Below are positions 1 to 64,000 of a stretch of DNA of 64,000 nucleotides, piece by piece. This stretch comes from Rhodothermales bacterium. GTDB taxonomy: Bacteria; Bacteroidota; Rhodothermia; Rhodothermales; Bin80. The stretch lies in contig CBDHCQ010000004.1 of NCBI GenBank assembly GCA_965261255.1, positions 3,215,559 to 3,279,558 on the forward strand. The letters run 5' to 3'. The notes beneath the pieces were generated by a model. That model saw nothing but the letters and a program-made list of their open reading frames with translations, did no database searches and was not told where the DNA came from. A program made the position numbers and the translations under genes. Position 1 is the first letter of the stretch, and each line of letters begins with the position of its first letter.

Positions 1-2354
1 ATCCCAGTGGGAAAGGAATTGCTTTCAGTATGCATGGCACGCTCTGGTCGCTGGACCTGGCTACGGGCGTGGCCCAAGAGCTCGTAAGCAGGCCCGAGTA
101 TTTATCATCGCCAGCCTGGCATCCTGATGGCAAGCAGCTCGCGTTTATTGCCGACGATGGGGAAGCGATTAATCTGTATTTGCTGGATCAGACTGATAGT
201 ACAGTGATGGCCCTGACCGAAGGGCGGCATTTGAATCTGGACCCTGCATGGAGCCCGGATGGCACGCAGCTGGCCTATGTGTCCACAGCGCCCAACGGCT
301 ATTTCAATGTGAAAATTCGCACTTTTTCGGACGGATCAGAAATTTCCGTGACCAACGACAATTCCTTTGGGCGACCCAGGTTGTATTTCGGCGAATATGA
401 CTTGCACATCCAGCCGGCGTGGCATTCTGGCGCGGACAGCCTGCTCATTTTATCCAATCATGGCATTGCGCTGGGATCCGGCGGCGTGTTTGCGATTCCT
501 GCCACTTCGGATGCCATGAATCACGCACGACTGGTGCACAAGGAGGAAACGCTGTATCGCACGCGGGCCGATATATCTCCAGATGGTACCCGCTTTGTGT
601 ACAGTTCTCATTTGGGCGGACAATTCAACAATCTCTTCGTACTTCCGGTACTGGGCGGGGAGCCGTATAAACTAACCTTTGGCACCTGGGACAGCTTCCA
701 CCCCCGCTTTTCTCCCGACGGTCACCAAATCGTCTATCTGTCGAATCAACATGGCTTGCCGAAGCTGCGTATGCTGGAGACTTTCGGCGGCAAAGATGAG
801 GAAATCACCATCGAATCATGGCAGTGGATCGGTGATGTAGGCCAGGTACATGTTACGGTGGTAGATGATGCCACCGGTCGCGTGTTGCCAGCCCGCATTT
901 ACACCCGGGCCAGCGATGGTAAGACCTACACGCCGCCTGACACTTACCAGCGGCAAGGTCGGATGACGGAACATTTCTTTCATACTGATGGAAGCTACAC
1001 GCAAATAGTTCCAGCCGGACCCTACACGGTTGAGGCCGTTCACGGGTTTGAGTATCATCCTGCTGCGGTCACGGTAGAGGTCATGCCGGAAGAATTGACG
1101 GAAGTAACCTTGCGACTGCGTCGCATGGCAGACCTCAAATCACACCACTGGTATAGTGGCGACAACCATGTCCACATGAACTATGCCGGCAATCTCCGGA
1201 ACACTCCGGAGAATCTCGTGGCTATGGCACGGGCGGAAGATCTGGATGTAATCGGAGAGCTCATTGCCAACAAGGACAATCGCATCCTGGACTATCAGTA
1301 CTTCACGGGCAGGCCGCATCCACTTACGGACTCAAGCATCGTGCTGTACTTCAATGAGGAGTACCGTCCTCCGTTCTATGGCCACGTTTCCTTCATCAAT
1401 CTAACCGAGCATCTGATATCTCCGTTCACCACCGGATACGAAGGAACAGCAATCGAAAGTCTGTATCCCAGTAACACGCAGATGTTTAGGCTGGCCCGAG
1501 AGCAGGGAGCCCTTAATGCCTATGTCCATCCCTATTGGGGTAACGAGGATCCGCTGGACACGAACCTGGGCGTGGCCAAGGCTTTCCCGGTGGATTTGGC
1601 CCTGGGCGTGTTGGACTATCATGAATTGGTTTCGGGAGCGGGTTGGGCCGCCTACCACGTCTGGCATCAGGCACTCAGCAATGGATTCAATCTCCCCGCT
1701 GTGGGAGGGGAGGACGCCATCAGCAGCCTGCATCGCACCGCGATTATTGGCCAGGTACGCGCCTATGCCTACATGCCGGACGGATTAAGCTGGGATGCTT
1801 GGCTGCATGCGATTCGGTCCGGTGACATGTTCGTCACCAACGGCCCCTTGCTTGACCTTGAAGTTGACGGGATATCTATGGGAGACACATTGCAATTGGA
1901 TGCGAGTGTCCAGTCGGTAACGGTCTCCGGACAAGTCCAGTCTATTGTCCCGCTGGATCAGATTGAGTTGGTCGCAGGAGGGCATGTAGTCAGTCTGGGG
2001 CCTGTATCGTCAAATGCTGACGGTACGCAGTTCACGTTCAGTCAGAAGGTAAACATTGAGTCCAGTACCTGGCTTACCCTGCAGGCCGCCTCGGCGTCAC
2101 CCATACATCCGATTGATGACAGATTCGTCCAGGCAACCACCAATCCCGTATGGATTCTAAAAGAGGGTAAGCCGGTACGGTCGTCAAGTGCTGCCGAGTA
2201 CTTCATCCGCTGGATTGACAAATTGTCGGTTATGGCCAACGACCATCCAGGCTGGCGTTCTGAAGCCGAGCGCTTGCATGTCCTTGGCGAATTTGCCGAG
2301 GCCCGCCGCGTTTACGAATCCCGTCTACAAGAGGCCCTTGAATTGGGCCGCTAA
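1..2354 (+). CDS. TolB-like beta-propeller plus PHP-type (CehA/McbA-like) metallohydrolase domain protein; 5' end probably outside the window
   Basis: The 774-aa ORF has an open frame back to base 3 (PSGKGIAFS...). The N-terminal half has repeated SPDG/HPDG-x-IAF/VY motifs typical of TolB/PD40 repeats. The central GDNHVHMNYAG is an H-x-H metal motif as in PHP/CehA-type hydrolases. Confidence 0.7.
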   Translation, partial: PSGKGIAFSMHGTLWSLDLATGVAQELVSRPEYLSSPAWHPDGKQLAFIADDGEAINLYLLDQTDSTVMALTEGRHLNLDPAWSPDGTQLAYVSTAPNGYFNVKIRTFSDGSEISVTNDNSFGRPRLYFGEYDLHIQPAWHSGADSLLILSNHGIALGSGGVFAIPATSDAMNHARLVHKEETLYRTRADISPDGTRFVYSSHLGGQFNNLFVLPVLGGEPYKLTFGTWDSFHPRFSPDGHQIVYLSNQHGLPKLRMLETFGGKDEEITIESWQWIGDVGQVHVTVVDDATGRVLPARIYTRASDGKTYTPPDTYQRQGRMTEHFFHTDGSYTQIVPAGPYTVEAVHGFEYHPAAVTVEVMPEELTEVTLRLRRMADLKSHHWYSGDNHVHMNYAGNLRNTPENLVAMARAEDLDVIGELIANKDNRILDYQYFTGRPHPLTDSSIVLYFNEEYRPPFYGHVSFINLTEHLISPFTTGYEGTAIESLYPSNTQMFRLAREQGALNAYVHPYWGNEDPLDTNLGVAKAFPVDLALGVLDYHELVSGAGWAAYHVWHQALSNGFNLPAVGGEDAISSLHRTAIIGQVRAYAYMPDGLSWDAWLHAIRSGDMFVTNGPLLDLEVDGISMGDTLQLDASVQSVTVSGQVQSIVPLDQIELVAGGHVVSLGPVSSNADGTQFTFSQKVNIESSTWLTLQAASASPIHPIDDRFVQATTNPVWILKEGKPVRSSSAAEYFIRWIDKLSVMANDHPGWRSEAERLHVLGEFAEARRVYESRLQEALELGR

Positions 2355-3035
2355 GTTACAGTGACAACAGATTGGCAAACAGGCGATACGCCCCGGCAAC
2401 CGCATAGGTCAGCTGGCGGTGGAACGCGAGTGCACAATATGTATAGTGTCCCTGACCGTATTCCGCCGTTAGAAATGCGCCCCTTTGCGGATCCTGACCG
2501 GTGTCATGGGTTTCGATGAGTGCCGAATAGGCCTCATCCCATTCCGTAAAGAATTTGGATCCGCGCTGCTCCACCCAACCGTCAAAATCGGCCGCTGTAA
2601 TGGCATTGGGGACCGTGATAACAGGATGGTCTGGGGCGAGAATCGTAACGGGTGCGTCCTCCTCGGATACCTCCTCGGCACCCCGAGACAACCGGGCTGA
2701 AATCGGTGCCATCTGCTCTGGCACAAATTCCTGTGTCTGATACAATACAATCAGGTTGCCACCTGCATGGGCATAGTCCATAAGCCTCCGGTTGTAGGTA
2801 AGCAAGTCCTGCCGCACTGCATAGGCCCGTATTCCGACCATAATCACATCATAGGAATCCAAATCACCGCTGGCCAGGTCCGCTTCCTGAAGCAAAGTAA
2901 CATGAGCACCCAATTGCTCAATTCCCGAAGGAACCTCATCGCCGACACCCATGGCGTAGCCCACATTCAAACCCGCGGCAACTTCCACATTGAGTCCACT
3001 GACCAAAGTAGTGGCATCGCGGAACAGGTAGCGTG

Positions 3036-3043
3036 TTTCCATA
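3036..3043. repeat. Target-site duplication, left copy (TTTCCATA)
   Basis: Identical 8-mer TTTCCATA at 3036..3043 and 4458..4465, directly abutting the two inverted repeats. Confidence 0.85.
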
Positions 3044-3069
3044 GGGAATTATATACAATAGTGCCGGTG
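3044..3069. repeat. Left terminal inverted repeat of the tnpB element
   Basis: GGGAATTATATACAATAGTGCCGGTG compared with the reverse complement of 4432..4457, GGGAATTATATACAAGAGTGCCGATG. Confidence 0.85.
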
Positions 3070-3107
3070 GTAGGAATCTATCCCCAGCTCTGGTAGGTAT
3101 ACGGATA

Positions 3108-3137
3108 CAGTAGGATGGATCGCATGCCACCCTACTG
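3108..3137 (+). other. Subterminal stem-loop in the left end of the tnpB element
   Basis: CAGTAGGATGG (3108..3118) pairs with CCACCCTACTG (3127..3137), 11 bp with one mismatch and an 8-nt loop. It resembles the subterminal hairpins of IS200/IS605 ends. Confidence 0.45.
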
Positions 3138-3153
3138 CATACCATAACATCAG

Positions 3154-4452
3154 TTGCGTTATGCCATGCCCGCAGAGTCCGTAAATCAAAGATCACAGGA
3201 ACGTTCCTATGTCAGCGTTCGCTTTCGGCTACGGGGCAAGCGCAAGATCTATCGGTTTCTGAATGAGCTGGCAGGTGCCAACCGCTATCTCTGGAACGCA
3301 GCCCTGGCGCAGTGCAGAAAGGACTACGCGGAGACCGGCAAATCAAAGACAGCCCGCAATAGCCTGTTCAAATGGTATAAACAGCATAAGGATACCGAAG
3401 CACCCTGGTTATCCAAGTACCCCGTAGCGTTAACTCGAACTGGGTTGCAAGGCCTCTCAGTTGCCTATAGAGAATTCTTCATGCAGCCGGAGCGAGGGCA
3501 TCCGAAGTTCAAGAAGAAGGGTAAAGCCAAGAAGACGTTTGCAGTGGAGATTGCTAGTTCGCCAATCAAGCAAAACGGATACTTCCGTTTGAAGCAGGGC
3601 CTGTTTGCGAAGATGATGGACTACGACAGGATCAATCGATACTCCAATCCTGTCCCCAAGTCAGCACGAATCTTTGAAGACCGGGGCAAGTGGTATATCA
3701 CGGTCGCCTATGAAGTAGACGCAGTAGCGTATCAATCTGACGGCATAGGCGTTGGTGTTGACCGAAACGTAGGGCAAGTCGCCGACAGCACCGGACAGAT
3801 GCACCACCTGACAGACGTAGAACGTTTAGAGAAGCGGATCAAGAACCTGCAACGCCGGCAAGCCAGGCGGAAGAACGGCAGTTGCAAATACAGAAAGACG
3901 AAAAGGACGATTGCTCGTCACAAACGCAAGATCGCAAACATACGCAGGAATGATCACAGACATATTGCACGGGACCTAACGACCTGTTCAACTCTAGTGT
4001 TACTGGAAGCCTTGAAAACCAAAGGGATGACGGCCAGTGCAAAGGGAACGGTTGAGACTCCAGGCAAGAATGTCAAACAGAAAGCAGGGCTCAATCATGG
4101 TATCCTTGGCACAGGCTGGCGCATTTTGGAGGGATTCCTTGAAGAGCGTGCTGTCGTCCATAAGATCAATCCGGCGTACACATCACAAACCTGCAGTAAA
4201 TGCGGTCACGTAGACCCGAAGAATCGGGGATCACAAGCCGTATTCAGATGTCAGCGATGTGAATATCTCATCAATGCAGACGTAAACGCAGCATTGAATA
4301 TACGGACGTTGGGGATGGCGTCCTGGCGGAAGCTAAACGGTTCTGGAGCCTATGTAAGACCTGTCATTGCAGCGCGTGAGCCTGCAACCAGGCCACGGGT
4401 GCTGAAAGAGCAAAACGGACAATTCGTGCCTCATCGGCACTCTTGTATATAA
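3154..4452 (+). CDS. tnpB: TnpB-like RNA-guided endonuclease (OrfB_IS605 / RuvC plus zinc ribbon)
   Basis: The 432-aa ORF has RuvC-like acidic motifs (GVGVDRN, LVLLEALK, INADVNAALNI) and a CxxC..CxxC zinc ribbon (CSKCGH...CQRCEY). The ORF-track start is TTG at 3154 and the first ATG is at 3166. The stop TAA at 4450..4452 lies inside the right TIR. The last ~45 codons may be read-through of the guide-RNA scaffold. Confidence 0.85.
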   Translation: MRYAMPAESVNQRSQERSYVSVRFRLRGKRKIYRFLNELAGANRYLWNAALAQCRKDYAETGKSKTARNSLFKWYKQHKDTEAPWLSKYPVALTRTGLQGLSVAYREFFMQPERGHPKFKKKGKAKKTFAVEIASSPIKQNGYFRLKQGLFAKMMDYDRINRYSNPVPKSARIFEDRGKWYITVAYEVDAVAYQSDGIGVGVDRNVGQVADSTGQMHHLTDVERLEKRIKNLQRRQARRKNGSCKYRKTKRTIARHKRKIANIRRNDHRHIARDLTTCSTLVLLEALKTKGMTASAKGTVETPGKNVKQKAGLNHGILGTGWRILEGFLEERAVVHKINPAYTSQTCSKCGHVDPKNRGSQAVFRCQRCEYLINADVNAALNIRTLGMASWRKLNGSGAYVRPVIAAREPATRPRVLKEQNGQFVPHRHSCI

Positions 4453-4457
4453 TTCCC
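4300..4457 (+). ncRNA. Putative omega/reRNA scaffold overlapping the tnpB 3' end
   Basis: This is inference from known TnpB biology, where the guide RNA derives from the 3' end of tnpB and the right end. Stem-loops are visible at 4376..4397 (GTGaGCCTG/CAGGCCAC) and 4426..4440 (GTGCC/GGCAC). I ran no covariance model. Confidence 0.3.
4432..4457. repeat. Right terminal inverted repeat of the tnpB element
   Basis: Reverse complement matches 3044..3069 at 24 of 26 positions by eye. Confidence 0.85.
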
Positions 4458-4465
4458 TTTCCATA
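4458..4465. repeat. Target-site duplication, right copy (TTTCCATA)
   Basis: Identical to 3036..3043. Confidence 0.85.
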
Positions 4466-6492
4466 TCTCTATTACGGATAACCTGGTAGCCCCCACTGAT
4501 ACGGGCCTCGCCGATCTGGGCAATGGCGCGGACTTCATATTCCTCGCCCGCTTGCAATGTTGGCACAGCTACATCAAAGGAAAACGTATGACGTTCTCCC
4601 GCTTGTGCGAATGACAAGTCGTAACCGGCCGGATCGGCCGTCCATCCCTCGGGAAGGCCGAGCTGCAACAGGCCCTGCGTGCCACCGGCAACATTGTTAA
4701 TGACCTCAGTATCCACTGTAAAAAGACTGCCGCCTTCCTGGGGGATAACGATTCGCTGCGCAGGTACCACATTGACGGCCACCGCTGGCATAACCTGAAG
4801 TTTTCTCATGACAAACCCATAGGGCAGGTCTGCTTCACGGGTTTTCACGTCCCGCATCAGCATAAAAGGCACGCCCAGGACCTCTATCGTAGCGGTTACG
4901 CGTAAGCTGGCGGGTCGGGTAGGCCGATGAATCCACATGGGCTCACGCCACTGGAAGTGGTTTTCCTTGACACTTGACCGAAAGAAGTAGGGACGGGCAT
5001 AGGGAACATTCTCCGGAACGGTAGCAGTAAACATCACTTGGTGATAGGGTGCTGATTGCCGGGTGTCCGACTCAATCTGCCAATCGTCTGCGGTCAATCC
5101 CGACGGATCGTCAATGGCCAGCATCACACCGTCAGCCTCGATTGCCGACGGATTATACAAGCGTGCATGCACCTCAAAGGTCTGGCCACGGACAACTGGC
5201 CCCATTGTGCTGGGTGCTTGCCAGAAGCTTACCGCCGCCGGCGTGCCTGGCGGCTGTGCTGTCGCAGTAAGGGTAATGCCCATCGCCGTGGTTATGGCAT
5301 GCTGGAATTGCTGCTCCTTAATTCGCAGCATAAAGGCGGTTTCTGAGTCGGATGGGAGCAAGGTCAGCAGTGCCCTGGTCTGATCAAGGCCAGCGGTGAG
5401 GTGGCCAACGACTGCTGCCGGACTACTCGGCTTAAGCGCCGTCATGGCCTCATGCACATGCATGGCTATCCCTGCCAAAAGGTCTGTTGCGCCCGCTGGG
5501 GGCATTTCGCCCGTCAGTTCAAATAAGCCTCCCAGCGAGACGTCCAGTCCATCATAGATACCTTCTTCCGGTGCGGGGCCGGGCTCGGACAGGCGTTCAT
5601 AGTAATAGGGAACCGGTCCCATACTGGATCGCGATCGTCCGCTGGTTTGTGAACGCTGAAGACGTAGGCCATAAACGCCAAAGTTGTAATAGGAATCTCC
5701 GATCCACGGGCTGTGCTGTCCGGCATCAAAGTTGATACACCAAGGTTGGTTTTCGCGTACGCCGCCACGATATGATTTGCGCACGGTCCACGGCCGCAGA
5801 CCTTCTTCGATAATCTGTTCGGGAAACCGGTCTGGATCAGCTGCCGCCGCGACCGCGTCAGAGGTCAGTCCGCCAATAGCCTGATGATTGCCGTGCCCGT
5901 CTCGCACGGACCCGTGGAATCTACTGATGACCACAAGCGGCCGATTCGTCCGAATTATCCGCACCATATCGGAGAGCAGGCACTCTGTGTCCCAGCTTTT
6001 GAGCGATTCTTCCAATGTCTTGGAATATCCGTAATCCGCAGCACTGGAAAAATAGAGGTCGTCGAGTCCATAATATCAACCGGCAAGGCGTAGCTCTTCA
6101 GTTCGGATCAATCCCAGGCCGTCGAATAATTCAGGGCCGATGGCATTGGCACCAGCTTCCCCGCGATTGACCGAGAATAGCGCCACTCGTGCACCGACTC
6201 CTCGGCTCAAGTGCGTAAGCAGTCCGGCATGTTCATCATCCGGATGGGCTACGGTATGCAGCATACTGCCGGTAGTAGACAGCTTTAGCAGTTGTTGCCA
6301 CAACCCCGAACTTCCCCGGTCCACGTCCAGCAGGTGCCGCCTTCGGTATCCAAGGTGCTCAAGAGTACAGATTCTTGAGCCAAAGTCACAGATGAGCAGA
6401 ATAAACAGGCTACAAATAGGATGGTCAAGCGGCACATGAGTTGGCAAAATTATGGTGAATAGCTGCAGAATCAATCTAGCTGGCAACGATAG

Positions 6493-8295
6493 CTATCCTG
6501 TGCTTGGCGCATGGTCCTCAGTAGCTTGCAGCGCAACCTTTACGGTAGCCGCTGCGCCCAGGGCAGCTACAATAAGCAGCAGAACACCACTCAAGGTGCG
6601 TCCGGTAACCAGATAGCCAATACCCAGGAGGCTGGACCATAAGAAGATGACGCCCAGGGCCCAGGCCATCCAGCGTTTCCACGCCGCCGGATCGGGGCTG
6701 CCGCCAGGTACGATTTTGGCGATAGGTCCCCACCACCCCCCGGGGCGAACGCGCTCATAGAAAGCGACCAGTCGGGATTCTGAGTCGGGCTTCGTGGTCA
6801 GGGCCACAATCACCCATATGACAGAGCAAGCTACCAAAATGGCAATAGCCCGAATAAAGTCATACTCTCCGCTGTAGAATGTCTGCATGGCAGCAAGCGA
6901 AGATCCACCGAGCAGACCGGTGCCCTCTAGCACACGGATCCAAAGGAATCCGTTGGCAAACACGAACGAGGCCAGGATGGCAGAGATTTCAGCCCAGGCA
7001 TTGATTCGCCACCAGTACCATCGCATCAGCCATACAACAGCCAAGCCTGCCGTGATCTCAATCACATAGATCCACCCGCGTTCGATGGATTCCATTTGCC
7101 AGGCGGTGATGGCCGCCAGCGTGACCAAAACGAGCACGGCCCCGCGCGAGGCCACTACGTAGTGACGTTGAGTAGCATCTTTACGAACGAACCTCCGGTA
7201 GACATCATTAACGAGATAGGAGGCCCCCCAGCACAAATGGGTGTCCATGGTACTCATGAAGGCAGCCAGAAATGATGCAACCATCAGCCCCTTGAGTCCC
7301 GCAGGCATCAGTTCACCGATCATCATGGGGTAGGCCAGTTCGGGATCGGCCGCCAGTTCAGGCCCAGCCAATGCAAGCGGAAATATGAGCAACGAACCCA
7401 AGCCGACAATAATCCAGGGCCAGGTCATCAGTACCGTGCCGGCAAAGCTGAACCAAAGCGCACCTAGCAGGGATTGTTTTTCGTCTTTCGTCGCGAAGAG
7501 CCGTTGGGCAATGTATCCGTCTCCCTGGCCGCTTCGAGTCCACAAGACAAAGATAAGCAGGAAAAAACTCACAGCTTCCAGGGAGCTCAGGTGGGCAGGG
7601 TTGGGAATGATGTCCAGTGTGGCCGGATTGTCGCTGATATTGGCAATCTGATTGGCCATTTCTGCTGGACCGCCAAGTTGATGCAAGACGATGCCTGCCA
7701 AAATGACGGTGCCCAGGATTCCGGTAGTAAATTGCAACAGATCCGTAACGACCACGCCCCAAAGCCCGCTGGCAACGGTGTAGACCATGGCCAGCGCAAT
7801 ACACACCACCAAAGTTACTTCGGGCTCCCAGCCCAACAGCACCTGGCTGAATTTGATCATGGCCAGCATCACCCAGCCCATGACCACGCAATTCTTCAGT
7901 ACGCCTTGATAGACGGCCGAGAATCCGCGAAGCAGCGCGGCGGGCCGCCCGGAATACCGCAATTCAATGAACTCGGCATCGGTAATGATGCGGGCCCGCC
8001 GCCACATACGGGCATAGAAGAACACTAGCATCATAATGCCGGCGGCCTCATACCACCACAGCCAGTTACCGAATATTCCGTTGGTCCTCACCAATGAAGA
8101 GACGACCAGTGGTGCGTCCGTCGCAAACCATGTTGCTGCAATGGATGTGCCGGCTATCCACCAGGGGAGGCTGCGGCCAGCCACGAAAAAATCCTCAACA
8201 CTGCCCCCTGCTTTTCGCGTAAACCACAGGCCGATCACCGCCGTTACGACCCCGTATGCGGCAATGACCATCCAGTCAAGAAGGACGAGCTGCAT
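6493..8295 (-). CDS. Sodium:solute symporter (SSF) family transporter
   Basis: The 600-aa protein is polytopic and hydrophobic. Its N-terminal FFVAGRSLPWWIAGTSIAATW is typical of SSF permeases. It ends 7 nt before the start of the PIG-L pseudogene, suggesting an operon. Confidence 0.8.
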   Translation of the reverse strand: MQLVLLDWMVIAAYGVVTAVIGLWFTRKAGGSVEDFFVAGRSLPWWIAGTSIAATWFATDAPLVVSSLVRTNGIFGNWLWWYEAAGIMMLVFFYARMWRRARIITDAEFIELRYSGRPAALLRGFSAVYQGVLKNCVVMGWVMLAMIKFSQVLLGWEPEVTLVVCIALAMVYTVASGLWGVVVTDLLQFTTGILGTVILAGIVLHQLGGPAEMANQIANISDNPATLDIIPNPAHLSSLEAVSFFLLIFVLWTRSGQGDGYIAQRLFATKDEKQSLLGALWFSFAGTVLMTWPWIIVGLGSLLIFPLALAGPELAADPELAYPMMIGELMPAGLKGLMVASFLAAFMSTMDTHLCWGASYLVNDVYRRFVRKDATQRHYVVASRGAVLVLVTLAAITAWQMESIERGWIYVIEITAGLAVVWLMRWYWWRINAWAEISAILASFVFANGFLWIRVLEGTGLLGGSSLAAMQTFYSGEYDFIRAIAILVACSVIWVIVALTTKPDSESRLVAFYERVRPGGWWGPIAKIVPGGSPDPAAWKRWMAWALGVIFLWSSLLGIGYLVTGRTLSGVLLLIVAALGAAATVKVALQATEDHAPSTG

Positions 8296-8600
8296 GCAAA
8301 TTGGCGTTGGGCTGTCAATCTAATTTACAATTCACAGAGCATTAATGGCGGGTAACTGACCCGGACTTCGCACCGGCCCTGCGAAATCGGCTTTTTGGGA
8401 TGAATAATGACCGAATCATCTTCCCCACAGGAAAGTCAAACAGAGCTGGGAAAAGGTCAGTAGCGCAGACTCCTGCGAGCCGTCGCCCGAGCGCAAGCTG
8501 CATCGGGGATAAACCGTAAATCAAACCGACCATAGGGGCGATGTCATGCCATCGTTAACCACTTGACTCTACAAGCTAGGGGAGGGATGAATACTATGGG

Positions 8601-8619
8601 CTAGCCTGAATTCCCGCGG
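8601..8619. repeat. IS terminal inverted repeat (transposase 3' side)
   Basis: See the mobile element 8601..10692. Confidence 0.7.
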
Positions 8620-8638
8620 TGATTTTTTCATGTGAGGA

Positions 8639-10369
8639 TTAAGGTCGTTTAGAGAACTGAACCCGGAGGGTTGTGTTGTCAAGCCAGGGGATTTTCTGAC
8701 GTAATTCGGGGTATCCTGCAGCGATCAGGTAGTTGTCTTTGGCGCGAGCCCGCAACTGGACGAGGATTTCATTGTCTGTGATGGTAACCTTGCCGGTGTG
8801 TCGCATCAGGTCACGATAGATGGTCCGGGCCTCGGCTTTTTCATAGCCTTGCCCGACGCGCACGCCCATGAGTCGATAGAGCACGCTAGCCATGACGGTC
8901 AGTTGCACATCCACGTTGATGCGCAGGGGAACGGCCGAGCTCAACGCATCCATGTGAAAGAAGTCAATGGCATCGCTGATGACATTTTCGATGACCATGC
9001 GCCGGGCATACCGGTCAATCAGTTGCCGGGGCGTGCGTTTCATCTGGTTGGTAATCAAAACCGTCGGCTTGTCATGTCCTAAGTTTTTGACAAGAAGTTG
9101 CCGAAGGGGCTTGGGATAAGCACGCAATTTGACGATTTCATCCACGACACTTGGGGTCCGATACGCGCGCCCAATGTTGGAGAGTCGGATTTTCTTCCAG
9201 GCCGACTTATCCAGGGAATGAATGCGTTGGATCAAGGCGGCGTGACGGCGGCGCAGCGTGATAAAGTCAATGCCGAGCGCATCCAGTTCAGCCAAGTTGG
9301 CATAGATCGTAAACCGACTGTCAAAGACCAGTTCCCCGGGGACCTTTCCCGTTCGGGCTTTCCAATCTCTGACAAACTCCAGAATGGCATCATTCTGGGT
9401 TTCTTTTCGGATCGTCGCATTCGCGTAACAGAAGACCTGTGCTCCGGCATCGCGCGCCAACATGGTGAGGATGCCGCGTTGGCGTCGGCTCCGCTTGGAG
9501 ACATAGTGTTTCTGCAAAAGGGCCTGATGCCCATGATAGGGGATGGTATGGAAGTCCAGGTCCACGGAGGCGCCTGTTCCGGTCACATTCGCCAGCAGTG
9601 CAGCGGCATGATACCACCGGTGCATCAAGGGTTCCGAAAAGGTTGAATCCACCTGGATGGAGTACTCGGTCAAAGTCGTGCGTTTGGGGATGACATTGAG
9701 GCCGGTAAACAATGCGAGGCCCTGATCCAGCGTTTCGGCCATGACCTGGGAAGGGCGCCCGATCCCGGCGAGTTTCAAGGCCAGGAGTGAGCGCACCGCA
9801 CAACCGGCCGGGATCATACGGGTCCCCGGCATCTTCACCTGATCCAGAATTTCGTCAAGCCCCATTTGGGCCAGGTCAAAGGCGAACAAAAACAATCCTG
9901 CAAAATCGGTCGAAAAGGATCGCGGACTGAGATCAAGTTTTTTGCGGTCTGCTTTGAGGGTTCTTGGAGTAGGTTGCTGGATAGATCGACGGGGCAGGCG
10001 CTTGATGTTTTCCTGGTTAAAGACCTTATGGATGTAGCCCACGCTGGCCGACATGTTTTCCTTTTTCAGAACCTCCTGAATCTGATAGAGGCTCAAGCCC
10101 TGTTCTTTTCGGAGGGCAAGAATCCGACTACGTTTGGGATCAGACGGCTTAACGCTGGGTTCGGCTTTTTTTAATGGGGGCCAAAAGAAGTCTGCGGACG
10201 GGTTTCTGTTGAAGCGTGTGAGGAGGTTTCGGAAGGAGCCGGAGGTATAGCCACCGCGTTTGGCGGCTTCTTCAATGGTGCATCCTTCGTGGAGATAGGC
10301 TCGGAGGGCTTCATACTGACGCATGTGGAGGCCCTCGGGCCGTACAAAGAAATCGGAGCGTCGACTCAT
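8639..10369 (-). CDS. DDE transposase, IS4-superfamily-like; exact family not determined
   Basis: Candidate DDE residues are in VDLDFHTIPYHG, ELVFDSRFT and YARRMVIE (the Y-x2-R-x3-E signature). The N-terminus is HTH-like (MRQYEALRAYLHEGCTIEEAAKRGG). I chose the ATG at 10369; the 41-aa hydrophobic extension to 10492 in the ORF track is discounted. Confidence 0.75.
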   Translation of the reverse strand: MSRRSDFFVRPEGLHMRQYEALRAYLHEGCTIEEAAKRGGYTSGSFRNLLTRFNRNPSADFFWPPLKKAEPSVKPSDPKRSRILALRKEQGLSLYQIQEVLKKENMSASVGYIHKVFNQENIKRLPRRSIQQPTPRTLKADRKKLDLSPRSFSTDFAGLFLFAFDLAQMGLDEILDQVKMPGTRMIPAGCAVRSLLALKLAGIGRPSQVMAETLDQGLALFTGLNVIPKRTTLTEYSIQVDSTFSEPLMHRWYHAAALLANVTGTGASVDLDFHTIPYHGHQALLQKHYVSKRSRRQRGILTMLARDAGAQVFCYANATIRKETQNDAILEFVRDWKARTGKVPGELVFDSRFTIYANLAELDALGIDFITLRRRHAALIQRIHSLDKSAWKKIRLSNIGRAYRTPSVVDEIVKLRAYPKPLRQLLVKNLGHDKPTVLITNQMKRTPRQLIDRYARRMVIENVISDAIDFFHMDALSSAVPLRINVDVQLTVMASVLYRLMGVRVGQGYEKAEARTIYRDLMRHTGKVTITDNEILVQLRARAKDNYLIAAGYPELRQKIPWLDNTTLRVQFSKRP

Positions 10370-10673
10370 TGTATATCGTGAACAATGAAATAATAGCCGA
10401 TATAATAACGGCAACACTAAAAAACAAACGACCAGGCCTGGATAAATTAAAAAACCCAGCAAAATCAATGAAATAGGGGAGGAAATGCCCAATTAAGCCG
10501 CAATGAGCAAGGATTGAGCCGGGACAGCTCGGTGGGAACGTCAGAACGGGATACATTCTATAATATTGGAATACTGTTCATAAGTTCACACAAAAATATG
10601 AATACAGATGTAAAAAGGCCATTTTCAGGCCTTATTCATAGAATTTTATGTGAAATTGGGCCTGACTAAAACT

Positions 10674-10692
10674 CCCCGGAAATTCAGGCTAG
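10674..10692. repeat. IS terminal inverted repeat (transposase 5' side)
   Basis: See the mobile element 8601..10692. Confidence 0.7.
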
Positions 10693-10746
10693 TGTCGCGC
10701 CGGCAATCAAGAGAATCGTGATAATTCGGAGCGTGTTGCGGTTCAT
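10693..10746 (-). pseudogene. Truncated start (signal peptide only) of a paralog of the 11033..12058 gene, cut off at the IS end
   Basis: MNRNTLRIITILLIAGAT aligns with MNRMTLLIIKILLIACST of the neighbouring gene. The reading frame runs straight into the IS inverted repeat and stops. Confidence 0.6.
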
Positions 10747-10836
10747 TGCGCGAAGGTTAGCTTGATTGAAACTACGTTGTGTCCAGTTGGATGAACCATT
10801 CTCCATATAAAGCATCGGCAGGAGGCTATTCATTAC
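10693..10836. repeat. Roughly 145-bp duplicated module (5' UTR/promoter plus signal-peptide codons), copy A
   Basis: Aligns by eye at roughly three quarters identity with 12005..12150. Shared blocks include GGCAATCAAGAGAATC, TGCGGTTCATTGCGCGAAGG and GCATCGGCA. Confidence 0.7.
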
Positions 10837-11032
10837 GGTAGCCTCCCTCAGGTTTGAAACAGGCACTTCTCCCCACTCCCACGTGCATTCGCCCCCTTCG
10901 TCTTCACAATAGGCACGGATGCAATCCATTCATATTACCGGCAGACTGCTTTCCCCAAACAATCAACTCTCGCGAATGTGGAGTCTCCCACGCGGGCTAC
11001 CTCTTGTTCGGCTTTTATGGAAGACAACATAA

Positions 11033-12058
11033 TTACCTGGATCGAGGTGAGATAAACTGATAGACATCGAGCATTGGATTGGGCAACTCACCACGGCTGT
11101 CAAAGTCAGGTTGAACCATAGTGTAAACGACCCCATTTCCTCCATGCCAGAATAGTGTATTCAGGCCGAGTTCCTCAGCAAGCAGCACACCATCCTTAGT
11201 GAAAACCTGATATCCGGTTCCATTATCACGGTCAAAATACTGAACCATGATGGTCTCATCAGTGAGTTCGAAAAAACTCCATATGGTCGTACCCCGAAGA
11301 TCCTTCATGGCTGAAAAAACTTGCGTATAATCAGCCGGTAAATCTTTATTGAGTGAACGGAACCATGAATTACGCTCGGAGATTCTATCTACCAGTTTGC
11401 CGTTCGGATCTAATTTCAGTATATCAAGAGTGCCGGCGGATGCGTAGAAGATATGTGTTCCATCAGCAATGAGGCCACCTTGATCAAAGCGAGCTTCGGC
11501 GTTGGGAAACTTAACCGGCGGCAATGGAAATTCCTCAAGTACTTTTCCAGCGGAGTTCATACGCATCAATTTTCTCTTTGACCGAATTCGCACACCGTAG
11601 ATTATTCCGTCTGGATCAACGTCAAAGAAATCAGTGCTCGCGTAATTGGGATCTGCACGTCCCAGGCATGCTCCTTCAGCCGTGAATTGGTAGCCCCAAT
11701 AGCCTGCCGAACCGTTTTCGACGAAAATGAATTCATCATTCCCAAACTTAGCAGCGCTAGGATCGAAAGGAAACGCCGGATGACAAGTTGATGGATCCAG
11801 CGAAGCTTGCAGTGTACCAGTTGAGTCAAACAATAAGGTTTGCTTGCCCACCCAGTCGGTTATGAGCAATCGACCATTTGAATCAACATCAATGTGCTCA
11901 ATAGTAGCAATTAGCAGCGTATCTGGACCATCAAACTTGATCGTGCGAATTCTCTCAAAATGCTTGAACTGGAAAGGTGGTATCTCCTGTGCGTATATGT
12001 CAAGTGTCGAGCAGGCAATCAAGAGAATCTTGATAATCAGAAGCGTCATGCGGTTCAT
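11033..12058 (-). CDS. Secreted or lipoprotein-type 6-bladed beta-propeller-like protein (hypothetical)
   Basis: The 341-aa ORF has an N-terminal signal-like segment MNRMTLLIIKILLIACSTLDIYAQ. Repeated G-x-L/I hydrophobic strand patterns fit a propeller fold. I recognised no catalytic motif. Confidence 0.5.
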   Translation of the reverse strand: MNRMTLLIIKILLIACSTLDIYAQEIPPFQFKHFERIRTIKFDGPDTLLIATIEHIDVDSNGRLLITDWVGKQTLLFDSTGTLQASLDPSTCHPAFPFDPSAAKFGNDEFIFVENGSAGYWGYQFTAEGACLGRADPNYASTDFFDVDPDGIIYGVRIRSKRKLMRMNSAGKVLEEFPLPPVKFPNAEARFDQGGLIADGTHIFYASAGTLDILKLDPNGKLVDRISERNSWFRSLNKDLPADYTQVFSAMKDLRGTTIWSFFELTDETIMVQYFDRDNGTGYQVFTKDGVLLAEELGLNTLFWHGGNGVVYTMVQPDFDSRGELPNPMLDVYQFISPRSR

Positions 12059-12150
12059 TGCGCGAAGGATAGCTTGGGGTTGAAAACTAAACCAGGTTCA
12101 GTCGGACGAAACCACTTTCCATACACAGCATCGGCAAGAAACTATTAATT
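12005..12150. repeat. Roughly 145-bp duplicated module, copy B (functional gene start)
   Basis: See 10693..10836. Confidence 0.7.
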
Positions 12151-12239
12151 TCAGCTTTGACAGGTTTGCTGTCGAGACGGGGGCTACCGCCCTTTCGGTC
12201 GATGAGGAATCCAGATGTGAGAGAATATGTGTGGTTTTG

Positions 12240-12325
12240 CGCAGAGCAATTCTCGGTTGGTTGGTAGGTGAACTGATGCGAATGTAGCTTAATCGGCTGG
12301 AATAGTCCTACTTTAAGATCCAAAG
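12240..12325. repeat. Roughly 85-bp direct repeat R1 (degenerate copy) downstream of sodC
   Basis: Aligns with 13413..13501 at about 80 percent by eye. Shared blocks are ATTCTCGGTTGGTT, AGGTGAACT, ATGCGAATGTAG and GGAATAGTCCTACT. Confidence 0.75.
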
Positions 12326-12398
12326 TTGCACATCAACCGTGCATCCTTGTCTGACAGGACTCCGACCCCGATACGCCGTAAACTTGATGAGGGTTGGA

Positions 12399-12914
12399 CT
12401 ACATCCCTATGTTCGGCACCACCCCGCAGGCCACCCGCGCGCCGCCACCACCAAGTGCCGCGGGCGTGTCGGAATAGTTGTCGCCGCCTGCGTGAATCAT
12501 CAGCGAACGGCCGTCAAGATCGCGCACCCTCACTCGGGGAGCGACCACCGGAGTGGTCGCGGCACCGGAAGAGTTGGCCGACAACGTCGGCAGGTCTCCG
12601 AGATGACCGTTCCCGTTGGGACCTTCGTGACGCCCGGTATTCTGCGGGTCGTAGTGCCCGCCCGCGTCCTGTCCGGCCATCCCGCAATTGGGGTTTACAT
12701 GCACATGGAACCCGTGCTCGCCGGGAGTGAGGCCAGTCAGATTCGGCGTAAAGCGCGCACCATCGGCCGTCTGCTCAACCCGAATAGAACCTACTGACGC
12801 TCCGGCCGCAGTTTCCGAGATGTTTACTACCACTGACTCGTCCGGCGACACCGGATCGTCGCAACCAACGAGTCCCAGTCCCACCACGAGCAAGCCAAGG
12901 ATCGCCCTGCGCAT
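12399..12914 (-). CDS. sodC: Cu/Zn superoxide dismutase, lipoprotein-type signal
   Basis: HGFHVHVNPNCG, GGHYDP, HLGDLP and GGGGARVACGVV are classic Cu/Zn-SOD motifs. I chose the ATG at 12914 (MRRAILGLLVVGLGLVGC lipobox) rather than the ORF-track start at 13103. Confidence 0.85.
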   Translation of the reverse strand: MRRAILGLLVVGLGLVGCDDPVSPDESVVVNISETAAGASVGSIRVEQTADGARFTPNLTGLTPGEHGFHVHVNPNCGMAGQDAGGHYDPQNTGRHEGPNGNGHLGDLPTLSANSSGAATTPVVAPRVRVRDLDGRSLMIHAGGDNYSDTPAALGGGGARVACGVVPNIGM

Positions 12915-13412
12915 TATGCCGATTGGAGTTTTCTTCTGAGCAGTCACGCGATCTCCCAGTCCTGGGGCGCATGTTCGAAGCGGTTCAGCGTACCCTTGCC
13001 CGACAGCCCTTGTACCCTCCGACGTGAAGCTCCAATCTGTACGTTTTATTAGCCACAATGGAGGCCTGTAGGTTCGTTTCCACAGCGTTGCTTTGCTAAA
13101 CATTTCTCGGCAGTTTTATCGTCTGGAACTATCCCCAGGAGCCTAATTTATGTATTTCACTGGTAGAGTATAGCTCTCAGTGACTAGGAACAGCTTATGA
13201 GGCGCTATGTTTTTCGCAATGCGCATCAGAATGTACAACTTGGCTTGTGGAGAAGCAACTTGGCGGCGTCGACGACTAGTCAGTCTGGTCTTCGCGTATT
13301 TTGAGCCCTGGAGGGTTGTAACGCATTGTAGACGTACGACACGATCGCCTTATTGTGCACATTCATGCCGACGACTGTGGGAAATCCAGATGCGGAAGAA
13401 TCTGTTCAGTGT

Positions 13413-13501
13413 CGCATAGAGCCATTCTCGGTTGGTTTAAAAGGTGAACTCATGCGAATGTAGTTCACCCAGCCGGAATAGTCCTACTATGGGATCTAAA
13501 G
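13413..13501. repeat. Roughly 85-bp direct repeat R2, covering the last two codons, the stop and the terminator of lysC-lysA
   Basis: See 12240..12325. R2 retains the intact hairpin. Confidence 0.75.
13439..13469 (-). terminator. Rho-independent terminator candidate for lysC-lysA
   Basis: On the minus strand, GGTGAACT, an 11-nt loop and AGTTCACC form a perfect 8-bp stem followed by TTTT. It sits about 27 nt after the stop codon. Confidence 0.5.
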
Positions 13502-16057
13502 AATCACCTCTGTTGCGGGCTCGCGCATATTATAGCTGGAGGACATTACCCGGCCGTAAGCACCCGCCATAGCAATGAGCAAAACATCTCCCTCTACGGT
13601 TTCGGGGAGTCTGCGGGAGCGTCCAATAATGTCGCCGGTCTCGCATATAGGACCAACAATGTCAGCTGTGATGGTTGCGGGCTCGTGCAGCCGCGTTAGG
13701 TTAACTATTCGATGATAGGATCCGTAAAGTGCGGGCCTGATCAGTGAATTCATACCCGTATCCACGCCTACATAACATGCAGGACCTTTCCGTTTGACCT
13801 GTGTGACGCGTGCCAAGAGCACCCCGGTCTCTGCAACGAGGTATCTGCCGGGTTCTATCCAGAGTTCAAATTGGGGATAGGTTTCCCGGAATCGTAACAG
13901 GCTTTCCTCCAAAGCGACAAGATCCAGCGGTGTGGCACCCGGCTTTTCCGGCACACCGAGGCCCCCACCCACATTCAAGTAGGTAACCTCAGGAAATGCC
14001 TCCGCGCATGAAGCCAGTGCGTACGCGGTGGAACTCCAGGTATCCGGCGTCAGAATGCCGCTGCCGACATGTGCGTGCAGACCTACAACCTGGATGTTAT
14101 GTGCTTCTGCAATCCGCCGAACATCTGGGAGATCATCCGGCGTGATCCCAAATTTCGAGGTCAATCCAGCAGTGCGTACATGCCGGTGGTGACCACGACC
14201 ATACCCAGGATCAAGACGCAACGTGACAGCACGATGCGCAAAGACATCGGGCCAAAGCTCCAGTGCCCGTACATTGCCCACTGTCACATGGCCCGCGAGC
14301 TCGTAGCCCATTACAAATTCTTCTTTTGCCACAAAGTTGGGCGTAAACAGGATGCGCTCGGAATCAATGTCAGGAAACAGCTTCCGAACGTAATGAAGCT
14401 CACCGGGAGACACACACTCGAAACCGATACCGCGCTCATGTATAGCCTGCAGTACCTGCGGATTCCAGCAGGCTTTCATCGCATAGAAGCAGCGGTCAGC
14501 ACTCTTAAGCGTCTGCACACGGGTTACGGTGTCGTGCAGGTTGGCCAGGTTATAAGCGAAGCACGGCGCGGACGCAGTTGCCGCTTCGAGCAATTGCGTG
14601 CGCAGGGTTTTCCACCAGGGCGTAGCTATGGCAGCGTCTGGAGATTCAAACAGTTCACGATACGTAGAACCAAATAGCTGATCCGGTCCAATCTGGCCAA
14701 AAATCTGGCTGTGCAGCTTGTTCGTCAGACGTTGCGCGTGCGCATTGTCTACCACAAAAGTAAAGTTCAGGTCGCTGGCGGCCTGCGTCACCAAGTACAG
14801 TTTTTGTTCGTCAAGGACCTCAAGCGCAGGCCCAAGTTCGTGCAGTACACTCCGGATATTTCGTCCCACCAGACTAACTGCGGCGCAGCCACTGATACGT
14901 TTTGCCCGACAAAAACTGTTCAGATTGTCAAGAAGGGCATCAATAGTAGATTCTTCAAGCGGTAATCCATATACCGGATCAATCGAAATCGTAACATTGG
15001 TTTCTGAAGTGGCCACCATTCCTATGGAAAGGCTCTGCCGTTCAAATGCGCTGCATACCTTCGCCAGGAATCCTACCGAATGCCACATTCGCGGTGTTTC
15101 GACGGCAATCAGCGTCAGGTCTGTACGCGCAGCAATTGCTTTCACCTGCGCGCCGTAACTCTCGACACCTGAACCAATTACAGTTCCTTCAAGATCAGGG
15201 TTGGCGGTTGAGCGAACGTGGAGAGGAATCTTCTGTGCACGCAAAGGGTCGATACAGCGTGGATGCAGCACTTCGGCGCCAGAGCTGGCCAACTCTTGCG
15301 CCTCATCGTACTCAAGTTGCTTAAGTAGGCGCGCACCGGGCACATGACTCGGGTCGGCTGTAAACATTCCGGGCACGTCGGTCCAGATTTCCAGACGCAC
15401 GGCATCTAGTTTGCCGGCAATATATGACGCCGAAGTATCCGATCCACCCCAGCCCAGCAGCACTGTTCTACCACGGGCATCACTGGCAATAAAACCTTGC
15501 GTTATGAACACATCCGCAGCAATCTTTTGAAGTTCAGGATCGGGTGCGTGGTCGCATTGTGCCGAAAGAAACTCTTCGTGCGGCAGAATCCCTGCGAACG
15601 TTTCCGACGTGAGAACTTTGCGTGCATCAACCCAGTCAGTCTGAATCCCCTGAACCTTGAGGAATGCTGCGCCGAGCGTCGTACTCATGAGTTCGCCTAT
15701 GGACAGGATTCGAGCGTGCAACGCTGGTCCAACATCACGAGTCAGGGATATGCCGTACGCGAGACGCTCGAGCTCTTGGAAAAACTCATCCAACAGTTCC
15801 TGACCATCTACTCCGAGTTCTTCGGCAAGCGTGCAATGCCGATCACGAATAGCCTTCAGGACTCCTTCGTGTGTGCCCTGCACTGCCACCTCAATGAGCT
15901 CTTCAAGAGCTCGAGATATTCCAGACACAGCCGAGCACACCAGACCTACGCGTTCGTTATCTGCTCTGCGTGTATGGATGATACGCGCGATCGTGTCCCA
16001 GCATTCTCGTGAAGAGACACTCGTTCCTCCAAATTTTATTACTACCCAGGGATCCAT
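13496..16057 (-). CDS. lysC-lysA: Bifunctional aspartate kinase / diaminopimelate decarboxylase
   Basis: The N-terminus VVIKFGGTSVSS is an aspartokinase motif. The C-terminal half has the PLP-lysine context FYAMKACWNP and the EPGRYLV and GAYG motifs of DAP decarboxylase. I chose the ATG at 16057. Confidence 0.85.
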   Translation of the reverse strand: MDPWVVIKFGGTSVSSRECWDTIARIIHTRRADNERVGLVCSAVSGISRALEELIEVAVQGTHEGVLKAIRDRHCTLAEELGVDGQELLDEFFQELERLAYGISLTRDVGPALHARILSIGELMSTTLGAAFLKVQGIQTDWVDARKVLTSETFAGILPHEEFLSAQCDHAPDPELQKIAADVFITQGFIASDARGRTVLLGWGGSDTSASYIAGKLDAVRLEIWTDVPGMFTADPSHVPGARLLKQLEYDEAQELASSGAEVLHPRCIDPLRAQKIPLHVRSTANPDLEGTVIGSGVESYGAQVKAIAARTDLTLIAVETPRMWHSVGFLAKVCSAFERQSLSIGMVATSETNVTISIDPVYGLPLEESTIDALLDNLNSFCRAKRISGCAAVSLVGRNIRSVLHELGPALEVLDEQKLYLVTQAASDLNFTFVVDNAHAQRLTNKLHSQIFGQIGPDQLFGSTYRELFESPDAAIATPWWKTLRTQLLEAATASAPCFAYNLANLHDTVTRVQTLKSADRCFYAMKACWNPQVLQAIHERGIGFECVSPGELHYVRKLFPDIDSERILFTPNFVAKEEFVMGYELAGHVTVGNVRALELWPDVFAHRAVTLRLDPGYGRGHHRHVRTAGLTSKFGITPDDLPDVRRIAEAHNIQVVGLHAHVGSGILTPDTWSSTAYALASCAEAFPEVTYLNVGGGLGVPEKPGATPLDLVALEESLLRFRETYPQFELWIEPGRYLVAETGVLLARVTQVKRKGPACYVGVDTGMNSLIRPALYGSYHRIVNLTRLHEPATITADIVGPICETGDIIGRSRRLPETVEGDVLLIAMAGAYGRVMSSSYNMREPATEVIL

Positions 16058-16717
16058 AATCGCTCGCCCGGTTTCATGAATGAGACACACCCGATCAATG
16101 CAGTTGATTTAGTATCCGCAGCGGGCAATATCATCGAATGGTATGCCTCAACTTATGTTTTGGCCGCTGCTTTCCAGACATGTTCAACGTTCGGCGGCCC
16201 GAACTGTGCAACTCTGTGCAATTGCAGATCACGAAGTTCAAAAATCGGCTCTAACCGGGTGCAGCGGCGGCCCGGTTTACTGGATCAACAAAACGAATCC
16301 GCTCACTTGAGGGCCATAAGTTAATAGTTAACCTGATTTCGAATGAATCACGGGTATTGGACAACTCATTAACGCTTCATTGATCGTCAGAACGACACCC
16401 ATGAAGTCTGCGCAGATCACTCCGATCATCGGGTTTCCTCTCGCCACCAACAACACGACCCCGCATTACTCAACTCACAATCGAAGATCTGCTCCACCAA
16501 GAAAAACAATCTTCCGGAACGTGATTTTAGTATCCCTCAATCCTGTCATCCCGGCCGTAAGAGCGCACTGGTATGGATGTGCCCTCCGGCCACCTAAAGC
16601 ATCCGCTGACATCTGAAATGGAATCCATGTGTTATGGAAACATGTGCTATAGCCAAACTTGCAGGTCAAGCGCTCCAGGTCCAGGGACTCACAGTCATGT
16701 TTTTTTAACGCCCCAGG

Positions 16718-18022
16718 TTAATCTTCGGATATAGTCTGTGGCAATGGCGGCATACGGTCCAGTACACCCTGCAGCTTGGTCTTCGCTCTGCGGGCACGTT
16801 CATCCAGTCTGGTATCCTCCAATGCTTGTAATTCACCGGGATCCTCGGACCAGTTGACGAATTTGCCGTCTCCGTATAGTTTCCAAGTGCGGTCCTGGGC
16901 CCATCGCGCAGGCGCAAATCGCCCCCATCGTGGATCATAATGACAGTATATCCACTCGCGTGTCGTATCGGCCTGACCGATTAGTTGACCGTAAAAACTC
17001 AGTCCATCTGCAGTAAAATCATCTGGAACAGCACTGCCCGCCGCATCTAGCATGGTCGGCAGAAAATCTGTAAAGTCAACTAGAGCGTCATTGATTACAC
17101 CCTGTTCAATGGTACCGGGCCAATATGCAATCAACGGCACACGAGTTCCTGCTGCTACGGGATAGGCTTTCCTACCCCGAATCAGACCTGTTTCGTGCTG
17201 CGATGACACATTCCGATGCGTTCCATTGTCTGTCGTAAACAGAACCAATGTTTGCCGGTCAAGCCCCAGCTCATGCAGTTTGCCCGTTATGCGGCCAACC
17301 AATTTGTCCACATAATTTACCATGGCACCAAAATAAGCAGTATTGCTGCGCGCCCTGGTGACATCTAGGCTATCAAAATCGTGATGACCCGGCGGTGGCA
17401 AAAAAGGATCATGCGGTAAGGCCATCGGGAAATACAAGAAGAACGGTTCGTTCTGGTGTCGCTCAAAAAAGTCCTCAATGTAATCGGTGTATAGATCCGG
17501 TCCATAAGCACCGGGAAATACTTCCGGCATCTGTCCGGCATAATGTACTGTGGGTGATTTGTAGCGACTGCCGCGCTCAATGAACTGCCAAAGTGCAAAC
17601 TCCTCAAAGCCCGCTTCCTGCGGGGTTGAGCCGCCACGTCCGGCTAGCTCCCGCTGCTGTGCATTACCATACAGCTGCCACTTGCCCGCAATTCCTGTTG
17701 AGTAACCGACATCGTGCAGCAAATGGGCAAACGTCCGCTCAGCCGGATCAAGCAGACCAAATCCAATATAGTTGCGGAAATTGTACTTACCGGACATCAG
17801 CTGCACCCTGGTGGGGGTGCACAGGGGCGTGGAGAAAGCCTGGGTGAAACGCATGCCATGTTGGGCGAGCGAATCCAAATGTGGCGTATCGTAGCTCAAA
17901 CCGCCGTTAACTCCCAACGTCTCGTAACCCATATCGTCTGCCATGATTAGCACGATATTGGGTGGAGGCTCGGTCGCGCAGGCAGCAGTGAATAACAGTA
18001 AAACCAGTAGATAAATTCTCAT
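16718..18022 (-). CDS. Sulfatase (formylglycine-dependent, arylsulfatase A family)
   Basis: Signal or lipoprotein start MRIYLLVLLLFTAAC, the IVLIMADDMGY motif, and the C-T-P-T-R sulfatase signature. Confidence 0.85.
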   Translation of the reverse strand: MRIYLLVLLLFTAACATEPPPNIVLIMADDMGYETLGVNGGLSYDTPHLDSLAQHGMRFTQAFSTPLCTPTRVQLMSGKYNFRNYIGFGLLDPAERTFAHLLHDVGYSTGIAGKWQLYGNAQQRELAGRGGSTPQEAGFEEFALWQFIERGSRYKSPTVHYAGQMPEVFPGAYGPDLYTDYIEDFFERHQNEPFFLYFPMALPHDPFLPPPGHHDFDSLDVTRARSNTAYFGAMVNYVDKLVGRITGKLHELGLDRQTLVLFTTDNGTHRNVSSQHETGLIRGRKAYPVAAGTRVPLIAYWPGTIEQGVINDALVDFTDFLPTMLDAAGSAVPDDFTADGLSFYGQLIGQADTTREWIYCHYDPRWGRFAPARWAQDRTWKLYGDGKFVNWSEDPGELQALEDTRLDERARRAKTKLQGVLDRMPPLPQTISED

Positions 18023-18642
18023 CTGGATGAAACCACCGAATTATTTGCTTCTCCCGTGAAAACAATACGTCCCTGAATATACCACCGCATACACAGGGGC
18101 ATGGTAAGTGATCTTTCTTGTAACCATTTTACCAACAACATCAAACACAATCCGACCTTAATCTTTTCCCCTGAGATTTGGCTTTCATATATTATTCCTG
18201 TTCTTGAATCTGCAGTTTCTGGTCGTTTCTGCAAACCAATTCACAGACTTGGGTTCAAACATGAATCAATCCTGCACGTTATCTGTGAACGGGGAACACG
18301 GGAAGTCATCGGTGCCAACCAATACCTCAACCTTGCGTTATCGAGTACTTGAGTCAGCATCAAAGAATTCCGGTACATGGGCTACAGAACCGGATCGTTC
18401 TTCTTGAATTTCCCTATAACCATCTCTGGACGCATGATGGAAACGACCGTACTATCTGCGGCCGGAGGCTAGGCTTTTTGACTGGCTGCCAGTCCCCTTG
18501 TCAACCAATGATCTATGCAGCACATGGCCTCAATCAATGCAAAGTGCCTCCACCCGCTGAAAAGATACGCACTATATGTGCATGGACATGATTCCCGTTT
18601 CCTGGATTGGGCTTTCCACGCTCTTGATTCTATGGTGACCAA

Positions 18643-20925
18643 GTGATTTCTGCTTTCCTGGAACTTGCTTCTGAGCTTCGTAGAGACCTCTTCTCATCGA
18701 AGATGATTCCTGCATTGTCGGCCGGATTAACTTCCGGCTTGGGATTAGTCGTCGCGCAGGTGGCTTTTGGGAGCCTCATCTTCTTTGGTCCTTTGGAAGC
18801 CTACTCTTCCCAGGGCATTGGGCTGATTCTATTTGGGAATTTCGCCGCCTGCTTAGTCATCGCGTTGACCAGCAGCTATCGCGGCACGATTGCCGGGTTG
18901 TCTCCGGCATTGATCGTAATCATGGCTACAATCGCATCTTCAATTGAAACAAGCGAGGAGACGCTGTTTGTTACCGCAGCCGGTGCACTCATCGTAAGCG
19001 CAGTTGCGACAGGGCTTTGCTGCCTCATGATCGGGCACTTTCGTTTGGCAAGGCTGATGCGCTTTATTCCGTATCCAGTCGCCGCGGGATTCCTGTCTGG
19101 TATCGGAGGAGCCGTATGCCTGGCAGGACTATCCCTGATGGGAGCGCAGGGCCAGTGGTGGCCAGATGCCATAGATCTGAATTCTCCCAAATTCTGGATC
19201 TTGATTCCGGGAGTAACTTTTGGGATCCTTCTTTACTACGCGATAAAGCGATGGGGGCATGCCCTGATTTTACCTGTGAGCACCGTCATTTTGGTCGTTG
19301 CGTACCATCTTGTCCTTGGCACTCTTGGCATTACTGGCAGCGAAGCGAGGGGGGTCGACCTATTGCTTACAAGCACAGCGGACGGTAGACTGTGGCCTTC
19401 TATACTTCCGGCCGATATCGTACATGTGGAGTGGGCGGCCATCATCACTCAGATTCCCCATCTCCTTACGCTTGCCTTGATCGCATTTATCTCTATCATC
19501 CTGAATGTCGCAGGGCTTGAGCTCGCGGTAAATCGGGAGATGGACTGGAACAAAGAATTCAAATCTACCGGCTATGCCAGCATTGTTGCAGGAATCGGTG
19601 GAGGAACGGTCGCGACAATCATCTTGTCCGGTTCAATACGCAGTAAGCTTCTCCGAGCCGGGACCCGATTGACCGGTGTGATCGCATCCATCGTGATTGG
19701 AACCGTTCTGATTTTCGGAGACAAAATTCTGGAGATCGTACCGACAGCACTTATTGGGGGAATTTTGATCTTTGCCGGATGGGGCCTTCTGGATCACGGA
19801 CTCATTCAAAATTACAAACGCCTTCCTTTGATCGAATTTGGAGTCATCCTTGCGATCTTTCTCAGCATCATCTTTGTCGGCTTGCTTGAGGGCGTAGGTG
19901 CCGGAATGCTCATTATGCTCGTATTTTTCGCCGTGCGCCTCAGTCGTGTGGATCCGATCGAATCCCAGTTCACTGCACATGAACGCCACAGCAACAAGGC
20001 CCGTACCGTCCCTGAGCGTACGATTCTGCTTCAGGAAGGCGGACGTGTGAAAGTTTTCTGGCTACGCGGTTACATCTTCTTCGGTAGCATCGGCGCCCTG
20101 ATGAATCAACTCAAAGAGGCATTAAAGGAGCGCCCCCAGCCCATCTGCCTTGTGCTGAATTTCTCCGCCGTCTCCGGTTTGGATTTCTCTGCAATCAATG
20201 AGTTATCCCGGTTCCTGCAAACAGCCATCAAGAACGATGTCAAATTCATACTGAGCGGAGTATCCGAACAACTTCACTCAGCCTTGGAGCGTAACCTCGT
20301 CGCATCCACATTTTCCGAACTGATATTTGAGACAAATGAAAATTCTGCCCTCGAACGCTGCGAAGACATAGTCCTTATGGCGTGGAGAAGAAAAGCAGCG
20401 TCTGCTCGTGGGCGGCGTACCGTCCTGCTGGAAGATGCTGCGGACAACCTCGAAAGCTACCTGGAAAGACAGATTCACTTTGAGGCTTTGATGGAACAGC
20501 TTCATGAATGGCTCACACCCTGCAAGTACGCTGCCGGAGATTCTCTGCCCGATGGAGATGAACTACAACTATTGATTTCGGGCCGGGTATCCGCCTATGA
20601 CAACTCCGGCAAACGGCTCCACCAGTTCAGCCCCGGAAGTGCAATCCGATCTGCTGTCGCGCTGGGAAAACAATCCTCTTCAATAATCGCGGATACGGCA
20701 TGCCGCACGATGGTAATGACACCAGATACCCAAAACTGGTTGGAAAAGAACAAAAAGGAAATTACCCTCAAGCTCTATCGATACTTGCTCGCCGGGCATT
20801 TTGAAATCCATACAAGCACTACCTCAGAAACTCCGACTCAAACTCCAACAACGGTGATCAAAACAGCTAAGACTTCGCTCCTGCTCAGTATTGCACCACA
20901 CTGGATACGGCTCCTGACTCACTAA
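18643..20925 (+). CDS. SulP/SLC26-family anion transporter with STAS and a cyclic-nucleotide-binding-like C-terminal region
   Basis: The 760-aa protein has a polytopic N-terminal ~450 aa. A STAS-like block (VFWLRGYIFFGS...LVLNFSAVSGLDFSA) follows. GTG start per the ORF track. Confidence 0.75.
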   Translation: MISAFLELASELRRDLFSSKMIPALSAGLTSGLGLVVAQVAFGSLIFFGPLEAYSSQGIGLILFGNFAACLVIALTSSYRGTIAGLSPALIVIMATIASSIETSEETLFVTAAGALIVSAVATGLCCLMIGHFRLARLMRFIPYPVAAGFLSGIGGAVCLAGLSLMGAQGQWWPDAIDLNSPKFWILIPGVTFGILLYYAIKRWGHALILPVSTVILVVAYHLVLGTLGITGSEARGVDLLLTSTADGRLWPSILPADIVHVEWAAIITQIPHLLTLALIAFISIILNVAGLELAVNREMDWNKEFKSTGYASIVAGIGGGTVATIILSGSIRSKLLRAGTRLTGVIASIVIGTVLIFGDKILEIVPTALIGGILIFAGWGLLDHGLIQNYKRLPLIEFGVILAIFLSIIFVGLLEGVGAGMLIMLVFFAVRLSRVDPIESQFTAHERHSNKARTVPERTILLQEGGRVKVFWLRGYIFFGSIGALMNQLKEALKERPQPICLVLNFSAVSGLDFSAINELSRFLQTAIKNDVKFILSGVSEQLHSALERNLVASTFSELIFETNENSALERCEDIVLMAWRRKAASARGRRTVLLEDAADNLESYLERQIHFEALMEQLHEWLTPCKYAAGDSLPDGDELQLLISGRVSAYDNSGKRLHQFSPGSAIRSAVALGKQSSSIIADTACRTMVMTPDTQNWLEKNKKEITLKLYRYLLAGHFEIHTSTTSETPTQTPTTVIKTAKTSLLLSIAPHWIRLLTH

Positions 20926-21393
20926 CCCCGGAAGCATTTAAGCATGGGGACTAGCGAATGCCCCTCTGGATATTCCGGAAAATGGAATCGTGCCCTCTCC
21001 GCGTAAGAACCTCGGCAGACCTCGGAACGATTGAGTATTGACCTTCCAACAATATGGGAAAGACCGATGCATCCCGCAAAAAGATCGAAATAATACCGGA
21101 GCATTGGCACTGGCACACATGTAAGATCAGAAAGCAGGATCACAGGAAGCCCTGTTGGCAAGCGGCTTCTTTTTGAGCCGGAATTGTCCGGGTGACGCGA
21201 GGTAACAAAGTTGTTTTGAGTTTACCGGGTTTGTGGTAAATCGCTACCAGCCTGTCTTCGTAAAAACTCACGAATCTGTATACTTAGTGATAACCGGTAC
21301 TTGGCCAATTCTTCCGGAGGCAAGTGGAAGCATGCTCATCAGCGTCGAAGATTGTTGCAGAATTAATATATCAGCGATCTGCCGGTTTCAAAC

Positions 21394-22017
21394 ATGAGCG
21401 CAAAGGGATTCCTTACAACGTTTGCGAGGCGAACTGAGCGGGTGACAGATTTCTTTGGGAAACTGACCTGGGTCTGCATCCTGCTCATGGTGATAGCAGG
21501 TGCATACAACGCAGTCATGCGCTCACTATCAGGCTGGGCACACCTTGATCCAGAGAGTGCAGGCACGCTTCAGAGGGCTCTGCACTGGGTCGGTGAAGTG
21601 GCAAGACAGGCAAGCTCCAATACTTTCATTGAGCTCCAATGGTATCTATTTAGTCTGGTTTTCTTGCTCGGAGCAGCTTACGCACTCAAGACCGGGGCAC
21701 ATGTACGGGTTGATATCTTTTATAATCGAATTTCTCCGACCGGCAAGGCTTGGGTAAACATAGCGGGTACGGTAGTCTTTCTCATACCATTTTGCTTACT
21801 CATGATTTCCACTTCCTGGCCGGTGGTCGTGGACTCATGGATCCGGTTGGAGGGATCGCCGGATCCGGGAGGTCTACCACGTTATCCCCTTCTAACTGTT
21901 GTGCCACTGGCATTTATACTGTTGATGATACAGGGATTAGCATCTGCGGCGCGCGAAGCCATAACCATCATTGATCTCGCAAAAGCTCAACGCTTGAACA
22001 GACATGCCCGGACTTGA
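21394..22017 (+). CDS. TRAP transporter small permease (DctQ-like)
   Basis: The 207-aa protein has about four hydrophobic helices. It overlaps the start of the large permease gene by 14 nt. Confidence 0.7.
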   Translation: MSAKGFLTTFARRTERVTDFFGKLTWVCILLMVIAGAYNAVMRSLSGWAHLDPESAGTLQRALHWVGEVARQASSNTFIELQWYLFSLVFLLGAAYALKTGAHVRVDIFYNRISPTGKAWVNIAGTVVFLIPFCLLMISTSWPVVVDSWIRLEGSPDPGGLPRYPLLTVVPLAFILLMIQGLASAAREAITIIDLAKAQRLNRHART

Positions 22018-23353
22018 GTGGTTGGCACCGCTCATGTTTGCGGTTGCCTTACTTCTGATCTTTTCTGGCTATCCCGTAGCCTTTTCCCTTGGAGGTGCTT
22101 CGCTTATATTTGCCGTGATCGGCGTTGCCACGGGTTACTTCGACTGGCATCTAATGCTGGCACTGCCGGATCGCCTGTTCGGCATTATGTCAAATTACAC
22201 GCTTTTGGCAGTCCCCTTTTTCATCTTCATGGGGACTATGCTCGAAAAGAGTAATCTTGCACGGGACTTGCTGCATACGACTGGTCTCCTTTTTGGTCCG
22301 GTACGTGGGGGATTGGCGATCGCTGTCATCCTCGTGGGGGTGCTTCTGGCAGCCGCAACAGGTATTGTAGGGGCAAGTGTAGTAGCCATGGGAATGATTT
22401 CATTGCCAATCATGCTCAAGAACAATTACTCGGAGGAACTCTCCGCAGGTGTGATCACAGCAACTGGAACACTGGGGCAGATCATTCCTCCCAGTGTAGT
22501 TCTTGTAGTACTGGCTGATCAATTGGGAGTATCAGTTGGTGATTTGTTTATCGGCGCGCTGGTCCCGGGGGTTTTGCTTGCACTACTCTACGGATTGTAT
22601 GCCATAGGAACTGCCGTTCTCAAGCCATCCGCTGCGCCCGCGCTACCTCCAGAGGTAAGAAACGCAGAGCGAAAGGGGCTGCTGCGGAAAGTTTTTCTGG
22701 TAATGCTCCCACCATTGTTGCTCATTTTTGTAGTACTCGGCAGCATTTTTGCCGGCATTGCCACACCTACAGAATCCGGGGCCCTGGGAGCTGTTGGCGC
22801 CATTGGTCTGGCAGCATTGAATGGCCGTCTGGACAAAAAAACGCTGCGAGGAACTGTGGAAGAGACTGTGAAACTGACCGCAATGGTGATGATGCTGCTC
22901 ATTGCTTCCACCGCGTTTGCACTTGTATTTCGGGGCCTGGATGGTGGGATCTGGATTGAGGATCTTCTCGTCAATATTCCTGGAGGCGTAATCGGATTCC
23001 TACTGGTTGCTAACCTTGCGATATTTATCCTGGGTTTTTTTATTGATTTCTTTGAAATTGCCTTTATAATTATCCCCCTGATGGTTGCGCCTGCTGCCGA
23101 ACTCCTGAGTCCGATGCTCGGCGTACCTGCGAGCATAGCCTTGATCTGGTTTGGGGTAATGGTAGGGATGAATCTGCAGACATCATTCCTGACGCCTCCG
23201 TTCGGATTTGCTTTATTCTATCTGAGGGGCGTGGCTCCACCGAGCATGCCGACAGCGTCAATCTACCAGGGAGTCATCCCCTTCATAGGAATTCAGGTCA
23301 TAGGCTTGATCCTCCTGATCCTATTCCCTGACCTGGTTCTTTGGGCGCTCTGA
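22004..23353 (+). CDS. TRAP transporter large permease (DctM-like)
   Basis: The 449-aa polytopic protein has a conserved DctM-type N-terminus (LLIFSGYPVAFSLGGASL). Confidence 0.8.
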   Translation: MPGLEWLAPLMFAVALLLIFSGYPVAFSLGGASLIFAVIGVATGYFDWHLMLALPDRLFGIMSNYTLLAVPFFIFMGTMLEKSNLARDLLHTTGLLFGPVRGGLAIAVILVGVLLAAATGIVGASVVAMGMISLPIMLKNNYSEELSAGVITATGTLGQIIPPSVVLVVLADQLGVSVGDLFIGALVPGVLLALLYGLYAIGTAVLKPSAAPALPPEVRNAERKGLLRKVFLVMLPPLLLIFVVLGSIFAGIATPTESGALGAVGAIGLAALNGRLDKKTLRGTVEETVKLTAMVMMLLIASTAFALVFRGLDGGIWIEDLLVNIPGGVIGFLLVANLAIFILGFFIDFFEIAFIIIPLMVAPAAELLSPMLGVPASIALIWFGVMVGMNLQTSFLTPPFGFALFYLRGVAPPSMPTASIYQGVIPFIGIQVIGLILLILFPDLVLWAL

Positions 23354-23358
23354 ATACC

Positions 23359-24474
23359 TTAGGCACCCCCTTGCCTGCGGGCGTGCATGTAAGAATACAT
23401 CGCGTATTCTGCCGTGTGGATCCAGTCATCAGAGTCTTGACGCCATGCGAGAAAAGAATCATGCACGCGAGCAAAGCCAGGATCCGAACGTCCCTCCTGC
23501 AAGAGCTCTTCAGAAGCGGAGTATGCCGCATCCATTACATCCTTCGGAAACACGCGTAGTTCAATGTCGGACTCAAGAATACGTTGAAAGGCAGGCGGGT
23601 TCAAGGCGTCATACCTTGCAAGCATATACTGGTTGGCTTCGGCCATGGCAACCTCCAATGCAGCCTGATACGCTGGCGGAAGTTCCTGCATGGCCTGTTG
23701 ATTGATAAAAAAGGAGAGGTTGGCTCCTGGTTCCCACCAGCCTGGGTAGTAGTAGTAGTTTGCAACCTGATTGAAGCCCAGTTTTTCGTCATCATAGGGT
23801 CCTACCCATTCGGCAGCATCTATTGCTCCACGCTCAAGCGCGGGATAAATTTCTCCACCCGGAATCTGCTGTACGGTTACCCCTAGGCGGTCCATAACCC
23901 GCCCGCCTAGACCAGGAATGCGCATTGAAAGCCCGCGCAGATCCAGCAGGCTGTTGATTTCCCGGTTAAACCATCCACCCATCTGCGCGCCAGTATTGCC
24001 ACCGGGATAGTTGATCACACCATAGTCCGCAAATAATTCCCGCAGGATTGCCAGTCCACCCCCTTCATAAACCCAACTGTTAAATTGGCGAGCATTGAGG
24101 CCAAAAGGAACCGTAGTTTCAAAAACGAAGGCCAGATTTTTACCTATGTAGTAGTAACCCGCCGAGTGTCCAATTTGCACCGTGCCTTTCTGGACCGACT
24201 CAAGTACCTCAAATGCAGGAACTATCTCACCGGCTGGATAAACACGGATGGTGAACCGTCCATTGGTCAGCTGACTGACGCGCTCGCTCATTACCTCCGC
24301 TGCCCCATAAATGGTATCTAGAGAGCGCGCAAAACTGGATGCAAGACGCCATCGCAGCATTGGAGTGTCGGTTTGAACAGCCGGGGCATCGCCGCTCTGG
24401 GGGCCGCAACCGGTGAGAACAGCACCGGCTGCAGTGCCGAGGGCCGCTGATCGGATGAATCGTCTACGTTCCAT
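23359..24474 (-). CDS. TRAP transporter substrate-binding protein (DctP family), Tat/lipoprotein signal
   Basis: Start MERRRFIRSAALGTAAGAVLTGC. Its size and its convergent position next to the dctQM genes fit a DctP-type binding protein. Confidence 0.75.
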   Translation of the reverse strand: MERRRFIRSAALGTAAGAVLTGCGPQSGDAPAVQTDTPMLRWRLASSFARSLDTIYGAAEVMSERVSQLTNGRFTIRVYPAGEIVPAFEVLESVQKGTVQIGHSAGYYYIGKNLAFVFETTVPFGLNARQFNSWVYEGGGLAILRELFADYGVINYPGGNTGAQMGGWFNREINSLLDLRGLSMRIPGLGGRVMDRLGVTVQQIPGGEIYPALERGAIDAAEWVGPYDDEKLGFNQVANYYYYPGWWEPGANLSFFINQQAMQELPPAYQAALEVAMAEANQYMLARYDALNPPAFQRILESDIELRVFPKDVMDAAYSASEELLQEGRSDPGFARVHDSFLAWRQDSDDWIHTAEYAMYSYMHARRQGGA

Positions 24475-24476
24475 GG

Positions 24477-25184
24477 CTATCCTCGTGGTCGGAGTGGTCT
24501 CATTACCACTTCAGAAATCAAATAATTGTCCGATGACTCCAATATATGGATGACTGTCGCTGCAATATCTTCCGGCTGCATAGGGTTTGGCGCACCCGAG
24601 GAACCCGCAACGTGGCTAAATTCGGTAGCGACACTGCCGGGGCAGACACAACTTACTTTGATACCATGGCCGCGCAGTTCTTTCATCGTAGCATCGCTAA
24701 ATCCGCGCAAACCAAATTTCGTCGCATTGTAGGCACTTAGGTTTGCATTACCAACCAAACCCGCAACAGAGGCAATATTGACGATATGTCCGCCGAACCC
24801 AGTTTGCGCATTCTGCGCTTTCATGCGCGGCACCACCATACGCGTACAAAGATATACGCCTGTCAGGTTAGTGTCAATTTGCGCGTCCCAATCTTCTTTG
24901 GTCTGGGCATCAATTGCGGAAAAACGACCGAGGCCCGCGTTATTGATAAGGATATCAATATGATTCAAGCCTGAAAAAGCCGATTCTACTGCCGTTTCGT
25001 CGGTCACATCACATTCTACCGACTTAAACTTCGTTCCCAATTGAGACTCAAGCAACTTCAAGCGGTCTACTCGCCGTGCGAGTCCATAGACCGTGCTTCC
25101 ACGGCGCACCAAATGTCGGGCAAACTCGCTTCCAAGGCCACTGCTTGCACCGGTTACGACCACTATTTTCCCGCGAAGATCCAT
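24477..25184 (-). CDS. SDR-family oxidoreductase
   Basis: TGASSGLG Rossmann motif, NNAG, and the catalytic Y-x3-K (YNATK). Confidence 0.85.
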   Translation of the reverse strand: MDLRGKIVVVTGASSGLGSEFARHLVRRGSTVYGLARRVDRLKLLESQLGTKFKSVECDVTDETAVESAFSGLNHIDILINNAGLGRFSAIDAQTKEDWDAQIDTNLTGVYLCTRMVVPRMKAQNAQTGFGGHIVNIASVAGLVGNANLSAYNATKFGLRGFSDATMKELRGHGIKVSCVCPGSVATEFSHVAGSSGAPNPMQPEDIAATVIHILESSDNYLISEVVMRPLRPRG

Positions 25185-25263
25185 GAGCTATGCTTATTGT
25201 TCAGGAGAAAGTTGAACCCGATGTGTATATACCTGTTCGCCTGATTGGATTGGAGATCAAACA

Positions 25264-26454
25264 ATGAACGCAGATTTTGTCCGACACCTTGCCTGGACCA
25301 GCGACCATCCCCTTGGTTTAGAAATAGAGCGGGCAGAGGGGCCTTTTCTCGTGTTGACCAATGGACGCAAACTGATTGACTTCATCAGCGGGATTGCGGT
25401 TTCGTCGCTGGGACATCGGCATCCGAGAGTCTTGCGTGCGATTCGTGATCAATTAGATCGGCACCTTCATGTGATGGTGTATGGTGAGTTTATCCAGGCT
25501 CCTCAGGTGCGGCTAGCTAAACAGTTGACTGGTGTTCTGCCAGCAGCACTAGATTCTGTGTACTTCACAATGTCAGGTACGGAGGCCAACGAGGGTGCAC
25601 TCAAGCTGGCCAAGAAATACACCGAACGTGGTCGAATGGTGGCTTTTGAGCAATCTTTCCACGGCGATACGCATGGATCCCTGAGCGTTACGGGCAGGCG
25701 TGTTTATCAAGATCCATTTCGTCCTCTGTTACCAGGCGTGACGTTTCTGCCTTTTGGGGACTTTGATGCTTTAGAACACATTGATGACGCGGTTGCATGT
25801 GTGATTGCTGAGCCGATCCAGGGTGAAGGAGGGATGCGCCTGCCCCCGCCCGGCTGGTTCAGGGCTTTGCGTGCGAGATGCACGGCTGTAGGAGCATTAT
25901 TGGTTCTGGATGAAATCCAGACTGGTTTTGGTCGAACGGGACGCCTATTTGCGTTTGAGCATGAAGATATGGTACCGGATATTCTGACCTTAGCCAAAGC
26001 TATGGGGGGCGGTATGCCGCTGGGGGCTTTTGTAGCCAATACAGAAGTGATGCAGTCGCTGCGGCGTGACCCCCCGCTCAGTCACGTGACAACATTTGGT
26101 GGTCATCCGGTTTCATGTGCGGCTGCTTGCGCGACCCTGCAGGTTTTGCAGGATGAGGGACTGGTTGAGCGCTCATTATGGATTGAGGAGCGTGCTCGCG
26201 CAAAGCTTAGGCATATGCTTATCACCGATTTACGCGGTAGAGGCGCAATGCTTGGTATGGATTTGATGAACACTCGGGTTGCGAAGCAGGTAGTGGAGCA
26301 ATGCCTGCTGCGAAGGGTTCTTCTGGGCTGGACGCTTCATTCGGGAACGGTTATCCGGATCGCTCCTCCGCTAAATATTCCCGAAGACACTTTGAATGAA
26401 GCACTGGAAATCATCACTGAGGTGCTTGACGTTGTTCACGCAAAAGACGCCTAG
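25264..26454 (+). CDS. Class-III (acetylornithine/GABA-type) PLP aminotransferase
   Basis: Motifs GSEANEGALKLA, LVLDEIQTGFGRTG and the PLP-lysine context DILTLAKAMGGG. Confidence 0.8.
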   Translation: MNADFVRHLAWTSDHPLGLEIERAEGPFLVLTNGRKLIDFISGIAVSSLGHRHPRVLRAIRDQLDRHLHVMVYGEFIQAPQVRLAKQLTGVLPAALDSVYFTMSGTEANEGALKLAKKYTERGRMVAFEQSFHGDTHGSLSVTGRRVYQDPFRPLLPGVTFLPFGDFDALEHIDDAVACVIAEPIQGEGGMRLPPPGWFRALRARCTAVGALLVLDEIQTGFGRTGRLFAFEHEDMVPDILTLAKAMGGGMPLGAFVANTEVMQSLRRDPPLSHVTTFGGHPVSCAAACATLQVLQDEGLVERSLWIEERARAKLRHMLITDLRGRGAMLGMDLMNTRVAKQVVEQCLLRRVLLGWTLHSGTVIRIAPPLNIPEDTLNEALEIITEVLDVVHAKDA

Positions 26455-27848
26455 GGACTCAGATACGGTTGAACGCTTCGAACAAAGTCTGCGTAGGCCT
26501 CCTCCAGTTCGCGACGTGGCGCAAAAGTTTTGCTTTGATGCGTCATCCGCTGAATAGCCTCTGGCAAGGTTGAATGGCGGATACCGGCAGCAGCCAGGAT
26601 AGCTGCACCGAACGCCGCTTCCGTGCACGCGGGGCGATGGTAAACCCGTTGACAGAGATCTGCACGCAATTGCATCCAAATATCACTATAACTGCCACCA
26701 CCCGTGCTGTATACTTCTCCCTGACCTGGTGGCACACCCAACGCTTCGTCAAGTAGTGTGTATGCCATACGTTCCAGGCACGCTGTTCCCTGTAGGCATG
26801 CCGCGAACTTGCGTGCATCACTTAGACCGGGAGGCAAAATCGCACGTGCACTGCTGTTTGCGAACGGGAATCGTTCGCCCTCGAGTGTAAGTGGATACAC
26901 TGCGTCCTTGGAAGGGAGATCCCGAACTGCCTCGGCATCCATTTGTGGAAGGTCTGCGTCAGGAAACCAAGCCTTGATCCACGAAGCTCCCGTGTTGCTT
27001 GCTGCACCTGGTAGCCAATAACCGCCAGGTAGCTTGTGGGAGTACAAAAGAGGATGTGATGAGCGGTGTTCAGATAAGGACTTAAAAACCAGGGTCGATC
27101 CGAGTGAAGTACTGTAATCACCGGGTCGGTGCAGACCTGAGGCAATACAACTGGCAACTCCATCCGTGACACCCGCCACAAGGGGTAACCCCTCGGGTAA
27201 TTGTGTTTGCTCGCTGGCTTTTCTGCATAATTCCCCCAGGATCGTACCTGGCTCAACAACAGCTGGCAACTGTGCACATATCGCCGGATCTATCCACGTG
27301 TAGTATTGGCTTTTTTCCAGGTCGTAGCCAAATTTAAGTGCATTGCTGTAGTCGGTAGGCACTACATTGCCAACCAGTTGTCGGCAGATCCAAGTAGCTT
27401 GGGGCAGCAGCTGCGACGGCACGGGCTGAGAGCTATCATTCTTTAACCGGTAAGAAGTGCCTAGGGCAGACAACGACAATGCTGCTGTGCTGTGTGTTCT
27501 TGAAAGCTCGGTCAAAAACTCTCGCCCAGAGGTGTCATCGTACATGATTGCAGGACCTGTGCATTGTCCATCACGATCAGTAGGCACCACCGTACCCGAG
27601 GTTCCGTCTATTGCTACGCCACGAAGCTGCCTTGGTGAAGCACCGCGCTGCTTTAGCTGCGATATACAGGCGCTAACTGCGCTGCAGACCGCCTGCCACC
27701 ACTCTACTGGATTTTGTCTGTGTAGCCCATCACGTCGCTCTCCCTGGATTGAGCAGCTTGCTTTTGCGTGGATTTGTCCGATTTCGTCTACAACCAATGT
27801 TCGTATACCGGACGTTCCGAGGTCAATGCCAACAAACAGGTGTTCCAT
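26451..27848 (-). CDS. FGGY-family carbohydrate kinase
   Basis: N-terminal FVGIDLGTSGIRT, C-terminal GGGS block, 465 aa. Confidence 0.75.
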   Translation of the reverse strand: MEHLFVGIDLGTSGIRTLVVDEIGQIHAKASCSIQGERRDGLHRQNPVEWWQAVCSAVSACISQLKQRGASPRQLRGVAIDGTSGTVVPTDRDGQCTGPAIMYDDTSGREFLTELSRTHSTAALSLSALGTSYRLKNDSSQPVPSQLLPQATWICRQLVGNVVPTDYSNALKFGYDLEKSQYYTWIDPAICAQLPAVVEPGTILGELCRKASEQTQLPEGLPLVAGVTDGVASCIASGLHRPGDYSTSLGSTLVFKSLSEHRSSHPLLYSHKLPGGYWLPGAASNTGASWIKAWFPDADLPQMDAEAVRDLPSKDAVYPLTLEGERFPFANSSARAILPPGLSDARKFAACLQGTACLERMAYTLLDEALGVPPGQGEVYSTGGGSYSDIWMQLRADLCQRVYHRPACTEAAFGAAILAAAGIRHSTLPEAIQRMTHQSKTFAPRRELEEAYADFVRSVQPYLSP

Positions 27849-28185
27849 GATGGGGAAAGTGAGAATCCGGTTTTTTCCTTAAACCTCTGTCCAGCCAGTG
27901 TTCGAAACTGACCCCTTTTACTAAAATAGCTGCGGCCCAAAAATAATAGCGTCCTATGTGGAGTCCGCAAGATTGAAGCCATCCATGTAAACGTGCATAA
28001 AAGTATGATTGCTCATTCTATTGCTGCAGTCGACACTATCATCTGCATTAATGAGGACTGTTGGTCGATATTAGTCCAGTATGACGACAGCTGGGAACTG
28101 ACCTTATCCTAATCTGCATTGACGGCACACGGGTAATATTGGTAGAGTATCAGGTACGCCGTTCGGATGACAGAGCCCTACATTA

Positions 28186-29400
28186 ATGACAGCATTCATA
28201 AATAACAGCGCCTGCGGCGTTGGGACCCGTGGCATGGAAAAACCAGATGGATTGGCGACGAGTGCTTTGCAGCGCATTGACAGTTGGCAGCCGCTTCAAT
28301 CCTTTTGGTCAGTCTTCGTACTCGTGTTTATCGTCCCCCTTGCGGCATCATGCCAGAGAGGGCCCGATCTCGTAAGAATTATTGATTCCGAAGTCATTGA
28401 TTCGTTGCTGGCGGCAGTGCCGCAGTCATTGATCGACACAGATGCCATGGACGCACAGACCTGGTACCTGGACAAAGCAGTGGCCCAGGCGCAGGATTCG
28501 CTTGCACTCGGTCCCTATTTCTATTTCACGATTGCACAGGACAGTTTCTACATTAACGACGTCATTAACAATCACATTTTTGTAGCCGGACTGGATGGTC
28601 CGCTGCAACGGCGCGTGGGTAATAAAGGTGAAGGACCCTTGGAGTTTTCCTACCTGCTTGGCATTCTCTTTAACGGCGATCATTTTTTTGCCGTCGAGCC
28701 GTCCCGAATCCAGTTGTTGTCTAGAGAGCTGTCGTACCTGGCTATTCTGCCAAAGGAAGGAGACCAGGTTCTGGCTACCGGAAGCGGAGACAATCTTGCC
28801 GCTTCGCGTACCCATCTATATGCCCGGTGTACTCGGGGGCACGCGTACCGTATATGTCCGCGCCGCAGCGAAGCTCCGTTTGAGGAGGAAGCACCGTTCT
28901 TGCGTTCACTGGATATTGATAGTATGCAGCCCCCGCTGAATAGCGCGATGCATGTGGCCTCCACTGTAGACGGGCGGTTTGTGTTGGCGGCGTTTGCGGG
29001 CCTGCCGTATCTCTTCGTATTCAATAGAACCCACGAACATGTGCACACGATTCGCTTTTACGGATCAGTCATAGATGAGCATGCCCAAAACTATGCTATA
29101 CGAGAAGGTGGTCCCCCCGGGGCCGGGGTCGGGCTTAAGTCTTTGTGGGGAAGCGTAGCGATTTCTTCGACGGATATGATAATGGCTTCGATTGGCAAGC
29201 GAGTCTATTTTGTTCGCATACTTGAGGGGCAGCGATTCGAGCACGTAGCCACCGTTCAGTTTAGCAAGACATCGTCCGCTGATGGCGACGGGTCGGAGGT
29301 CGAGCTTGCCGCACCTGAGAAGTTGTTCTTGCACAAGGACTACCTGTATATGAGTGCTTTCAGAGTTCCGCACATACTGCGATATCGGGCAGATTTATAG
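28186..29400 (+). CDS. Hypothetical secreted beta-propeller-like protein
   Basis: The 404-aa ORF has a hydrophobic segment ending in a Cys (VLVFIVPLAASC). I recognised no motif and the start codon is uncertain. Confidence 0.45.
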   Translation: MTAFINNSACGVGTRGMEKPDGLATSALQRIDSWQPLQSFWSVFVLVFIVPLAASCQRGPDLVRIIDSEVIDSLLAAVPQSLIDTDAMDAQTWYLDKAVAQAQDSLALGPYFYFTIAQDSFYINDVINNHIFVAGLDGPLQRRVGNKGEGPLEFSYLLGILFNGDHFFAVEPSRIQLLSRELSYLAILPKEGDQVLATGSGDNLAASRTHLYARCTRGHAYRICPRRSEAPFEEEAPFLRSLDIDSMQPPLNSAMHVASTVDGRFVLAAFAGLPYLFVFNRTHEHVHTIRFYGSVIDEHAQNYAIREGGPPGAGVGLKSLWGSVAISSTDMIMASIGKRVYFVRILEGQRFEHVATVQFSKTSSADGDGSEVELAAPEKLFLHKDYLYMSAFRVPHILRYRADL

Positions 29401-29842
29401 GGCGGTGCAAATATGCGGATGTCCGAACATCATCTCCTTTGAGGTTATGTCGCAGCGTTGGATATCCCCTTCCTCGGCACCCCCAGTCACAGCGTGAGCA
29501 GATAGGATGATATATGCTAGACAGGATACGGATCATGGTGGCAGAGTTTAAGCCATAAAGGAGCCATATAATGCAGCCATCGTTTGCACCATTCTGCTGC
29601 AGTCAATAAGGCGGGATGCTCCGGCCAAGTGCACCAATTGAATTTGCATTTGGGGTGCTGTCGTGCAACAATGGATGGAAGGATATTGGGGCCAAGAAAT
29701 AACGGTGACGTACAAGAATAGTACCGAAGTATTTCTATAATGAGCAGCGGAGACGGACTTCAAGGATACCTAGACACCGCACACCCAGCTATCTGAGTCT
29801 GGACAGGCCTGCGGAGCGAAGTCCGTTCATAAGCTGACAATG

Positions 29843-29927
29843 CGGAGGGGGAGGGATTCGAACCCCCGGTACCCTGCGGTACGCTGGTTTTCAAGACCAG
29901 TGCATTCGACCACTCTGCCACCCCTCC
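29843..29927 (-). tRNA. tRNA-Ser (anticodon UGA)
   Basis: Manual cloverleaf: acceptor GGAGGGG/CCCCTCC, anticodon arm CTGGT-CTTGAAA-ACCAG, a long variable arm, and T arm GGGGG-TTCGAAT-CCCTC. CCA is not encoded. Confidence 0.9.
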
Positions 29928-29977
29928 GGGATTCCGTGTATACCATCGTGAAAGCCGAACGACCGTTCGACCAAGAG

Positions 29978-30065
29978 CGGAGAGGGTGGGATTCGAACCC
30001 ACGATGAGCTGTTAACCCATACTCCCTTAGCAGGGGAGCGCCTTCAGCCACTCGGCCACCTCTCC
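29978..30065 (-). tRNA. tRNA-Ser (anticodon GCU)
   Basis: Manual cloverleaf: acceptor GGAGAGG/CCTCTCC, anticodon arm CTCCC-CTGCTAA-GGGAG, a long variable arm, and T arm GTGGG-TTCGAAT-CCCAC. CCA is not encoded. Confidence 0.9.
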
Positions 30066-30108
30066 CAAGGATCGTATCCAAGCCACGTATGTTACCGTGC
30101 CACGGAAA

Positions 30109-31035
30109 TCATGTGCCCTCCTCTAACGCGTTGGCTCCGCTAATGATCTCAAGGATTTCCGTAGTGATGGCACTCTGACGTGCACGGTTGTACTGAAGAC
30201 GCAATGCCCTCAGGAGCTCCGTTGCATTTGATGTGGCGTTATCCATCGCAACCATGCGTGCCCCATGTTCGGCAGCACAGGATTCCAGTAATGCACGCCA
30301 GATCGTGAAATTCACGAACCGTGGAACCAGTGTATCCAGGATCTGTGCCGAATCCGGCTCAAACAGGTAATCTGCCCGGTAACGCTCCTTGAGCTCCGGT
30401 ATAGCGATATCCTCCTGCTGCATCACCGGTGTCTGAAACCGCTCCGGGGGAATCGGAATCAGGGGTTCAACAATTCGGTTCTGAGCGATCGTGTTCTTGA
30501 ACTCGTTGTAAACAAGCTTAACCTCGTCCCATCGGCCCGCCATGAATCCTTCTCTGGCAAGCGTACCGATACTCTGAGCTGTTTCGTAGCTCAACTCCCT
30601 GAATACACCGCTAAGATCAGCAACCACATTGTAGTTGCGCTTGGTAAAATGCTCGGCCCCCTTACGACCAACGCCAACTAAGTGCAACGAGCCACTTGCG
30701 TGGAGTTCTGAATACTCGGAAGCAATCAAGGCCTCAGCAGTCTTGATCGCATTACTGTTGAAGGCACCGGCTAGTCCACGGTCCCCGGTAACGACAACAA
30801 TAAGTGCAGCTTTCACCTCCTTTCGTTCCCGTAGCAAGGGGTGCGCATCCACAGCCCCCTGGCGTTTCAAATGCTCAATGATCTCGCCAACCTTGTAGGC
30901 ATAGGGACGCGTTTTGAAAATATTCTCCTGAGCACGGCGCAGCTTCGCTGCCGCGACCATTTTCATGGCACGGGTAACTTGCTGCGTATTCTGGACAGAC
31001 CCAATACGCGTACGTATGTCACGCAGGGTCGCCAT
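30109..31035 (-). CDS. atpG: F-type ATP synthase gamma subunit
   Basis: Starts [36 protein letters not shown] and ends in the ITTEILEIISGA motif. Confidence 0.9.
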   Translation of the reverse strand: MATLRDIRTRIGSVQNTQQVTRAMKMVAAAKLRRAQENIFKTRPYAYKVGEIIEHLKRQGAVDAHPLLRERKEVKAALIVVVTGDRGLAGAFNSNAIKTAEALIASEYSELHASGSLHLVGVGRKGAEHFTKRNYNVVADLSGVFRELSYETAQSIGTLAREGFMAGRWDEVKLVYNEFKNTIAQNRIVEPLIPIPPERFQTPVMQQEDIAIPELKERYRADYLFEPDSAQILDTLVPRFVNFTIWRALLESCAAEHGARMVAMDNATSNATELLRALRLQYNRARQSAITTEILEIISGANALEEGT

Positions 31036-32630
31036 CAGGCCTTGTTTACGTAAAGGTCTACTAGCCGCTTGGCCTCCTCACGGAAAGCGTCCTTCGCTTC
31101 GTCCGACAGTTTACCAGTCTCTATTATACTGGCCAATGCTTCAGGTACGCGAGCACGAAGATTCTCGAGCAACTCCTCCTCGAAACTGGGAATGTCCGAT
31201 ACAGCCACAGCATCCAGCAGACCTTCACTGCCGATGAAAATGACGGCTATCTGCTCTTCGACGGGGACGGGCGCAAACTGGCCTTGCTTGAGCAATTCAA
31301 CGAGTCGCTCGCCGCGCCGCAGCTGTCGCTGCGTGGCAGGATCCAGATCTGAACCGAACTTGGAGAAAGCCTCTAGCTCACGATACTGGGCAAGGTCCAA
31401 ACGCAACATCCCCGCAGCCGATTTCATGGCTTTGATCTGTGCGTTGCCTCCAACACGACTGACGGAAATACCTACGTTGATGGCCGGGCGCACGCCTGCA
31501 TTGAATAGATCCGGCTCCAGGTAAATCTGTCCGTCGGTAATCGAAATAACGTTGGTCGGGATGTAAGCATCCACCGCACCGGCCTGAGTCTCAATAACCG
31601 GCAGTGCCGTGAGTGAGCCTCCCCCCTTGATACGACCCTTCAAGGAATCGGGCAGATCGTTCATCTGGGCAGCGATCTCCTCGCTCGCACTGATCTTGGC
31701 TGCACGCTCCAGTAAGCGGCTGTGCAGATAGAATACATCTCCTGGATAGGCCTCTCGTCCGGGTGGACGACGAAGGAGAAGCGAAACCTGCCGATAAGCC
31801 ACGGCCTGTTTGGACAGATCGTCGTAAATGACGAGGGCGTGTCTGCCGGTATCCCTGAAATACTCACCTATACAAGCACCGGCAAAAGGGGCAATAAACT
31901 GAAGCGGCGCAGCAACGGATGCCGGAGCGTTCACAATCACCGTATAATCCATTGCACCGTTGTCCTCCAGTGCACGAGCCACCTGCGCGACCGTTGAGGC
32001 CTTTTGCCCAATAGCTACGTAGATGCAATAGACAGGGGTCTCGGTCTCATGTGTTGAGCGCTGGCTGATGATCGTGTCGATCAGCACAGCGGTTTTACCG
32101 GTCTGGCGATCACCAATCACAAGCTCACGCTGTCCGCGGCCGATCGGGATCATAGAGTCAATGGCTTTGATCCCGGTTACCAACGGTTCGGACACCGGTT
32201 GGCGGTAAATGACGCTCGGTGCCTTGCGCTCGAGAGGCATCTCACAGGTCTCGCCCGTGAGTGCGCCTTTGCCATCAAGCACCCTCCCAAGCGGATCAAT
32301 AACGCGTCCCAACATGCTCTCCGTCACCTGAATGGATGCAATGCGGCGTGTACGACGCGCGCGATCCCCCTCTTTGACTTCCTGAACTTCTCCGAAGAGG
32401 ACTACACCTACGTTGTCCTCCTCCAGGTTCAGGACCATGCCGGTAACATCGCGTTCAGGAAACACAATGAGTTCACCTGCCTGCACTTGCGACAAGCCGT
32501 AGAGACGGGCAATACCATCCCCCACCTGCAGAACGGTGCCCACTTCGTACATGTCTGTTGCGGATTCAAATCCACCTAGCTCTTGTCTGAGAAGAGTTGT
32601 GACTTCATCCGGTCGTATAGCCGTTGTCAT
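31035..32630 (-). CDS. atpA: F-type ATP synthase alpha subunit
   Basis: Walker A GDRQTGKT in a 531-aa protein. Its stop overlaps the atpG start. Confidence 0.95.
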
Positions 32631-32650
32631 TTCGTAATTATCAATAATAT

Positions 32651-33184
32651 TTAGGACTGTGCGTGCAGACGGCTTCGGAGCAGTGAAAGCTGGTGTCGAA
32701 CGCTGCCATCATATACCGTATCGCCAATTTCTAACACGATACCGCCCATAAGTGCTGAATCTAAGACCACATCAAGTCGGACAGTTTTATTCAGCTGCTC
32801 CCCCAACACACCGCGCAGGTGTTCCTGCTCGCGCTTGGATAACGCTGAATGCGCTCGGACACGCACTTCTATAGCCCCCTGCGCTTTATCCGTCAACGCC
32901 AGAAATCGGGCAGCAATCGTACGAAGTAACGATTCTCTGCCACGCTCAACCAGCATCAGCATAAAGCGCAAGGTCAGTTCCTGTACTCGTCCAGCAAACA
33001 GGCCTTGCAGAACAGCAGATTTTTTTCGCCTCGGTACGACGGGGCTTTTCAGGCATTGATCCAACTCAGCAGAGCTATCAAGCGTGTCGCTCAACAGCTT
33101 CACGTCAGCTGCAACCGAGGGCATCCCTTCCGCCTCGTCGTATAGCGCCTGCGCATATCGTTGCGCAACCACTGAAGAAATCAT
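32651..33184 (-). CDS. atpH: F-type ATP synthase delta (OSCP) subunit
   Basis: Starts [11 protein letters not shown], ends [20 protein letters not shown], and sits in the expected operon position. Confidence 0.85.
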
Positions 33185-33711
33185 GCCTGATAAGGGAACT
33201 GGTTGTGCTTCTGGGTAGACAGTTCGTCTATGAACCGGTCCACAAGCACACGCTGACGCGATCCGTCCAGGTTCTCCTGTAGAACTTTCTCCGCTGCGAG
33301 GATAGCCAGGTCAGCTACCTCACCGCGCAGGGCTTGCAGGGCTTTTTCTTTGTCCCGTGCAATGTCCTCCTGAGCCTGTTTTCGGAGTGCATTAATTTCT
33401 TCGCGAGTACGCTGTACTTCGCGTTCCCGGAATTGCTCTGCTTCTTCCCTCGCCTCTCGAAGCAGTCGCTGCGCCTGCTGCTCATTCTCACGACGAGCCT
33501 GGGCATTGCTTTCCTGCAGTCGCTTGCTTTCCTCCAGAGCCGCTTCAGCCCGATTGAGTGAACCCGCGATAGTTTCCTCCCGTTCATTCAAAGCAGAGGT
33601 GATCGGTCCCCAGGCGAACCGCCGAAGCAAGTATAGTAACCCCAGAAACACCAGCGTCATCCAGACGACCAGCCCGAGATTGGCACTCAGTAAGTCTGCG
33701 GCAAACAACAT
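33181..33711 (-). CDS. atpF: F-type ATP synthase subunit b
   Basis: A single N-terminal TM helix followed by a long charged coiled-coil rich in E, R and Q, in the expected operon position. Confidence 0.85.
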   Translation of the reverse strand: MLFAADLLSANLGLVVWMTLVFLGLLYLLRRFAWGPITSALNEREETIAGSLNRAEAALEESKRLQESNAQARRENEQQAQRLLREAREEAEQFREREVQRTREEINALRKQAQEDIARDKEKALQALRGEVADLAILAAEKVLQENLDGSRQRVLVDRFIDELSTQKHNQFPYQA

Positions 33712-33720
33712 CCTGGGCGC

Positions 33721-33966
<246 letters not shown>

Positions 33967-33974
33967 TTATACGC

Positions 33975-35075
33975 TTAGTGTGCCTCACTGTGCGAATGGT
34001 CGGCAATAGCCATCCCAATGAACAATGCGGACAGGATAGTGAAGATGTAAGCCTGGATGAAGGCAATAAGCACCTCCAGGCACATCACGAATAAAGTAAA
34101 GCCTAAACTTACCGGCACTACGCCGTAGCCTACGACTTCACCAAACAGCAGTGTGAACGTAAAGATCATACCAATGAGGCTCAGTATCACCAGATGCCCC
34201 GCAGTCAAGTTGGCAAAAAGCCGGATTGCAAGGGCAATGGGTTTAGTGAAGAGCCCCATGATTTCCGTCGGAATCAAGAGAATCTTAACGGGGATGGGCA
34301 TGTTGGGGGGCCAAAAGACATGCCGCCAGTGATCTCTTGATCCATTGAACTGCGTCAGTACAAATGTAAAGGCAGCCAATACTGCGGTAATGTTCAGATT
34401 CGAGGTGGCGGTTGCACCAAATGGTACGAGCCCCAACAGATTACAGGTTAAAATGAAGAAGAATGCCGTTAGCAGGTACGGAAGGTAGCGCTGGTACTTA
34501 TCCCGCCCCAAATTCGGGATCGCGATATCATCGCGTACGAAAATGACCAGTGTTTCAAACAGGTTTTGAAAGAGTCCCTGAGGGGCACTCGTCCGCCCAA
34601 TGCCACGCTTATACTTTTCTGCAAGTTGAAGAAATATCGTCAGCAAAATACCCGACGCAAGTAATGCAAACATCAGATGTCGCGTCATGGATAAATCCAG
34701 TACAACTTCTCCATCATTCGGTACGAGCGTTGCATCCAGATGGTCACCGCTTGCAATCAATGCTTCGGCATCCAGCTCCTCTTCTGCGTGTGCGTCTTCT
34801 TCGGTCTCTTCACTGTGAATAGATGCATGCATCTCGCCAGATCGAAGGGCGCTCTTGGTTGTCCAGTAGGTACGTAGACTATAGCCGGTGATCTCGCTGC
34901 GGACAATAAAAATCCGGGGTAACTCAATTTTACCGATGGGTGAGAAATCCAGATAATATCCGTCAGCAGTATGATGCACTGCATCAAACTCTTCGTCATC
35001 GGCAGCCATGACAGCCGTCGGAGCCAAATAAATCAGCATGCACCACAGGCAAAGCAAACGGCGCACTGACGGCAT
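33975..35075 (-). CDS. atpB: F-type ATP synthase subunit a, with a long N-terminal extension
   Basis: The C-terminal half carries the conserved LAIRLFANLTAGH arginine motif. I chose the start at 35075 because it forms TGATG coupling with the upstream ORF's stop. The ORF-track alternative is 35099. Confidence 0.85.
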   Translation of the reverse strand: MPSVRRLLCLWCMLIYLAPTAVMAADDEEFDAVHHTADGYYLDFSPIGKIELPRIFIVRSEITGYSLRTYWTTKSALRSGEMHASIHSEETEEDAHAEEELDAEALIASGDHLDATLVPNDGEVVLDLSMTRHLMFALLASGILLTIFLQLAEKYKRGIGRTSAPQGLFQNLFETLVIFVRDDIAIPNLGRDKYQRYLPYLLTAFFFILTCNLLGLVPFGATATSNLNITAVLAAFTFVLTQFNGSRDHWRHVFWPPNMPIPVKILLIPTEIMGLFTKPIALAIRLFANLTAGHLVILSLIGMIFTFTLLFGEVVGYGVVPVSLGFTLFVMCLEVLIAFIQAYIFTILSALFIGMAIADHSHSEAH

Positions 35076-35368
35076 CAAACTTTTCGGCGAATTACCCATG
35101 TGAGTTCAGCAAATAACCCGATCAATACCACAATCAAAAATGCCGCCGTAAGGGCCAAAAGTGCGATCTGAAAAGGAAAAATGGGAAACTGAATAATTAT
35201 GACCAAGGCTACCAGAGCCCCAAACATGCGCAACACCATGCCGCCCAATACTATTGGCACGAACCGCGATGACTGCTGTGCGAGCGAAACCACAAATACA
35301 CTAGTTATTACGTAACACAACCCCAAAAGCACACCCACTACAGCACTCCACAACACACTCTCATCCAT
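35075..35368 (-). CDS. AtpI-like small membrane protein
   Basis: A 97-aa protein with three or four hydrophobic helices, immediately upstream of and coupled to atpB. Confidence 0.55.
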   Translation of the reverse strand: MDESVLWSAVVGVLLGLCYVITSVFVVSLAQQSSRFVPIVLGGMVLRMFGALVALVIIIQFPIFPFQIALLALTAAFLIVVLIGLFAELTWVIRRKV

Positions 35369-35449
35369 GGCGACGCTTTAACTACGAATTTACGAAATGG
35401 GTCTCGAATGAGAGCAATGGCGCATGCAAAGGCCGGTAAACCCGCATGG

Positions 35450-35674
35450 CTACTGTTTGTTGACTTCCCCGTTAGTGTTCGCGATGTGAATCAGGCGCAC
35501 GAAGATACAAACCATTCCTAGAATAGCACCTGCCAGAATGAACCACGGCATCGTTCCCAGAAACCGGTCCAGAAAATATCCACCGACCACAAAGGCAACC
35601 ATGGTCATCGCTACCTGGGTACCGAGACTCAGATAGGGAGAAGCCTCACGTATGCTCTTCTGCCAGTTGCTCAT
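35450..35674 (-). CDS. AtpZ/AtpI-family small membrane protein (ATPase_gene1-like)
   Basis: A 74-aa protein with the SPYLSLGTQVAMTMVAFVVGGYFLD pattern typical of the small proteins that precede atp operons. Confidence 0.6.
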   Translation of the reverse strand: MSNWQKSIREASPYLSLGTQVAMTMVAFVVGGYFLDRFLGTMPWFILAGAILGMVCIFVRLIHIANTNGEVNKQ

Positions 35675-36125
35675 TGCTGATTTTCACGCGCTCACCGTCT
35701 GTGATGGGGGGTTGAGCAAAGTTCGGCAGGTTAGGCTTGCCCTTGTGTCCCATCTGACACTCGCCATTGAAGGCGGCCCCTTCTTCTATAACCAGACGAT
35801 CCGTGTATATATGTCCTTGAATGTTGGCCGAGCTGGTCAGCAGTACCTTCTTTACAATACTGATCTCTCCATTTACAGTACCTGCTATGTTAGCACTGTC
35901 AGCCCGTACGGATCCGGTAACTACGCCTGATTCGGTGATGAGCAGGAGGCCGTCAACCCTGATATCTCCCTCAATTCTGCCTCCCAGGCGTGTATCAGAA
36001 CTCGTGCTGAATGTGCCCTCAACAACTGATCCATCTGCGATGATATTCACGTTGGTAGCACCTGGTGAGTCCTTCGAGTTACGTTTGAGGGTCGCTTGCT
36101 GATTTTTTTTCGCCATGAGAGCCAT
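35646..36125 (-). CDS. Bactofilin-family cytoskeletal protein
   Basis: Repetitive beta-helix pattern (IADGSVVEGTFSTSSDTRLGGRIEGDIRVDGLLLITESGVVTGSV...) characteristic of bactofilin (DUF583). Confidence 0.8.
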   Translation of the reverse strand: MALMAKKNQQATLKRNSKDSPGATNVNIIADGSVVEGTFSTSSDTRLGGRIEGDIRVDGLLLITESGVVTGSVRADSANIAGTVNGEISIVKKVLLTSSANIQGHIYTDRLVIEEGAAFNGECQMGHKGKPNLPNFAQPPITDGERVKISNEQLAEEHT

Positions 36126-36174
36126 GTATGGTTAAGACCTGAGTTTGTGTTACACAACAAAAGATATTCAAGTT

Positions 36175-37101
36175 TCAGTATCCGAGCAGATAGGCGATTG
36201 GATCCTGTGCTAAGCCGTTGTTCCACAGCTCAAAATGGAGATGTGGTCCTGATGTATACTCACCGGAATCTCCACTGACTGCGATACTTTCACGAGCGCC
36301 AACCCGGTCGCCTACCCGTTTCAGTAAGCGCTGATTATGCTTATAGACCGAAACATATCCATCGGCGTGCTGAACGACTATGGTATGTCCCCCTTCGTAA
36401 GTCCAATCTGCGAAAACAACATATCCGTCACCGATACAACGAACCACTGTGCCCTCACTGACTGCGATATCTATAGCATAATGCTCTTCTTGAGCGTCAA
36501 ACCCTCGCGTGATCAAGCCTTGTACCGGTGGTAGAGCCGGCAACGCAAGACTAGACAGGTAATTGATAGGAGCCGGTGAGGACATAGATGCGGGGGAATC
36601 ATCAATTGAGAAGCGGAAAAGCGGAAGAGCGGGCTGTACATCGCCCTCCTGCTGAACCGATAGAGTGGCCGGAACTGGTGCGGTCGGCTCTATGGATACG
36701 GTTGTATCCGACAAGATACCCGTGTGTGACGGATCCAAATCCCTGACCATCAAACGCCGGATATTGGCTATATACTGGGTCTGTACGTCAATGGAATCCT
36801 CCAGTGCCTGGAGGCGCAAGGAGAACAACATCGTACTATGCCGGAGTTCACGAATATCCAAGCCAGGGATTAACCCGTGATATAGCGTGAAGCCCGTGGC
36901 ACCGCAAATGAGGACGGTGTATATCGCGATTATAGTAAAAAATGCTGTACGCGCGTGCATCCGTTTAGGAGAAAACTCGCTGTACAGTTCGTCCTGATCC
37001 CCACTCTGGTCACCCTTCCAGACCATGACACGTCGTCCGCGGCCGGACCGCCAGAAAACCTCGATCCAGAAGTTTACAAGTTCACGCCACGCACGCGTCA
37101 T
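36175..37101 (-). CDS. M23-family metallopeptidase (LytM-type)
   Basis: HYAIDIA, then the GDSGEYTSGPHLHFEL (HxH) motifs, with an N-terminal TM anchor. Confidence 0.85.
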   Translation of the reverse strand: MTRAWRELVNFWIEVFWRSGRGRRVMVWKGDQSGDQDELYSEFSPKRMHARTAFFTIIAIYTVLICGATGFTLYHGLIPGLDIRELRHSTMLFSLRLQALEDSIDVQTQYIANIRRLMVRDLDPSHTGILSDTTVSIEPTAPVPATLSVQQEGDVQPALPLFRFSIDDSPASMSSPAPINYLSSLALPALPPVQGLITRGFDAQEEHYAIDIAVSEGTVVRCIGDGYVVFADWTYEGGHTIVVQHADGYVSVYKHNQRLLKRVGDRVGARESIAVSGDSGEYTSGPHLHFELWNNGLAQDPIAYLLGY

Positions 37102-37157
37102 TCTGCTTCAGTCTTTGACTCACAGATTAATACAATTGTCTGAGAGACCTGGGATAG

Positions 37158-37475
37158 CTATCGAAAAACGATCTCACTAATAATACGTTTGCCAAGTTTT
37201 TCGTTCAGGCGATCACGCCACTGGATGCGATGCATGTGCAGTTCCTGACGCCAGGTTCCGGAGTTTAACTCCACATACATTTTGCCGCGGCGCACCCAGA
37301 CCCGTTCGGTAACTCTCGCGATAATTGGACCCGCAATATCATGCCAGACTTCAATGGCCCTCGACTGATCTACACCAACTCTTACGCCGAGGTCGTCAAT
37401 GGCGGCATCAACCAGATCGCCAAGGGCAAGCGGCGCACTTTGTCTTTGCGAATCCATGAAAGTATCAGGCAACAA
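37158..37475 (-). CDS. DUF721/DciA-like protein
   Basis: The 105-aa size and the VWVRRGKMYVELNSGTWRQELHM pattern fit DUF721-family proteins. Confidence 0.6.
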   Translation of the reverse strand: MLPDTFMDSQRQSAPLALGDLVDAAIDDLGVRVGVDQSRAIEVWHDIAGPIIARVTERVWVRRGKMYVELNSGTWRQELHMHRIQWRDRLNEKLGKRIISEIVFR

Positions 37476-38117
37476 AAAACACCATACTTCTTACATAATA
37501 GCGTTGCATAGGATGCAAAAACATATCTGCATGAATAGTTAACCAATGTGAACAGGTCCTGCTATCCAGGAATTGCATACGCATCCGGCTACGTAACTGC
37601 ATCCGGTATTGGTACAGCTGCACGGCTGGAGGGATTCGGGTTGCAGGCCCATCTGATCCGTGAATTGGATCTATACCGCAGCACATAACCAGCATGTTCG
37701 TTGAAAAGACAAGTTTCAGACGCACGCACACTAGTCGGGATTATGGTTGCTCGCGAATATAACTTTCCTTTGATCATCGGGGATGTGGTCAACAGGAAAA
37801 AATGTCGCCGAAGAGACAAGTGATTATGTTTTGAGGCGCAAGAATGGGATTTGTGGGATCAATTCTCTGTGCTGTGCATGATTGCATAGGGACTGCTGAG
37901 GTTACTCGTAGGAGGGTTGCTTGAATCAACGGCACAACAATTGCATTTGACTGGTTCGAATGGAGCGGGCAGCCGTCTTGTGCAATGTACCACTGGTTCT
38001 GGGAGCACAGGAAGATCAACGCTCCGAGCGTGATGCTTCTCTTCAAGAACGCAGCGGTTCAGCTGAATGCTAGGATGAATGTTACTCGCAAGCGTCGTAA
38101 TGCGACTTAGAATTAAC

Positions 38118-39509
38118 ATGAAAAAAATTTTCTCGGTTATCGGACTCTGGTACTTCCTTGCGTTGCCTGCAGCCGCGCAGCTCCACAGTGACACATTGCG
38201 CGTTGACCTGAGGTCAGTCCTTGAACAAACACTATCAGTCAGCCCTGACGTTCGTGCTGCCCGGTCAGAGTCTGCCAGGGCCAGCGCCAGATACGACCTA
38301 GCGCGAAGCAGCCGCTTCTTGCCGAACGCAACAGTAACCAGCGCGATGGCCGTAGTGCCGGGGATAGAGAACCCTAACGATACACCGCGTGATCAACTCT
38401 ACCTGGATCCAGCTGTACGCAACGACTACAGCAATCTTCGCCCCTATGCCCAGGCAGAAGTGTCGTTCATCCAACCCGTTTACACTTGGGGAGCTCTAGG
38501 AAATGCAATTAGGGCAGCTGGTGCAGGAGCGGATCTCGAAGATGCTCGTGCGCAGGGGACGGGGATCATGGCCTCACTGCGGGCAGCCTCCCTCTATTAT
38601 GATGTTCTGCTTACGAATGAACTGTACCGGCTGACTGATCGGGCGGGTGAAGTGGTGCGTATGGCTATGCAGGAAATCAACCGCCTCCTGGAGGAAGGAG
38701 ATCCAGAAGTGGATGATGCTGATCGCTACCAGGTGCTCATTACCGAACAGGAATACGCGCGCCGTGTTGTGCAAGTAACCCAGGAACGTCAAACCGTGCA
38801 CGCCGCACTTCGTCGGCAACTCATGGCGGCTGATTCCGTCATCCTTGTACCAGTGCGCGATGCCCTCGAACCACTGACCTTCATTTTGGAGAACCTGTTG
38901 ACTTATCAGCAAAAAGCACTCATGTATCGCCCGGAGATTCTTCAGGCGCAGGCCGGCCTGGCGGCCACAGATGCATTGATTCGTGTGGCAAAGGCCGACT
39001 ACTATCCTCAGGCCGTCTTCGGGCTTACCCTAAGCGCCAGCGGCGCTTCCAACCGGTACCGCCAACCCAACCCGTATATCAGCGATGGCTTCAGAAGAAC
39101 CAGCGCCCGCACAGGTTTTGGATTGATTCAGGGATTGAACTTCCGGCAGACACGGGCACGAGTTGCACAGGCACAGGCACAACACGCTTCCGCTGGGCAT
39201 CTGTCTGTTGCCGCGGAGCAACTGGTTTTGGCTGAGGTTGAACAGGCATGGCGTCGGGTGATTACAGAAGAGGCAGCGCTCGCCGCAGAAGATAGCTCGC
39301 TGGCAATCAGCAAGGAGTGGCTTCGTGTTGAGCAGATTAACTTTGATCTGGATCTGGGCGACACGGAAAATCTCGTAAAAGCAGTCCAGACCAACCTCGA
39401 GACAGAAGCCCGGTACTATGAAGCAATCCGCCGGTATAACATGTCCATCCTGGAACTCATGGCAGCCGCTGGACTGCTGACGCGCGAAATGAATCTATTC
39501 ATTGAATAA
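38118..39509 (+). CDS. TolC-family outer-membrane efflux protein
   Basis: Signal peptide MKKIFSVIGLWYFLALPAAAQ and a two-fold internal repeat with long helical segments. I chose the ATG at 38118. Confidence 0.75.
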   Translation: MKKIFSVIGLWYFLALPAAAQLHSDTLRVDLRSVLEQTLSVSPDVRAARSESARASARYDLARSSRFLPNATVTSAMAVVPGIENPNDTPRDQLYLDPAVRNDYSNLRPYAQAEVSFIQPVYTWGALGNAIRAAGAGADLEDARAQGTGIMASLRAASLYYDVLLTNELYRLTDRAGEVVRMAMQEINRLLEEGDPEVDDADRYQVLITEQEYARRVVQVTQERQTVHAALRRQLMAADSVILVPVRDALEPLTFILENLLTYQQKALMYRPEILQAQAGLAATDALIRVAKADYYPQAVFGLTLSASGASNRYRQPNPYISDGFRRTSARTGFGLIQGLNFRQTRARVAQAQAQHASAGHLSVAAEQLVLAEVEQAWRRVITEEAALAAEDSSLAISKEWLRVEQINFDLDLGDTENLVKAVQTNLETEARYYEAIRRYNMSILELMAAAGLLTREMNLFIE

Positions 39510-39518
39510 CCGAACCTG

Positions 39519-40106
39519 ATGAAACAGGCCTTGCTAATTGTCATAACTGGCATGTTGCTGTGGATGCCCTCGGTCTCAGCCCAGGATGCAGAGAGCGAAG
39601 TGCGTTCACTGATCATGCAGCGGGATCGCGATATAAAGGCAGCTGTTCGCGCGATGGAGAATGATCCCTCCCAGCGTGAGGTGGCACGATCTCTGATCAA
39701 TGATCGAATTGACTTTGAGGAGATGGGTCGGCTTGCGCTCGGGCGTTACTATGAGGACTTATCGTCTGATGAGCGTTCGGATTTTATCGAAACCTTTGGC
39801 GCGATTGTGCGCGCACAGTCGCTGGGAGACTTATCAGTTTATGAGGCCCCGGTCACGGTCAAGTCGGTGACGGTCACCGGTGAAAAAGCATCGGTAAGCA
39901 CAACCTCAAGAGTGCGTGAGGCTGACCTTGATGTGGTTTACCAGCTGCACAGAAAAGATGGAGTCTGGTGGTTGTATGATATCATTATTGATGAAGTAGG
40001 TACCGTAGAGGGATATTCAGTGTCCTTTCAGACTTTCCTGCGCAAGCGGGGATTTGAGGCATTCATGCAGAGTCTACGTAAAAGGCTTGCCGTAGAGGAG
40101 GGCTGA
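39519..40106 (+). CDS. MlaC/Ttg2D-like periplasmic lipid-binding protein
   Basis: A signal peptide followed by IDFEEMGRLALGRYYEDLSSDERSDFIETF, as in the toluene-tolerance Ttg2D family. Confidence 0.7.
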   Translation: MKQALLIVITGMLLWMPSVSAQDAESEVRSLIMQRDRDIKAAVRAMENDPSQREVARSLINDRIDFEEMGRLALGRYYEDLSSDERSDFIETFGAIVRAQSLGDLSVYEAPVTVKSVTVTGEKASVSTTSRVREADLDVVYQLHRKDGVWWLYDIIIDEVGTVEGYSVSFQTFLRKRGFEAFMQSLRKRLAVEEG

Positions 40107-40133
40107 TCAGATAGGTCGAACGGCGTATCTTTA

Positions 40134-41117
40134 TTGTCGATCAAGCGCCAAAATTTTTTGCTCCAGGAAGGATACGTTCTGCATACCTACGGAGAAGAGA
40201 CCTATCTGCGGCATGCAGTTGCCTCGGTTGTTACGCTTCGACGTTACGACAAAGTTCGCCCCGTAGCTCTCTACTGCCCAGCTTCACACGCTGAGGTTTG
40301 CCGTCGTAATGGATTAACTGATCTATTTACAACCATTGAGCTGCTGCCGGATGAGAACTGTTCAATTAACGGGTTCAAGCATCATCTGAATGAATTCAAG
40401 CCTTGGGAGCGAAGTCTGTACATAGATTGTGATATGGTCTGGTGCAGAAACCCGGATGCACTCTGGGCACAGCTGTCTGTGTACCCCTTTACAATCACGG
40501 GACTGGAGCGGGCAGACTATTATTTTGGCGGCCCGAAGAATGCCGCGGTGATCCTGGAATTTTTGCGTGATCGCCGCCGTCGCACACTGAAACGGTTCGG
40601 GTTAACACATTTACCGCGCGTACAGGCCGGGATGATTTACGCGGCAGATCCTGAGGTGACAAAATCTGTCTGCGACGCAGCGGGGCGCTTTCGGACCCGT
40701 GTGTCCGAGACACACTTCAGAACACGATTACTGGAAGGGCGATCCGAAGAATCCTGTGAATGGAGCCTCGCAATGGCAATGAGTCACCTAGGGCTACCGG
40801 TATACCACTGGTATCAAGGCGTAAACAGTCCGCAACTGGATTATATACCCGGCATGACCGAGCACACGCCAGACTTTGAAAATGTGGTTTGTGACTACTA
40901 CACTGACCGTTTTGTGTACGAAATTCGGGGCCTCAAGAATGCGAAGGTTCGTCAGTTCTGTTTGTGGCTGGCGGGTGAACTGCTTCGAAGACGGGATTAT
41001 CTGAGGGTGACGCCGTTTGCGCTGCATTTCAGTTGGCTCCACGCAAAGCAACCATTCCACGACTTTGCAGACCGTGTATGGGCCCAGGTGACCGACTCGT
41101 CTAGCCCCTTAAAATGA
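40134..41117 (+). CDS. Hypothetical GT8-like nucleotide-sugar transferase
   Basis: YVLHTYGEETYLRHAVASVVTLRRY followed by a D-x-D-like YIDCDMVW. TTG start per the ORF track, with no nearby in-frame ATG. Confidence 0.4.
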   Translation: MSIKRQNFLLQEGYVLHTYGEETYLRHAVASVVTLRRYDKVRPVALYCPASHAEVCRRNGLTDLFTTIELLPDENCSINGFKHHLNEFKPWERSLYIDCDMVWCRNPDALWAQLSVYPFTITGLERADYYFGGPKNAAVILEFLRDRRRRTLKRFGLTHLPRVQAGMIYAADPEVTKSVCDAAGRFRTRVSETHFRTRLLEGRSEESCEWSLAMAMSHLGLPVYHWYQGVNSPQLDYIPGMTEHTPDFENVVCDYYTDRFVYEIRGLKNAKVRQFCLWLAGELLRRRDYLRVTPFALHFSWLHAKQPFHDFADRVWAQVTDSSSPLK

Positions 41118-42690
41118 GGTGCCAGTAAAAAGTCAGATAGTCTCTCGTATCCGGCAGCGCAAGAATAACCACAAAAGTCGCCGCGAACAGGAGAGGCAGA
41201 ATTAGGATACCCAAGCTGCTTCCGCGGGCCTGTCCACGTACAAAAGCCGCGCAGTCCATGGCACTGCCGATAATACAGTATACTTTTACCGCAATCCAGG
41301 TCAATGTTAGGACGAGGGCAAGTTGTCCAAACCGATCGGGGCTCAGGCTTGGGGCAATCATCACCATAGGTACCAATAGTGCCATGGGGATATAGGCCAT
41401 GCCACTGATGACAAAGAACTGCTCCATGGACGTATTGATTGCTTTACGCGCACCGAGTGTCCCGAAAGTGGCTGACAAAAGCTGGAACATCAGGTAGGCA
41501 GCGACCGTGACGAGTATCAAGAGACTTGGACTGGAGGCCAAGTTCGCCAGGCGACCCTGTATGTATGGATTTAGTGGAGCTGCCATAGCCTCGGTCAGCC
41601 GGAGCTCTGCGAATGCTTCAATAAGTATCAGCATTGCCGCAGCAGCAAGGAGTCCCTGTGCGACAACAAATACAAAGGATGCGGCCCCCAGGAGTGCACA
41701 CTCACGATACAGAGTCTCCCTGTACAAAACCCGGCTCAAAAAATATCGTCGCAGGATTTCGAAGAACCGTCTGAACCAGAAGCACAGAATGACAACCAGA
41801 AAGCAGACGATCCAGGCCAGAATCAGGCTCCCAGCGGGCTTCTGGCGAGGACGGCTGCCCATGTCAAACGCAAAGATGTTCTGGGTATTCGTATAGATGC
41901 CCTGCAGAACACTGTATGCCGGTCGTTCCCGATTCGCCGCATCAATCAGTCCCCATTGGGGGCCGGAATTCGCAAAATCCTGCCACCGATAAACAAAGAT
42001 TACCTCTGCGGTGCTGTCAAGGAGTGGGGGCAGATAGTTTTCCAGGTAACGTGCCTGGGATTCGGGGGAATGTTTTCGACGCAAGCCGAGAGTTTCATCG
42101 TCAACTTTTTGCCCAATGCTTGCGAACCCAATGGGGGTTGATCCCGCCCAGTTTTCCAGTGCCGACGTCGGCGTATATCCTTTGCGTACATCCACCAAGA
42201 CGAGATCAACATGTTCGGAACACTGATCCTGTTCCAGGAAAGCGGTGGTGTAGTACAGGACAAGTTCAGAAGCCTCTTCAGCAAGCTGTTCAAAATACTC
42301 GCAGGCGCGCGGGGTGCTGGTATCGCTCTTAGTTGATACGCCAAAGTGCTGTGCAGACGGGTGGAGCAGGCTCACCAGCGTGGCTTGCCACACCAGGCGC
42401 TTCGCATAATCCAGGGAGTCCAGCAATATATCAGCGGGCAAAAACTCGAGGGGCATATCCTGAAACAACCGCAATCCAAGCGTGTCCGCAACGTCGAGCA
42501 GAGCGTTATCTGTAACCCAGGGCAGCCGAACCGCTTCCACACCGGCTTCGTGCATTTCCAGGAGATGCCGGACAGTGGGAGGCTCAGGTGCATCCCAGAC
42601 TACACCCTTTAGGGGCTGTGACTGGCTGTGAGCACGCTGAGTCCAGGCACATAGTAGAACCAGACCCAGAATCACATATGTGCGGTTCAT
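41101..42690 (-). CDS. Membrane protein with an N-terminal secreted TIM-barrel-like (glycosidase-like) region and a C-terminal polytopic domain
   Basis: A signal peptide, then a ~270-aa soluble region (KGVVWDAPE...HEAGVEAVRLPW), then about six hydrophobic helices. The function is unknown. Confidence 0.45.
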   Translation of the reverse strand: MNRTYVILGLVLLCAWTQRAHSQSQPLKGVVWDAPEPPTVRHLLEMHEAGVEAVRLPWVTDNALLDVADTLGLRLFQDMPLEFLPADILLDSLDYAKRLVWQATLVSLLHPSAQHFGVSTKSDTSTPRACEYFEQLAEEASELVLYYTTAFLEQDQCSEHVDLVLVDVRKGYTPTSALENWAGSTPIGFASIGQKVDDETLGLRRKHSPESQARYLENYLPPLLDSTAEVIFVYRWQDFANSGPQWGLIDAANRERPAYSVLQGIYTNTQNIFAFDMGSRPRQKPAGSLILAWIVCFLVVILCFWFRRFFEILRRYFLSRVLYRETLYRECALLGAASFVFVVAQGLLAAAAMLILIEAFAELRLTEAMAAPLNPYIQGRLANLASSPSLLILVTVAAYLMFQLLSATFGTLGARKAINTSMEQFFVISGMAYIPMALLVPMVMIAPSLSPDRFGQLALVLTLTWIAVKVYCIIGSAMDCAAFVRGQARGSSLGILILPLLFAATFVVILALPDTRDYLTFYWHLILRG

Positions 42691-42696
42691 GATGGA

Positions 42697-45216
42697 TCAA
42701 TACGTCGCCACGCTTCGTTGTCCTGCGAGGAAAACAGCGTTTGCCAGCAGAAGTCGGCCGCTGTAGTAAAAGCCCCTATAGATCGGGTTATCAACGAAAT
42801 AAATGACTCCGCCTCGTCCGATCGATTCCATGCCCAGAACCAGCGAGTTGCTCAGGGCGTCCTGTGCTTCCATACCTGCGAACCCCGCAACGCGGCTACC
42901 CTCCTTGAGTACACCAACGTTCCATCCATCTTCCAGCCACGCGTAAGCTCGGCTGCTGCTCTTAAGTGTAAAGTAGTCCTGTTCGTAGCCAAATGCCAGG
43001 GGATGCGTAGTATCCAGCTCCGTGCGAAAGATAGCTCCGGTGACATCTTCGGTGATTCCATGGCGATAGCGGTCGGCGTAGGGTCGAAGCCGTACACTCA
43101 GTGAATCTTCATCCTCATCATCTTCGTTGGGTTTGATTTGCAGTCCGAAGCCGTCCTTGCCAGCAAGGAAACGAGTTGCATTGCCGAGTGAGATCAGGCG
43201 ACCACCCTCCCGAAGCCAATTCTGAATCTCTTCCAGTCGGCGCTCGCTCAAGACATCTCCGTAGCTGCCGGAAGGTAATATGATCACATCATAGCGAAAT
43301 AGCGGCAGGCTACCAAAATCGTCGCTGTTAACAAGCGTAGTACCGTACTCGAGTTGTTCATCAAAGAAATGCCATAACTCCCCGAGATTGTACGAACTGA
43401 CGGCGGGCCCCGCGACAATAGCAATACGTGGTGCACGCATAAAGACCACATCGCCTGAGCCAAAGTCAACACCTTCGGTGACGCGTGTTGTATTGACAGC
43501 GTCAACGTGCTGATTTGTGTGGCGGGCTGCCTGGATGACGAGGGAATCGAAGGCTGCCCCTGCTCCCCCACGTGTCATTATGAGCGTACCCTCGTCGTAG
43601 GATTTATTGTTGATTTTGAAGGGTACTTCTGCGTAGCGCGCCTTCACACCCTTCCGCATGAGTGCTGCAAGGAATCGGGCATCCTCAAAACTCTTCCACT
43701 CGGCCAGATAGGCGACGGGGCGCGAAGGAAGCGTTTTTGGTTCAGAAATAGCGGCGGTGGGTGCCCATGTTACCTCATCTTCCATCGCATACGCTTCCAG
43801 ACCGTACACGTACGGCAGGGCCCAGGCAGTAATGTCGTAGCTGAGCGAGTCTTCCAATTCAGCCTCGGGTTCAAAAAGTACATTGGCCAGCACACCCTTC
43901 GGCTGTGCAGCCGGAACAACAAGGTCCCCAGATTCAATACTTACACGGTCTGCGGAACCCGATTGATAGGCAAACCCATCTCCCGCGCTAGCCGTGGTTG
44001 CGAAACCGTAAGTAATTCCGAGGAGATCCAAATGATTGGCGAGTACACGAACCTTGTCCTCCTGACCTATGTTGCGCACAACATAGGCAGCATGTTCTCC
44101 ACTTGGTTGGGATGCAGCATTCTGGAAGTATTCGGCAAACTCGGTGGTGAGACGATCCCGCTGGTTTGCAGCTACCTCAATGGTGGACAGACTGGTCGTG
44201 TAGTGATGTTCTATACGATCGGAGAGTGTCAGCGTATCTCCTTCGGCTGTAATGATGCCAAGTCCTGCACGTCCTGAGCCAGCCTGTTCATAGGTCATCC
44301 CAATTGCTCCATTGAACGTGGGCCATGTATCACCATAGCCTGGATAGAAGAGGTCGAAAATCTGTCTGGTAAAGAACAACCAGCCTTCTTCATCGAAATA
44401 GCGTGCATGATTGGCTCCTATGAGCTCCTGAAACTCACGCTGCCATGACGTGATGTACGCATGGTAGGGCACCGCCGCCGGAGCAAAAAAGTAGGGACTG
44501 TTCACGCTCTGCTCATGAAAATCCACATGGACATGAGGCATCCACCGATTATAGTGTGGAAGGCGCTGACGCGTTTCGAGCTGTGTTCCCCAAGCCCAAT
44601 CCCGATTCAGGTCAAAGTAGTAGTGATTGGTTCTTCCCCCTGGCCAGGGCTCTGAGTGCTCACGCGCTTCCCCTTGCACGTTTTGCGTGTGCCCCCGTGC
44701 TTGGCGATAAAAATGGACATAGCGGTCACGACCATCCGGGTTGAGACACGGGTCGATGATAACGACGGTATTTTCGAGCCATGTCTGCACATTGGTATCC
44801 GTACTGCTTACCAGTGTATGAATTACTGCCAATGCGGCCTCCGTACCCACAGATTCATTACCGTGAACATTATAGCTGAGCCACACGAGGGCTGGGGTGT
44901 CTTCTACTGGAACTCCTTCCTGGAGGCCGGCCCGCTGCAGGTTGGCAGTACGAATTTCCTCCAGTCTTGCCATATTATCGGGCGAAGAGATGATCAGGTA
45001 CTGCAACACCCGGCTCTCGTAAGTGTGACCGTACTCAACACGATCCACGTTCCCGGCATTCTCCGCAACATGGCGGACATATTCGGTTACGCGGTGATGG
45101 GGTGTGAAACGTTCACCGAGTTCATAGCCGAGGAAATCGGCGGGGCTGCGGAGTTGTGCTTCTGCGCTGTGAACAAGGGGAATAAGTAAAAAGAAACAAG
45201 CGAGGTAGCTTTTCAT
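42697..45216 (-). CDS. M14-family zinc carboxypeptidase-like protein (large form)
   Basis: A signal peptide, then NVHGNESVGTEA (the HxxE zinc motif) and DFHE further on. 839 aa. Confidence 0.8.
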   Translation of the reverse strand: MKSYLACFFLLIPLVHSAEAQLRSPADFLGYELGERFTPHHRVTEYVRHVAENAGNVDRVEYGHTYESRVLQYLIISSPDNMARLEEIRTANLQRAGLQEGVPVEDTPALVWLSYNVHGNESVGTEAALAVIHTLVSSTDTNVQTWLENTVVIIDPCLNPDGRDRYVHFYRQARGHTQNVQGEAREHSEPWPGGRTNHYYFDLNRDWAWGTQLETRQRLPHYNRWMPHVHVDFHEQSVNSPYFFAPAAVPYHAYITSWQREFQELIGANHARYFDEEGWLFFTRQIFDLFYPGYGDTWPTFNGAIGMTYEQAGSGRAGLGIITAEGDTLTLSDRIEHHYTTSLSTIEVAANQRDRLTTEFAEYFQNAASQPSGEHAAYVVRNIGQEDKVRVLANHLDLLGITYGFATTASAGDGFAYQSGSADRVSIESGDLVVPAAQPKGVLANVLFEPEAELEDSLSYDITAWALPYVYGLEAYAMEDEVTWAPTAAISEPKTLPSRPVAYLAEWKSFEDARFLAALMRKGVKARYAEVPFKINNKSYDEGTLIMTRGGAGAAFDSLVIQAARHTNQHVDAVNTTRVTEGVDFGSGDVVFMRAPRIAIVAGPAVSSYNLGELWHFFDEQLEYGTTLVNSDDFGSLPLFRYDVIILPSGSYGDVLSERRLEEIQNWLREGGRLISLGNATRFLAGKDGFGLQIKPNEDDEDEDSLSVRLRPYADRYRHGITEDVTGAIFRTELDTTHPLAFGYEQDYFTLKSSSRAYAWLEDGWNVGVLKEGSRVAGFAGMEAQDALSNSLVLGMESIGRGGVIYFVDNPIYRGFYYSGRLLLANAVFLAGQRSVATY

Positions 45217-46961
45217 GATCCGTTGTTTTTCGAGCTATGTTCACGTAGTGCCTCAATGCGAAGTTGTCTGGTTACACGGCCGTTCCACCTGTTCTCCTCC
45301 ACATAGCATAAGATATCCAGTCCAGTCTGTTGTGCGCGGGCTTTCTCAGCGATGGCATGGTGTCGGCCCTGCCAGAAACCGATGGCATCCATGACCATAT
45401 TAGATTGTGGCTCTTTCAAGAGCATTTTCAGGTGCTGTCCTCTGCTGAGCAGACGCACGGATACCGGCTGCAATCCTTCCACATAGAAGAGTGGCGCTTC
45501 ATTCTCTTTGCCGAAGGGCTCGCAGGATTTGAGCACACGTTCAAATTTTCCGGGGATCATGGCGAGGTTCAACTGAGCATCGTACTCCAGCTGCGGCTCA
45601 ACCAATTGTTTGCCTACTTGTGAGTAAACCTCGGCATTCAGTTTTTCTTTGAAAAGGGGAAGGTCTTCTTTTTTCAAGGTAAGTCCGGCCGCCTTTTCAT
45701 GGCCTCCGAATCGGATCAACATATCCGCACAGCCTCTTATGGCATCAAGAATATGAATATCACCATGTGTACGCACACTACCGAACACTTCTTCTCCGTC
45801 CGAATTTGGAACATCGGTTAGCATTACGGCCGGGCGTCCAAATTCCCCGACCATCTGTGATGCAGCTGAGCCCAGGATGCCTGGATGCCAATCCGGATGG
45901 TGGAGTACAAGCGCACTCGTATGGGATCCAGCCAGTTGTGTTTGCGCGAGCTTCTTTGCAGTTGGGCGTAGCCGTGCTGCCTGTTTTTTTCTGTCTATGT
46001 TGAGTTCATTTAGCCGTTTGGCACAAGCCGTGGCTTCGCTCTCCGATTTTGCCATTAACAGCGCGAGTGCCTCGTCTGCATGGGCGAGTCGACCCGCAGC
46101 ATTCAGGCGGGGACCAAGCTGCATAGCGATATTACTCGCCGTCAAGTGTTCCTGCTCACAGCCGGAAACAGACGTGAGCGCCCGGAGGCCTGGGGACGGT
46201 GCTGCGCGCAGCTTTTCTATTCCCTCGCGTACCAGGATGCGGTTCTCGTCCACCAGAGGCATGATATCGCATACAGTAGAGATTGCCACGAGATCAAGGT
46301 AATCGTCCGCCAGACTGACAGGTTGACCAAGCTCTTCCAGCGTGACCTGGACCAGTTTATAGGCAAGCGCACAGGCGGATACATCTTTCAACGGGTAATC
46401 GCAACCTTCCCGTTTGGGATTTACGTGTGCGCAGCAGAACGGGTTTTTGTCTTCGTTCTGATGATGATCACAGATAATGAGATCTATACCGGCCTCCTTT
46501 GCCAATGCGGCAGTTTCCTCATCATTCGTGCCACAATCCACGACAATGATCAGGGAGCTTTCCCGAGAACGCGCAAGCTCAACACCGCTCGCATGAAAAC
46601 CGTGATTCTCTTTCTGGCGATGAGGGATGTATGATGATGTCGTTAGTCCATTGGACTGCAGATACTGCAGAATCAGGGCTGTAGAGGTAACACCATCTGC
46701 GTCAAAATCTCCATAGACGAGTACTTTTTCCTTCGTCTTAATAGCCTGTGCGATACGCCGGGCAGCAACTTCAACATCGTCCAACAAATGCGGATCATGT
46801 AGGGACGCCCGCGTTGCCCGGAAATAATGTCGCGCAGTATCCAATGAGTCAATACCTCGCAGTATCAGGAAGCGTGTCAGCGGCTTGGGTAGTGAGTTCA
46901 GCTCATCGCTGAGTGCCTGCACGACAGCTTCATCCCCTACGGAACGTTCGGTCCATAGCAT
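45213..46961 (-). CDS. recJ: Single-stranded-DNA-specific exonuclease RecJ
   Basis: DHH-family motifs YGDFDADGVTS, VDCG and ICDHHQ, plus the GGHEKAAG DHHA1 motif. ATGA overlap with the downstream M14 gene. Confidence 0.9.
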   Translation of the reverse strand: MLWTERSVGDEAVVQALSDELNSLPKPLTRFLILRGIDSLDTARHYFRATRASLHDPHLLDDVEVAARRIAQAIKTKEKVLVYGDFDADGVTSTALILQYLQSNGLTTSSYIPHRQKENHGFHASGVELARSRESSLIIVVDCGTNDEETAALAKEAGIDLIICDHHQNEDKNPFCCAHVNPKREGCDYPLKDVSACALAYKLVQVTLEELGQPVSLADDYLDLVAISTVCDIMPLVDENRILVREGIEKLRAAPSPGLRALTSVSGCEQEHLTASNIAMQLGPRLNAAGRLAHADEALALLMAKSESEATACAKRLNELNIDRKKQAARLRPTAKKLAQTQLAGSHTSALVLHHPDWHPGILGSAASQMVGEFGRPAVMLTDVPNSDGEEVFGSVRTHGDIHILDAIRGCADMLIRFGGHEKAAGLTLKKEDLPLFKEKLNAEVYSQVGKQLVEPQLEYDAQLNLAMIPGKFERVLKSCEPFGKENEAPLFYVEGLQPVSVRLLSRGQHLKMLLKEPQSNMVMDAIGFWQGRHHAIAEKARAQQTGLDILCYVEENRWNGRVTRQLRIEALREHSSKNNGS

Positions 46962-47477
46962 ATTGGTCGTAATATCCTAAACTTGAAAGTCGCAATATAC
47001 ATCCAGTTTGGCAGGTGTCAGGGAGATTGTACAATAAGTGCAGTCTCTGCAACGCACAAAGCGGCCATTCAGGGACAGAGCGCGTCTTGTCACTATAGTC
47101 CCTCAAGTCCAGAGCAAATACACCTTGAAATTAACGCCTTGCGTGGATAGGGGTTGACCGGATAACCGGGATGATGGTCTACACTACCTGCGATAAATAC
47201 TATGACGAACTAAACGCAATCAACAAAATTCATGCTCTGTTGCGAAGTCATTATGATAATGGGAAAACGGTCGATGCTAATTAATCCGATGCCGTATTCG
47301 CCTTGGATGAGATCCTCGCTCCGCCGACTCGTCGCTCGGATGACACCCAAATCCTTGCATTAGCGTTGGCCATTGGGCCTACCGTTCTCGCTCATGTGAC
47401 AAAAAAGGAGATTATATACGGTAGTAGCCAATCGTCCACTGCCTTCGCATTTGGCTGAAAGAACTAATCGACTGCAA

Positions 47478-48557
47478 TTAAGCCTGAGCTAGCAGCCACG
47501 ACACGCGGTCACGCAGCTTGTCCTGTAGGTTGTAAATGTCGTTAATTGAATCAATAGGAATTTTTTCCCAAGAAGTGGCCCCGGATTGTATGGCTACCGC
47601 TTTCTTCTTAGAACCGAAGTAAAACCGACAAATGGCCCTCCGAGGATCGTTGTCAAGCAAGATATTGCAATACGTAACCCTGTCCATCATAACCACCCTG
47701 TCCAAGTCAACATGGCCTAGCAACACGGACTTAACAACATGATAGCCCATGATTTCATCTTCCGTAGTCACGATATCGGACTCCTGCTCAGAGCCCACAG
47801 CTTCATCAGGAACAACTTCAACTTCGTTACTATCTTCCGATTCGCTATCCAAGGCTAACTTTAATCGCTTTTGAACGCGATCATTGATGAATTCACGAAA
47901 AGCATCTTGGGCAATACCTACGAAAGACTCTCTAACTTTCTTAGTACGTTTACCCTTGTATACTTGACTAAGTATGAACAAGACAAAATCGTTGCTCGGC
48001 CTCTTCAGTTGGTCAGCCAATACCTGCTTAATGGATGTAATGTATTTTACGTTGGTTGCAACATGAATTGATGATTCCAGGTCAAAGGCCGACTTTGTGA
48101 AGATTTTCAGACTCTTGGCAGCCCTCTCTGTCACGTCTTCAAGGAGACTGAATTCCATGAAGGGACTTCCATCCATCCTGTTCGGTTCATCGAGGTCGGA
48201 ATAAAAGCGGTAGAGTAAGCCATTTGTCAGAATACCAAATCTTGCTTCCGTCGCAGTGAAGTAGCGGTACAATTGGGTCGCATTTTCCTGAGATAACTCG
48301 GAATCAGACGGCTTGCACTCAATTAGTAGAATTGGTGCTCCATCCTTGATTATGGCGTAATCAACCTTCTCCCCCTTCCGTTGACCAACGTCAGCGTGAT
48401 ATTCAGGAACTACTTCTGTAGGGTCAAACACGTCATATCCTAACGCGCCAATAAACGGCAATACAAGAGCCGTCTTGGTGGCTTCCTCGGATTGTGCGTG
48501 GCCAGCAATTGATTCCGCACGAGAACCAAGCGTGCGAAGTCTGTCAATGAAGTCCAT
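47478..48557 (-). CDS. HsdR_N-like PD-(D/E)xK nuclease-fold protein (type I restriction enzyme R N-terminal domain family)
   Basis: EEATKTALVLPFIGALGYD, then KVDYAIIKDGAPILLIECK (a D..E-x-K core), then FGILTNGLLYRFY. It is a stand-alone gene. Confidence 0.65.
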   Translation of the reverse strand: MDFIDRLRTLGSRAESIAGHAQSEEATKTALVLPFIGALGYDVFDPTEVVPEYHADVGQRKGEKVDYAIIKDGAPILLIECKPSDSELSQENATQLYRYFTATEARFGILTNGLLYRFYSDLDEPNRMDGSPFMEFSLLEDVTERAAKSLKIFTKSAFDLESSIHVATNVKYITSIKQVLADQLKRPSNDFVLFILSQVYKGKRTKKVRESFVGIAQDAFREFINDRVQKRLKLALDSESEDSNEVEVVPDEAVGSEQESDIVTTEDEIMGYHVVKSVLLGHVDLDRVVMMDRVTYCNILLDNDPRRAICRFYFGSKKKAVAIQSGATSWEKIPIDSINDIYNLQDKLRDRVSWLLAQA

Positions 48558-48744
48558 GGTTAGTCTCAGTTTGGGTGATCCAGAATTAGTGTTACCGATA
48601 ATAAACCTTCTGCTCCTTCCATTCGGCCAATTCCTTCCGAGACGTGAACAGCGTCGCCCTCGCTATTTTCCCGATGCGTCCGGGATAGGCCCCGGCCACT
48701 CTTCGTGACGGGCCTGCCGAGCTTGCGGTTACGTTGTTCCTTTT

Positions 48745-49152
48745 TCAAAACGGTAGATCGTTTATTGGTGAGTGGTATTTCTCCGGCTCTGCAATAAGGT
48801 CCGTGTACCGGAGCCGCTTGCCTTCCATATCTGGAGCGACACGCTCCATGTGGTCAACAGCGCCAAACGGGTGTTGGTTGTGACGGCTCGCAAACTCGGT
48901 AACGTAACGGTCCGGATGCCTACGCGACATATAGTGGTACGTTCCGTGATTGCCCCGCTTCATCATCGCCCAAAAGCTCTCCATGCCGTTCGTGTACGCC
49001 TGTTCCCGGACGTACTCCGCGACGCTATGCTTCACCGATTCCTGGTTCTCGAGGCCCATATATGCCATGGCACCGTCGGCATACACCTTCACGCATTCCT
49101 TGGTATTATCATACAGAAAGCCCTTACGCGTAGCTGCGTGCGTACTGTTCAC
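48745..49152 (-). pseudogene. IS1595-family (ISXO2-like) DDE transposase, C-terminal remnant
   Basis: YADGAMAY...HSVAEYVREQAYTNGMESFWAMMKRGNHGTYHYMSRRHPDRYVTEFASRHN matches the conserved C-terminal half of IS1595-type transposases. The N-terminal ~150 aa are missing and I found no ends. Confidence 0.7.
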
Positions 49153-49306
49153 AACTCATTGCCCAGGTAACATCAGTCTCATTAGGGAGGCAACACCCGC
49201 CTGAATATACAGTATGTATCTTCTTATGCCATTGTAGTTCTCAATCAGTTGGTCAGGTACGTCAATTTTCATTTAACGCTTATCCGCCTCCGCGGCGTTT
49301 TCGTTT

Positions 49307-49537
49307 ATGTTAAGTCAAATTGTAGTCACAACAGGCCTCGTCTGTGACATTATCGGAATAGTTTTAGTCTGGCGCTTCGGTATTCCAAAAACAATGGAAG
49401 AGCGCTGGACGGGCGGGATCCTCACGATCAATGGTCCTACCCCAGAACAGATCGAACTCAAGCAGAAACTTTCCACATTGGGGGCAGGTCTGCTCTTGTC
49501 TGGATTCGGTCTCCAGATTGTAGGGGTTTGGCCTTGA
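49307..49537 (+). CDS. Small two-helix membrane protein (hypothetical)
   Basis: The 76-aa ORF has two hydrophobic segments (IVVTTGLVCDIIGIVLVW and LGAGLLLSGFGLQIVGVW). I recognised no homolog. Confidence 0.3.
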   Translation: MLSQIVVTTGLVCDIIGIVLVWRFGIPKTMEERWTGGILTINGPTPEQIELKQKLSTLGAGLLLSGFGLQIVGVWP

Positions 49538-49986
49538 AGTAATCTTCCTGACCAACAATCGCCCAGCCCATTCACCATCGCTTGTTACCTTGAGATTTAA
49601 CTCCGATATATTGGCATCTCTTGTCCGCTGTTCAGCGGCACTCAAAATGTGACTTCAAGGCCGGCATACAATACCCGGCCTCAGAAACCCTAACTTGGGC
49701 ATGATATCCTTGTCAGTAACACTCTTGACTCCTGCGAATTGCTCAAGTGAGAACTGTCTTATAAAATCAACCAAGCCAAGTGTAAATCTGAAGATACATA
49801 CATATGAGCCATACGCTAAATTGACCGCCCAGAAACTAAATTGGCATACTTTGGAGGTTGAGAGCTAAGCCAATCTGCGTGCGAAGTACTCATCTCTCTT
49901 GAGTGGAGGATCGCACCAGATAAATGTAGACAGAGTCATGGAGAGGAGTACATTCAACTACCGGGATTGGACCTTTTACCGTAAAG

Positions 49987-51210
49987 ATGGCATCGGCAGT
50001 GGATAACGCATCGGTGGAAAAACGTAACTGGTTCTTGATCATCGCTCCACTCTGGCTGGCGGTTTTCGTCGTGAGTTGTCAGCTCTTTATCGTGGCCCCT
50101 CTCCTGCCACTCATTCAAAATGAGCTTCTCAACGCATCCACTCCGACCGACTTTGCGCTAGGTTTTTTGGGTTCGTCCTACTCTATTGCATTGGCAATTT
50201 CGACGCTGATTGTTGGTCCGGTATCCGACCGAGTGGGTCGACGCAAAGTATTGGTTGTAGGTACGGCACTCATAGCGGCGACGCTCTTTTTGCACGGTTT
50301 CGCCAGACATTATGAATCGCTCTTTCTGGTCCGTGCACTTGCAGGGATGGCATGCGGCGTGTACAGCGGAAGTATGGTAGCATTCGTAGGAGATTACTTT
50401 CCCTACAATCGAAGAGGGTGGGCAACAGGGTGGATCATGACAGGGGTTGCTGCAGGTCAGGTTATCGGAACACCTGCTGCAATCCTGCTGGCAAATACGT
50501 ACGGGTTTCAGGCCCCGTTTGTGGCCTTTGGTGGGTTGATCGCTATAGCGAGCGTGATGGCTTGGCGTTGGTTTCCCCAGCCTAATGTGGAATACGATAC
50601 AGCGCCCCTGTCACTCATATCCGTACTTAATACCTACGGTCGACTCCTGCGGAGTCCAGGGCCGCGTGCAGGCGCGATACTTTATTGCCTCCTTTTCCTC
50701 AGTATTGGTCTCTTTTTGTTCTTTTTCCCGAAATGGCTGGAAGAGGATATGGGCATTTCGATACAGCAATTGGCATTGTTATTCGTGATTGGGGGAATAG
50801 GGATGACTGTGGGCACAACTATCGGGGGCATGCTATCGGATCGCCTGGGCCGAAAACCAATCCTGATTCTTGCATGCCTGGCGCTGGCTGTTCTGCTTCC
50901 GTTCGCAACCGTATGGATAACTGGACTTGTGAGTGCGACGGTATTCATTACAGTAGCAATGATTCTCGGAGCAATGCGAACAGGGCCAATCATGGCACTT
51001 CTCACCGCACTTACCAGACAGGCGCAACGGGGAACAATGATGGGACTGGCAGTTGCATCCGGCCAGTTTGGATTGGGAATGGCAACAGCTTTTGCGGGCT
51101 GGCTTTACCAGAACCCCGGGTTCTTGTACAATATTCTGGCTGGTACGGTCGCCGTTTTGCTGATGGCTGTGGTGGTCTGGCGCATGGTATCTGAGCCTAT
51201 AGAATCCTGA
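49987..51210 (+). CDS. MFS transporter
   Basis: The 407-aa protein has about 12 helices and the MFS loop motifs GPVSDRVGRRKV and LSDRLGRKP. Confidence 0.85.
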   Translation: MASAVDNASVEKRNWFLIIAPLWLAVFVVSCQLFIVAPLLPLIQNELLNASTPTDFALGFLGSSYSIALAISTLIVGPVSDRVGRRKVLVVGTALIAATLFLHGFARHYESLFLVRALAGMACGVYSGSMVAFVGDYFPYNRRGWATGWIMTGVAAGQVIGTPAAILLANTYGFQAPFVAFGGLIAIASVMAWRWFPQPNVEYDTAPLSLISVLNTYGRLLRSPGPRAGAILYCLLFLSIGLFLFFFPKWLEEDMGISIQQLALLFVIGGIGMTVGTTIGGMLSDRLGRKPILILACLALAVLLPFATVWITGLVSATVFITVAMILGAMRTGPIMALLTALTRQAQRGTMMGLAVASGQFGLGMATAFAGWLYQNPGFLYNILAGTVAVLLMAVVVWRMVSEPIES

Positions 51211-52042
51211 ACGAGACCCCAACGGTCACGGCTTGTTTCTGCTGAATGTAGGGAGACAGATCCTTGTCTAAATGCGCCGTGTACTCCGTATTCACTTGAA
51301 GCCAGGAATTGACCTTCATGGTGACTAGAGTTTCCCAGATCATATCCGGGGCGGGTTGATTGAAAGCAGCAAAGAGTGTTAGTGTTGACTTCAAGTGCAC
51401 ATTCGTGAAAACGGATCGCTCAACGATAACCAGACCCGAAGCTCCGATCTGCCACCGCAAAGGGGCATCCGGTGATACCTTATAGCGATCACGTAAAGCA
51501 CGGATGGTTACCACCGTTTGTTTAGCGGCGACACCCAAACGCAGGTTGACCCAACCGTTTGCCTGGTAATCAAGTCCCATGGTTTGGGTGAGGATTGCAG
51601 GTGAAAAGAAACCTGAGATTCTTCTGGTTTCCGCAGTCGGATCTTTGTCATTGTACCTGAAACCGTCGGCCAACTGGGACCGGAATTCCAGTGTCACAGC
51701 AGGGCTCAATTGACCGAAAATCGGGACACGGGAAAACTTGAAAGAGCTGCGCAGATGAATAATGTCCTCAGACTTGCGCAGATCAACGCCATTCTGTCTG
51801 ACTACGCCGAATGCCAGGCGTACTTCGTGCTGATGCTGTAATGTTGCTGCAGTTTTTTCGGCTTTTCCGCTTATTCCAGCACCTAGCGCGAGGGAGCTTA
51901 TCCCACCATCATGCCATCGATAGAATCCCACCTGGTTAAAGGAAACCCTGCCCTGTGCTTCGGTCGTCCAGGTCGAATCTGATTGCGCAGCACAGGGCGC
52001 GGCGCACATCAGCAGGATCAGAAACAAAATCGGTGTGCGCAT
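51197..52042 (-). CDS. DUF3078-like outer-membrane beta-barrel protein
   Basis: Signal peptide MRTPILFLILLMCAAPCAAQ and an alternating beta-strand pattern ending in an aromatic-rich C-terminus. I chose the ATG at 52042. Confidence 0.5.
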   Translation of the reverse strand: MRTPILFLILLMCAAPCAAQSDSTWTTEAQGRVSFNQVGFYRWHDGGISSLALGAGISGKAEKTAATLQHQHEVRLAFGVVRQNGVDLRKSEDIIHLRSSFKFSRVPIFGQLSPAVTLEFRSQLADGFRYNDKDPTAETRRISGFFSPAILTQTMGLDYQANGWVNLRLGVAAKQTVVTIRALRDRYKVSPDAPLRWQIGASGLVIVERSVFTNVHLKSTLTLFAAFNQPAPDMIWETLVTMKVNSWLQVNTEYTAHLDKDLSPYIQQKQAVTVGVSFRIL

Positions 52043-52089
52043 CCGGTCCCCTGGGTTCCTGCACGCGAGAATTTGTCTACACAAGCCGA

Positions 52090-52508
52090 TCACTCAGCCA
52101 TGCTGATGCGAAGTCGATTGCGGGCGCGTTCAAGTGCCTGCTCTGCACGCACACGATCCAAATCACCGGATGCCTCCTCCAAGCGCTTAAGTGCGCGCTG
52201 TTCTGCATTTTTGGCGCGATCCGTATCAATATCAGTTGCAGGCTCGGCAGTTTCCGCCAGAACAGTAACCACATTACCAATCACTTCGACAAATCCCCCG
52301 CTGGTGGCGAACGTGAGTTTTTCTGTACCTGCCGTGGTTAGGACCAGCGGCCCCACGGTCAGCGACGCAATCATCGGCGCATGATTGTAGCGGATCTCGA
52401 AGCCACCGTCCGCACCAGGTGCACGTAACCCTGTAACGAAGCCCTGAAATACCTGCTTATCAGGTGCAACAATATCGACACGAAGCGCACGCTGTACTTC
52501 GGCTGCCA

Positions 52509-52509
<1 letters not shown>
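52090..52509 (-). CDS. atpC: F-type ATP synthase epsilon subunit
   Basis: A 139-aa protein immediately after atpD (1-nt overlap), with an IVAPDKQVF start and a C-terminal helical hairpin. Confidence 0.85.
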
Positions 52510-53999
<1,490 letters not shown>

Positions 54000-54251
54000 T
54001 TAAGACAGATTTTGTTAGGTGGAAAGTTACGCAACTCTGCAACAGGCACGTATAATAATCGGAACACGCTCTCCCGAACCGCGGGCTTTAACGAGGCTCA
54101 GGCAAAATGGCTTCATTGTAATTCTTCGCATAACAAGCTCAATTGGATCTAACCCGTATAGGCTTTATTACTCTGAACGAATCATTGTAACCCGGTGTTT
54201 ACTTTTTGCTGGAGTGTTTCCGGTTCTCCATTCACACTAGATCAATTGAAC

Positions 54252-56735
54252 ATGCGTCTCTTAACCTTATCACTACTGCTAATTTGTCTGCCCGCGTACG
54301 GGCAGGGAGTGCAGTCCATTACCGAGAAAACAAAGGACATGGACAAACGGGACGGCTTCTTTCCCGTGTACTGGCATTCGGATACCGGTGAAATCTATCT
54401 TGAAATTCCTGCACTGAATCAGGAGTTCATCTATGTAACTTCCATGCCTGCAGGGTTGGGATCCAACGACATTGGATTAGACAGAAGCCAGTTAGGCAGT
54501 ACGCGCTTGGTCCGGTTTGAGCGTAGCGGGCCCAAGATTCTTCTCGTTATGCCGAATCTGCGCTATCGTGCTGATTCAGAATCAGCAGCAGAGAAAGCCT
54601 CCGTCAGTGAGGCTTTTGCGGAAGCCATCCTCTGGGGATTCAAGGTTGAGGCCGAGGAAGAAAACAGAATCCTTGTAAATGCGACAGATTTCGTTGTTAG
54701 AGATGCCAACGGAGTTACTCGCAGGTTACGGGGGGCGCAACAAGGTAATTTCAGTCTGGACAAGAATCGAAGCGCTCCCGTTCCAGATATGCTTAAGGCC
54801 TTCCCGCACAATACCGAGATGGAAGCCCGAATAACGTTCACGTCTGATGCTCCAGGCCGCTTCGTACGTGATGTGGCAGCTGATCCATATTCGGTGACCC
54901 TAAGCGTGCGACACTCATTTGTTATGCTGCCCGATGAAGGGTACACTCCCAGAGTGTTTCATCCGGGAGCCGGGTACGGTGCAATAAGCTACATGGATTA
55001 TGCAGCGCCCATCGGAGAAGATATGGTGAAGCGCTACATTCGGCGTCATCGCCTGATAAAGGCGGATTCAAGTGCGGTAGTCAGCGACCCCGTGTCACCC
55101 ATTGTGTACTATCTGGATCCAGGGACACCCGAACCGGTCAGGGGAGCGCTCCTGGATGGCGCCCGATGGTGGTCAGATGCATTTGAAGCAGCTGGCTTCT
55201 CCAATGCTTTTCAGATTGAAATATTGCCGGATGGAGCAGACCCAATGGATGTACGCTACAATACGATTCAGTGGGTGCACCGTGCTACACGCGGCTGGAG
55301 TTACGGATCAAGTGTGACAGACCCCCGCACCGGTGAGATCATCAAGGGGCACGTGTCGCTCGGTTCACTCAGGGTCCGACAAGACTACCTTATCGCCGAA
55401 GGGCTCCTTGCTCCCTACGGTGACTCACTCACAGCCGACGATTCAATGTTGTCCATGTCGCTCGCACGTATCCGACAGCTGTCTGCTCACGAGGTCGGAC
55501 ACACGCTTGGCCTCAGCCATAATTTTGCGTCCTCTGTCAACGCTCGGGCGTCCGTTATGGACTATCCTGCCCCATATGCCCTGTTTAATGAAGCCGGAGA
55601 GATCCAGTTGGATGGGGCCTACTCAACCGGTATCGGAGAGTGGGACAAGGTTGCCATTGCCTATGGGTATGCTCAGCCGTTACCAAGTGACAGCGAAGAG
55701 GGGCTACTGAGCGCAATCCTGCAGCAGGCCTGGAATCGTGGCTTGCATTATATCACCGACGCCGATGCACGTCCCGCCGGTGCAGCGCATCCACTCGCCA
55801 ACCTCTGGGACAATGGTGACGATATGGTAAGTGCCCTTCAGCACGAAATGGCGATCAGGGATGCTGCTCTGGCGCGTTTTGGTCAAGAGGTTATACGTAA
55901 AGGACGTCCACTGGCAACCATGGAGGAAGTGCTGGTCCCACTCTACCTGCGACACAGGTATCAGGTGGAGGCTACCGTCAAATTACTGGGCGGAGTAACC
56001 TACACCTATGCGATGCGTGGAGACAGTCAGGCACTGGTCGAGCCGGTTACGGGTTCGGTGCAACTGGCAGCGTTGGAAGCATTGTTGGAGGCAGTTTCGC
56101 CGGAGGCTCTTCGCGTCCCGGAAAGTGTCCGAACCGGCATGCCTCCCCGCCCACCTGGGTTTTCGGCGCATCGCGAGTTGTTTGATCGCCACACGGGCCT
56201 GACCTTTGATGCTTACACGCCTGCTGCTGCGGTTGCTACGCTGGTATTTGCTCAGATCCTCAATCCAGCGCGCACAGCCCGTATGACGTATCAGCGTGAC
56301 CACGACGACACCCTTCCGGATTTTCATGGCGTTATGGAGATTGTGAGCGACGCAGTCTGGGGAATACCTGTTGCGGATGATCCGTACGATGCCGAACTGC
56401 AGCGCGTAGTGCAACAGGTGTGGATTGATGAATTGATTGGATTGGCAAATGAGCGTGATGCCGCCCCCGCGGTGCGGGTGATGGTTATGGAACGGCTTCG
56501 TGAGTTCAGTGAGTGGCTCGCGGAGGCTGAGGTGCCCCGGCAGGATACAGAAACCCGCTATCATCGCAGGATGGTACTGGATCAAATTGAGCAATACCTC
56601 TTGAGAGAGTACAGCCCTGATGACCGCCGGCCCCGTACAGTGATGCCACCGGGCTCTCCGATCGGCGCTGACGTACGCCGCCAAACGCATCATGCGCTAC
56701 TCTCAGCCACTGCAGTTGAGTGGTGCAGCCACTGA
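54252..56735 (+). CDS. Secreted zinc metalloprotease (zincin, DUF4953/DUF5117-like)
   Basis: Signal peptide MRLLTLSLLLICLPAYGQ and the HEVGHTLGLSHNF HExxH motif. I chose the ATG at 54252. Confidence 0.75.
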   Translation: MRLLTLSLLLICLPAYGQGVQSITEKTKDMDKRDGFFPVYWHSDTGEIYLEIPALNQEFIYVTSMPAGLGSNDIGLDRSQLGSTRLVRFERSGPKILLVMPNLRYRADSESAAEKASVSEAFAEAILWGFKVEAEEENRILVNATDFVVRDANGVTRRLRGAQQGNFSLDKNRSAPVPDMLKAFPHNTEMEARITFTSDAPGRFVRDVAADPYSVTLSVRHSFVMLPDEGYTPRVFHPGAGYGAISYMDYAAPIGEDMVKRYIRRHRLIKADSSAVVSDPVSPIVYYLDPGTPEPVRGALLDGARWWSDAFEAAGFSNAFQIEILPDGADPMDVRYNTIQWVHRATRGWSYGSSVTDPRTGEIIKGHVSLGSLRVRQDYLIAEGLLAPYGDSLTADDSMLSMSLARIRQLSAHEVGHTLGLSHNFASSVNARASVMDYPAPYALFNEAGEIQLDGAYSTGIGEWDKVAIAYGYAQPLPSDSEEGLLSAILQQAWNRGLHYITDADARPAGAAHPLANLWDNGDDMVSALQHEMAIRDAALARFGQEVIRKGRPLATMEEVLVPLYLRHRYQVEATVKLLGGVTYTYAMRGDSQALVEPVTGSVQLAALEALLEAVSPEALRVPESVRTGMPPRPPGFSAHRELFDRHTGLTFDAYTPAAAVATLVFAQILNPARTARMTYQRDHDDTLPDFHGVMEIVSDAVWGIPVADDPYDAELQRVVQQVWIDELIGLANERDAAPAVRVMVMERLREFSEWLAEAEVPRQDTETRYHRRMVLDQIEQYLLREYSPDDRRPRTVMPPGSPIGADVRRQTHHALLSATAVEWCSH

Positions 56736-56745
56736 AACGTCCTAC

Positions 56746-58857
56746 ATGATGTCAAAATTGAAGAACCCGGCAAACCTGAGGGAAGTGGCGACTCGTTATC
56801 TCTGCGATGCGGTAGGGAACGAGCAGGCGGAATTTCGTGACGGGCAATGGGAGAGTATTGAACATGCCGTAAAGGGAGAACGGGTTCTGGTTGTCCAGCG
56901 AACGGGTTGGGGGAAGACGATGGTCTATACTGTTGCAACCAAGATCAGGCGGGAAAAAGGCCTGGGACCGTCGCTGATGATATCTCCGCTGCTTGCGCTG
57001 ATGCGTAATCAGGAAGAAGCAGCGTTTGCGCTTGGGCTCAAGGCACGCAGGATGACGGGCGACAATTTTGGGGATTGGGAAAAGATTCGGAAGGAACTCC
57101 GAAAAGATGAGGTGGATATCCTCATGATCACGCCCGAACGGTTGGCAAGCGGCCATTTTACCCGGAGCACGCTGCCACTGATCACAAGGGGCCTGGGAAT
57201 GCTGATCATAGATGAGGCCCACTGCATATCGGATTGGGGACATGATTTCCGTCCAGATTATCGGCGTATTCGCAGGGTTCAGCAGGCTATTCCGAAAGGA
57301 GCTGCCATTGTTGCCACGACTGCTACAGCGAACGACCGCGTCGTCCAGGATGTACGGCGGCAACTGGGCGGAGATATTCAGGTTAGTCGCGGGAGCTTGG
57401 TCCGGCGCAGTCTACAACTTCACAATCTTACGCTGCCTGATCCCAAAGTGAGACTGGCATGGATAGCACAGGTGGTGCCACGCCTTTCGGGAAGTGGAAT
57501 CATTTATGTCCTTACACGTAAGGATGCGGACCTTGTCTCTTCCTGGCTTCGGTACAAGGGGATCCAAGCGGCATCTTACTACGGTAACGCAGGTCAACGG
57601 GAAGAGTTGGAACAACAACTCCTGAACAACGAGATCAAGGCCCTGGTTGCGACTATCGCCTTGGGAATGGGTTTTGATAAACCTGACCTGAAGTTCATTA
57701 TTCATTACCAGAGACCTGGGTCAGCTGTGCATTACTACCAACAGGTGGGACGAGCAGGACGAGGAATTGATGATGCCTACGGTTTTCTGCTTTGGGGGGA
57801 AGAGGATGAGCGTATCGTTGATTACTTCATGGACAATGCCTTCCCCCCTCAGAATGAGATCAATCAAGTGCTCGATGTGCTCGAGAATGCGGATGGCGGT
57901 TTAGAGATTGATGCAATCATGGCGGCTGTTAATCTAAAGAAATCCAAGATCGAGAAGGTGCTGAAGCTCGCCTCTCTTGAGTCCCCCGCACCGGTTATTC
58001 AGCAGGGGCGGGAATGGTATGCAACTGGTGAAGCCGGTGGTTTCAAGGTTGATCCAGAGTACATTGCCCGGCTAAGGAGAGTTCGCGCATCTGAGAAAGC
58101 ACAGATGCGTAAATACATGCGTCACAGTGGATGCCTTATGGCATTTTTGCAACGGGCCCTAGATGATGATTCTGCGAAAGACTGCGGCCGTTGTCGGAAC
58201 TGTATGAACAGGGCCAACAAGTCTCACCAGCCCAAACCGGAGTTGGTAATTGAGGCAGAACAATTCATCAAAAAACGACGGTATGCTATATCGCCCCACC
58301 GTGAGTGGCCAATCGCAGAAATCTCGGATCATCCCATTCACGAACGCGGCATCACGATTGACAAAGCTCATCGTATGCTGCCGGGGTTTGCGCTTTGCAG
58401 AGCTTTCGATATGGGGCTTGGTGATCAGATTTTGAGGGAGCGAAATTATGGAAACCAGTATTCAAAGATAGTGGTGGATGCGTTCGTGAACAGGTTACAG
58501 GAATGGGCTAAGAATAAAGGAATTGGATGCGTAACCTATGTGCCTCCACGTAACAACCGGCGGCATGTGCCGCTCTTGGCAGCGGCAGTTGCTGAGCAAC
58601 TTGGAAGACCCCTGGTTCACGCTGTTGCGAGGACCGGCGAGGGGGCACGGCAGAGTGATCAGAAAAATGAGGTGCAGCGTGCTCTTAATGTGGCCAATGC
58701 ATTTATGATCGAAAGATCCTGCAAACAGTCAACGCTCCTGATCGATGATATAAGTGTCAGTGGTTGGACAATGGTCACGGCTTCAGCGCTGTTACGCCAT
58801 GATGGATGTCCAAGCGTACGACCAGTAGCCTTGGTCAAACATAGCTTGTCTGGATGA
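56746..58857 (+). CDS. RecQ-like SF2 helicase fused to a C-terminal ComF/PRTase-like domain
   Basis: Helicase motifs QRTGWGKT (I), IIDEAHCISDWGHDFRPDY (II), ATTATA (III) and YYQQVGRAGRG (VI). A RecQ-type Cys cluster CLMAF...CGRCRNC follows. The C-terminal 180 aa have the ComF/PRTase pattern VTYVPPR...NVANAF...TLLIDDISVSGWT. The ATG at 56746 is 10 nt after the upstream stop. Confidence 0.8.
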   Translation: MMSKLKNPANLREVATRYLCDAVGNEQAEFRDGQWESIEHAVKGERVLVVQRTGWGKTMVYTVATKIRREKGLGPSLMISPLLALMRNQEEAAFALGLKARRMTGDNFGDWEKIRKELRKDEVDILMITPERLASGHFTRSTLPLITRGLGMLIIDEAHCISDWGHDFRPDYRRIRRVQQAIPKGAAIVATTATANDRVVQDVRRQLGGDIQVSRGSLVRRSLQLHNLTLPDPKVRLAWIAQVVPRLSGSGIIYVLTRKDADLVSSWLRYKGIQAASYYGNAGQREELEQQLLNNEIKALVATIALGMGFDKPDLKFIIHYQRPGSAVHYYQQVGRAGRGIDDAYGFLLWGEEDERIVDYFMDNAFPPQNEINQVLDVLENADGGLEIDAIMAAVNLKKSKIEKVLKLASLESPAPVIQQGREWYATGEAGGFKVDPEYIARLRRVRASEKAQMRKYMRHSGCLMAFLQRALDDDSAKDCGRCRNCMNRANKSHQPKPELVIEAEQFIKKRRYAISPHREWPIAEISDHPIHERGITIDKAHRMLPGFALCRAFDMGLGDQILRERNYGNQYSKIVVDAFVNRLQEWAKNKGIGCVTYVPPRNNRRHVPLLAAAVAEQLGRPLVHAVARTGEGARQSDQKNEVQRALNVANAFMIERSCKQSTLLIDDISVSGWTMVTASALLRHDGCPSVRPVALVKHSLSG

Positions 58858-60176
58858 TCATGACCTGGCCCCTGTCCGACGATACCAATGTGACTTTGCT
58901 TCTATGTGCCTGGTTCGGTGGAGAACAGGAGCATAAGCCTCTCACATTACCGGAATATAATCTGCTGGCGACATGGCTTCACCAAAATGACCATCGTCCA
59001 ATGGACTTGGTTCGGGGCTCATGTGCTGAGAATGCGGCACAAGAGACGCGCCTTGGCCACCATCGGATATCCGGGCTTCTGGAGCGCAGGATTACTTTGG
59101 GATTTCACCTTGAAGAGTGGCAGCGCAGAGATTTTTGGATCCTTGGCCGCGGGGATGCAGCGTATCCGAAGAGAATAAAACAGTCCATGAAGTCACAGGC
59201 ACCCCCAGTCCTGTTCGGGACCGGGGAAGTAACGATCATTGATCAGGGCGGCACAGCGATTGTTGGACCGGAGGGGGCAACGCAGCAGTCAGCGGAAAGC
59301 GTCCAACAGCTGGCAAAATTTTATGCAGAGAATGGTAATGCAATAATTGTTGCTGGGAGACAGTCTATTGGGGAAAATGCGGTCAAGAGTGCTCTTGATG
59401 CTAAGGGATCCGTTATATGGGTGCTCCAGGGAGATGAACTAAGTATACCCTTGGAAAAACCAGTTCGCAGATCCAGGACGGCCGGAGACACGGTTTTGCT
59501 ATCTAGTCGCAGTCCCGTTGATAAACGGCCATTGAGCGAAGAGCCACAAGTGGGACAAATGCTGATGACGTTGTGTGATTCGGTAGTCTATGTGGATAGC
59601 TCAGAGATCAGTACGGACCGGTATTGCGTGGAATTGGCCGTGCGTGAATTTGTTGGATTGAGAAAGTGCTTTGTGCATGTTAGTGGAGAGCCTACAGAAT
59701 CCGCGTTCGAGTTAACCGACTCCGGCGCGGAGTTTTGGAAAAAAGAGTCGCTTGAGATCAGCGACGAGTCTCTTGAAGTGCAGCCGGAAGTGACTGAGGG
59801 CTCGCCAGAACGCTCAGATACAAGCGAGCAAGAGCCCACACAGGCCGACGATCCCGATCCTGAGATCAAATTGAGCGAGGCGGCAGCGTCGCAATCAATT
59901 GATCAGGAAAGTAGCTCGGAAGAGGTAAGCGAATCGGAAGCGGTACACACTGAATCCGATGATGAAGTAAAGCAGGAGCCCCAGACAGAGACTGGGGATA
60001 ATCGAGGAGATTCCCCTCTCTACAGAGAATGCATTCAAGGCGAATTGTTTGAACTGGACGAGGTGTCGACAGGCAGAGAGGAAAACATCGAGGATGATGA
60101 CGACGAAGTCGACATACTCGCGACAACAGACTCGAGCGCCCAGATCGACTTGTTTAGCTCCATTACCGATGAGTGA
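58854..60176 (+). CDS. Divergent DprA/Smf (SLOG Rossmann)-like protein with a ~150-aa polyacidic C-terminal tail
   Basis: YPKRI...APPVLFGTGE...TAIVGPEGAT...NGNAIIVAGRQSIGENAVKSALDAKGSVIWVL...VLLSS...LCDSVVYVDSS follows the DprA Rossmann-core topology, but the canonical GSR and GxD motifs are altered. ATGA overlap with the helicase stop. The tail is rich in E, D and S. Confidence 0.6.
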   Translation: MIMTWPLSDDTNVTLLLCAWFGGEQEHKPLTLPEYNLLATWLHQNDHRPMDLVRGSCAENAAQETRLGHHRISGLLERRITLGFHLEEWQRRDFWILGRGDAAYPKRIKQSMKSQAPPVLFGTGEVTIIDQGGTAIVGPEGATQQSAESVQQLAKFYAENGNAIIVAGRQSIGENAVKSALDAKGSVIWVLQGDELSIPLEKPVRRSRTAGDTVLLSSRSPVDKRPLSEEPQVGQMLMTLCDSVVYVDSSEISTDRYCVELAVREFVGLRKCFVHVSGEPTESAFELTDSGAEFWKKESLEISDESLEVQPEVTEGSPERSDTSEQEPTQADDPDPEIKLSEAAASQSIDQESSSEEVSESEAVHTESDDEVKQEPQTETGDNRGDSPLYRECIQGELFELDEVSTGREENIEDDDDEVDILATTDSSAQIDLFSSITDE

Positions 60177-61068
60177 TTTGCCGGCCGATGATGCCCGTGC
60201 AGTGCTTTTGCTATGCGCATTTCAGGGAGGTGAAAAGAAGCACCATCCACTAGAGCTTGCGGAGTATAACCGTGTGGCCACCATCCTTTATCGGCGTCAA
60301 AAGAGACCCGCGTTTCTCCTTGGTGATGCACCGGTGAATGAAATTGCCAGAAGCGCCCAAGTTAATCCTGCCCGACTTCAATGGCTCCTTGATCGTCGGA
60401 TCAATCTGGGATTTTGTCTGGAAGAGTGGCAGCGAAAAGGTTTTTGGATCTTTGCCCGAAGCGATAAAGAATATCCGGCAAGAATTCGAAGCAGGATGCG
60501 CATAGAAGCACCGTCGTTGATCTTTGGTACAGGACATAAGACGCTTCTGACGAACGGGGGATTAGCTATTATCGGGCCTGATCAGATCCCGCTGGGCCGG
60601 TCAAGAAAAGCCTGTGAAGCTGCGAGAGAGGCCGTAGAGAAGGGGCAGACCGTCATTGTGACGGGACACCTAAAGATGGCGAAAGACCTTGTGAATGTAG
60701 CCCTGGAACACTCAGGGTGTGTTATTTGGGTATTGCATGATGGATCACTTAGGCAGCGCCTCGAGAAACGTAATCGTCAAGCACTTAGCAGGGGACAAAT
60801 GGTTCTCATTACGGTGCAGAGTCCAGAAGCTCCACAGAAATCTGGTGATCGAGGATTCGTTGGATCATTGGCAACAGCGTTGGCTGATGAGCTGCTCTAT
60901 GTGGATGGTTCAAAAAACAGCAATGATCAGTTTAGGACAGCTTCTGCGGCTCTTGGGTTTGCCAAAACCGCGGACCATTTTCTGCGGTCGAAACTGTTTA
61001 GGTTATTGGTTGGACGTAAAGTTTCTCAAACAGCCGAACAGCTTAAGGAGCTCGGTGCGGGGGCGTAG
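60169..61068 (+). CDS. Second divergent DprA/Smf (SLOG)-like paralog
   Basis: It aligns along its length with the previous protein (LLLCAF/LLLCAW, EEWQRKGFWIF/EEWQRRDFWIL, YPARI/YPKRI, LAIIGP/TAIVGP, CVIWVL/SVIWVL, LLYVDGS/VVYVDSS). The ATG at 60169 overlaps the upstream stop by 8 nt. Confidence 0.6.
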   Translation: MSDLPADDARAVLLLCAFQGGEKKHHPLELAEYNRVATILYRRQKRPAFLLGDAPVNEIARSAQVNPARLQWLLDRRINLGFCLEEWQRKGFWIFARSDKEYPARIRSRMRIEAPSLIFGTGHKTLLTNGGLAIIGPDQIPLGRSRKACEAAREAVEKGQTVIVTGHLKMAKDLVNVALEHSGCVIWVLHDGSLRQRLEKRNRQALSRGQMVLITVQSPEAPQKSGDRGFVGSLATALADELLYVDGSKNSNDQFRTASAALGFAKTADHFLRSKLFRLLVGRKVSQTAEQLKELGAGA

Positions 61069-62071
61069 TTGACTGTATCACGCTGAAATGGTCGTGTCCT
61101 GCTGGCACCAACGGTTCAACGGAGTCATCTGTTCGATGAAGCAAGATGTCTTTTTCCGTGATGACTCCAATCGTGTAAAAGGATTTCGGATTCGCCTTTT
61201 GTAGGTCATGCGCCGAAGCTGTGAAGAGTAATTCATAATCATCTCCGCCGTTGAGAGCATAATCAACTGAACCCCGCTCGAGAACGGACGCAGCCATCAG
61301 TGCTTTGGACAGCGGTAGTCTGGATTCCCATATCGTGGCTCCACACCCCGACGCTGCGCAAATATGATGTAACTCATTCGCCAATCCGTCCGAGATATCA
61401 ATGAGGGCGGAGGGGCGTATGCCCTGGGAGGCCCATTCTTTAACAAGATCTAATCGGGGGTTTGGCCGTAGGTGACGAGCGACAAGAAAATCCCAAGCCT
61501 TTGATCCAATTGCCTCGGGTTTGATTCCCTGCCGCAGAATATCCAGCCCTGCAGCGGCATCCCCCAGGGTTCCGCTCACGCATATCCTGTCACCTGGTCG
61601 GGCACCGTTTCTGTAGACGATTTCTGACGCCTTGGCTTCACCAATAACCGTAATGGTAAGCATTAGAACGGGTGCACGTGTGGTGTCTCCGCCTGCAATC
61701 TGCACCCCGTGCACGGAAGCACCAGCCGCAAGGCCTCTATAGAGCGCTTCCAGGTTTTCCATGGACACAGATCCGGGTATCCCGAGTGCTATCGTAGCCA
61801 GAACAGGGCGAGCGTTCATCGCAGCAATATCACTGAGGTTGACGGCCATGGCCTTATAGCCAGCGTCCTCCATACTGTAGAACCCAAAATCGAAATGATA
61901 TCCTTCGATCAGGGCATCTGTTGTCACCACCTGTACCCTATCGTGATTGGAGCGATAAACTGCCGCATCGTCACCGATCCCCGCAATAATCGGCGGTTCA
62001 ACATTCGGGGAACCAATTGAGGTCAGTTGATGGATCAGATTGAACTCCCCGGCCTGCTCAATACTGGACAT
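61043..62071 (-). CDS. thiL: Thiamine-monophosphate kinase
   Basis: IGDDAAVY, VVTTDALIEGYHF and AIR-synthase-like GGD motifs. I chose the ATG at 62071. The 3' end overlaps the convergent DprA-like gene by 26 nt. Confidence 0.85.
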   Translation of the reverse strand: MSSIEQAGEFNLIHQLTSIGSPNVEPPIIAGIGDDAAVYRSNHDRVQVVTTDALIEGYHFDFGFYSMEDAGYKAMAVNLSDIAAMNARPVLATIALGIPGSVSMENLEALYRGLAAGASVHGVQIAGGDTTRAPVLMLTITVIGEAKASEIVYRNGARPGDRICVSGTLGDAAAGLDILRQGIKPEAIGSKAWDFLVARHLRPNPRLDLVKEWASQGIRPSALIDISDGLANELHHICAASGCGATIWESRLPLSKALMAASVLERGSVDYALNGGDDYELLFTASAHDLQKANPKSFYTIGVITEKDILLHRTDDSVEPLVPAGHDHFSVIQSTTPPHRAP

Positions 62072-62213
62072 GGCTTCTGGAGGTGATGATTGGCAGCCGC
62101 CTATCAAGATGCACCAGTTTGGGTGGGACACTTGTTCTGTCCGCGCATTTGCAATTACGTTCGTGCATCTGCATTTCTTGATGTATAAAACTGTGCCCGG
62201 CTGATACCGTGAT

Positions 62214-63629
62214 TCACGGTGGAGCTTCAATTTTCAGTGCTTTCCAGCCGAATTTGTTCTTTTTTCGATTGAAACTGAAAACCCGAAGTGCGCTCACTGG
62301 CTTGCCGTTCATATCCTCCTGGATCAGGGCTGGGGGCACGAAAGTGTTATCGACGAAACCGAACCCCTTCTCAAGGACCATTAAGACTCCCTGTGTATGA
62401 TCGACATCTTCCATGTCTTCTGGATCACAGGGCACAGCAGCAATGACGGTTTCGTCTTCTGCAGACAATGTCAGACGCACATAGTCTCCAGGTTTGGGGG
62501 GAGCTTTCGAATCAAAAACGCTCAACCTGACGGGAAAAGTTTTGTCTCTGTTTAGATATGCACCAAAACCCTTTCCCGAGTTATGGAGGTTCTCAACAAT
62601 GGCTACTCGGTTTATTTGTTTTCCGAACAAGTAATTTGAAGCGGTGGCTGCCTGTTTTTGCAGAAAAGGTGTAAGCAGGTCTAAATCAACCTTCTCATTA
62701 TACCAAGTCTCATTGATGAGCCGTTCCATATCGGCTTTTATGTTCCATCCGTTGCTGATGTAGCAGTCCACTGCGCGCTTAACACACATGGATGCTTCAT
62801 CTTCAAATTTCTGTGTTACCAGCAACGGTGCAATTTCTTTGAGCGCAGGTAACGCAAACGTATAATCCCCATGCACACAACAGATAGCTTTTGAGAACAA
62901 CACGATGGCCGCAACCGGATCTTCTTCCTGGAACGTCATTGCTAGCGTATGCCAAGCCCATGACTCACTTTGCTTTTTCCTCAAAACTGGTAAGATATAC
63001 TCTCTTGCCTGGGCAAACTTCTTGGAGAAAATCAGACACTTAGCTTCATCATAGTCCAACCAAATTCGATTTTTCTTGTCCTTTGCTTCCTGTCTGGTTT
63101 TGGCGAAAATCTCACAAATTTGGTCTATCGTCAGTTGCTGCCGAATATTCTCATTCTCGAGCCACGCCTTTGCTACCTTCCTCGCAAACTTGAACATTAA
63201 GCTCGGCAACTCTCCTTTTGGAGACAAGTAGGGCTCCTTATCTTTATCTTCAAAAAGATCATCTAAGCGTCTGACTGACAGAAGTATTAGCTTCGGTAAG
63301 TGTTCAAGGTTTTTGTTGAACTGAAGAATCAGAGTGCGATATTCAATGCCGCCGGATGGGATATTCAGCCACTCAATCCAATCAAGAAAAGATTCAATAT
63401 GCTGTAGCTCACCTGGATTGGGCGTGTGATCACCATTGTTCTCTATCGCGCGTTGCTTGATTCCGTTTTGTATTTCCTTCAAGTATGCGTAGCACACCCA
63501 GAATAGAGCCCCCTTAGCATACTGGTCTTGGGGATTCGCCTCTGCTTCCGGACGGGCAAGCTCCCAAGCCTCTGCCAATCTCCCGGACTTACGAAGATTG
63601 GTAATTTTTTCGTTCAGTTGCCTTTCCAT
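62214..63629 (-). CDS. Hypothetical protein with a helical-repeat (TPR-like) body and a C-terminal cold-shock/OB-like domain
   Basis: The last ~70 aa have a CSD-like pattern (GVLMVLEKGFGFVDNTFVPPALI...VSALRVFSFNRKKNKFGWKALKI). The first ~330 aa are predicted helical with a repeat character. The region looks AT-richer than its neighbours. Confidence 0.5.
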   Translation of the reverse strand: MERQLNEKITNLRKSGRLAEAWELARPEAEANPQDQYAKGALFWVCYAYLKEIQNGIKQRAIENNGDHTPNPGELQHIESFLDWIEWLNIPSGGIEYRTLILQFNKNLEHLPKLILLSVRRLDDLFEDKDKEPYLSPKGELPSLMFKFARKVAKAWLENENIRQQLTIDQICEIFAKTRQEAKDKKNRIWLDYDEAKCLIFSKKFAQAREYILPVLRKKQSESWAWHTLAMTFQEEDPVAAIVLFSKAICCVHGDYTFALPALKEIAPLLVTQKFEDEASMCVKRAVDCYISNGWNIKADMERLINETWYNEKVDLDLLTPFLQKQAATASNYLFGKQINRVAIVENLHNSGKGFGAYLNRDKTFPVRLSVFDSKAPPKPGDYVRLTLSAEDETVIAAVPCDPEDMEDVDHTQGVLMVLEKGFGFVDNTFVPPALIQEDMNGKPVSALRVFSFNRKKNKFGWKALKIEAPP

Positions 63630-64000
63630 TCGAGAAATCGGTCTTGAATTGATTCAATGTCTTTACTGAGTCCGCCCCTACGACCTGGATCCTGCTGATA
63701 ACACCCTTTTTAGAGCTTGAAGCGTCCGCTGGCACATCAATCTCCAGTTTAACTTTCCCGGCATCATGTTCCGCAATTAGGTAAACCCTGTATTTATTTT
63801 CATCTGCTGATAAAATATTCCAGTTTCTGGCGGACAAATGATTCTCGAGAATCCCCACGGCCTCTGCTATATTCTTTTCCTTGAAAATTGGGGGAGTAGC
63901 AAGCAGTGTTTTGATTTCGCTTGCAAGCTCCGGTGAGCCTTCCTTAACGCGAACCCAACCAAGGGACACTTCATATTTATTGTTGTAAGAAAAACCCACA
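63589..64000 (-). CDS. Hypothetical protein; 5' end probably outside the window
   Basis: The frame is open to the window edge, it overlaps the downstream gene start by 41 nt, and I recognised no motif. Confidence 0.35.
   Translation of the reverse strand, partial: VGFSYNNKYEVSLGWVRVKEGSPELASEIKTLLATPPIFKEKNIAEAVGILENHLSARNWNILSADENKYRVYLIAEHDAGKVKLEIDVPADASSSKKGVISRIQVVGADSVKTLNQFKTDFSNGKATERKNYQSS

Follow-up and report, generated by a model that had tools for sequence, protein, structure and literature searches.

The tnpB element and its insertion site

The locus described here lies within a window of 64,000 nucleotides, the whole stretch of DNA that was analysed, and consists of a 1414-bp element with a single gene, tnpB, inserted into a homologue of the PIG-L (LmbE-like) family deacetylases that is read from the opposite strand (Table 1). 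Both of the 26-bp terminal inverted repeats (TIRs) proposed in the original prediction were located; left and right agree at 24/26 positions (93% over 27 nt, counting one flanking base), and a 23-mer of the TIR occurs at two sites in the 64-kb window, both of them element ends, where 0 chance matches are expected. The perfect 8-bp target-site duplication (TSD) proposed alongside them, TTTCCATA, is present at both flanks, and a predicted empty site with a single TTTCCATA was found in related genomes, exactly (80/80 nt) in L202 and L203, at 79/80 nt in L201 and at 78/80 nt in L204. The repeats were therefore absent from the target before insertion, which disposes of the concern that palindromic repeats pre-existed there, the relatives carrying a plain empty site; a reading of the TSD as a chance repeat was also considered and rejected.

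Deletion of 3044-4465 rejoins the minus-strand frame of the interrupted gene (...VIRNRDMETRYLF...), as had been claimed, but an intact gene before the insertion is contradicted by an in-frame TGA at 6076-6078, at a position where Arg is otherwise invariant: the PIG-L-like gene is a pseudogene that predates the insertion. Elsewhere in the window there are a TIR-like sequence, GGAGATTATATACGG..., at 47407, and a remnant of an IS1595-family transposase, which indicates that this family has resided in the genome. The remnant cannot be the mobilising copy, and the 64-kb window holds no intact IS1595 transposase gene.

Table 1. Features of the tnpB element and its surroundings (window coordinates; residues for motifs within TnpB)
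Feature	Position	Strand	Remarks
Interrupted PIG-L (LmbE-like) family deacetylase homologue	2356..6486	-	pseudogene
Left TSD copy	3036..3043	+	8 bp, TTTCCATA
tnpB-only element	3044-4457		1414 bp; TIR pair + TSD
Left TIR	3044..3069	+	GGGAATTATATACAATAGTGCCGGTG, IS1595-type end
Subterminal hairpin in tnpB 5' leader	3107..3138	+	also placed at 3105-3140
Second small hairpin	3143-3163		just upstream of ATG
tnpB	3166..4452	+	428 aa from ATG at 3166; longest ORF from TTG at 3154
RuvC motifs in TnpB	D199, E281, D372		GVGVDRN, LVLLEAL, NADVNAALN
TnpB zinc finger			CSKCG...CQRCE
Predicted omega-RNA (reRNA) scaffold	4303..4457	+	overlaps tnpB 3' end
Stem-loop 1	4304-4323		loop GGGGAU at 4311-4316
Right-end-specific hairpin	4426-4440
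Right TIR	4432..4457	-	reverse complement GGGAATTATATACAAGAGTGCCGATG
3' tip AUUCCC	4452-4457		pseudoknot partner of stem-loop 1 loop
Right TSD copy	4458..4465	+	8 bp, TTTCCATA
Predicted guide portion of omega RNA	4458..4477	+	TSD + ~12 nt flank: TTTCCATATCTCTATTACGG
IS1595-family transposase remnant	48745..49152	-	C-terminal 135 aa

The tnpB gene and its product

The only meaningful open reading frame of the element encodes, as originally proposed, a TnpB with intact RuvC D/E/D residues and zinc ribbon. The protein scores 179.5 bits against the NCBIfam model guided_TnpB (cut-off 100) and 72 bits, well under the cut-off of 350, against IS607_TnpB; it matches the Pfam families Cas12f1-like_TNB, OrfB_IS605 and HTH_OrfB, and its residues 34-407 align with the ISDra2 TnpB structures 8h1j and 8bf8. 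No identical protein is on record for either choice of start codon. A DDE transposase gene with an N-terminal zinc ribbon is absent from the element and, with tnpB as its only gene, the element is non-autonomous. The TAA stop codon of tnpB falls within the right TIR, an arrangement that recurs in 43/47 TIR-bearing elements. Upstream of the gene, the subterminal hairpin that had been placed at 3108..3137 was confirmed, and its preservation by compensatory changes in relatives L121-L125 was added to the description; a scan of the element for sigma-70-type promoters gave none, a result that is uninformative for this phylum.

Related tnpB-only elements and their hosts

The suggestion that further copies should share the same ends is borne out by the homologues of this tnpB. 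A TIR pair, 1.25-1.64 kb apart, is present at ~47/80 tnpB-homologue loci as recovered with a pattern-anchored search (a seed-based finder missed many), and the copies agree in end position and in TIR tip and are flanked by an 8-bp TSD, which is perfect at 22 loci, all with different duplications at distinct sites. Hosts of these ends, all of them MAGs, belong to many bacterial phyla and to the Nitrosopumilaceae archaea; many of the MAG names resemble what we take to be marine-sponge symbiont lineages. The TIR-bearing relatives include TnpBs only 26-27% identical to that of the window (L011, from an archaeon, and L052), and a crude neighbour-joining tree, too rough to tell one capture from several, suggests that the TnpBs linked to IS1595 do not form a single tight clade. 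On viral contigs, TnpB relatives are 28-39% identical over most of the protein length (50% for one short fragment) and have no TIR, and no viral vector was found.

Terminal sequences common to IS1595 transposase elements

Ends of the type GGGAATTATATAC... with 8-bp TSDs also flank genes for IS1595-family DDE transposases, which supplies the autonomous partner that the original prediction had called for. The family assignment rests on Pfam DDE_Tnp_IS1595 and Zn_ribbon_IS1595 and on NCBIfam transpos_IS1595 (179 bits, cut-off 75). Among the 80 transposase loci fetched with a four-sequence alignment as query, 40 have a perfect 8-bp TSD, and none has tnpB inside the transposase-carrying element. 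Transposase elements with window-type ends include L002, L041, L079 and L089. The window TIR is identical to the ends of L227 and L041 at 25-26 of 27-29 nt; in the metagenomic loci L307 and L310 a transposase gene lies behind a TIR identical to that of the window over 23-24 nt. When metagenomes were scanned with the exact right end, the five contigs obtained had the TIR in common and were devoid of the tnpB body, so that the scan added no copies of the tnpB element but did yield this transposase element. Across IS1595 elements with passenger genes and their MITEs the TIR tip follows the consensus GGG[A/G][A/C]TTATAT, the 8-bp TSD is AT-rich and the interior is variable. Both types of element can reside in one genome, namely in OZ244823.1 (transposase L261 with tnpB L123-L125) and in OZ241964.1 (transposase L041 with tnpB L149). 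Sharing between tnpB-only and transposase-carrying elements is restricted to the terminal 24-31 nt, which marks the tnpB element as a non-autonomous derivative of IS1595.

A predicted omega RNA built on the tip of the inverted repeat

The 3' part of the element is predicted to encode an omega RNA scaffold whose terminus coincides exactly with the right tip of the element. Its structure was proposed from single-sequence folds and then assessed by pair counting on 43 right ends, in which 90.3% of the cells are paired, as against <=50.5% with the partners slid, and the observed pairing was reached by 0/500 shuffles; the region is also coding, and protein constraint may add to its conservation. 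A conserved loop, GGGAAU, is complementary to the last six bases of the TIR, AUUCCC, and the resulting pseudoknot helix is 92.9% paired over the 43 sequences, with compensatory changes that include a switch from A-U to C-G in 11 of them and that come from few lineages, mainly Caldilineaceae. RNAalifold, run on the gappy 43-sequence alignment, returned a trivial 6-pair helix only, and an Rfam scan of 2800-4800 (E<=1) gave no match to a known family. The computed pseudoknot agrees with the one described for ISDra2 and ISXfa1, in which the loop of stem-loop 1 pairs with the ~5 nt that precede the guide (PMC10711439). Since the scaffold ends at the TIR tip, the rule that governs guide position in ISDra2 and other IS200/IS605 elements (PMC10711439) places the predicted guide at the TSD and the adjoining flank, with TTTCCATATCTCTATT as its putative target.

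A strand-specific bias in the flanking sequence

The base that precedes the left TSD (position -1) is G in 19/21 tnpB elements as against 27/80 transposase-carrying controls (Fisher p = 2.8e-6), and on the right side of the same tnpB elements G is found in 7/21 (Fisher p = 3e-4 versus the left). A purine occupies -1 in 27/27, and there are further excesses of A at -4 (13/21) and at TSD position 1 (18/21). The TSDs are likewise skewed on the tnpB strand, with 56% A and 22% T, whereas those of the controls are symmetrical (41% A, 40% T). The window site, where base 3035 is G, agrees with the bias at -1 only and departs from it at -4 (C in place of A) and at TSD position 1 (T in place of A). The G at -1 looks like a putative target-adjacent motif of the nuclease; known TnpB motifs are 4-5 nt long, and a one-base G is far shorter.

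Proposed mechanism and alternative readings

These observations bear out the original proposal of a non-autonomous TIR element mobilised in trans by a DDE transposase, to which the common ends now add a family. We consider it probable that the segment 3044-4457 belongs to the IS1595 family as a non-autonomous member, in which tnpB and an omega RNA stand in place of the transposase gene, and that it is moved in trans. Since both the end sequences and the 8-bp footprint are of IS1595 type, the most likely mover, to judge from sequence, is an IS1595 transposase. The ~26-bp TIRs would have been retained as recognition sites of this DDE enzyme, which, made elsewhere, would bind both ends of the element and integrate it through staggered cuts 8 bp apart, thereby duplicating TTTCCATA; the landing site would have been a PIG-L-like gene that was already dead.

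On the same reading, TnpB and its RNA are most likely functional. The AUUCCC tip and the loop of stem-loop 1 would form the pseudoknot needed by TnpB RNAs, and the duplicated 8 bp together with the next ~8-12 bp of flank would serve as guide. The nuclease would then cut copies of the site that are free of the element, be it an empty allele or a donor site restored by precise excision, provided that the base before the site fits the motif (G), and recombinational repair off the occupied copy would restore or spread the element. Of this picture, the ends, the TSD, the empty site, the terminal sequences common to IS1595 transposase elements, the conserved RNA structure and the flank bias are observed, whereas movement in trans, the extent of the guide, the nature of the motif and any cutting or homing are steps that we infer. 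The full proposal, which we advance tentatively and with somewhat less than even confidence, is that in IS1595 elements TnpB and its guide RNA have been taken over as a functional module for homing or retention, with a pseudoknot formed on bases that the transposase recognises, a guide composed of TSD and flank, and a strand-specific flank bias that reflects motif-dependent survival of insertions.

The reading that survives best beside it accepts a trans-moved IS1595 derivative and takes TnpB and its RNA to be irrelevant to maintenance of the element, as a passenger, perhaps decaying, or in some other role such as regulation, the flank bias having another cause. IS1595 elements do often bear unrelated passenger genes, most transposase-carrying copies being 2.2-4.5 kb long; DDE excision leaves a break regardless (PMC13565253), and the apparent motif has one strong position only. 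Set against this are the intact D/E/D residues and zinc finger, the full-length open reading frames kept across many independent tnpB insertions, the RNA structure and pseudoknot kept across phyla, and a strand-specific bias that passive carriage does not predict and that is missing from the transposase-carrying copies as well as from the opposite flank of the tnpB elements themselves. We therefore regard passive carriage as unlikely, if still deserving of some weight.

A nested insertion, in which an IS200/IS605 (IS1341-type) tnpB element with hidden ends of its own and Y1 mobility sits inside a small IS1595 MITE, has in its favour that the same TIRs also bound elements of MITE size (L053, L071, L048, L054) and that the hairpin near the left end recalls the left ends of IS200/IS605. 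Separate inner ends have no space, however, with the stop codon of tnpB so regularly inside the right TIR, and the RNA scaffold takes the TIR tip itself as pseudoknot partner, with covariation. The architecture is moreover repeated at ~47 loci, some of whose TnpBs are as little as 26% identical, for which a single nesting event is insufficient, and among the close relatives of the window TnpB no TIR-less copy in a canonical IS200/IS605 context was seen; we give this account very little credence. Mobilisation by TnpB itself or by an enzyme outside IS1595, with coincidental or convergent IS1595-like ends, could appeal to a window without an intact IS1595 transposase gene, but it is scarcely credible given ends that share 23-26 identical nt with the ends of IS1595 transposase elements, a TSD of equal length in both classes, and, in OZ244823.1, a tnpB element whose inner TIR matches that of the resident transposase element.

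Comparison with known systems

In size (~1.3-1.5 kb), in carrying tnpB alone with a 3' omega RNA, and in depending on a transposase in trans, the elements resemble the IS1341 group of IS200/IS605, from which they differ in their 26-bp TIRs, their 8-bp TSD and ends common with DDE transposase elements. IS200/IS605 elements lack TIRs, leave no TSD and rely on a Y1 HUH transposase (PMC13565253); neither their TIR- and TSD-free insertion 3' of a fixed 4-5-nt motif nor the TIR- and TSD-free serine recombinase pattern of IS607 describes the window element. Subterminal hairpins are what a Y1 HUH TnpA recognises, and the window element has a conserved hairpin on the left; its ends correspond to those of DDE elements. 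With the passenger-gene elements and MITEs of IS1595, on the other hand, it has in common the TIR tip, the AT-rich 8-bp TSD and a variable interior; it is set apart from autonomous IS1595 elements by the lack of a transposase gene, and from other members generally by a cargo that is an RNA-guided nuclease whose predicted RNA is wired into the transposon end.

Prokaryotic precedents exist. The main text of Altae-Tran et al. 2023 (PMC10691335) describes six DDE-associated TnpB branches (DDE-1 to DDE-6) with inverted terminal repeats, as well as solo TnpBs with ends like those of transposase-carrying elements, so that the arrangement, rated unusual for bacteria in the original assessment, is indeed unusual and yet has precedents. 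As in those branches, tnpB lies here within symmetrical inverted terminal repeats with its 3' end <250 bp from the transposon end and, as in the solo copies, ends equal to those of transposase-carrying elements imply mobilisation in trans (PMC10691335, main text). The partner here is IS1595, with its 8-bp TSD, and this is a point of difference: the main text of PMC10691335 names IS630, a 2026 review names ISL2, IS630 and IS1031 (PMC13565253), and neither text names IS1595, although one of the DDE branches left unnamed in the former may be IS1595. The present elements differ further in that tnpB and transposase never occur in one element (80 transposase loci), and, measured against the main text of PMC10691335 and against PMC13565253, the TIR-tip pseudoknot, the flank bias and the spread over many phyla and into archaea are found only here.

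The closest eukaryotic parallel is provided by Fanzor1/Fanzor2* (Bao & Jurka 2013, PMC3627910; Yoon et al. 2023, PMC10711439), in which a TnpB-family nuclease likewise resides in an often non-autonomous TIR/TSD transposon and the guide RNA, as predicted here, passes through the TIR into the flank. Fanzors are enlarged proteins hosted by eukaryotes or eukaryotic viruses, whereas the present TnpB is of ordinary size (428 aa) and its hosts are bacteria and archaea. Fanzor1 has lost its pseudoknot, which is predicted to be kept here; and while the TSD of Fanzor1 has been proposed as part of the scaffold, in our elements the variable TSD probably belongs to the guide, since the pseudoknot uses the last 6 nt of the TIR.

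Significance

TnpB, from which Cas12 descends, is believed to earn its keep by reinstating transposons that Y1 or serine recombinases have excised without a scar. The tie of TnpBs to IS200/605 and IS607 has been raised as a question (PMC10711439), the rarity of DDE-TnpB links has been discussed (PMC13565253), and it is debated what a DDE element gains from a homing nuclease, cut-and-paste excision already breaking the DNA (PMC13565253). On bacterial DDE transposons tnpB is known from few other families, and the IS1595 case is apparently unreported. The family described here is large and natural: its independent insertions number in the dozens, and transposase-only elements and MITEs provide matched controls. 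The boundary of the guide RNA, the motif and what the nuclease contributes are thereby accessible to sequence comparison and to direct testing. Such elements should not be annotated under IS200/IS605, and TnpBs that are this compact and have so short an apparent motif might be of interest for genome editing.

The family also shows how a guide RNA could be rewired to a new transposon end, a step needed for the later spread of Fanzor into eukaryotic TIR transposons. If the homing module proves true, these elements would be evidence for RNA-guided homing in prokaryotes beyond IS200/IS605/IS607, and would represent a prokaryotic counterpart of the Fanzor-in-TIR-transposon state that is spreading over bacterial phyla and into archaea.

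Insertion Site and Gene Content of the Element

The tnpB-only element interrupts a PIG-L-like gene, and its ends, GGGAATTATATACAATAGTGCCGGTG on the left and, in reverse complement, GGGAATTATATACAAGAGTGCCGATG on the right, are identical at 24 of 26 positions; their 23-mer core occurs twice in the window, both times as an element end, against a chance expectation of none. The original prediction, made from the sequence alone, had described an insert with terminal inverted repeats (TIRs), an 8-bp duplication on both sides, and a host frame restored by deleting the insert plus one repeat copy, all of which was confirmed: the minus-strand frame through ...VIRNRDMETRYLF... is whole again once 3044-4465 is deleted in silico. 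The predicted empty site is matched in related Rhodothermales MAGs with an uninterrupted gene (80 of 80 nt in L202 and L203, 79 of 80 in L201, 78 of 80 in L204), in which TTTCCATA is single-copy. The element arrived by a genuine insertion that left an 8-bp target-site duplication (TSD), and its target had no pre-existing repeats, a possibility that the prediction had raised against itself. An in-frame TGA at 6076-6078 (minus strand), where 20 homologues keep an invariant Arg, is present identically in all four uninterrupted orthologues, so that the host gene was already a pseudogene in the population before the insertion; an intact related copy (L208) lies in the genome of L201.

The sole real gene of the element encodes a TnpB (179.5 bits on NCBIfam guided_TnpB, whose cut-off is 100; Pfam domains agree), in agreement with the earlier reading of the only ORF. 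RuvC motifs GVGVDRN, LVLLEAL, and NADVNAALN and a CxxC...CxxC zinc finger were located, residues 34-407 align with ISDra2 TnpB structures, and the element passes the sequence and predicted-RNA tests of TnpB/OMEGA membership. The best solved-structure match to window 3154-4449 is PDB 9j09_A (E = 1.4e-25, 540 aa), deposited as 'Transposase', which shares with the window TnpB a long near-identical motif, GMTASAKGTVExPGKNVxQKxGLN, between RuvC-II and the zinc finger. The first of two hairpins in the tnpB leader, also predicted earlier, is kept via compensatory changes in the loci L121-L125, whereas a strong hairpin of another kind occupies this position in other clades; it might act in translation control, stop read-through, or derive from the left end of an IS200/IS605 element.

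Features of the window and of MITE-sized relatives
Feature	Position	Strand	Basis or remark
PIG-L-like host gene	2356-6486	minus	interrupted by element
8-bp duplication TTTCCATA	3036-3043 and 4458-4465		both sides of element
tnpB element, 1414 bp	3044-4457		ends and flanking duplication
Two hairpins in tnpB leader	3107-3138 and 3143-3163
First stem-loop, loop GGGAAU (GGGGAU in window)	4311-4316 (loop)		predicted, single-sequence folds
Stem CACGG/CCGUG around variable hairpin			predicted, single-sequence folds
Right-end-specific hairpin using inner TIR	4426-4440		predicted, single-sequence folds
Pseudoknot, first loop with last six bases AUUCCC	4311-4316 with 4452-4457		predicted, single-sequence folds
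TIR-like GGAGATTATATACGGTAGTAGCC	47407	plus
ORF, 359 aa	47478-48557	minus	between TIR-like sequence and transposase remnant
IS1595-family transposase remnant, C-terminal 135 aa	48745-49152	minus
MITE-sized elements	L053 7076-7642; L071 5324-5648; L048 321-536; L054 2216-2472		TIR tip and 8-bp duplication

Probable Mobilization in Trans by IS1595 Transposases

Scanning the 15-mer tip against one genome per species returned, besides many chance matches, loci with the same ends (matching up to 26 nt) around a 313-335-aa zinc-ribbon and DDE protein, which is an IS1595-family transposase (Pfam DDE_Tnp_IS1595 and Zn_ribbon_IS1595; NCBIfam transpos_IS1595, 179 bits, cut-off 75). Autonomous elements with these ends, which the prediction had called for, exist, with perfect 8-bp TSDs in L002 (AAAAAAAT), L041 (AATCAATT), and L079 (AATGAATT). 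In a control set of 80 transposase loci from a dedicated search, 40 combine the TIR pair with a perfect 8-bp TSD, and none of the 80 has tnpB inside the transposase-carrying element. Elements of this TIR type (L227-L306) mostly measure 2.2-4.5 kb, as against a 0.94-kb transposase gene, and so hold one to three further passenger genes each. The same tip and 8-bp TSDs bound MITE-sized elements of 142-567 bp, among them L053, L071, L048, and L054 (216-567 bp), whose duplications match at 8/8 or 7/8. The metagenome contigs L307 and L310 have a TIR that shares 23-24 identical nt with the window's and is followed, after about 110 nt, by an IS1595 transposase gene. The window itself probably retains, at 47407-49152, what is left of an IS1595 element and its passenger gene. 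At L089 2729-6742 (Thermodesulfobacteriota OZ244044.1), an ORF that looks glycosyltransferase-like by eye and ends in 13 tandem QHKDLET repeats lies between two oppositely oriented IS1595 copies, a composite-transposon-like arrangement without a clean shared TSD.

Among 80 loci encoding relatives of the window TnpB, about 47 have a GGG[A/G][A/C/T]TTATAT... TIR pair spaced 1.25-1.64 kb apart, 22 of these with perfect 8-bp TSDs at sites that are all different and several more with 6-7/8; further copies with the same ends had been proposed as a check. Their host MAGs belong to Rhodothermales (including L121 and L122, with TnpBs 88-90% identical to the window's), Caldilineaceae, Thermodesulfobacteriota, Dadabacteria, Porisulfidus, Gammaproteobacteria, and Spirochaetia, and the same ends with 8-bp TSDs accompany TnpBs only 26-32% identical in L052 (Arenicellales), L011 (a Nitrosopumilaceae chromosome), and L093 (Cenarchaeum); TIRs are absent around the more distant TnpBs of Sutterella, Pseudomonas, and a cyanobacterium. 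The recurrence of the tnpB-only form as a family and the terminal 24-31 nt, the only sequence common to tnpB-only and transposase-carrying elements, argue against an IS1341-type element having nested in a MITE by chance. The shared ends, TSDs, and recurrence fit mobilization in trans, as originally proposed for a DDE transposase: the tnpB-only element would be moved by an IS1595 transposase acting on the shared ends. On the Rhodothermales chromosome OZ244823.1, the inner TIR of the tnpB element L123 matches that of the resident transposase element L261, and the closely related L125, nearly identical in internal right-end sequence, has a window-type TIR, which suggests that TIRs are swapped to fit the available transposase.

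Related TnpBs also occur within other ends. At L190 3794-5374 (Nitrosopumilaceae archaeon OZ220738.1), a lone TnpB with 34% identity to the window's is carried by a 1581-bp element that has another TIR, GGTTCTATTGCAAAC... (27/29), and a perfect 9-bp duplication, TTCCCTAGC; its ends resemble those of the IS6 family, and it appears to be a further type of DDE shell around a related TnpB. In a rough tree, the closest outgroup consists of the MPMN01 TnpBs of Flavobacteriaceae bin25 (L129 3849-5411 and other loci; 41-45% identical, several copies in the MAG), which have yet another flanking TIR, GGCTCTAATCACTTTGTTGTGGAAT (25/26), and lack the 8-bp duplication.

Predicted Guide RNA and Target Flanks

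The right TIR contains the tnpB stop codon, 5, 13, or 17 nt from the tip, in 43 of the 47 elements, and the DNA 3' of the RuvC-III motif shows RNA-like conservation. Over 16 pairs of the first stem-loop, the CACGG/CCGUG stem, and the pseudoknot, 43 sequences have standard pairs in 90.3% of cells, as against at most 50.5% with partners slid by 1-3 columns, and none of 500 shuffles reached the observed pairing or covariation score; only a few lineages supply the compensatory changes, and protein is encoded in this stretch as well. The pseudoknot helix is 92.9% paired in these sequences, and one of its pairs changes from A-U to C-G in 11 of them, matching TIR tips AGUCCC instead of AUUCCC. The arrangement agrees with the ISDra2 and ISXfa1 pseudoknot, in which the first loop pairs with the roughly 5 nt preceding the guide (PMC10711439). 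Because the pseudoknot partner is the element's last six bases, the predicted scaffold ends at the transposon tip, and the omega RNA guide should begin with the TSD (TTTCCATATCTCTATT...).

A guide starting at the TSD leads us to expect a target-adjacent motif exactly at -1, since this base adjoins the guide match directly in the empty site. In 21 unique perfect-TSD insertions oriented by tnpB, the base before the left TSD is G in 19, A in 2, and C or T in none (the window element has G), as against G in 7 of 21 on the right side (Fisher p = 3e-4) and in 27 of 80 flanks (34%) when both sides of 40 transposase-carrying elements are counted (p = 2.8e-6). The control target is symmetrical, S|WWWNNWWW|S, with A equal to T in the TSD, whereas the TSDs of tnpB insertions, read on the tnpB strand, are 56% A and 22% T; A occupies TSD position 1 in 18/21, and position -4 in 13/21. 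We infer that this bias may be a footprint of motif-dependent retention or homing, although a motif of a single base would be unusually short. Where the element occupies the site, -1 at its right junction is the C of ...TTCCC, which would spare the element from self-cleavage.

Relation to Known Systems

Canonical IS200/IS605 and IS607 tnpB carriers have neither TIRs nor TSDs (PMC13565253), and the window element, having both, falls outside these groups; by the tests applied it qualifies as an IS1595 derivative, except that the transposase gene is missing. The prediction had called such an arrangement unusual for bacteria, which stands insofar as a 2026 review discusses the rarity of DDE links and lists ISL2, IS630, and IS1031 as partners (PMC13565253), but not for the general arrangement: the main text of Altae-Tran et al. 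2023 already describes, in prokaryotes, six branches of DDE-associated TnpBs that have inverted terminal repeats, as well as solo TnpBs sharing ends with transposase-carrying elements (PMC10691335). IS1595 is named neither in that main text nor in PMC13565253, and the literature searched contains no paper linking IS1595 to TnpB in this sense. In function, the nearest parallel is Fanzor of eukaryotic TIR transposons, whose RNA likewise runs through the TIR; in contrast to Fanzor1, the present family keeps the pseudoknot, and its TSD probably belongs to the guide, not to the scaffold. DDE-borne, trans-mobilized TnpB is therefore already known, IS1595 apparently being an undescribed partner, and the new mechanistic leads are the putative pseudoknot that uses the tip of the TIR and a flank bias resembling a motif.

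Follow-up and report, generated by a model that had tools for sequence, protein, structure and literature searches.

A PsyrTA (RqlHI) locus with two diverged PsyrA paralogs in a Rhodothermales clade

Three coupled genes between a Met-zincin gene and thiL

The window, a stretch of 64,000 nucleotides from a Rhodothermales bacterium, contains a PsyrTA locus of three tightly coupled genes on the plus strand, which lies between a Met-zincin metalloprotease gene and thiL (Table 1). The stop codon of the metalloprotease gene (TGA, 56733-56735) is followed by 10 nt and then by the ATG of gene 1. Genes 1 and 2 share a 4-nt ATGA overlap (58854-58857), genes 2 and 3 share an 8-nt overlap (ATGAGTGA, 60169-60176), and the convergent thiL reading frame, which ends at 61043, overlaps gene 3 by 26 nt. 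These gaps and overlaps, read directly from the sequence, confirm the layout described in the first-pass annotation of this DNA. Gene 2 has an alternative in-frame ATG at 58860, which matches the start of its homologues ('M.WPLSDD') equally well; the coupling of genes 1 and 2 is tight whichever start is used. A PDC-M16 / TOTE candidate defence system is found directly past thiL.

Gene 1 matches the PADLOC PsyrT model (PDLC03928) with 788.5 bits (E 1.3e-237; residues 13-700 against profile positions 6-685 of 689). The Pfam models DEAD (92 bits) and Helicase_C (52 bits) recognise its helicase, and TIGR00614 recQ_fam scores above its cut-off (235.7 bits, cut-off 219.8); RecQ_Zn_bind (16.6 bits, residues 447-486) and Pribosyltran (15.2 bits) are weak matches below the Pfam cut-offs, and TIGR00201 comF (26.9 bits, E 4e-6) falls below its cut-off of 233.55. 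The protein keeps Walker A, DEAH, motif VI, the four cysteines and the DD..SGWT loop; the helicase motif residues are invariant in an alignment of 28 sequences, and D667 and D668 are nearly invariant in the family alignment. By homology, gene 1 is shown to be a PsyrT with a predicted RecQ-like 3'-5' helicase, whose C-terminal phosphoribosyltransferase (PRTase), its Asp-Asp...SGWT loop intact, would be the toxic, genotoxic effector. The RecQ core, Cys cluster and PRTase-like domain read into gene 1 at first pass are thus borne out; of the ComF/PRTase assignment, what stands is that the domain lies inside the PsyrT profile, whereas the two dedicated models stay below their cut-offs. Because gene 1 matches the PsyrT model end to end, the fusion of RecQ and PRTase is the norm of the family and not a novelty. 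There are at least 8000 PsyrT-like proteins at E <= 1e-30, and all but one of the best 120 PsyrT matches listed are about 700 aa long. An assignment to RecQ proper (TIGR01389, with RQC and HRDC domains) was rejected (258.7 bits against an equivalog cut-off of 640); of the two RecQ models, only the broader recQ_fam is passed.

Table 1. Features of the locus and its flanks, in window coordinates.
Feature	Position	Strand	Remark
Met-zincin gene (upstream flank)	54195..56735	+	846 aa; Pfam DUF5118 + DUF5117 + DUF4953; left border of insertion site
Gene 1, psyrT (rqlH-like)	56746..58857	+	703 aa; RecQ-family helicase, Zn-Cys cluster and C-terminal PRTase effector domain (predicted)
SF2/RecQ helicase core, aa 28-357	56827..57816	+	Pfam DEAD + Helicase_C
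Walker A TGWGKT	56902-56919	+	gene 1 helicase core
DEAH	57211-57222	+	gene 1 helicase core
Motif VI QQVGRAGR	57739-57762	+	gene 1 helicase core
Four-Cys cluster C463, C480, C483, C486	58132..58203	+	RecQ-type zinc-binding region; invariant in family alignment
PRTase domain core, aa 611-699	58576..58842	+	within PsyrT profile coverage; predicted toxic effector
PRPP loop LLIDDISVSGWT	58735-58770	+	gene 1 PRTase domain
Gene 2, psyrA-long	58854..60176	+	440 aa
SAM-like N-domain	58854-59123	+	gene 2
Degenerate Rossmann domain	59124-59753	+	gene 2
GPE	59265-59273	+	gene 2; in place of VGSR
AGRQSIGE	59352-59375	+	gene 2; in place of SGGA[RK]G[VI]D
PQVGQMLM	59544-59567	+	gene 2; in place of AM.RN[KR].IY
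SEISTDRYCVE	59601-59633	+	gene 2; in place of KGGTW.GA.E
Acidic disordered tail	59754-60173	+	gene 2
LF motif IQGELFELDE	60033-60062	+	gene 2 acidic tail
LF motif QIDLFSSITDE	60141-60173	+	gene 2 acidic tail; terminal
Gene 3, psyrA-short	60169..61068	+	299 aa
SAM-like N-domain	60169-60435	+	gene 3
Degenerate Rossmann domain	60436-61065	+	gene 3; no winged helix, no tail
GPD	60574-60582	+	gene 3; degenerate pocket motif
TGHLKMAKD	60661-60687	+	gene 3; degenerate pocket motif
GFVGSLAT	60853-60876	+	gene 3; degenerate pocket motif
KNSNDQFRTA	60913-60942	+	gene 3; degenerate pocket motif
thiL-like gene (downstream flank)	61043..62071	-	Pfam AIRS + AIRS_C; convergent; right border of insertion site

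Fold and lost motifs of the psyrA paralogs

Both downstream genes match the PADLOC PsyrA model, gene 2 with 185 bits (E 4.7e-55; residues 4-366, profile 2-369 of 398) and gene 3 with 152.7 bits (E 3.9e-45; residues 7-227, profile 5-229 of 398); together with the PsyrT match, this upholds the relation to PsyrTA that had been proposed at first pass. For Pfam DNA_processg_A (PF02481, cut-off 29.6), gene 2 scores above the cut-off (47.9 bits) and gene 3 just below it (27.7 bits); TIGR00732 dprA gives 40.3 and 19.1 bits, respectively, with a cut-off of 191. A search of the PDB with the family profile of gene 3 returned DprA (3uqz, E 5.6e-14) and ShosA (9vzo, E 6e-13). The AF2 model of gene 3 (pLDDT 92.9, pTM 0.90) has ShosA as its best Foldseek match (8zva, TM 0.69, E 4.9e-11) and also matches DprA (3uqz, TM 0.65-0.70), with both domains covered; LOG and MoCo-carrier proteins are weak matches. 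Module 1 of the natural fusion P0166, which is 76% identical to gene 2, folds at a pLDDT of about 90. Homology and fold show genes 2 and 3 to be two PsyrA antitoxin paralogs that combine a SAM-like domain with a DprA-Rossmann fold, in agreement with the DprA topology first noted for them.

Ordinary PsyrA proteins are marked by four Rossmann-pocket motifs (VGSR, SGGA[RK]G[VI]D, AM.RN[KR].IY and KGGTW.GA.E), all of them near-invariant across some 70 such proteins, and by a C-terminal winged helix (..KPVRY..). None of the four motifs was found in gene 2 or gene 3, and the winged-helix domain is absent from both. The GPE/GPD and AGRQSIGE/TGHLKMAKD changes are present as first described, and they depart not only from DprA but also from ordinary PsyrA. 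The arginine of GSR is replaced by Glu or Asp, and RN[KR] by VGQ or VGS. Of the conserved columns of the N-terminal domain, gene 2 keeps 14/16 and gene 3 15/16; for the Rossmann domain the values are 23/56 and 21/56, compared with 43-56/56 in ordinary PsyrA. In ShosA and DprA, the arginines of GSR and RN[KR] are required for ssDNA binding and antitoxin function, those that bind ssDNA in HpDprA being R52 and R143 (PMC12961424). With the loss of the winged helix and of the pocket motifs, among them the two arginines that bind ssDNA, the antitoxin pair is likely to lack canonical ssDNA binding, which the PsyrA of this clade would probably have given up.

The paralogs differ strongly in charge. 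Gene 2 has a pI of 4.3 and a tail with a net charge of -41; gene 3 has a pI of 9.9 and a net charge of +14. Across the clade, pI ranges from 4.3 to 5.7 for psyrA-long and from 8.7 to 10.5 for psyrA-short, and the two carry opposite charge in every species. The linker of the 729-aa fusion P0166, which is equivalent to the gene 2 tail, has a pLDDT of about 30. QGELF is kept across the clade, either at the end of psyrA-long or in the linker, and [LM]F occurs in the last 10 residues of 21/69 ordinary PsyrA, as against 3.3% of random 10-residue windows.

Distribution and inheritance in the clade

Two PsyrA reading frames after PsyrT are found in Rhodothermales loci only (L001, L002 and L081-L096), and in none of the roughly 90 PsyrT loci that belong to other phyla. 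Outside the clade, about 72/78 loci in one survey and 53/58 in a second have one PsyrA reading frame or none; none has two. The architecture had been called uncharacterised at first pass. The duplicated and diverged partner is real and is not the norm of the family, but the fused PRTase is nothing unusual, as it defines the PsyrT/RqlH architecture.

The three-gene operon occupies the same site in 15/15 informative Rhodothermales species, and the Met-zincin gene is its conserved operon neighbour in 15 species. It is absent from this site in Salinibacter and Salinivenus, where the Met-zincin gene adjoins thiL. This adjacency in the Salinibacter-type relatives suggests that the operon was inserted once and inherited vertically thereafter. 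Conservation as a syntenic core feature, which the first-pass annotation had named as a point against its reading, is partly borne out: within the clade the operon is fixed and does not form a variable island, but Salinibacter and Salinivenus lack it at this site. Isolate names suggest an association with sponges or corals for at least 6 of the 16 clade records.

In the neighbour-joining tree all PsyrA modules of the clade group together, in a long and a short subclade that each track the species tree. On this phylogeny, psyrA-long and psyrA-short are the products of one duplication in the ancestor of the Rhodothermales clade. Both copies are kept in every species examined, down to a PsyrT identity of about 64%. 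Within the clade, long and short-like modules have repeatedly been fused in one polypeptide, with additional duplication and fusion of short-like modules. In the AF2 model of P0166 both modules fold well, and a pTM of 0.47 gives no support to a defined packing between them. In another species an RM system and an IS66 element are inserted between the two antitoxin genes, and the short gene is still kept.

The dN/dS ratio of psyrT is 0.07-0.14, that of the Met-zincin gene 0.04-0.11 and that of thiL 0.12-0.19, with similar dS. For psyrA-long and psyrA-short the ratios are 0.26-0.33 and 0.19-0.32, respectively, and dS is again similar to that of the neighbouring genes. Judged from these substitution rates, all three operon genes are under purifying selection and both psyrA copies are functional. 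A lone PsyrT paralog was found in a clade genome, and the second Asp of its loop is changed to Gly; the intact loop at the present locus, compared with the Gly of the lone paralog, suggests that a live toxin is the reason for keeping the partner genes.

Interpretation and comparison with known systems

We consider it likely that the locus is a chromosomally fixed, three-gene PsyrTA (RqlHI) module of the toxin-antitoxin / abortive-infection type, in which the paralog pair restrains PsyrT, probably without binding ssDNA. What we infer for the Rhodothermales variant concerns toxicity, neutralisation, stoichiometry and DNA binding. The PsyrA paralogs would jointly restrain PsyrT by direct protein contact, chiefly via the conserved N-terminal domain, and a heterodimer of the acidic and the basic paralog would most likely take the place of the DprA/ShosA homodimer. 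Clues to such a heteromer are the opposite charges, the repeated natural fusions, the 8-nt coupling and the retention of the short gene despite the RM/IS66 insertion. Given the probable loss of ssDNA binding by the antitoxin pair, DNA sensing, if any, would fall to the helicase; non-specific binding of nucleic acid is still conceivable for the basic psyrA-short. In psyrA-long, the disordered acidic tail with its LF motifs may work as a docking peptide, as a tether or by mimicking DNA. The PRTase would be freed once the antitoxins are released or lost, for example in phage infection. A bolder version, which we hold only tentatively and think more doubtful than probable, is that PsyrA in this clade is an obligate heterodimer of acidic and basic DprA-fold pseudo-receptors with dead pockets, which no longer reads ssDNA and whose trigger has been rewired; for example, the LF-tipped acidic tail might mimic DNA or decoy a phage protein, with the helicase keeping the contact to DNA. 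If so, the variant would be a natural separation-of-function mutant that divides the PsyrT-restraining from the infection-sensing parts of PsyrA.

Fixed vertical inheritance in every clade species and the housekeeping-like constraint on PsyrT are atypical for a defence system, and they fit a domesticated role equally well. Under this explanation the RecQ-like helicase would work with its two DprA-fold partners as a housekeeping factor in DNA repair or recombination and no longer in toxin-antitoxin function or defence, and the operon, just 10 nt away, may share a transcript with the upstream protease gene. The shared site in all informative species, a divergence that tracks the neighbours, psyrT dN/dS values equal to those of the Met-zincin gene and thiL, and similar dS values are all in line with domestication, as are the presence of a lone PsyrT paralog in the clade and the frequent occurrence of rqlH without rqlI, especially in Gram-positive bacteria (PMC4670107). 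However, this explanation is unlikely, as the toxic PRTase loop is intact here and altered in the lone paralog, a comparison with Salinibacter and Salinivenus shows the operon to be inserted, and defence genes gather at and within the locus. Moreover, vertical fixation is also possible for an addictive toxin-antitoxin module.

The lost motifs could also be explained if one PsyrA did all the work and the other were a relic drifting towards loss. The conserved motifs of the family are indeed missing from both copies, and gene 3 covers only part of the PsyrA profile and scores slightly under the Pfam cut-off. Nevertheless, the retention of both copies across the clade, the purifying selection on both, the high pLDDT of gene 3, the systematic split in charge and the further duplication and fusion of short-like modules make decay very improbable. 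The reading first given to the locus was that of a new ssDNA-sensing module related to ComFA, ComFC and DprA, in which incoming ssDNA is sensed by the DprA-like partners. At the level of domains there is a resemblance, with a helicase, a ComF-like PRTase and a DprA fold, and for the related ShosTA a model of competitive ssDNA sensing has been put forward (PMC12961424). All models of competence families, however, score far under their cut-offs, which reduces the transformation analogy to a distant resemblance of domains; and sensing by the partners is doubtful, since both paralogs have Glu/Asp and Val-Gly where the ssDNA-binding arginines would stand, and psyrA-long is strongly acidic. We give this reading hardly any credence.

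In the PsyrTA interpretation that we prefer, the locus is a known PsyrTA/RqlHI system in a lineage-specific three-gene form with a duplicated antitoxin. It does not represent a novel type of system, so what it offers is of comparative and mechanistic rather than categorical value. PsyrTA/RqlHI is widespread and validated both as a toxin-antitoxin and as an anti-phage system, and this clade offers a natural experiment in which two complementary proteins take the place of the single partner; they keep the N-terminal domain that is essential in RqlI and have discarded the ssDNA-binding pocket and the winged helix. The paralogs could tell whether neutralisation of PsyrT needs DNA binding, as in ShosA, and whether PsyrA functions as a dimer. 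Fixation and vertical inheritance across a whole clade are, as the locus also shows, possible for a toxin-antitoxin or defence module.

The PsyrTA / RqlHI toxin-antitoxin and anti-phage system is the subject of Sberro 2013, Russell & Mulvey 2015 (PMC4670107) and Millman et al. 2022. The latter two describe the fusion of a RecQ-like helicase with a PRTase, and PsyrTA gives protection from phages (Millman et al. 2022). Experiments on E. coli showed that RqlH is toxic through its PRTase domain and residue D663; RqlH makes physical contact with RqlI, and RqlI requires its N-terminal 84 residues, whereas its winged helix (HTH) is dispensable (PMC4670107). The Rhodothermales locus shares with PsyrTA/RqlHI the length and architecture of the toxin (RecQ-like helicase, Cys cluster, C-terminal PRTase) and a DprA-like partner with a conserved N-terminal domain directly downstream on the same strand. 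It differs in having two partner genes instead of one, in partners without the winged helix or any of the four Rossmann-pocket motifs, in the contrast between an acidic partner with a long disordered tail and a basic one, and in being chromosomally fixed in a whole clade, whereas PsyrTA is patchily distributed. A full match to existing PsyrTA thus applies to the toxin, but the two-partner layout falls outside the known two-gene form.

ShosTA (PMC11961720, PMC12961424) likewise pairs a PRTase-domain toxin with an antitoxin of SAM-plus-Rossmann DprA fold. However, ShosT joins a PPase to the PRTase and has no helicase, and ShosA is a homodimer that does not bind the toxin; its dimer and its ssDNA-binding arginines are essential to antitoxin function (PMC12961424). 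The ShosT model has no match at the locus, and an assignment to ShosTA was rejected, ShosA scoring 22.7 and 12.5 bits for genes 2 and 3 against 185 and 153 for PsyrA. With DprA, the recombination mediator in natural transformation, the paralogs share the two-domain SAM-like and Rossmann fold; but GSR, SGxAxGID and RNR are lost, the scores lie far under the TIGR00732 cut-off, and the genes follow a toxin gene and have no competence context. Genes 2 and 3 were rejected as DprA proper on the TIGR00732 scores and the replaced arginines, and gene 1 as ComFA/ComFC on its low comF score, the RecQ-family helicase fused to its PRTase and its protease and thiL neighbours.

The closest parallel to two partners is provided by fused two-module PsyrA proteins of other PsyrTA loci (P0212 in locus L181 and P0249 in L182), for which we found no published description. 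Here too each PsyrT has a pair of PsyrA-type modules of which one or both are degenerate, which suggests that a pseudo-dimer is a recurrent solution. In these proteins, however, a single polypeptide carries the pair, and degeneration is confined to module 2, whereas module 1 retains the full set of canonical motifs. The neighbour-joining tree gives these proteins an independent origin.

The toxin gene and its surroundings

The operon comprises three plus-strand ORFs with coupled junctions, whose coordinates and overlaps, read directly from the sequence, are those described in the first-pass annotation. Gene 1 (psyrT) starts 10 nt downstream of the TGA stop of the upstream gene (56733-56735) and shares an ATGA (58854-58857) with gene 2 (psyrA-long), which in turn overlaps gene 3 (psyrA-short) by the 8 nt ATGAGTGA (60169-60176). 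A thiL-like ORF converges on the operon and overlaps gene 3 by 26 nt, ending at 61043. The operon is flanked by a DUF5118/DUF5117/DUF4953 Met-zincin on one side and an AIRS/AIRS_C (thiL-type) protein on the other. A promoter/terminator scan of 53500-62500 returned 7 against 7.5 and 9 against 8.2 in shuffles, with a consensus unsuited to Bacteroidota-type promoters; these counts equal the shuffled ones and carry no information on where the operon begins or ends.

Coordinates of the operon, of neighboring ORFs and of features in compared loci
Feature	Sequence	Coordinates	Strand	Remark
Gene 1 (psyrT)	window	56746..58857	+	703 aa ORF
Gene 2 (psyrA-long)	window	58854..60176	+	440 aa ORF
Gene 3 (psyrA-short)	window	60169..61068	+	299 aa ORF
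LF motif in gene 2 tail	window	60033-60062	+	IQGELFELDE
Terminal LF motif of gene 2	window	60141-60173	+	QIDLFSSITDE
recJ	window	45213-46961
HSDR_N ORF	window	47478-48557	-	359 aa
PDC-M16B-like ORF	window	62214-63629	-	471 aa
PDC-M16A-like ORF	window	63589-63999	-	runs off window end
Lone PsyrT paralog P0029	L118 (OZ241874.1)	8001-10121
Fused psyrA-long locus with insertion	L120 (OZ241874.1)	1375-6907		same locus as L093
Two-module PsyrA fusion	L181	5001-7202		canonical module 1, degenerate module 2
Two-module PsyrA fusion	L182	5001-7010		canonical module 1, degenerate module 2
Two-module PsyrA fusion	L180	6001-7998		canonical module 1, degenerate module 2

Gene 1 matches the PADLOC PsyrT profile end to end (788.5 bits, residues 13-700 on profile positions 6-685 of 689). 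Pfam finds DEAD and Helicase_C clearly and RecQ_Zn_bind and Pribosyltran weakly; among NCBIfam models the protein matches the RecQ family (TIGR00614), scoring far under both RecQ proper and the ComF cut-off. In a cross-phylum alignment of 28 sequences, Walker A, DEAH, motif VI and C463/C480/C483/C486 are invariant or nearly so, as are D667, D668, S672, W674 and T675 of the PRPP loop, and gene 1 retains every one of these residues. At E <= 1e-30 the PsyrT-like family has at least 8000 members, and of the 120 best matches listed every one except a single protein is about 700 aa long. RqlH, a RecQ-like helicase whose C-terminal PRTase is the toxic domain, is bound and restrained by its DprA-like partner RqlI (PMC4670107); PsyrTA has been equated with RqlHI and listed among systems identified in phage resistance (Millman et al. 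2022). The helicase-PRTase fusion, which the first-pass annotation had taken for a novelty, is therefore the definition of the PsyrT/RqlH family (PMC4670107).

A lone PsyrT paralog in genome OZ241874.1 (P0029), 52% identical to gene 1, lies without a neighboring PsyrA gene. In its PRPP loop, LLLDGLTHTGWT, Gly replaces the second Asp (equivalent to RqlH D663), which suggests a detoxified PRTase that would not need an antitoxin.

Two further groups of genes were seen in the window. The 359-aa ORF next to recJ matches HSDR_N/HSDR_N_2, the N-terminal domain of the type I restriction R subunit; it has no PADLOC match, and no R-M genes were seen adjoining it. Directly past thiL, the 471-aa ORF is a full-length match to PADLOC PDC-M16B (584 bits) and also matches Pfam DUF7017 and S1CSD-TOTE-2 (TOTE conflict systems), and the ORF beyond it matches the C-terminus of PDC-M16A. 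These PDC-M16/TOTE genes are a candidate for a further defence system.

Two degenerate DprA-fold partners

The identification of genes 2 and 3 as DprA-type paralogs was borne out by profile and structure comparisons. Both match PADLOC PsyrA (E 4.7e-55 and 3.9e-45, respectively), gene 3 over just positions 5-229 of the 398-position profile. Searched against the PDB, the gene 3 family profile finds DprA (3uqz, E 5.6e-14), ShosA (9vzo, E 6e-13), the DprA-fold antitoxin of the related ShosTA system, and also H. pylori DprA. The AF2 model of gene 3 (pLDDT 92.9, pTM 0.90) superposes on ShosA (TM 0.69) and S. pneumoniae DprA (TM 0.65-0.70) over about 300 columns that take in both the SAM-like and the Rossmann domain; similarity to LOG and MoCo-carrier proteins is weak.

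Across many phyla, ordinary PsyrA proteins carry four near-invariant motifs inherited from DprA: VGSR, SGGA[RK]G[VI]D..AM, AM.RN[KR].IY and KGGTW.GA.E. All four are gone from both paralogs and from their orthologues. Aligned with ordinary PsyrA, gene 2 has GPE, AGRQSIGE, PQVGQMLM and SEISTDRYCVE in their place and gene 3 has GPD, TGHLKMAKD, GFVGSLAT and KNSNDQFRTA; the first two replacements in each were already recorded in the first-pass annotation. Among columns with a conservation of 80% or more in other PsyrA, genes 2 and 3 keep 14 and 15 of the 16 N-terminal ones and 23 and 21 of the 56 Rossmann ones, compared with 6-16 and 43-56 in four ordinary examples that include divergent Firmicutes and Actinobacteria. 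On these counts the erosion is selective, affecting the Rossmann domain and sparing the N-terminal domain. The GSR and RN[KR] arginines correspond to R52 and R143 of H. pylori DprA and to R139 and R234 of ShosA, where charge reversal abolishes ssDNA binding and antitoxin activity (PMC12961424); the GSR arginine position in genes 2 and 3 is naturally occupied by Glu or Asp.

The C-termini differ as well. Ordinary PsyrA proteins have a winged-helix-like segment ('...WLK.AV.EG...KPVRY'), and in 21 of 69 C-termini of PsyrA ORFs from L003-L080 the final 10 residues include a short '[LM]F' motif (..ELFD, ..NLF, ..TLFDGHD), against 3.3% of random 10-residue windows. Gene 3 ends where the Rossmann domain ends, without a winged helix. 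In gene 2 the segment is replaced by a 140-residue acidic tail with a net charge of -41, whose two LF motifs may be a docking peptide; the linker equivalent to this tail in P0166, a natural 729-aa fusion of long and short-like modules, is predicted to be disordered (pLDDT ~30). In RqlI the HTH is dispensable, residues 1-320 are sufficient and the N-terminal 84 residues are required (PMC4670107), so the two paralogs correspond to the minimal functional antitoxin. In every species the pI of the long paralog is acidic (4.3-5.7) and that of the short paralog basic (8.7-10.5), the median of ordinary PsyrA being 8.4.

Distribution and history of the paired partners

We searched all ORFs of the 80 best PsyrT loci in a one-genome-per-species collection with phmmer and a partner-built HMM. 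In nearly all loci a single PsyrA ORF sits right after PsyrT, and two occur solely in L001 and L002, both from Rhodothermales. The few PsyrA-less loci comprise three in which the contig ends less than 1 kb from PsyrT, one with about 1.4 kb downstream, and L076 and L080. The latter (L076/L154 and L080/L158) are actinobacterial, and no PsyrA-like ORF was found in their ~6 kb of downstream sequence, in line with the published statement that in Gram-positive bacteria rqlH is frequently found without rqlI (PMC4670107). A scan with a Providencia query returned mostly the same contigs and about 13 new loci, none with two PsyrA. This census is a sample: of more than 599 loci, each scan covered the best 80. 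Homologues of gene 3 form about 35 clusters, every one of them named as Rhodothermaceae or Bacteroidetes, and across the ~95 PsyrT-anchored loci and the module sets examined, two separate genes, both degenerate, are found only in the Rhodothermales clade.

The history of the locus was traced by a Met-zincin-anchored search in which every locus was scored for the five genes. The order Met-zincin, PsyrT, PsyrA-long, PsyrA-short is present in 15/15 informative species whose Met-zincin shows 74% identity or more, and thiL follows convergently in most of the closest loci (L081-L087, also L090-L091). Where the Met-zincin is 54-55% identical, in Salinivenus and Salinibacter, it lies directly next to thiL in convergent orientation, with no PsyrTA in between. 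Universal conservation in the lineage, which the first-pass annotation had named as a refuting outcome, is thus found in part: the operon is fixed within the clade and missing from this site in these two genera. PsyrT identity declines in step with that of Met-zincin, synonymous divergence is similar across all five genes, and dN/dS is low throughout (Met-zincin 0.04-0.11, PsyrT 0.07-0.14, PsyrA-long 0.26-0.33, PsyrA-short 0.19-0.32, thiL 0.12-0.19). From the shared order, the parallel divergence, the empty site and these ratios we conclude that the operon was inserted a single time, in the clade ancestor, and has since been passed on vertically, all three of its genes being under purifying selection. 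In a neighbor-joining (NJ) tree of Rossmann cores the clade modules all group together, apart from about 70 other PsyrA, in a long and a short subclade that each mirror the species order, which indicates that one old duplication gave rise to the paralogs. At least 6 of the 16 clade records (L081-L096) have sponge/coral-type isolate names (CAR3_bin, RHO1_bin, IRC3_bin, SB0661_bin, bin80, Plut_); judged from these names only, part of the clade may be host-associated symbionts.

Within the clade, modules have also been fused. The long gene of L085, L086 and L116 encodes 729 aa, in which an acidic linker joins module 1 to a complete short-like module 2, and a separate short gene still follows; in L092 and L093, module 2 is missing its N-domain. 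For the module-2 alignment, version A3 was used; in A4, to which short paralogs had been added, MAFFT placed these on module 1. In OZ241874.1, three genes are inserted between a fused psyrA-long and psyrA-short: one for a type II C5 methyltransferase (PADLOC MTase_II/DrmMII, 319 bits), one for an IS66 transposase and one for a HATPase_c_3-containing type II restriction enzyme (314 bits); despite the insertion psyrA-short abuts thiL.

With gene 3 as query, a full HMMER scan found 1582 relatives at E <= 1e-3 among 1.84 billion representatives. The best 150 include a few partly degenerate single-module proteins from other lineages and a class of 577-744 aa in which module 1 has all four motifs and module 2 is degenerate (the three fusions in the table are 665-733 aa long). 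Two of these, P0212 and P0249, come immediately after PsyrT genes that are full-length and have the PRTase loop intact; another, P0207 from a Rhodothermales genome, is preceded by a gene for a MazG-like pyrophosphatase, without PsyrT. In both L180 and L181 the opposite strand carries an SSB gene. A shared origin of these fusions with the Rhodothermales modules was rejected, as an NJ tree sets their second modules apart as a separate clade, although its long branches make this weak evidence. By this tree, two PsyrA modules per PsyrT appear to have arisen at least twice, a recurrence that strengthens the idea of a dimer and lowers the uniqueness of the layout in the window.

The paralog pair as a probable antitoxin

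Taken together, the natural fusion, strict co-retention, opposite charge and translational coupling suggest a heteromer in place of the DprA/ShosA homodimer. In the AF2 model of P0166 both modules fold (pLDDT ~90), but with a pTM of 0.47 they are not confidently placed, so this step is one that we infer. We consider it likely that the PsyrT toxin is live and restrained through protein contact with a pair of DprA-fold paralogs, which probably form a heterodimer and would have given up canonical ssDNA binding.

That the operon was instead domesticated as a repair factor would agree with its fixation in the clade and its housekeeping-like constraint. However, the toxic loop of PsyrT is intact, it is the partnerless paralog P0029 that has lost the second Asp, and defence genes accumulate nearby, including the candidate system just past thiL; we regard domestication as improbable. 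Selection, confidence of the fold and retention all contradict drift of one PsyrA paralog as a decaying duplicate, which seems very unlikely. We give least credence to a competence-like ssDNA sensor: the ComF/DprA reading was rejected because curated cut-offs were not reached, and the key residues are lost.

The toxin, together with the fold and position of the partners, makes the locus a member of the PsyrTA kind; the two-gene layout and the sequence hallmarks of PsyrA do not hold here. The first-pass annotation was thus right about the three-gene operon and its PsyrTA relationship, and its suggestion of a new ssDNA-sensing module seems very unlikely. The part of the PsyrTA literature that was covered, largely through titles and abstracts, yielded no three-gene or motif-less variant. 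By these comparisons, the PsyrTA kind and the helicase-PRTase fusion are already known, and what is unusual is the presence of two separate PsyrA genes that are both degenerate.
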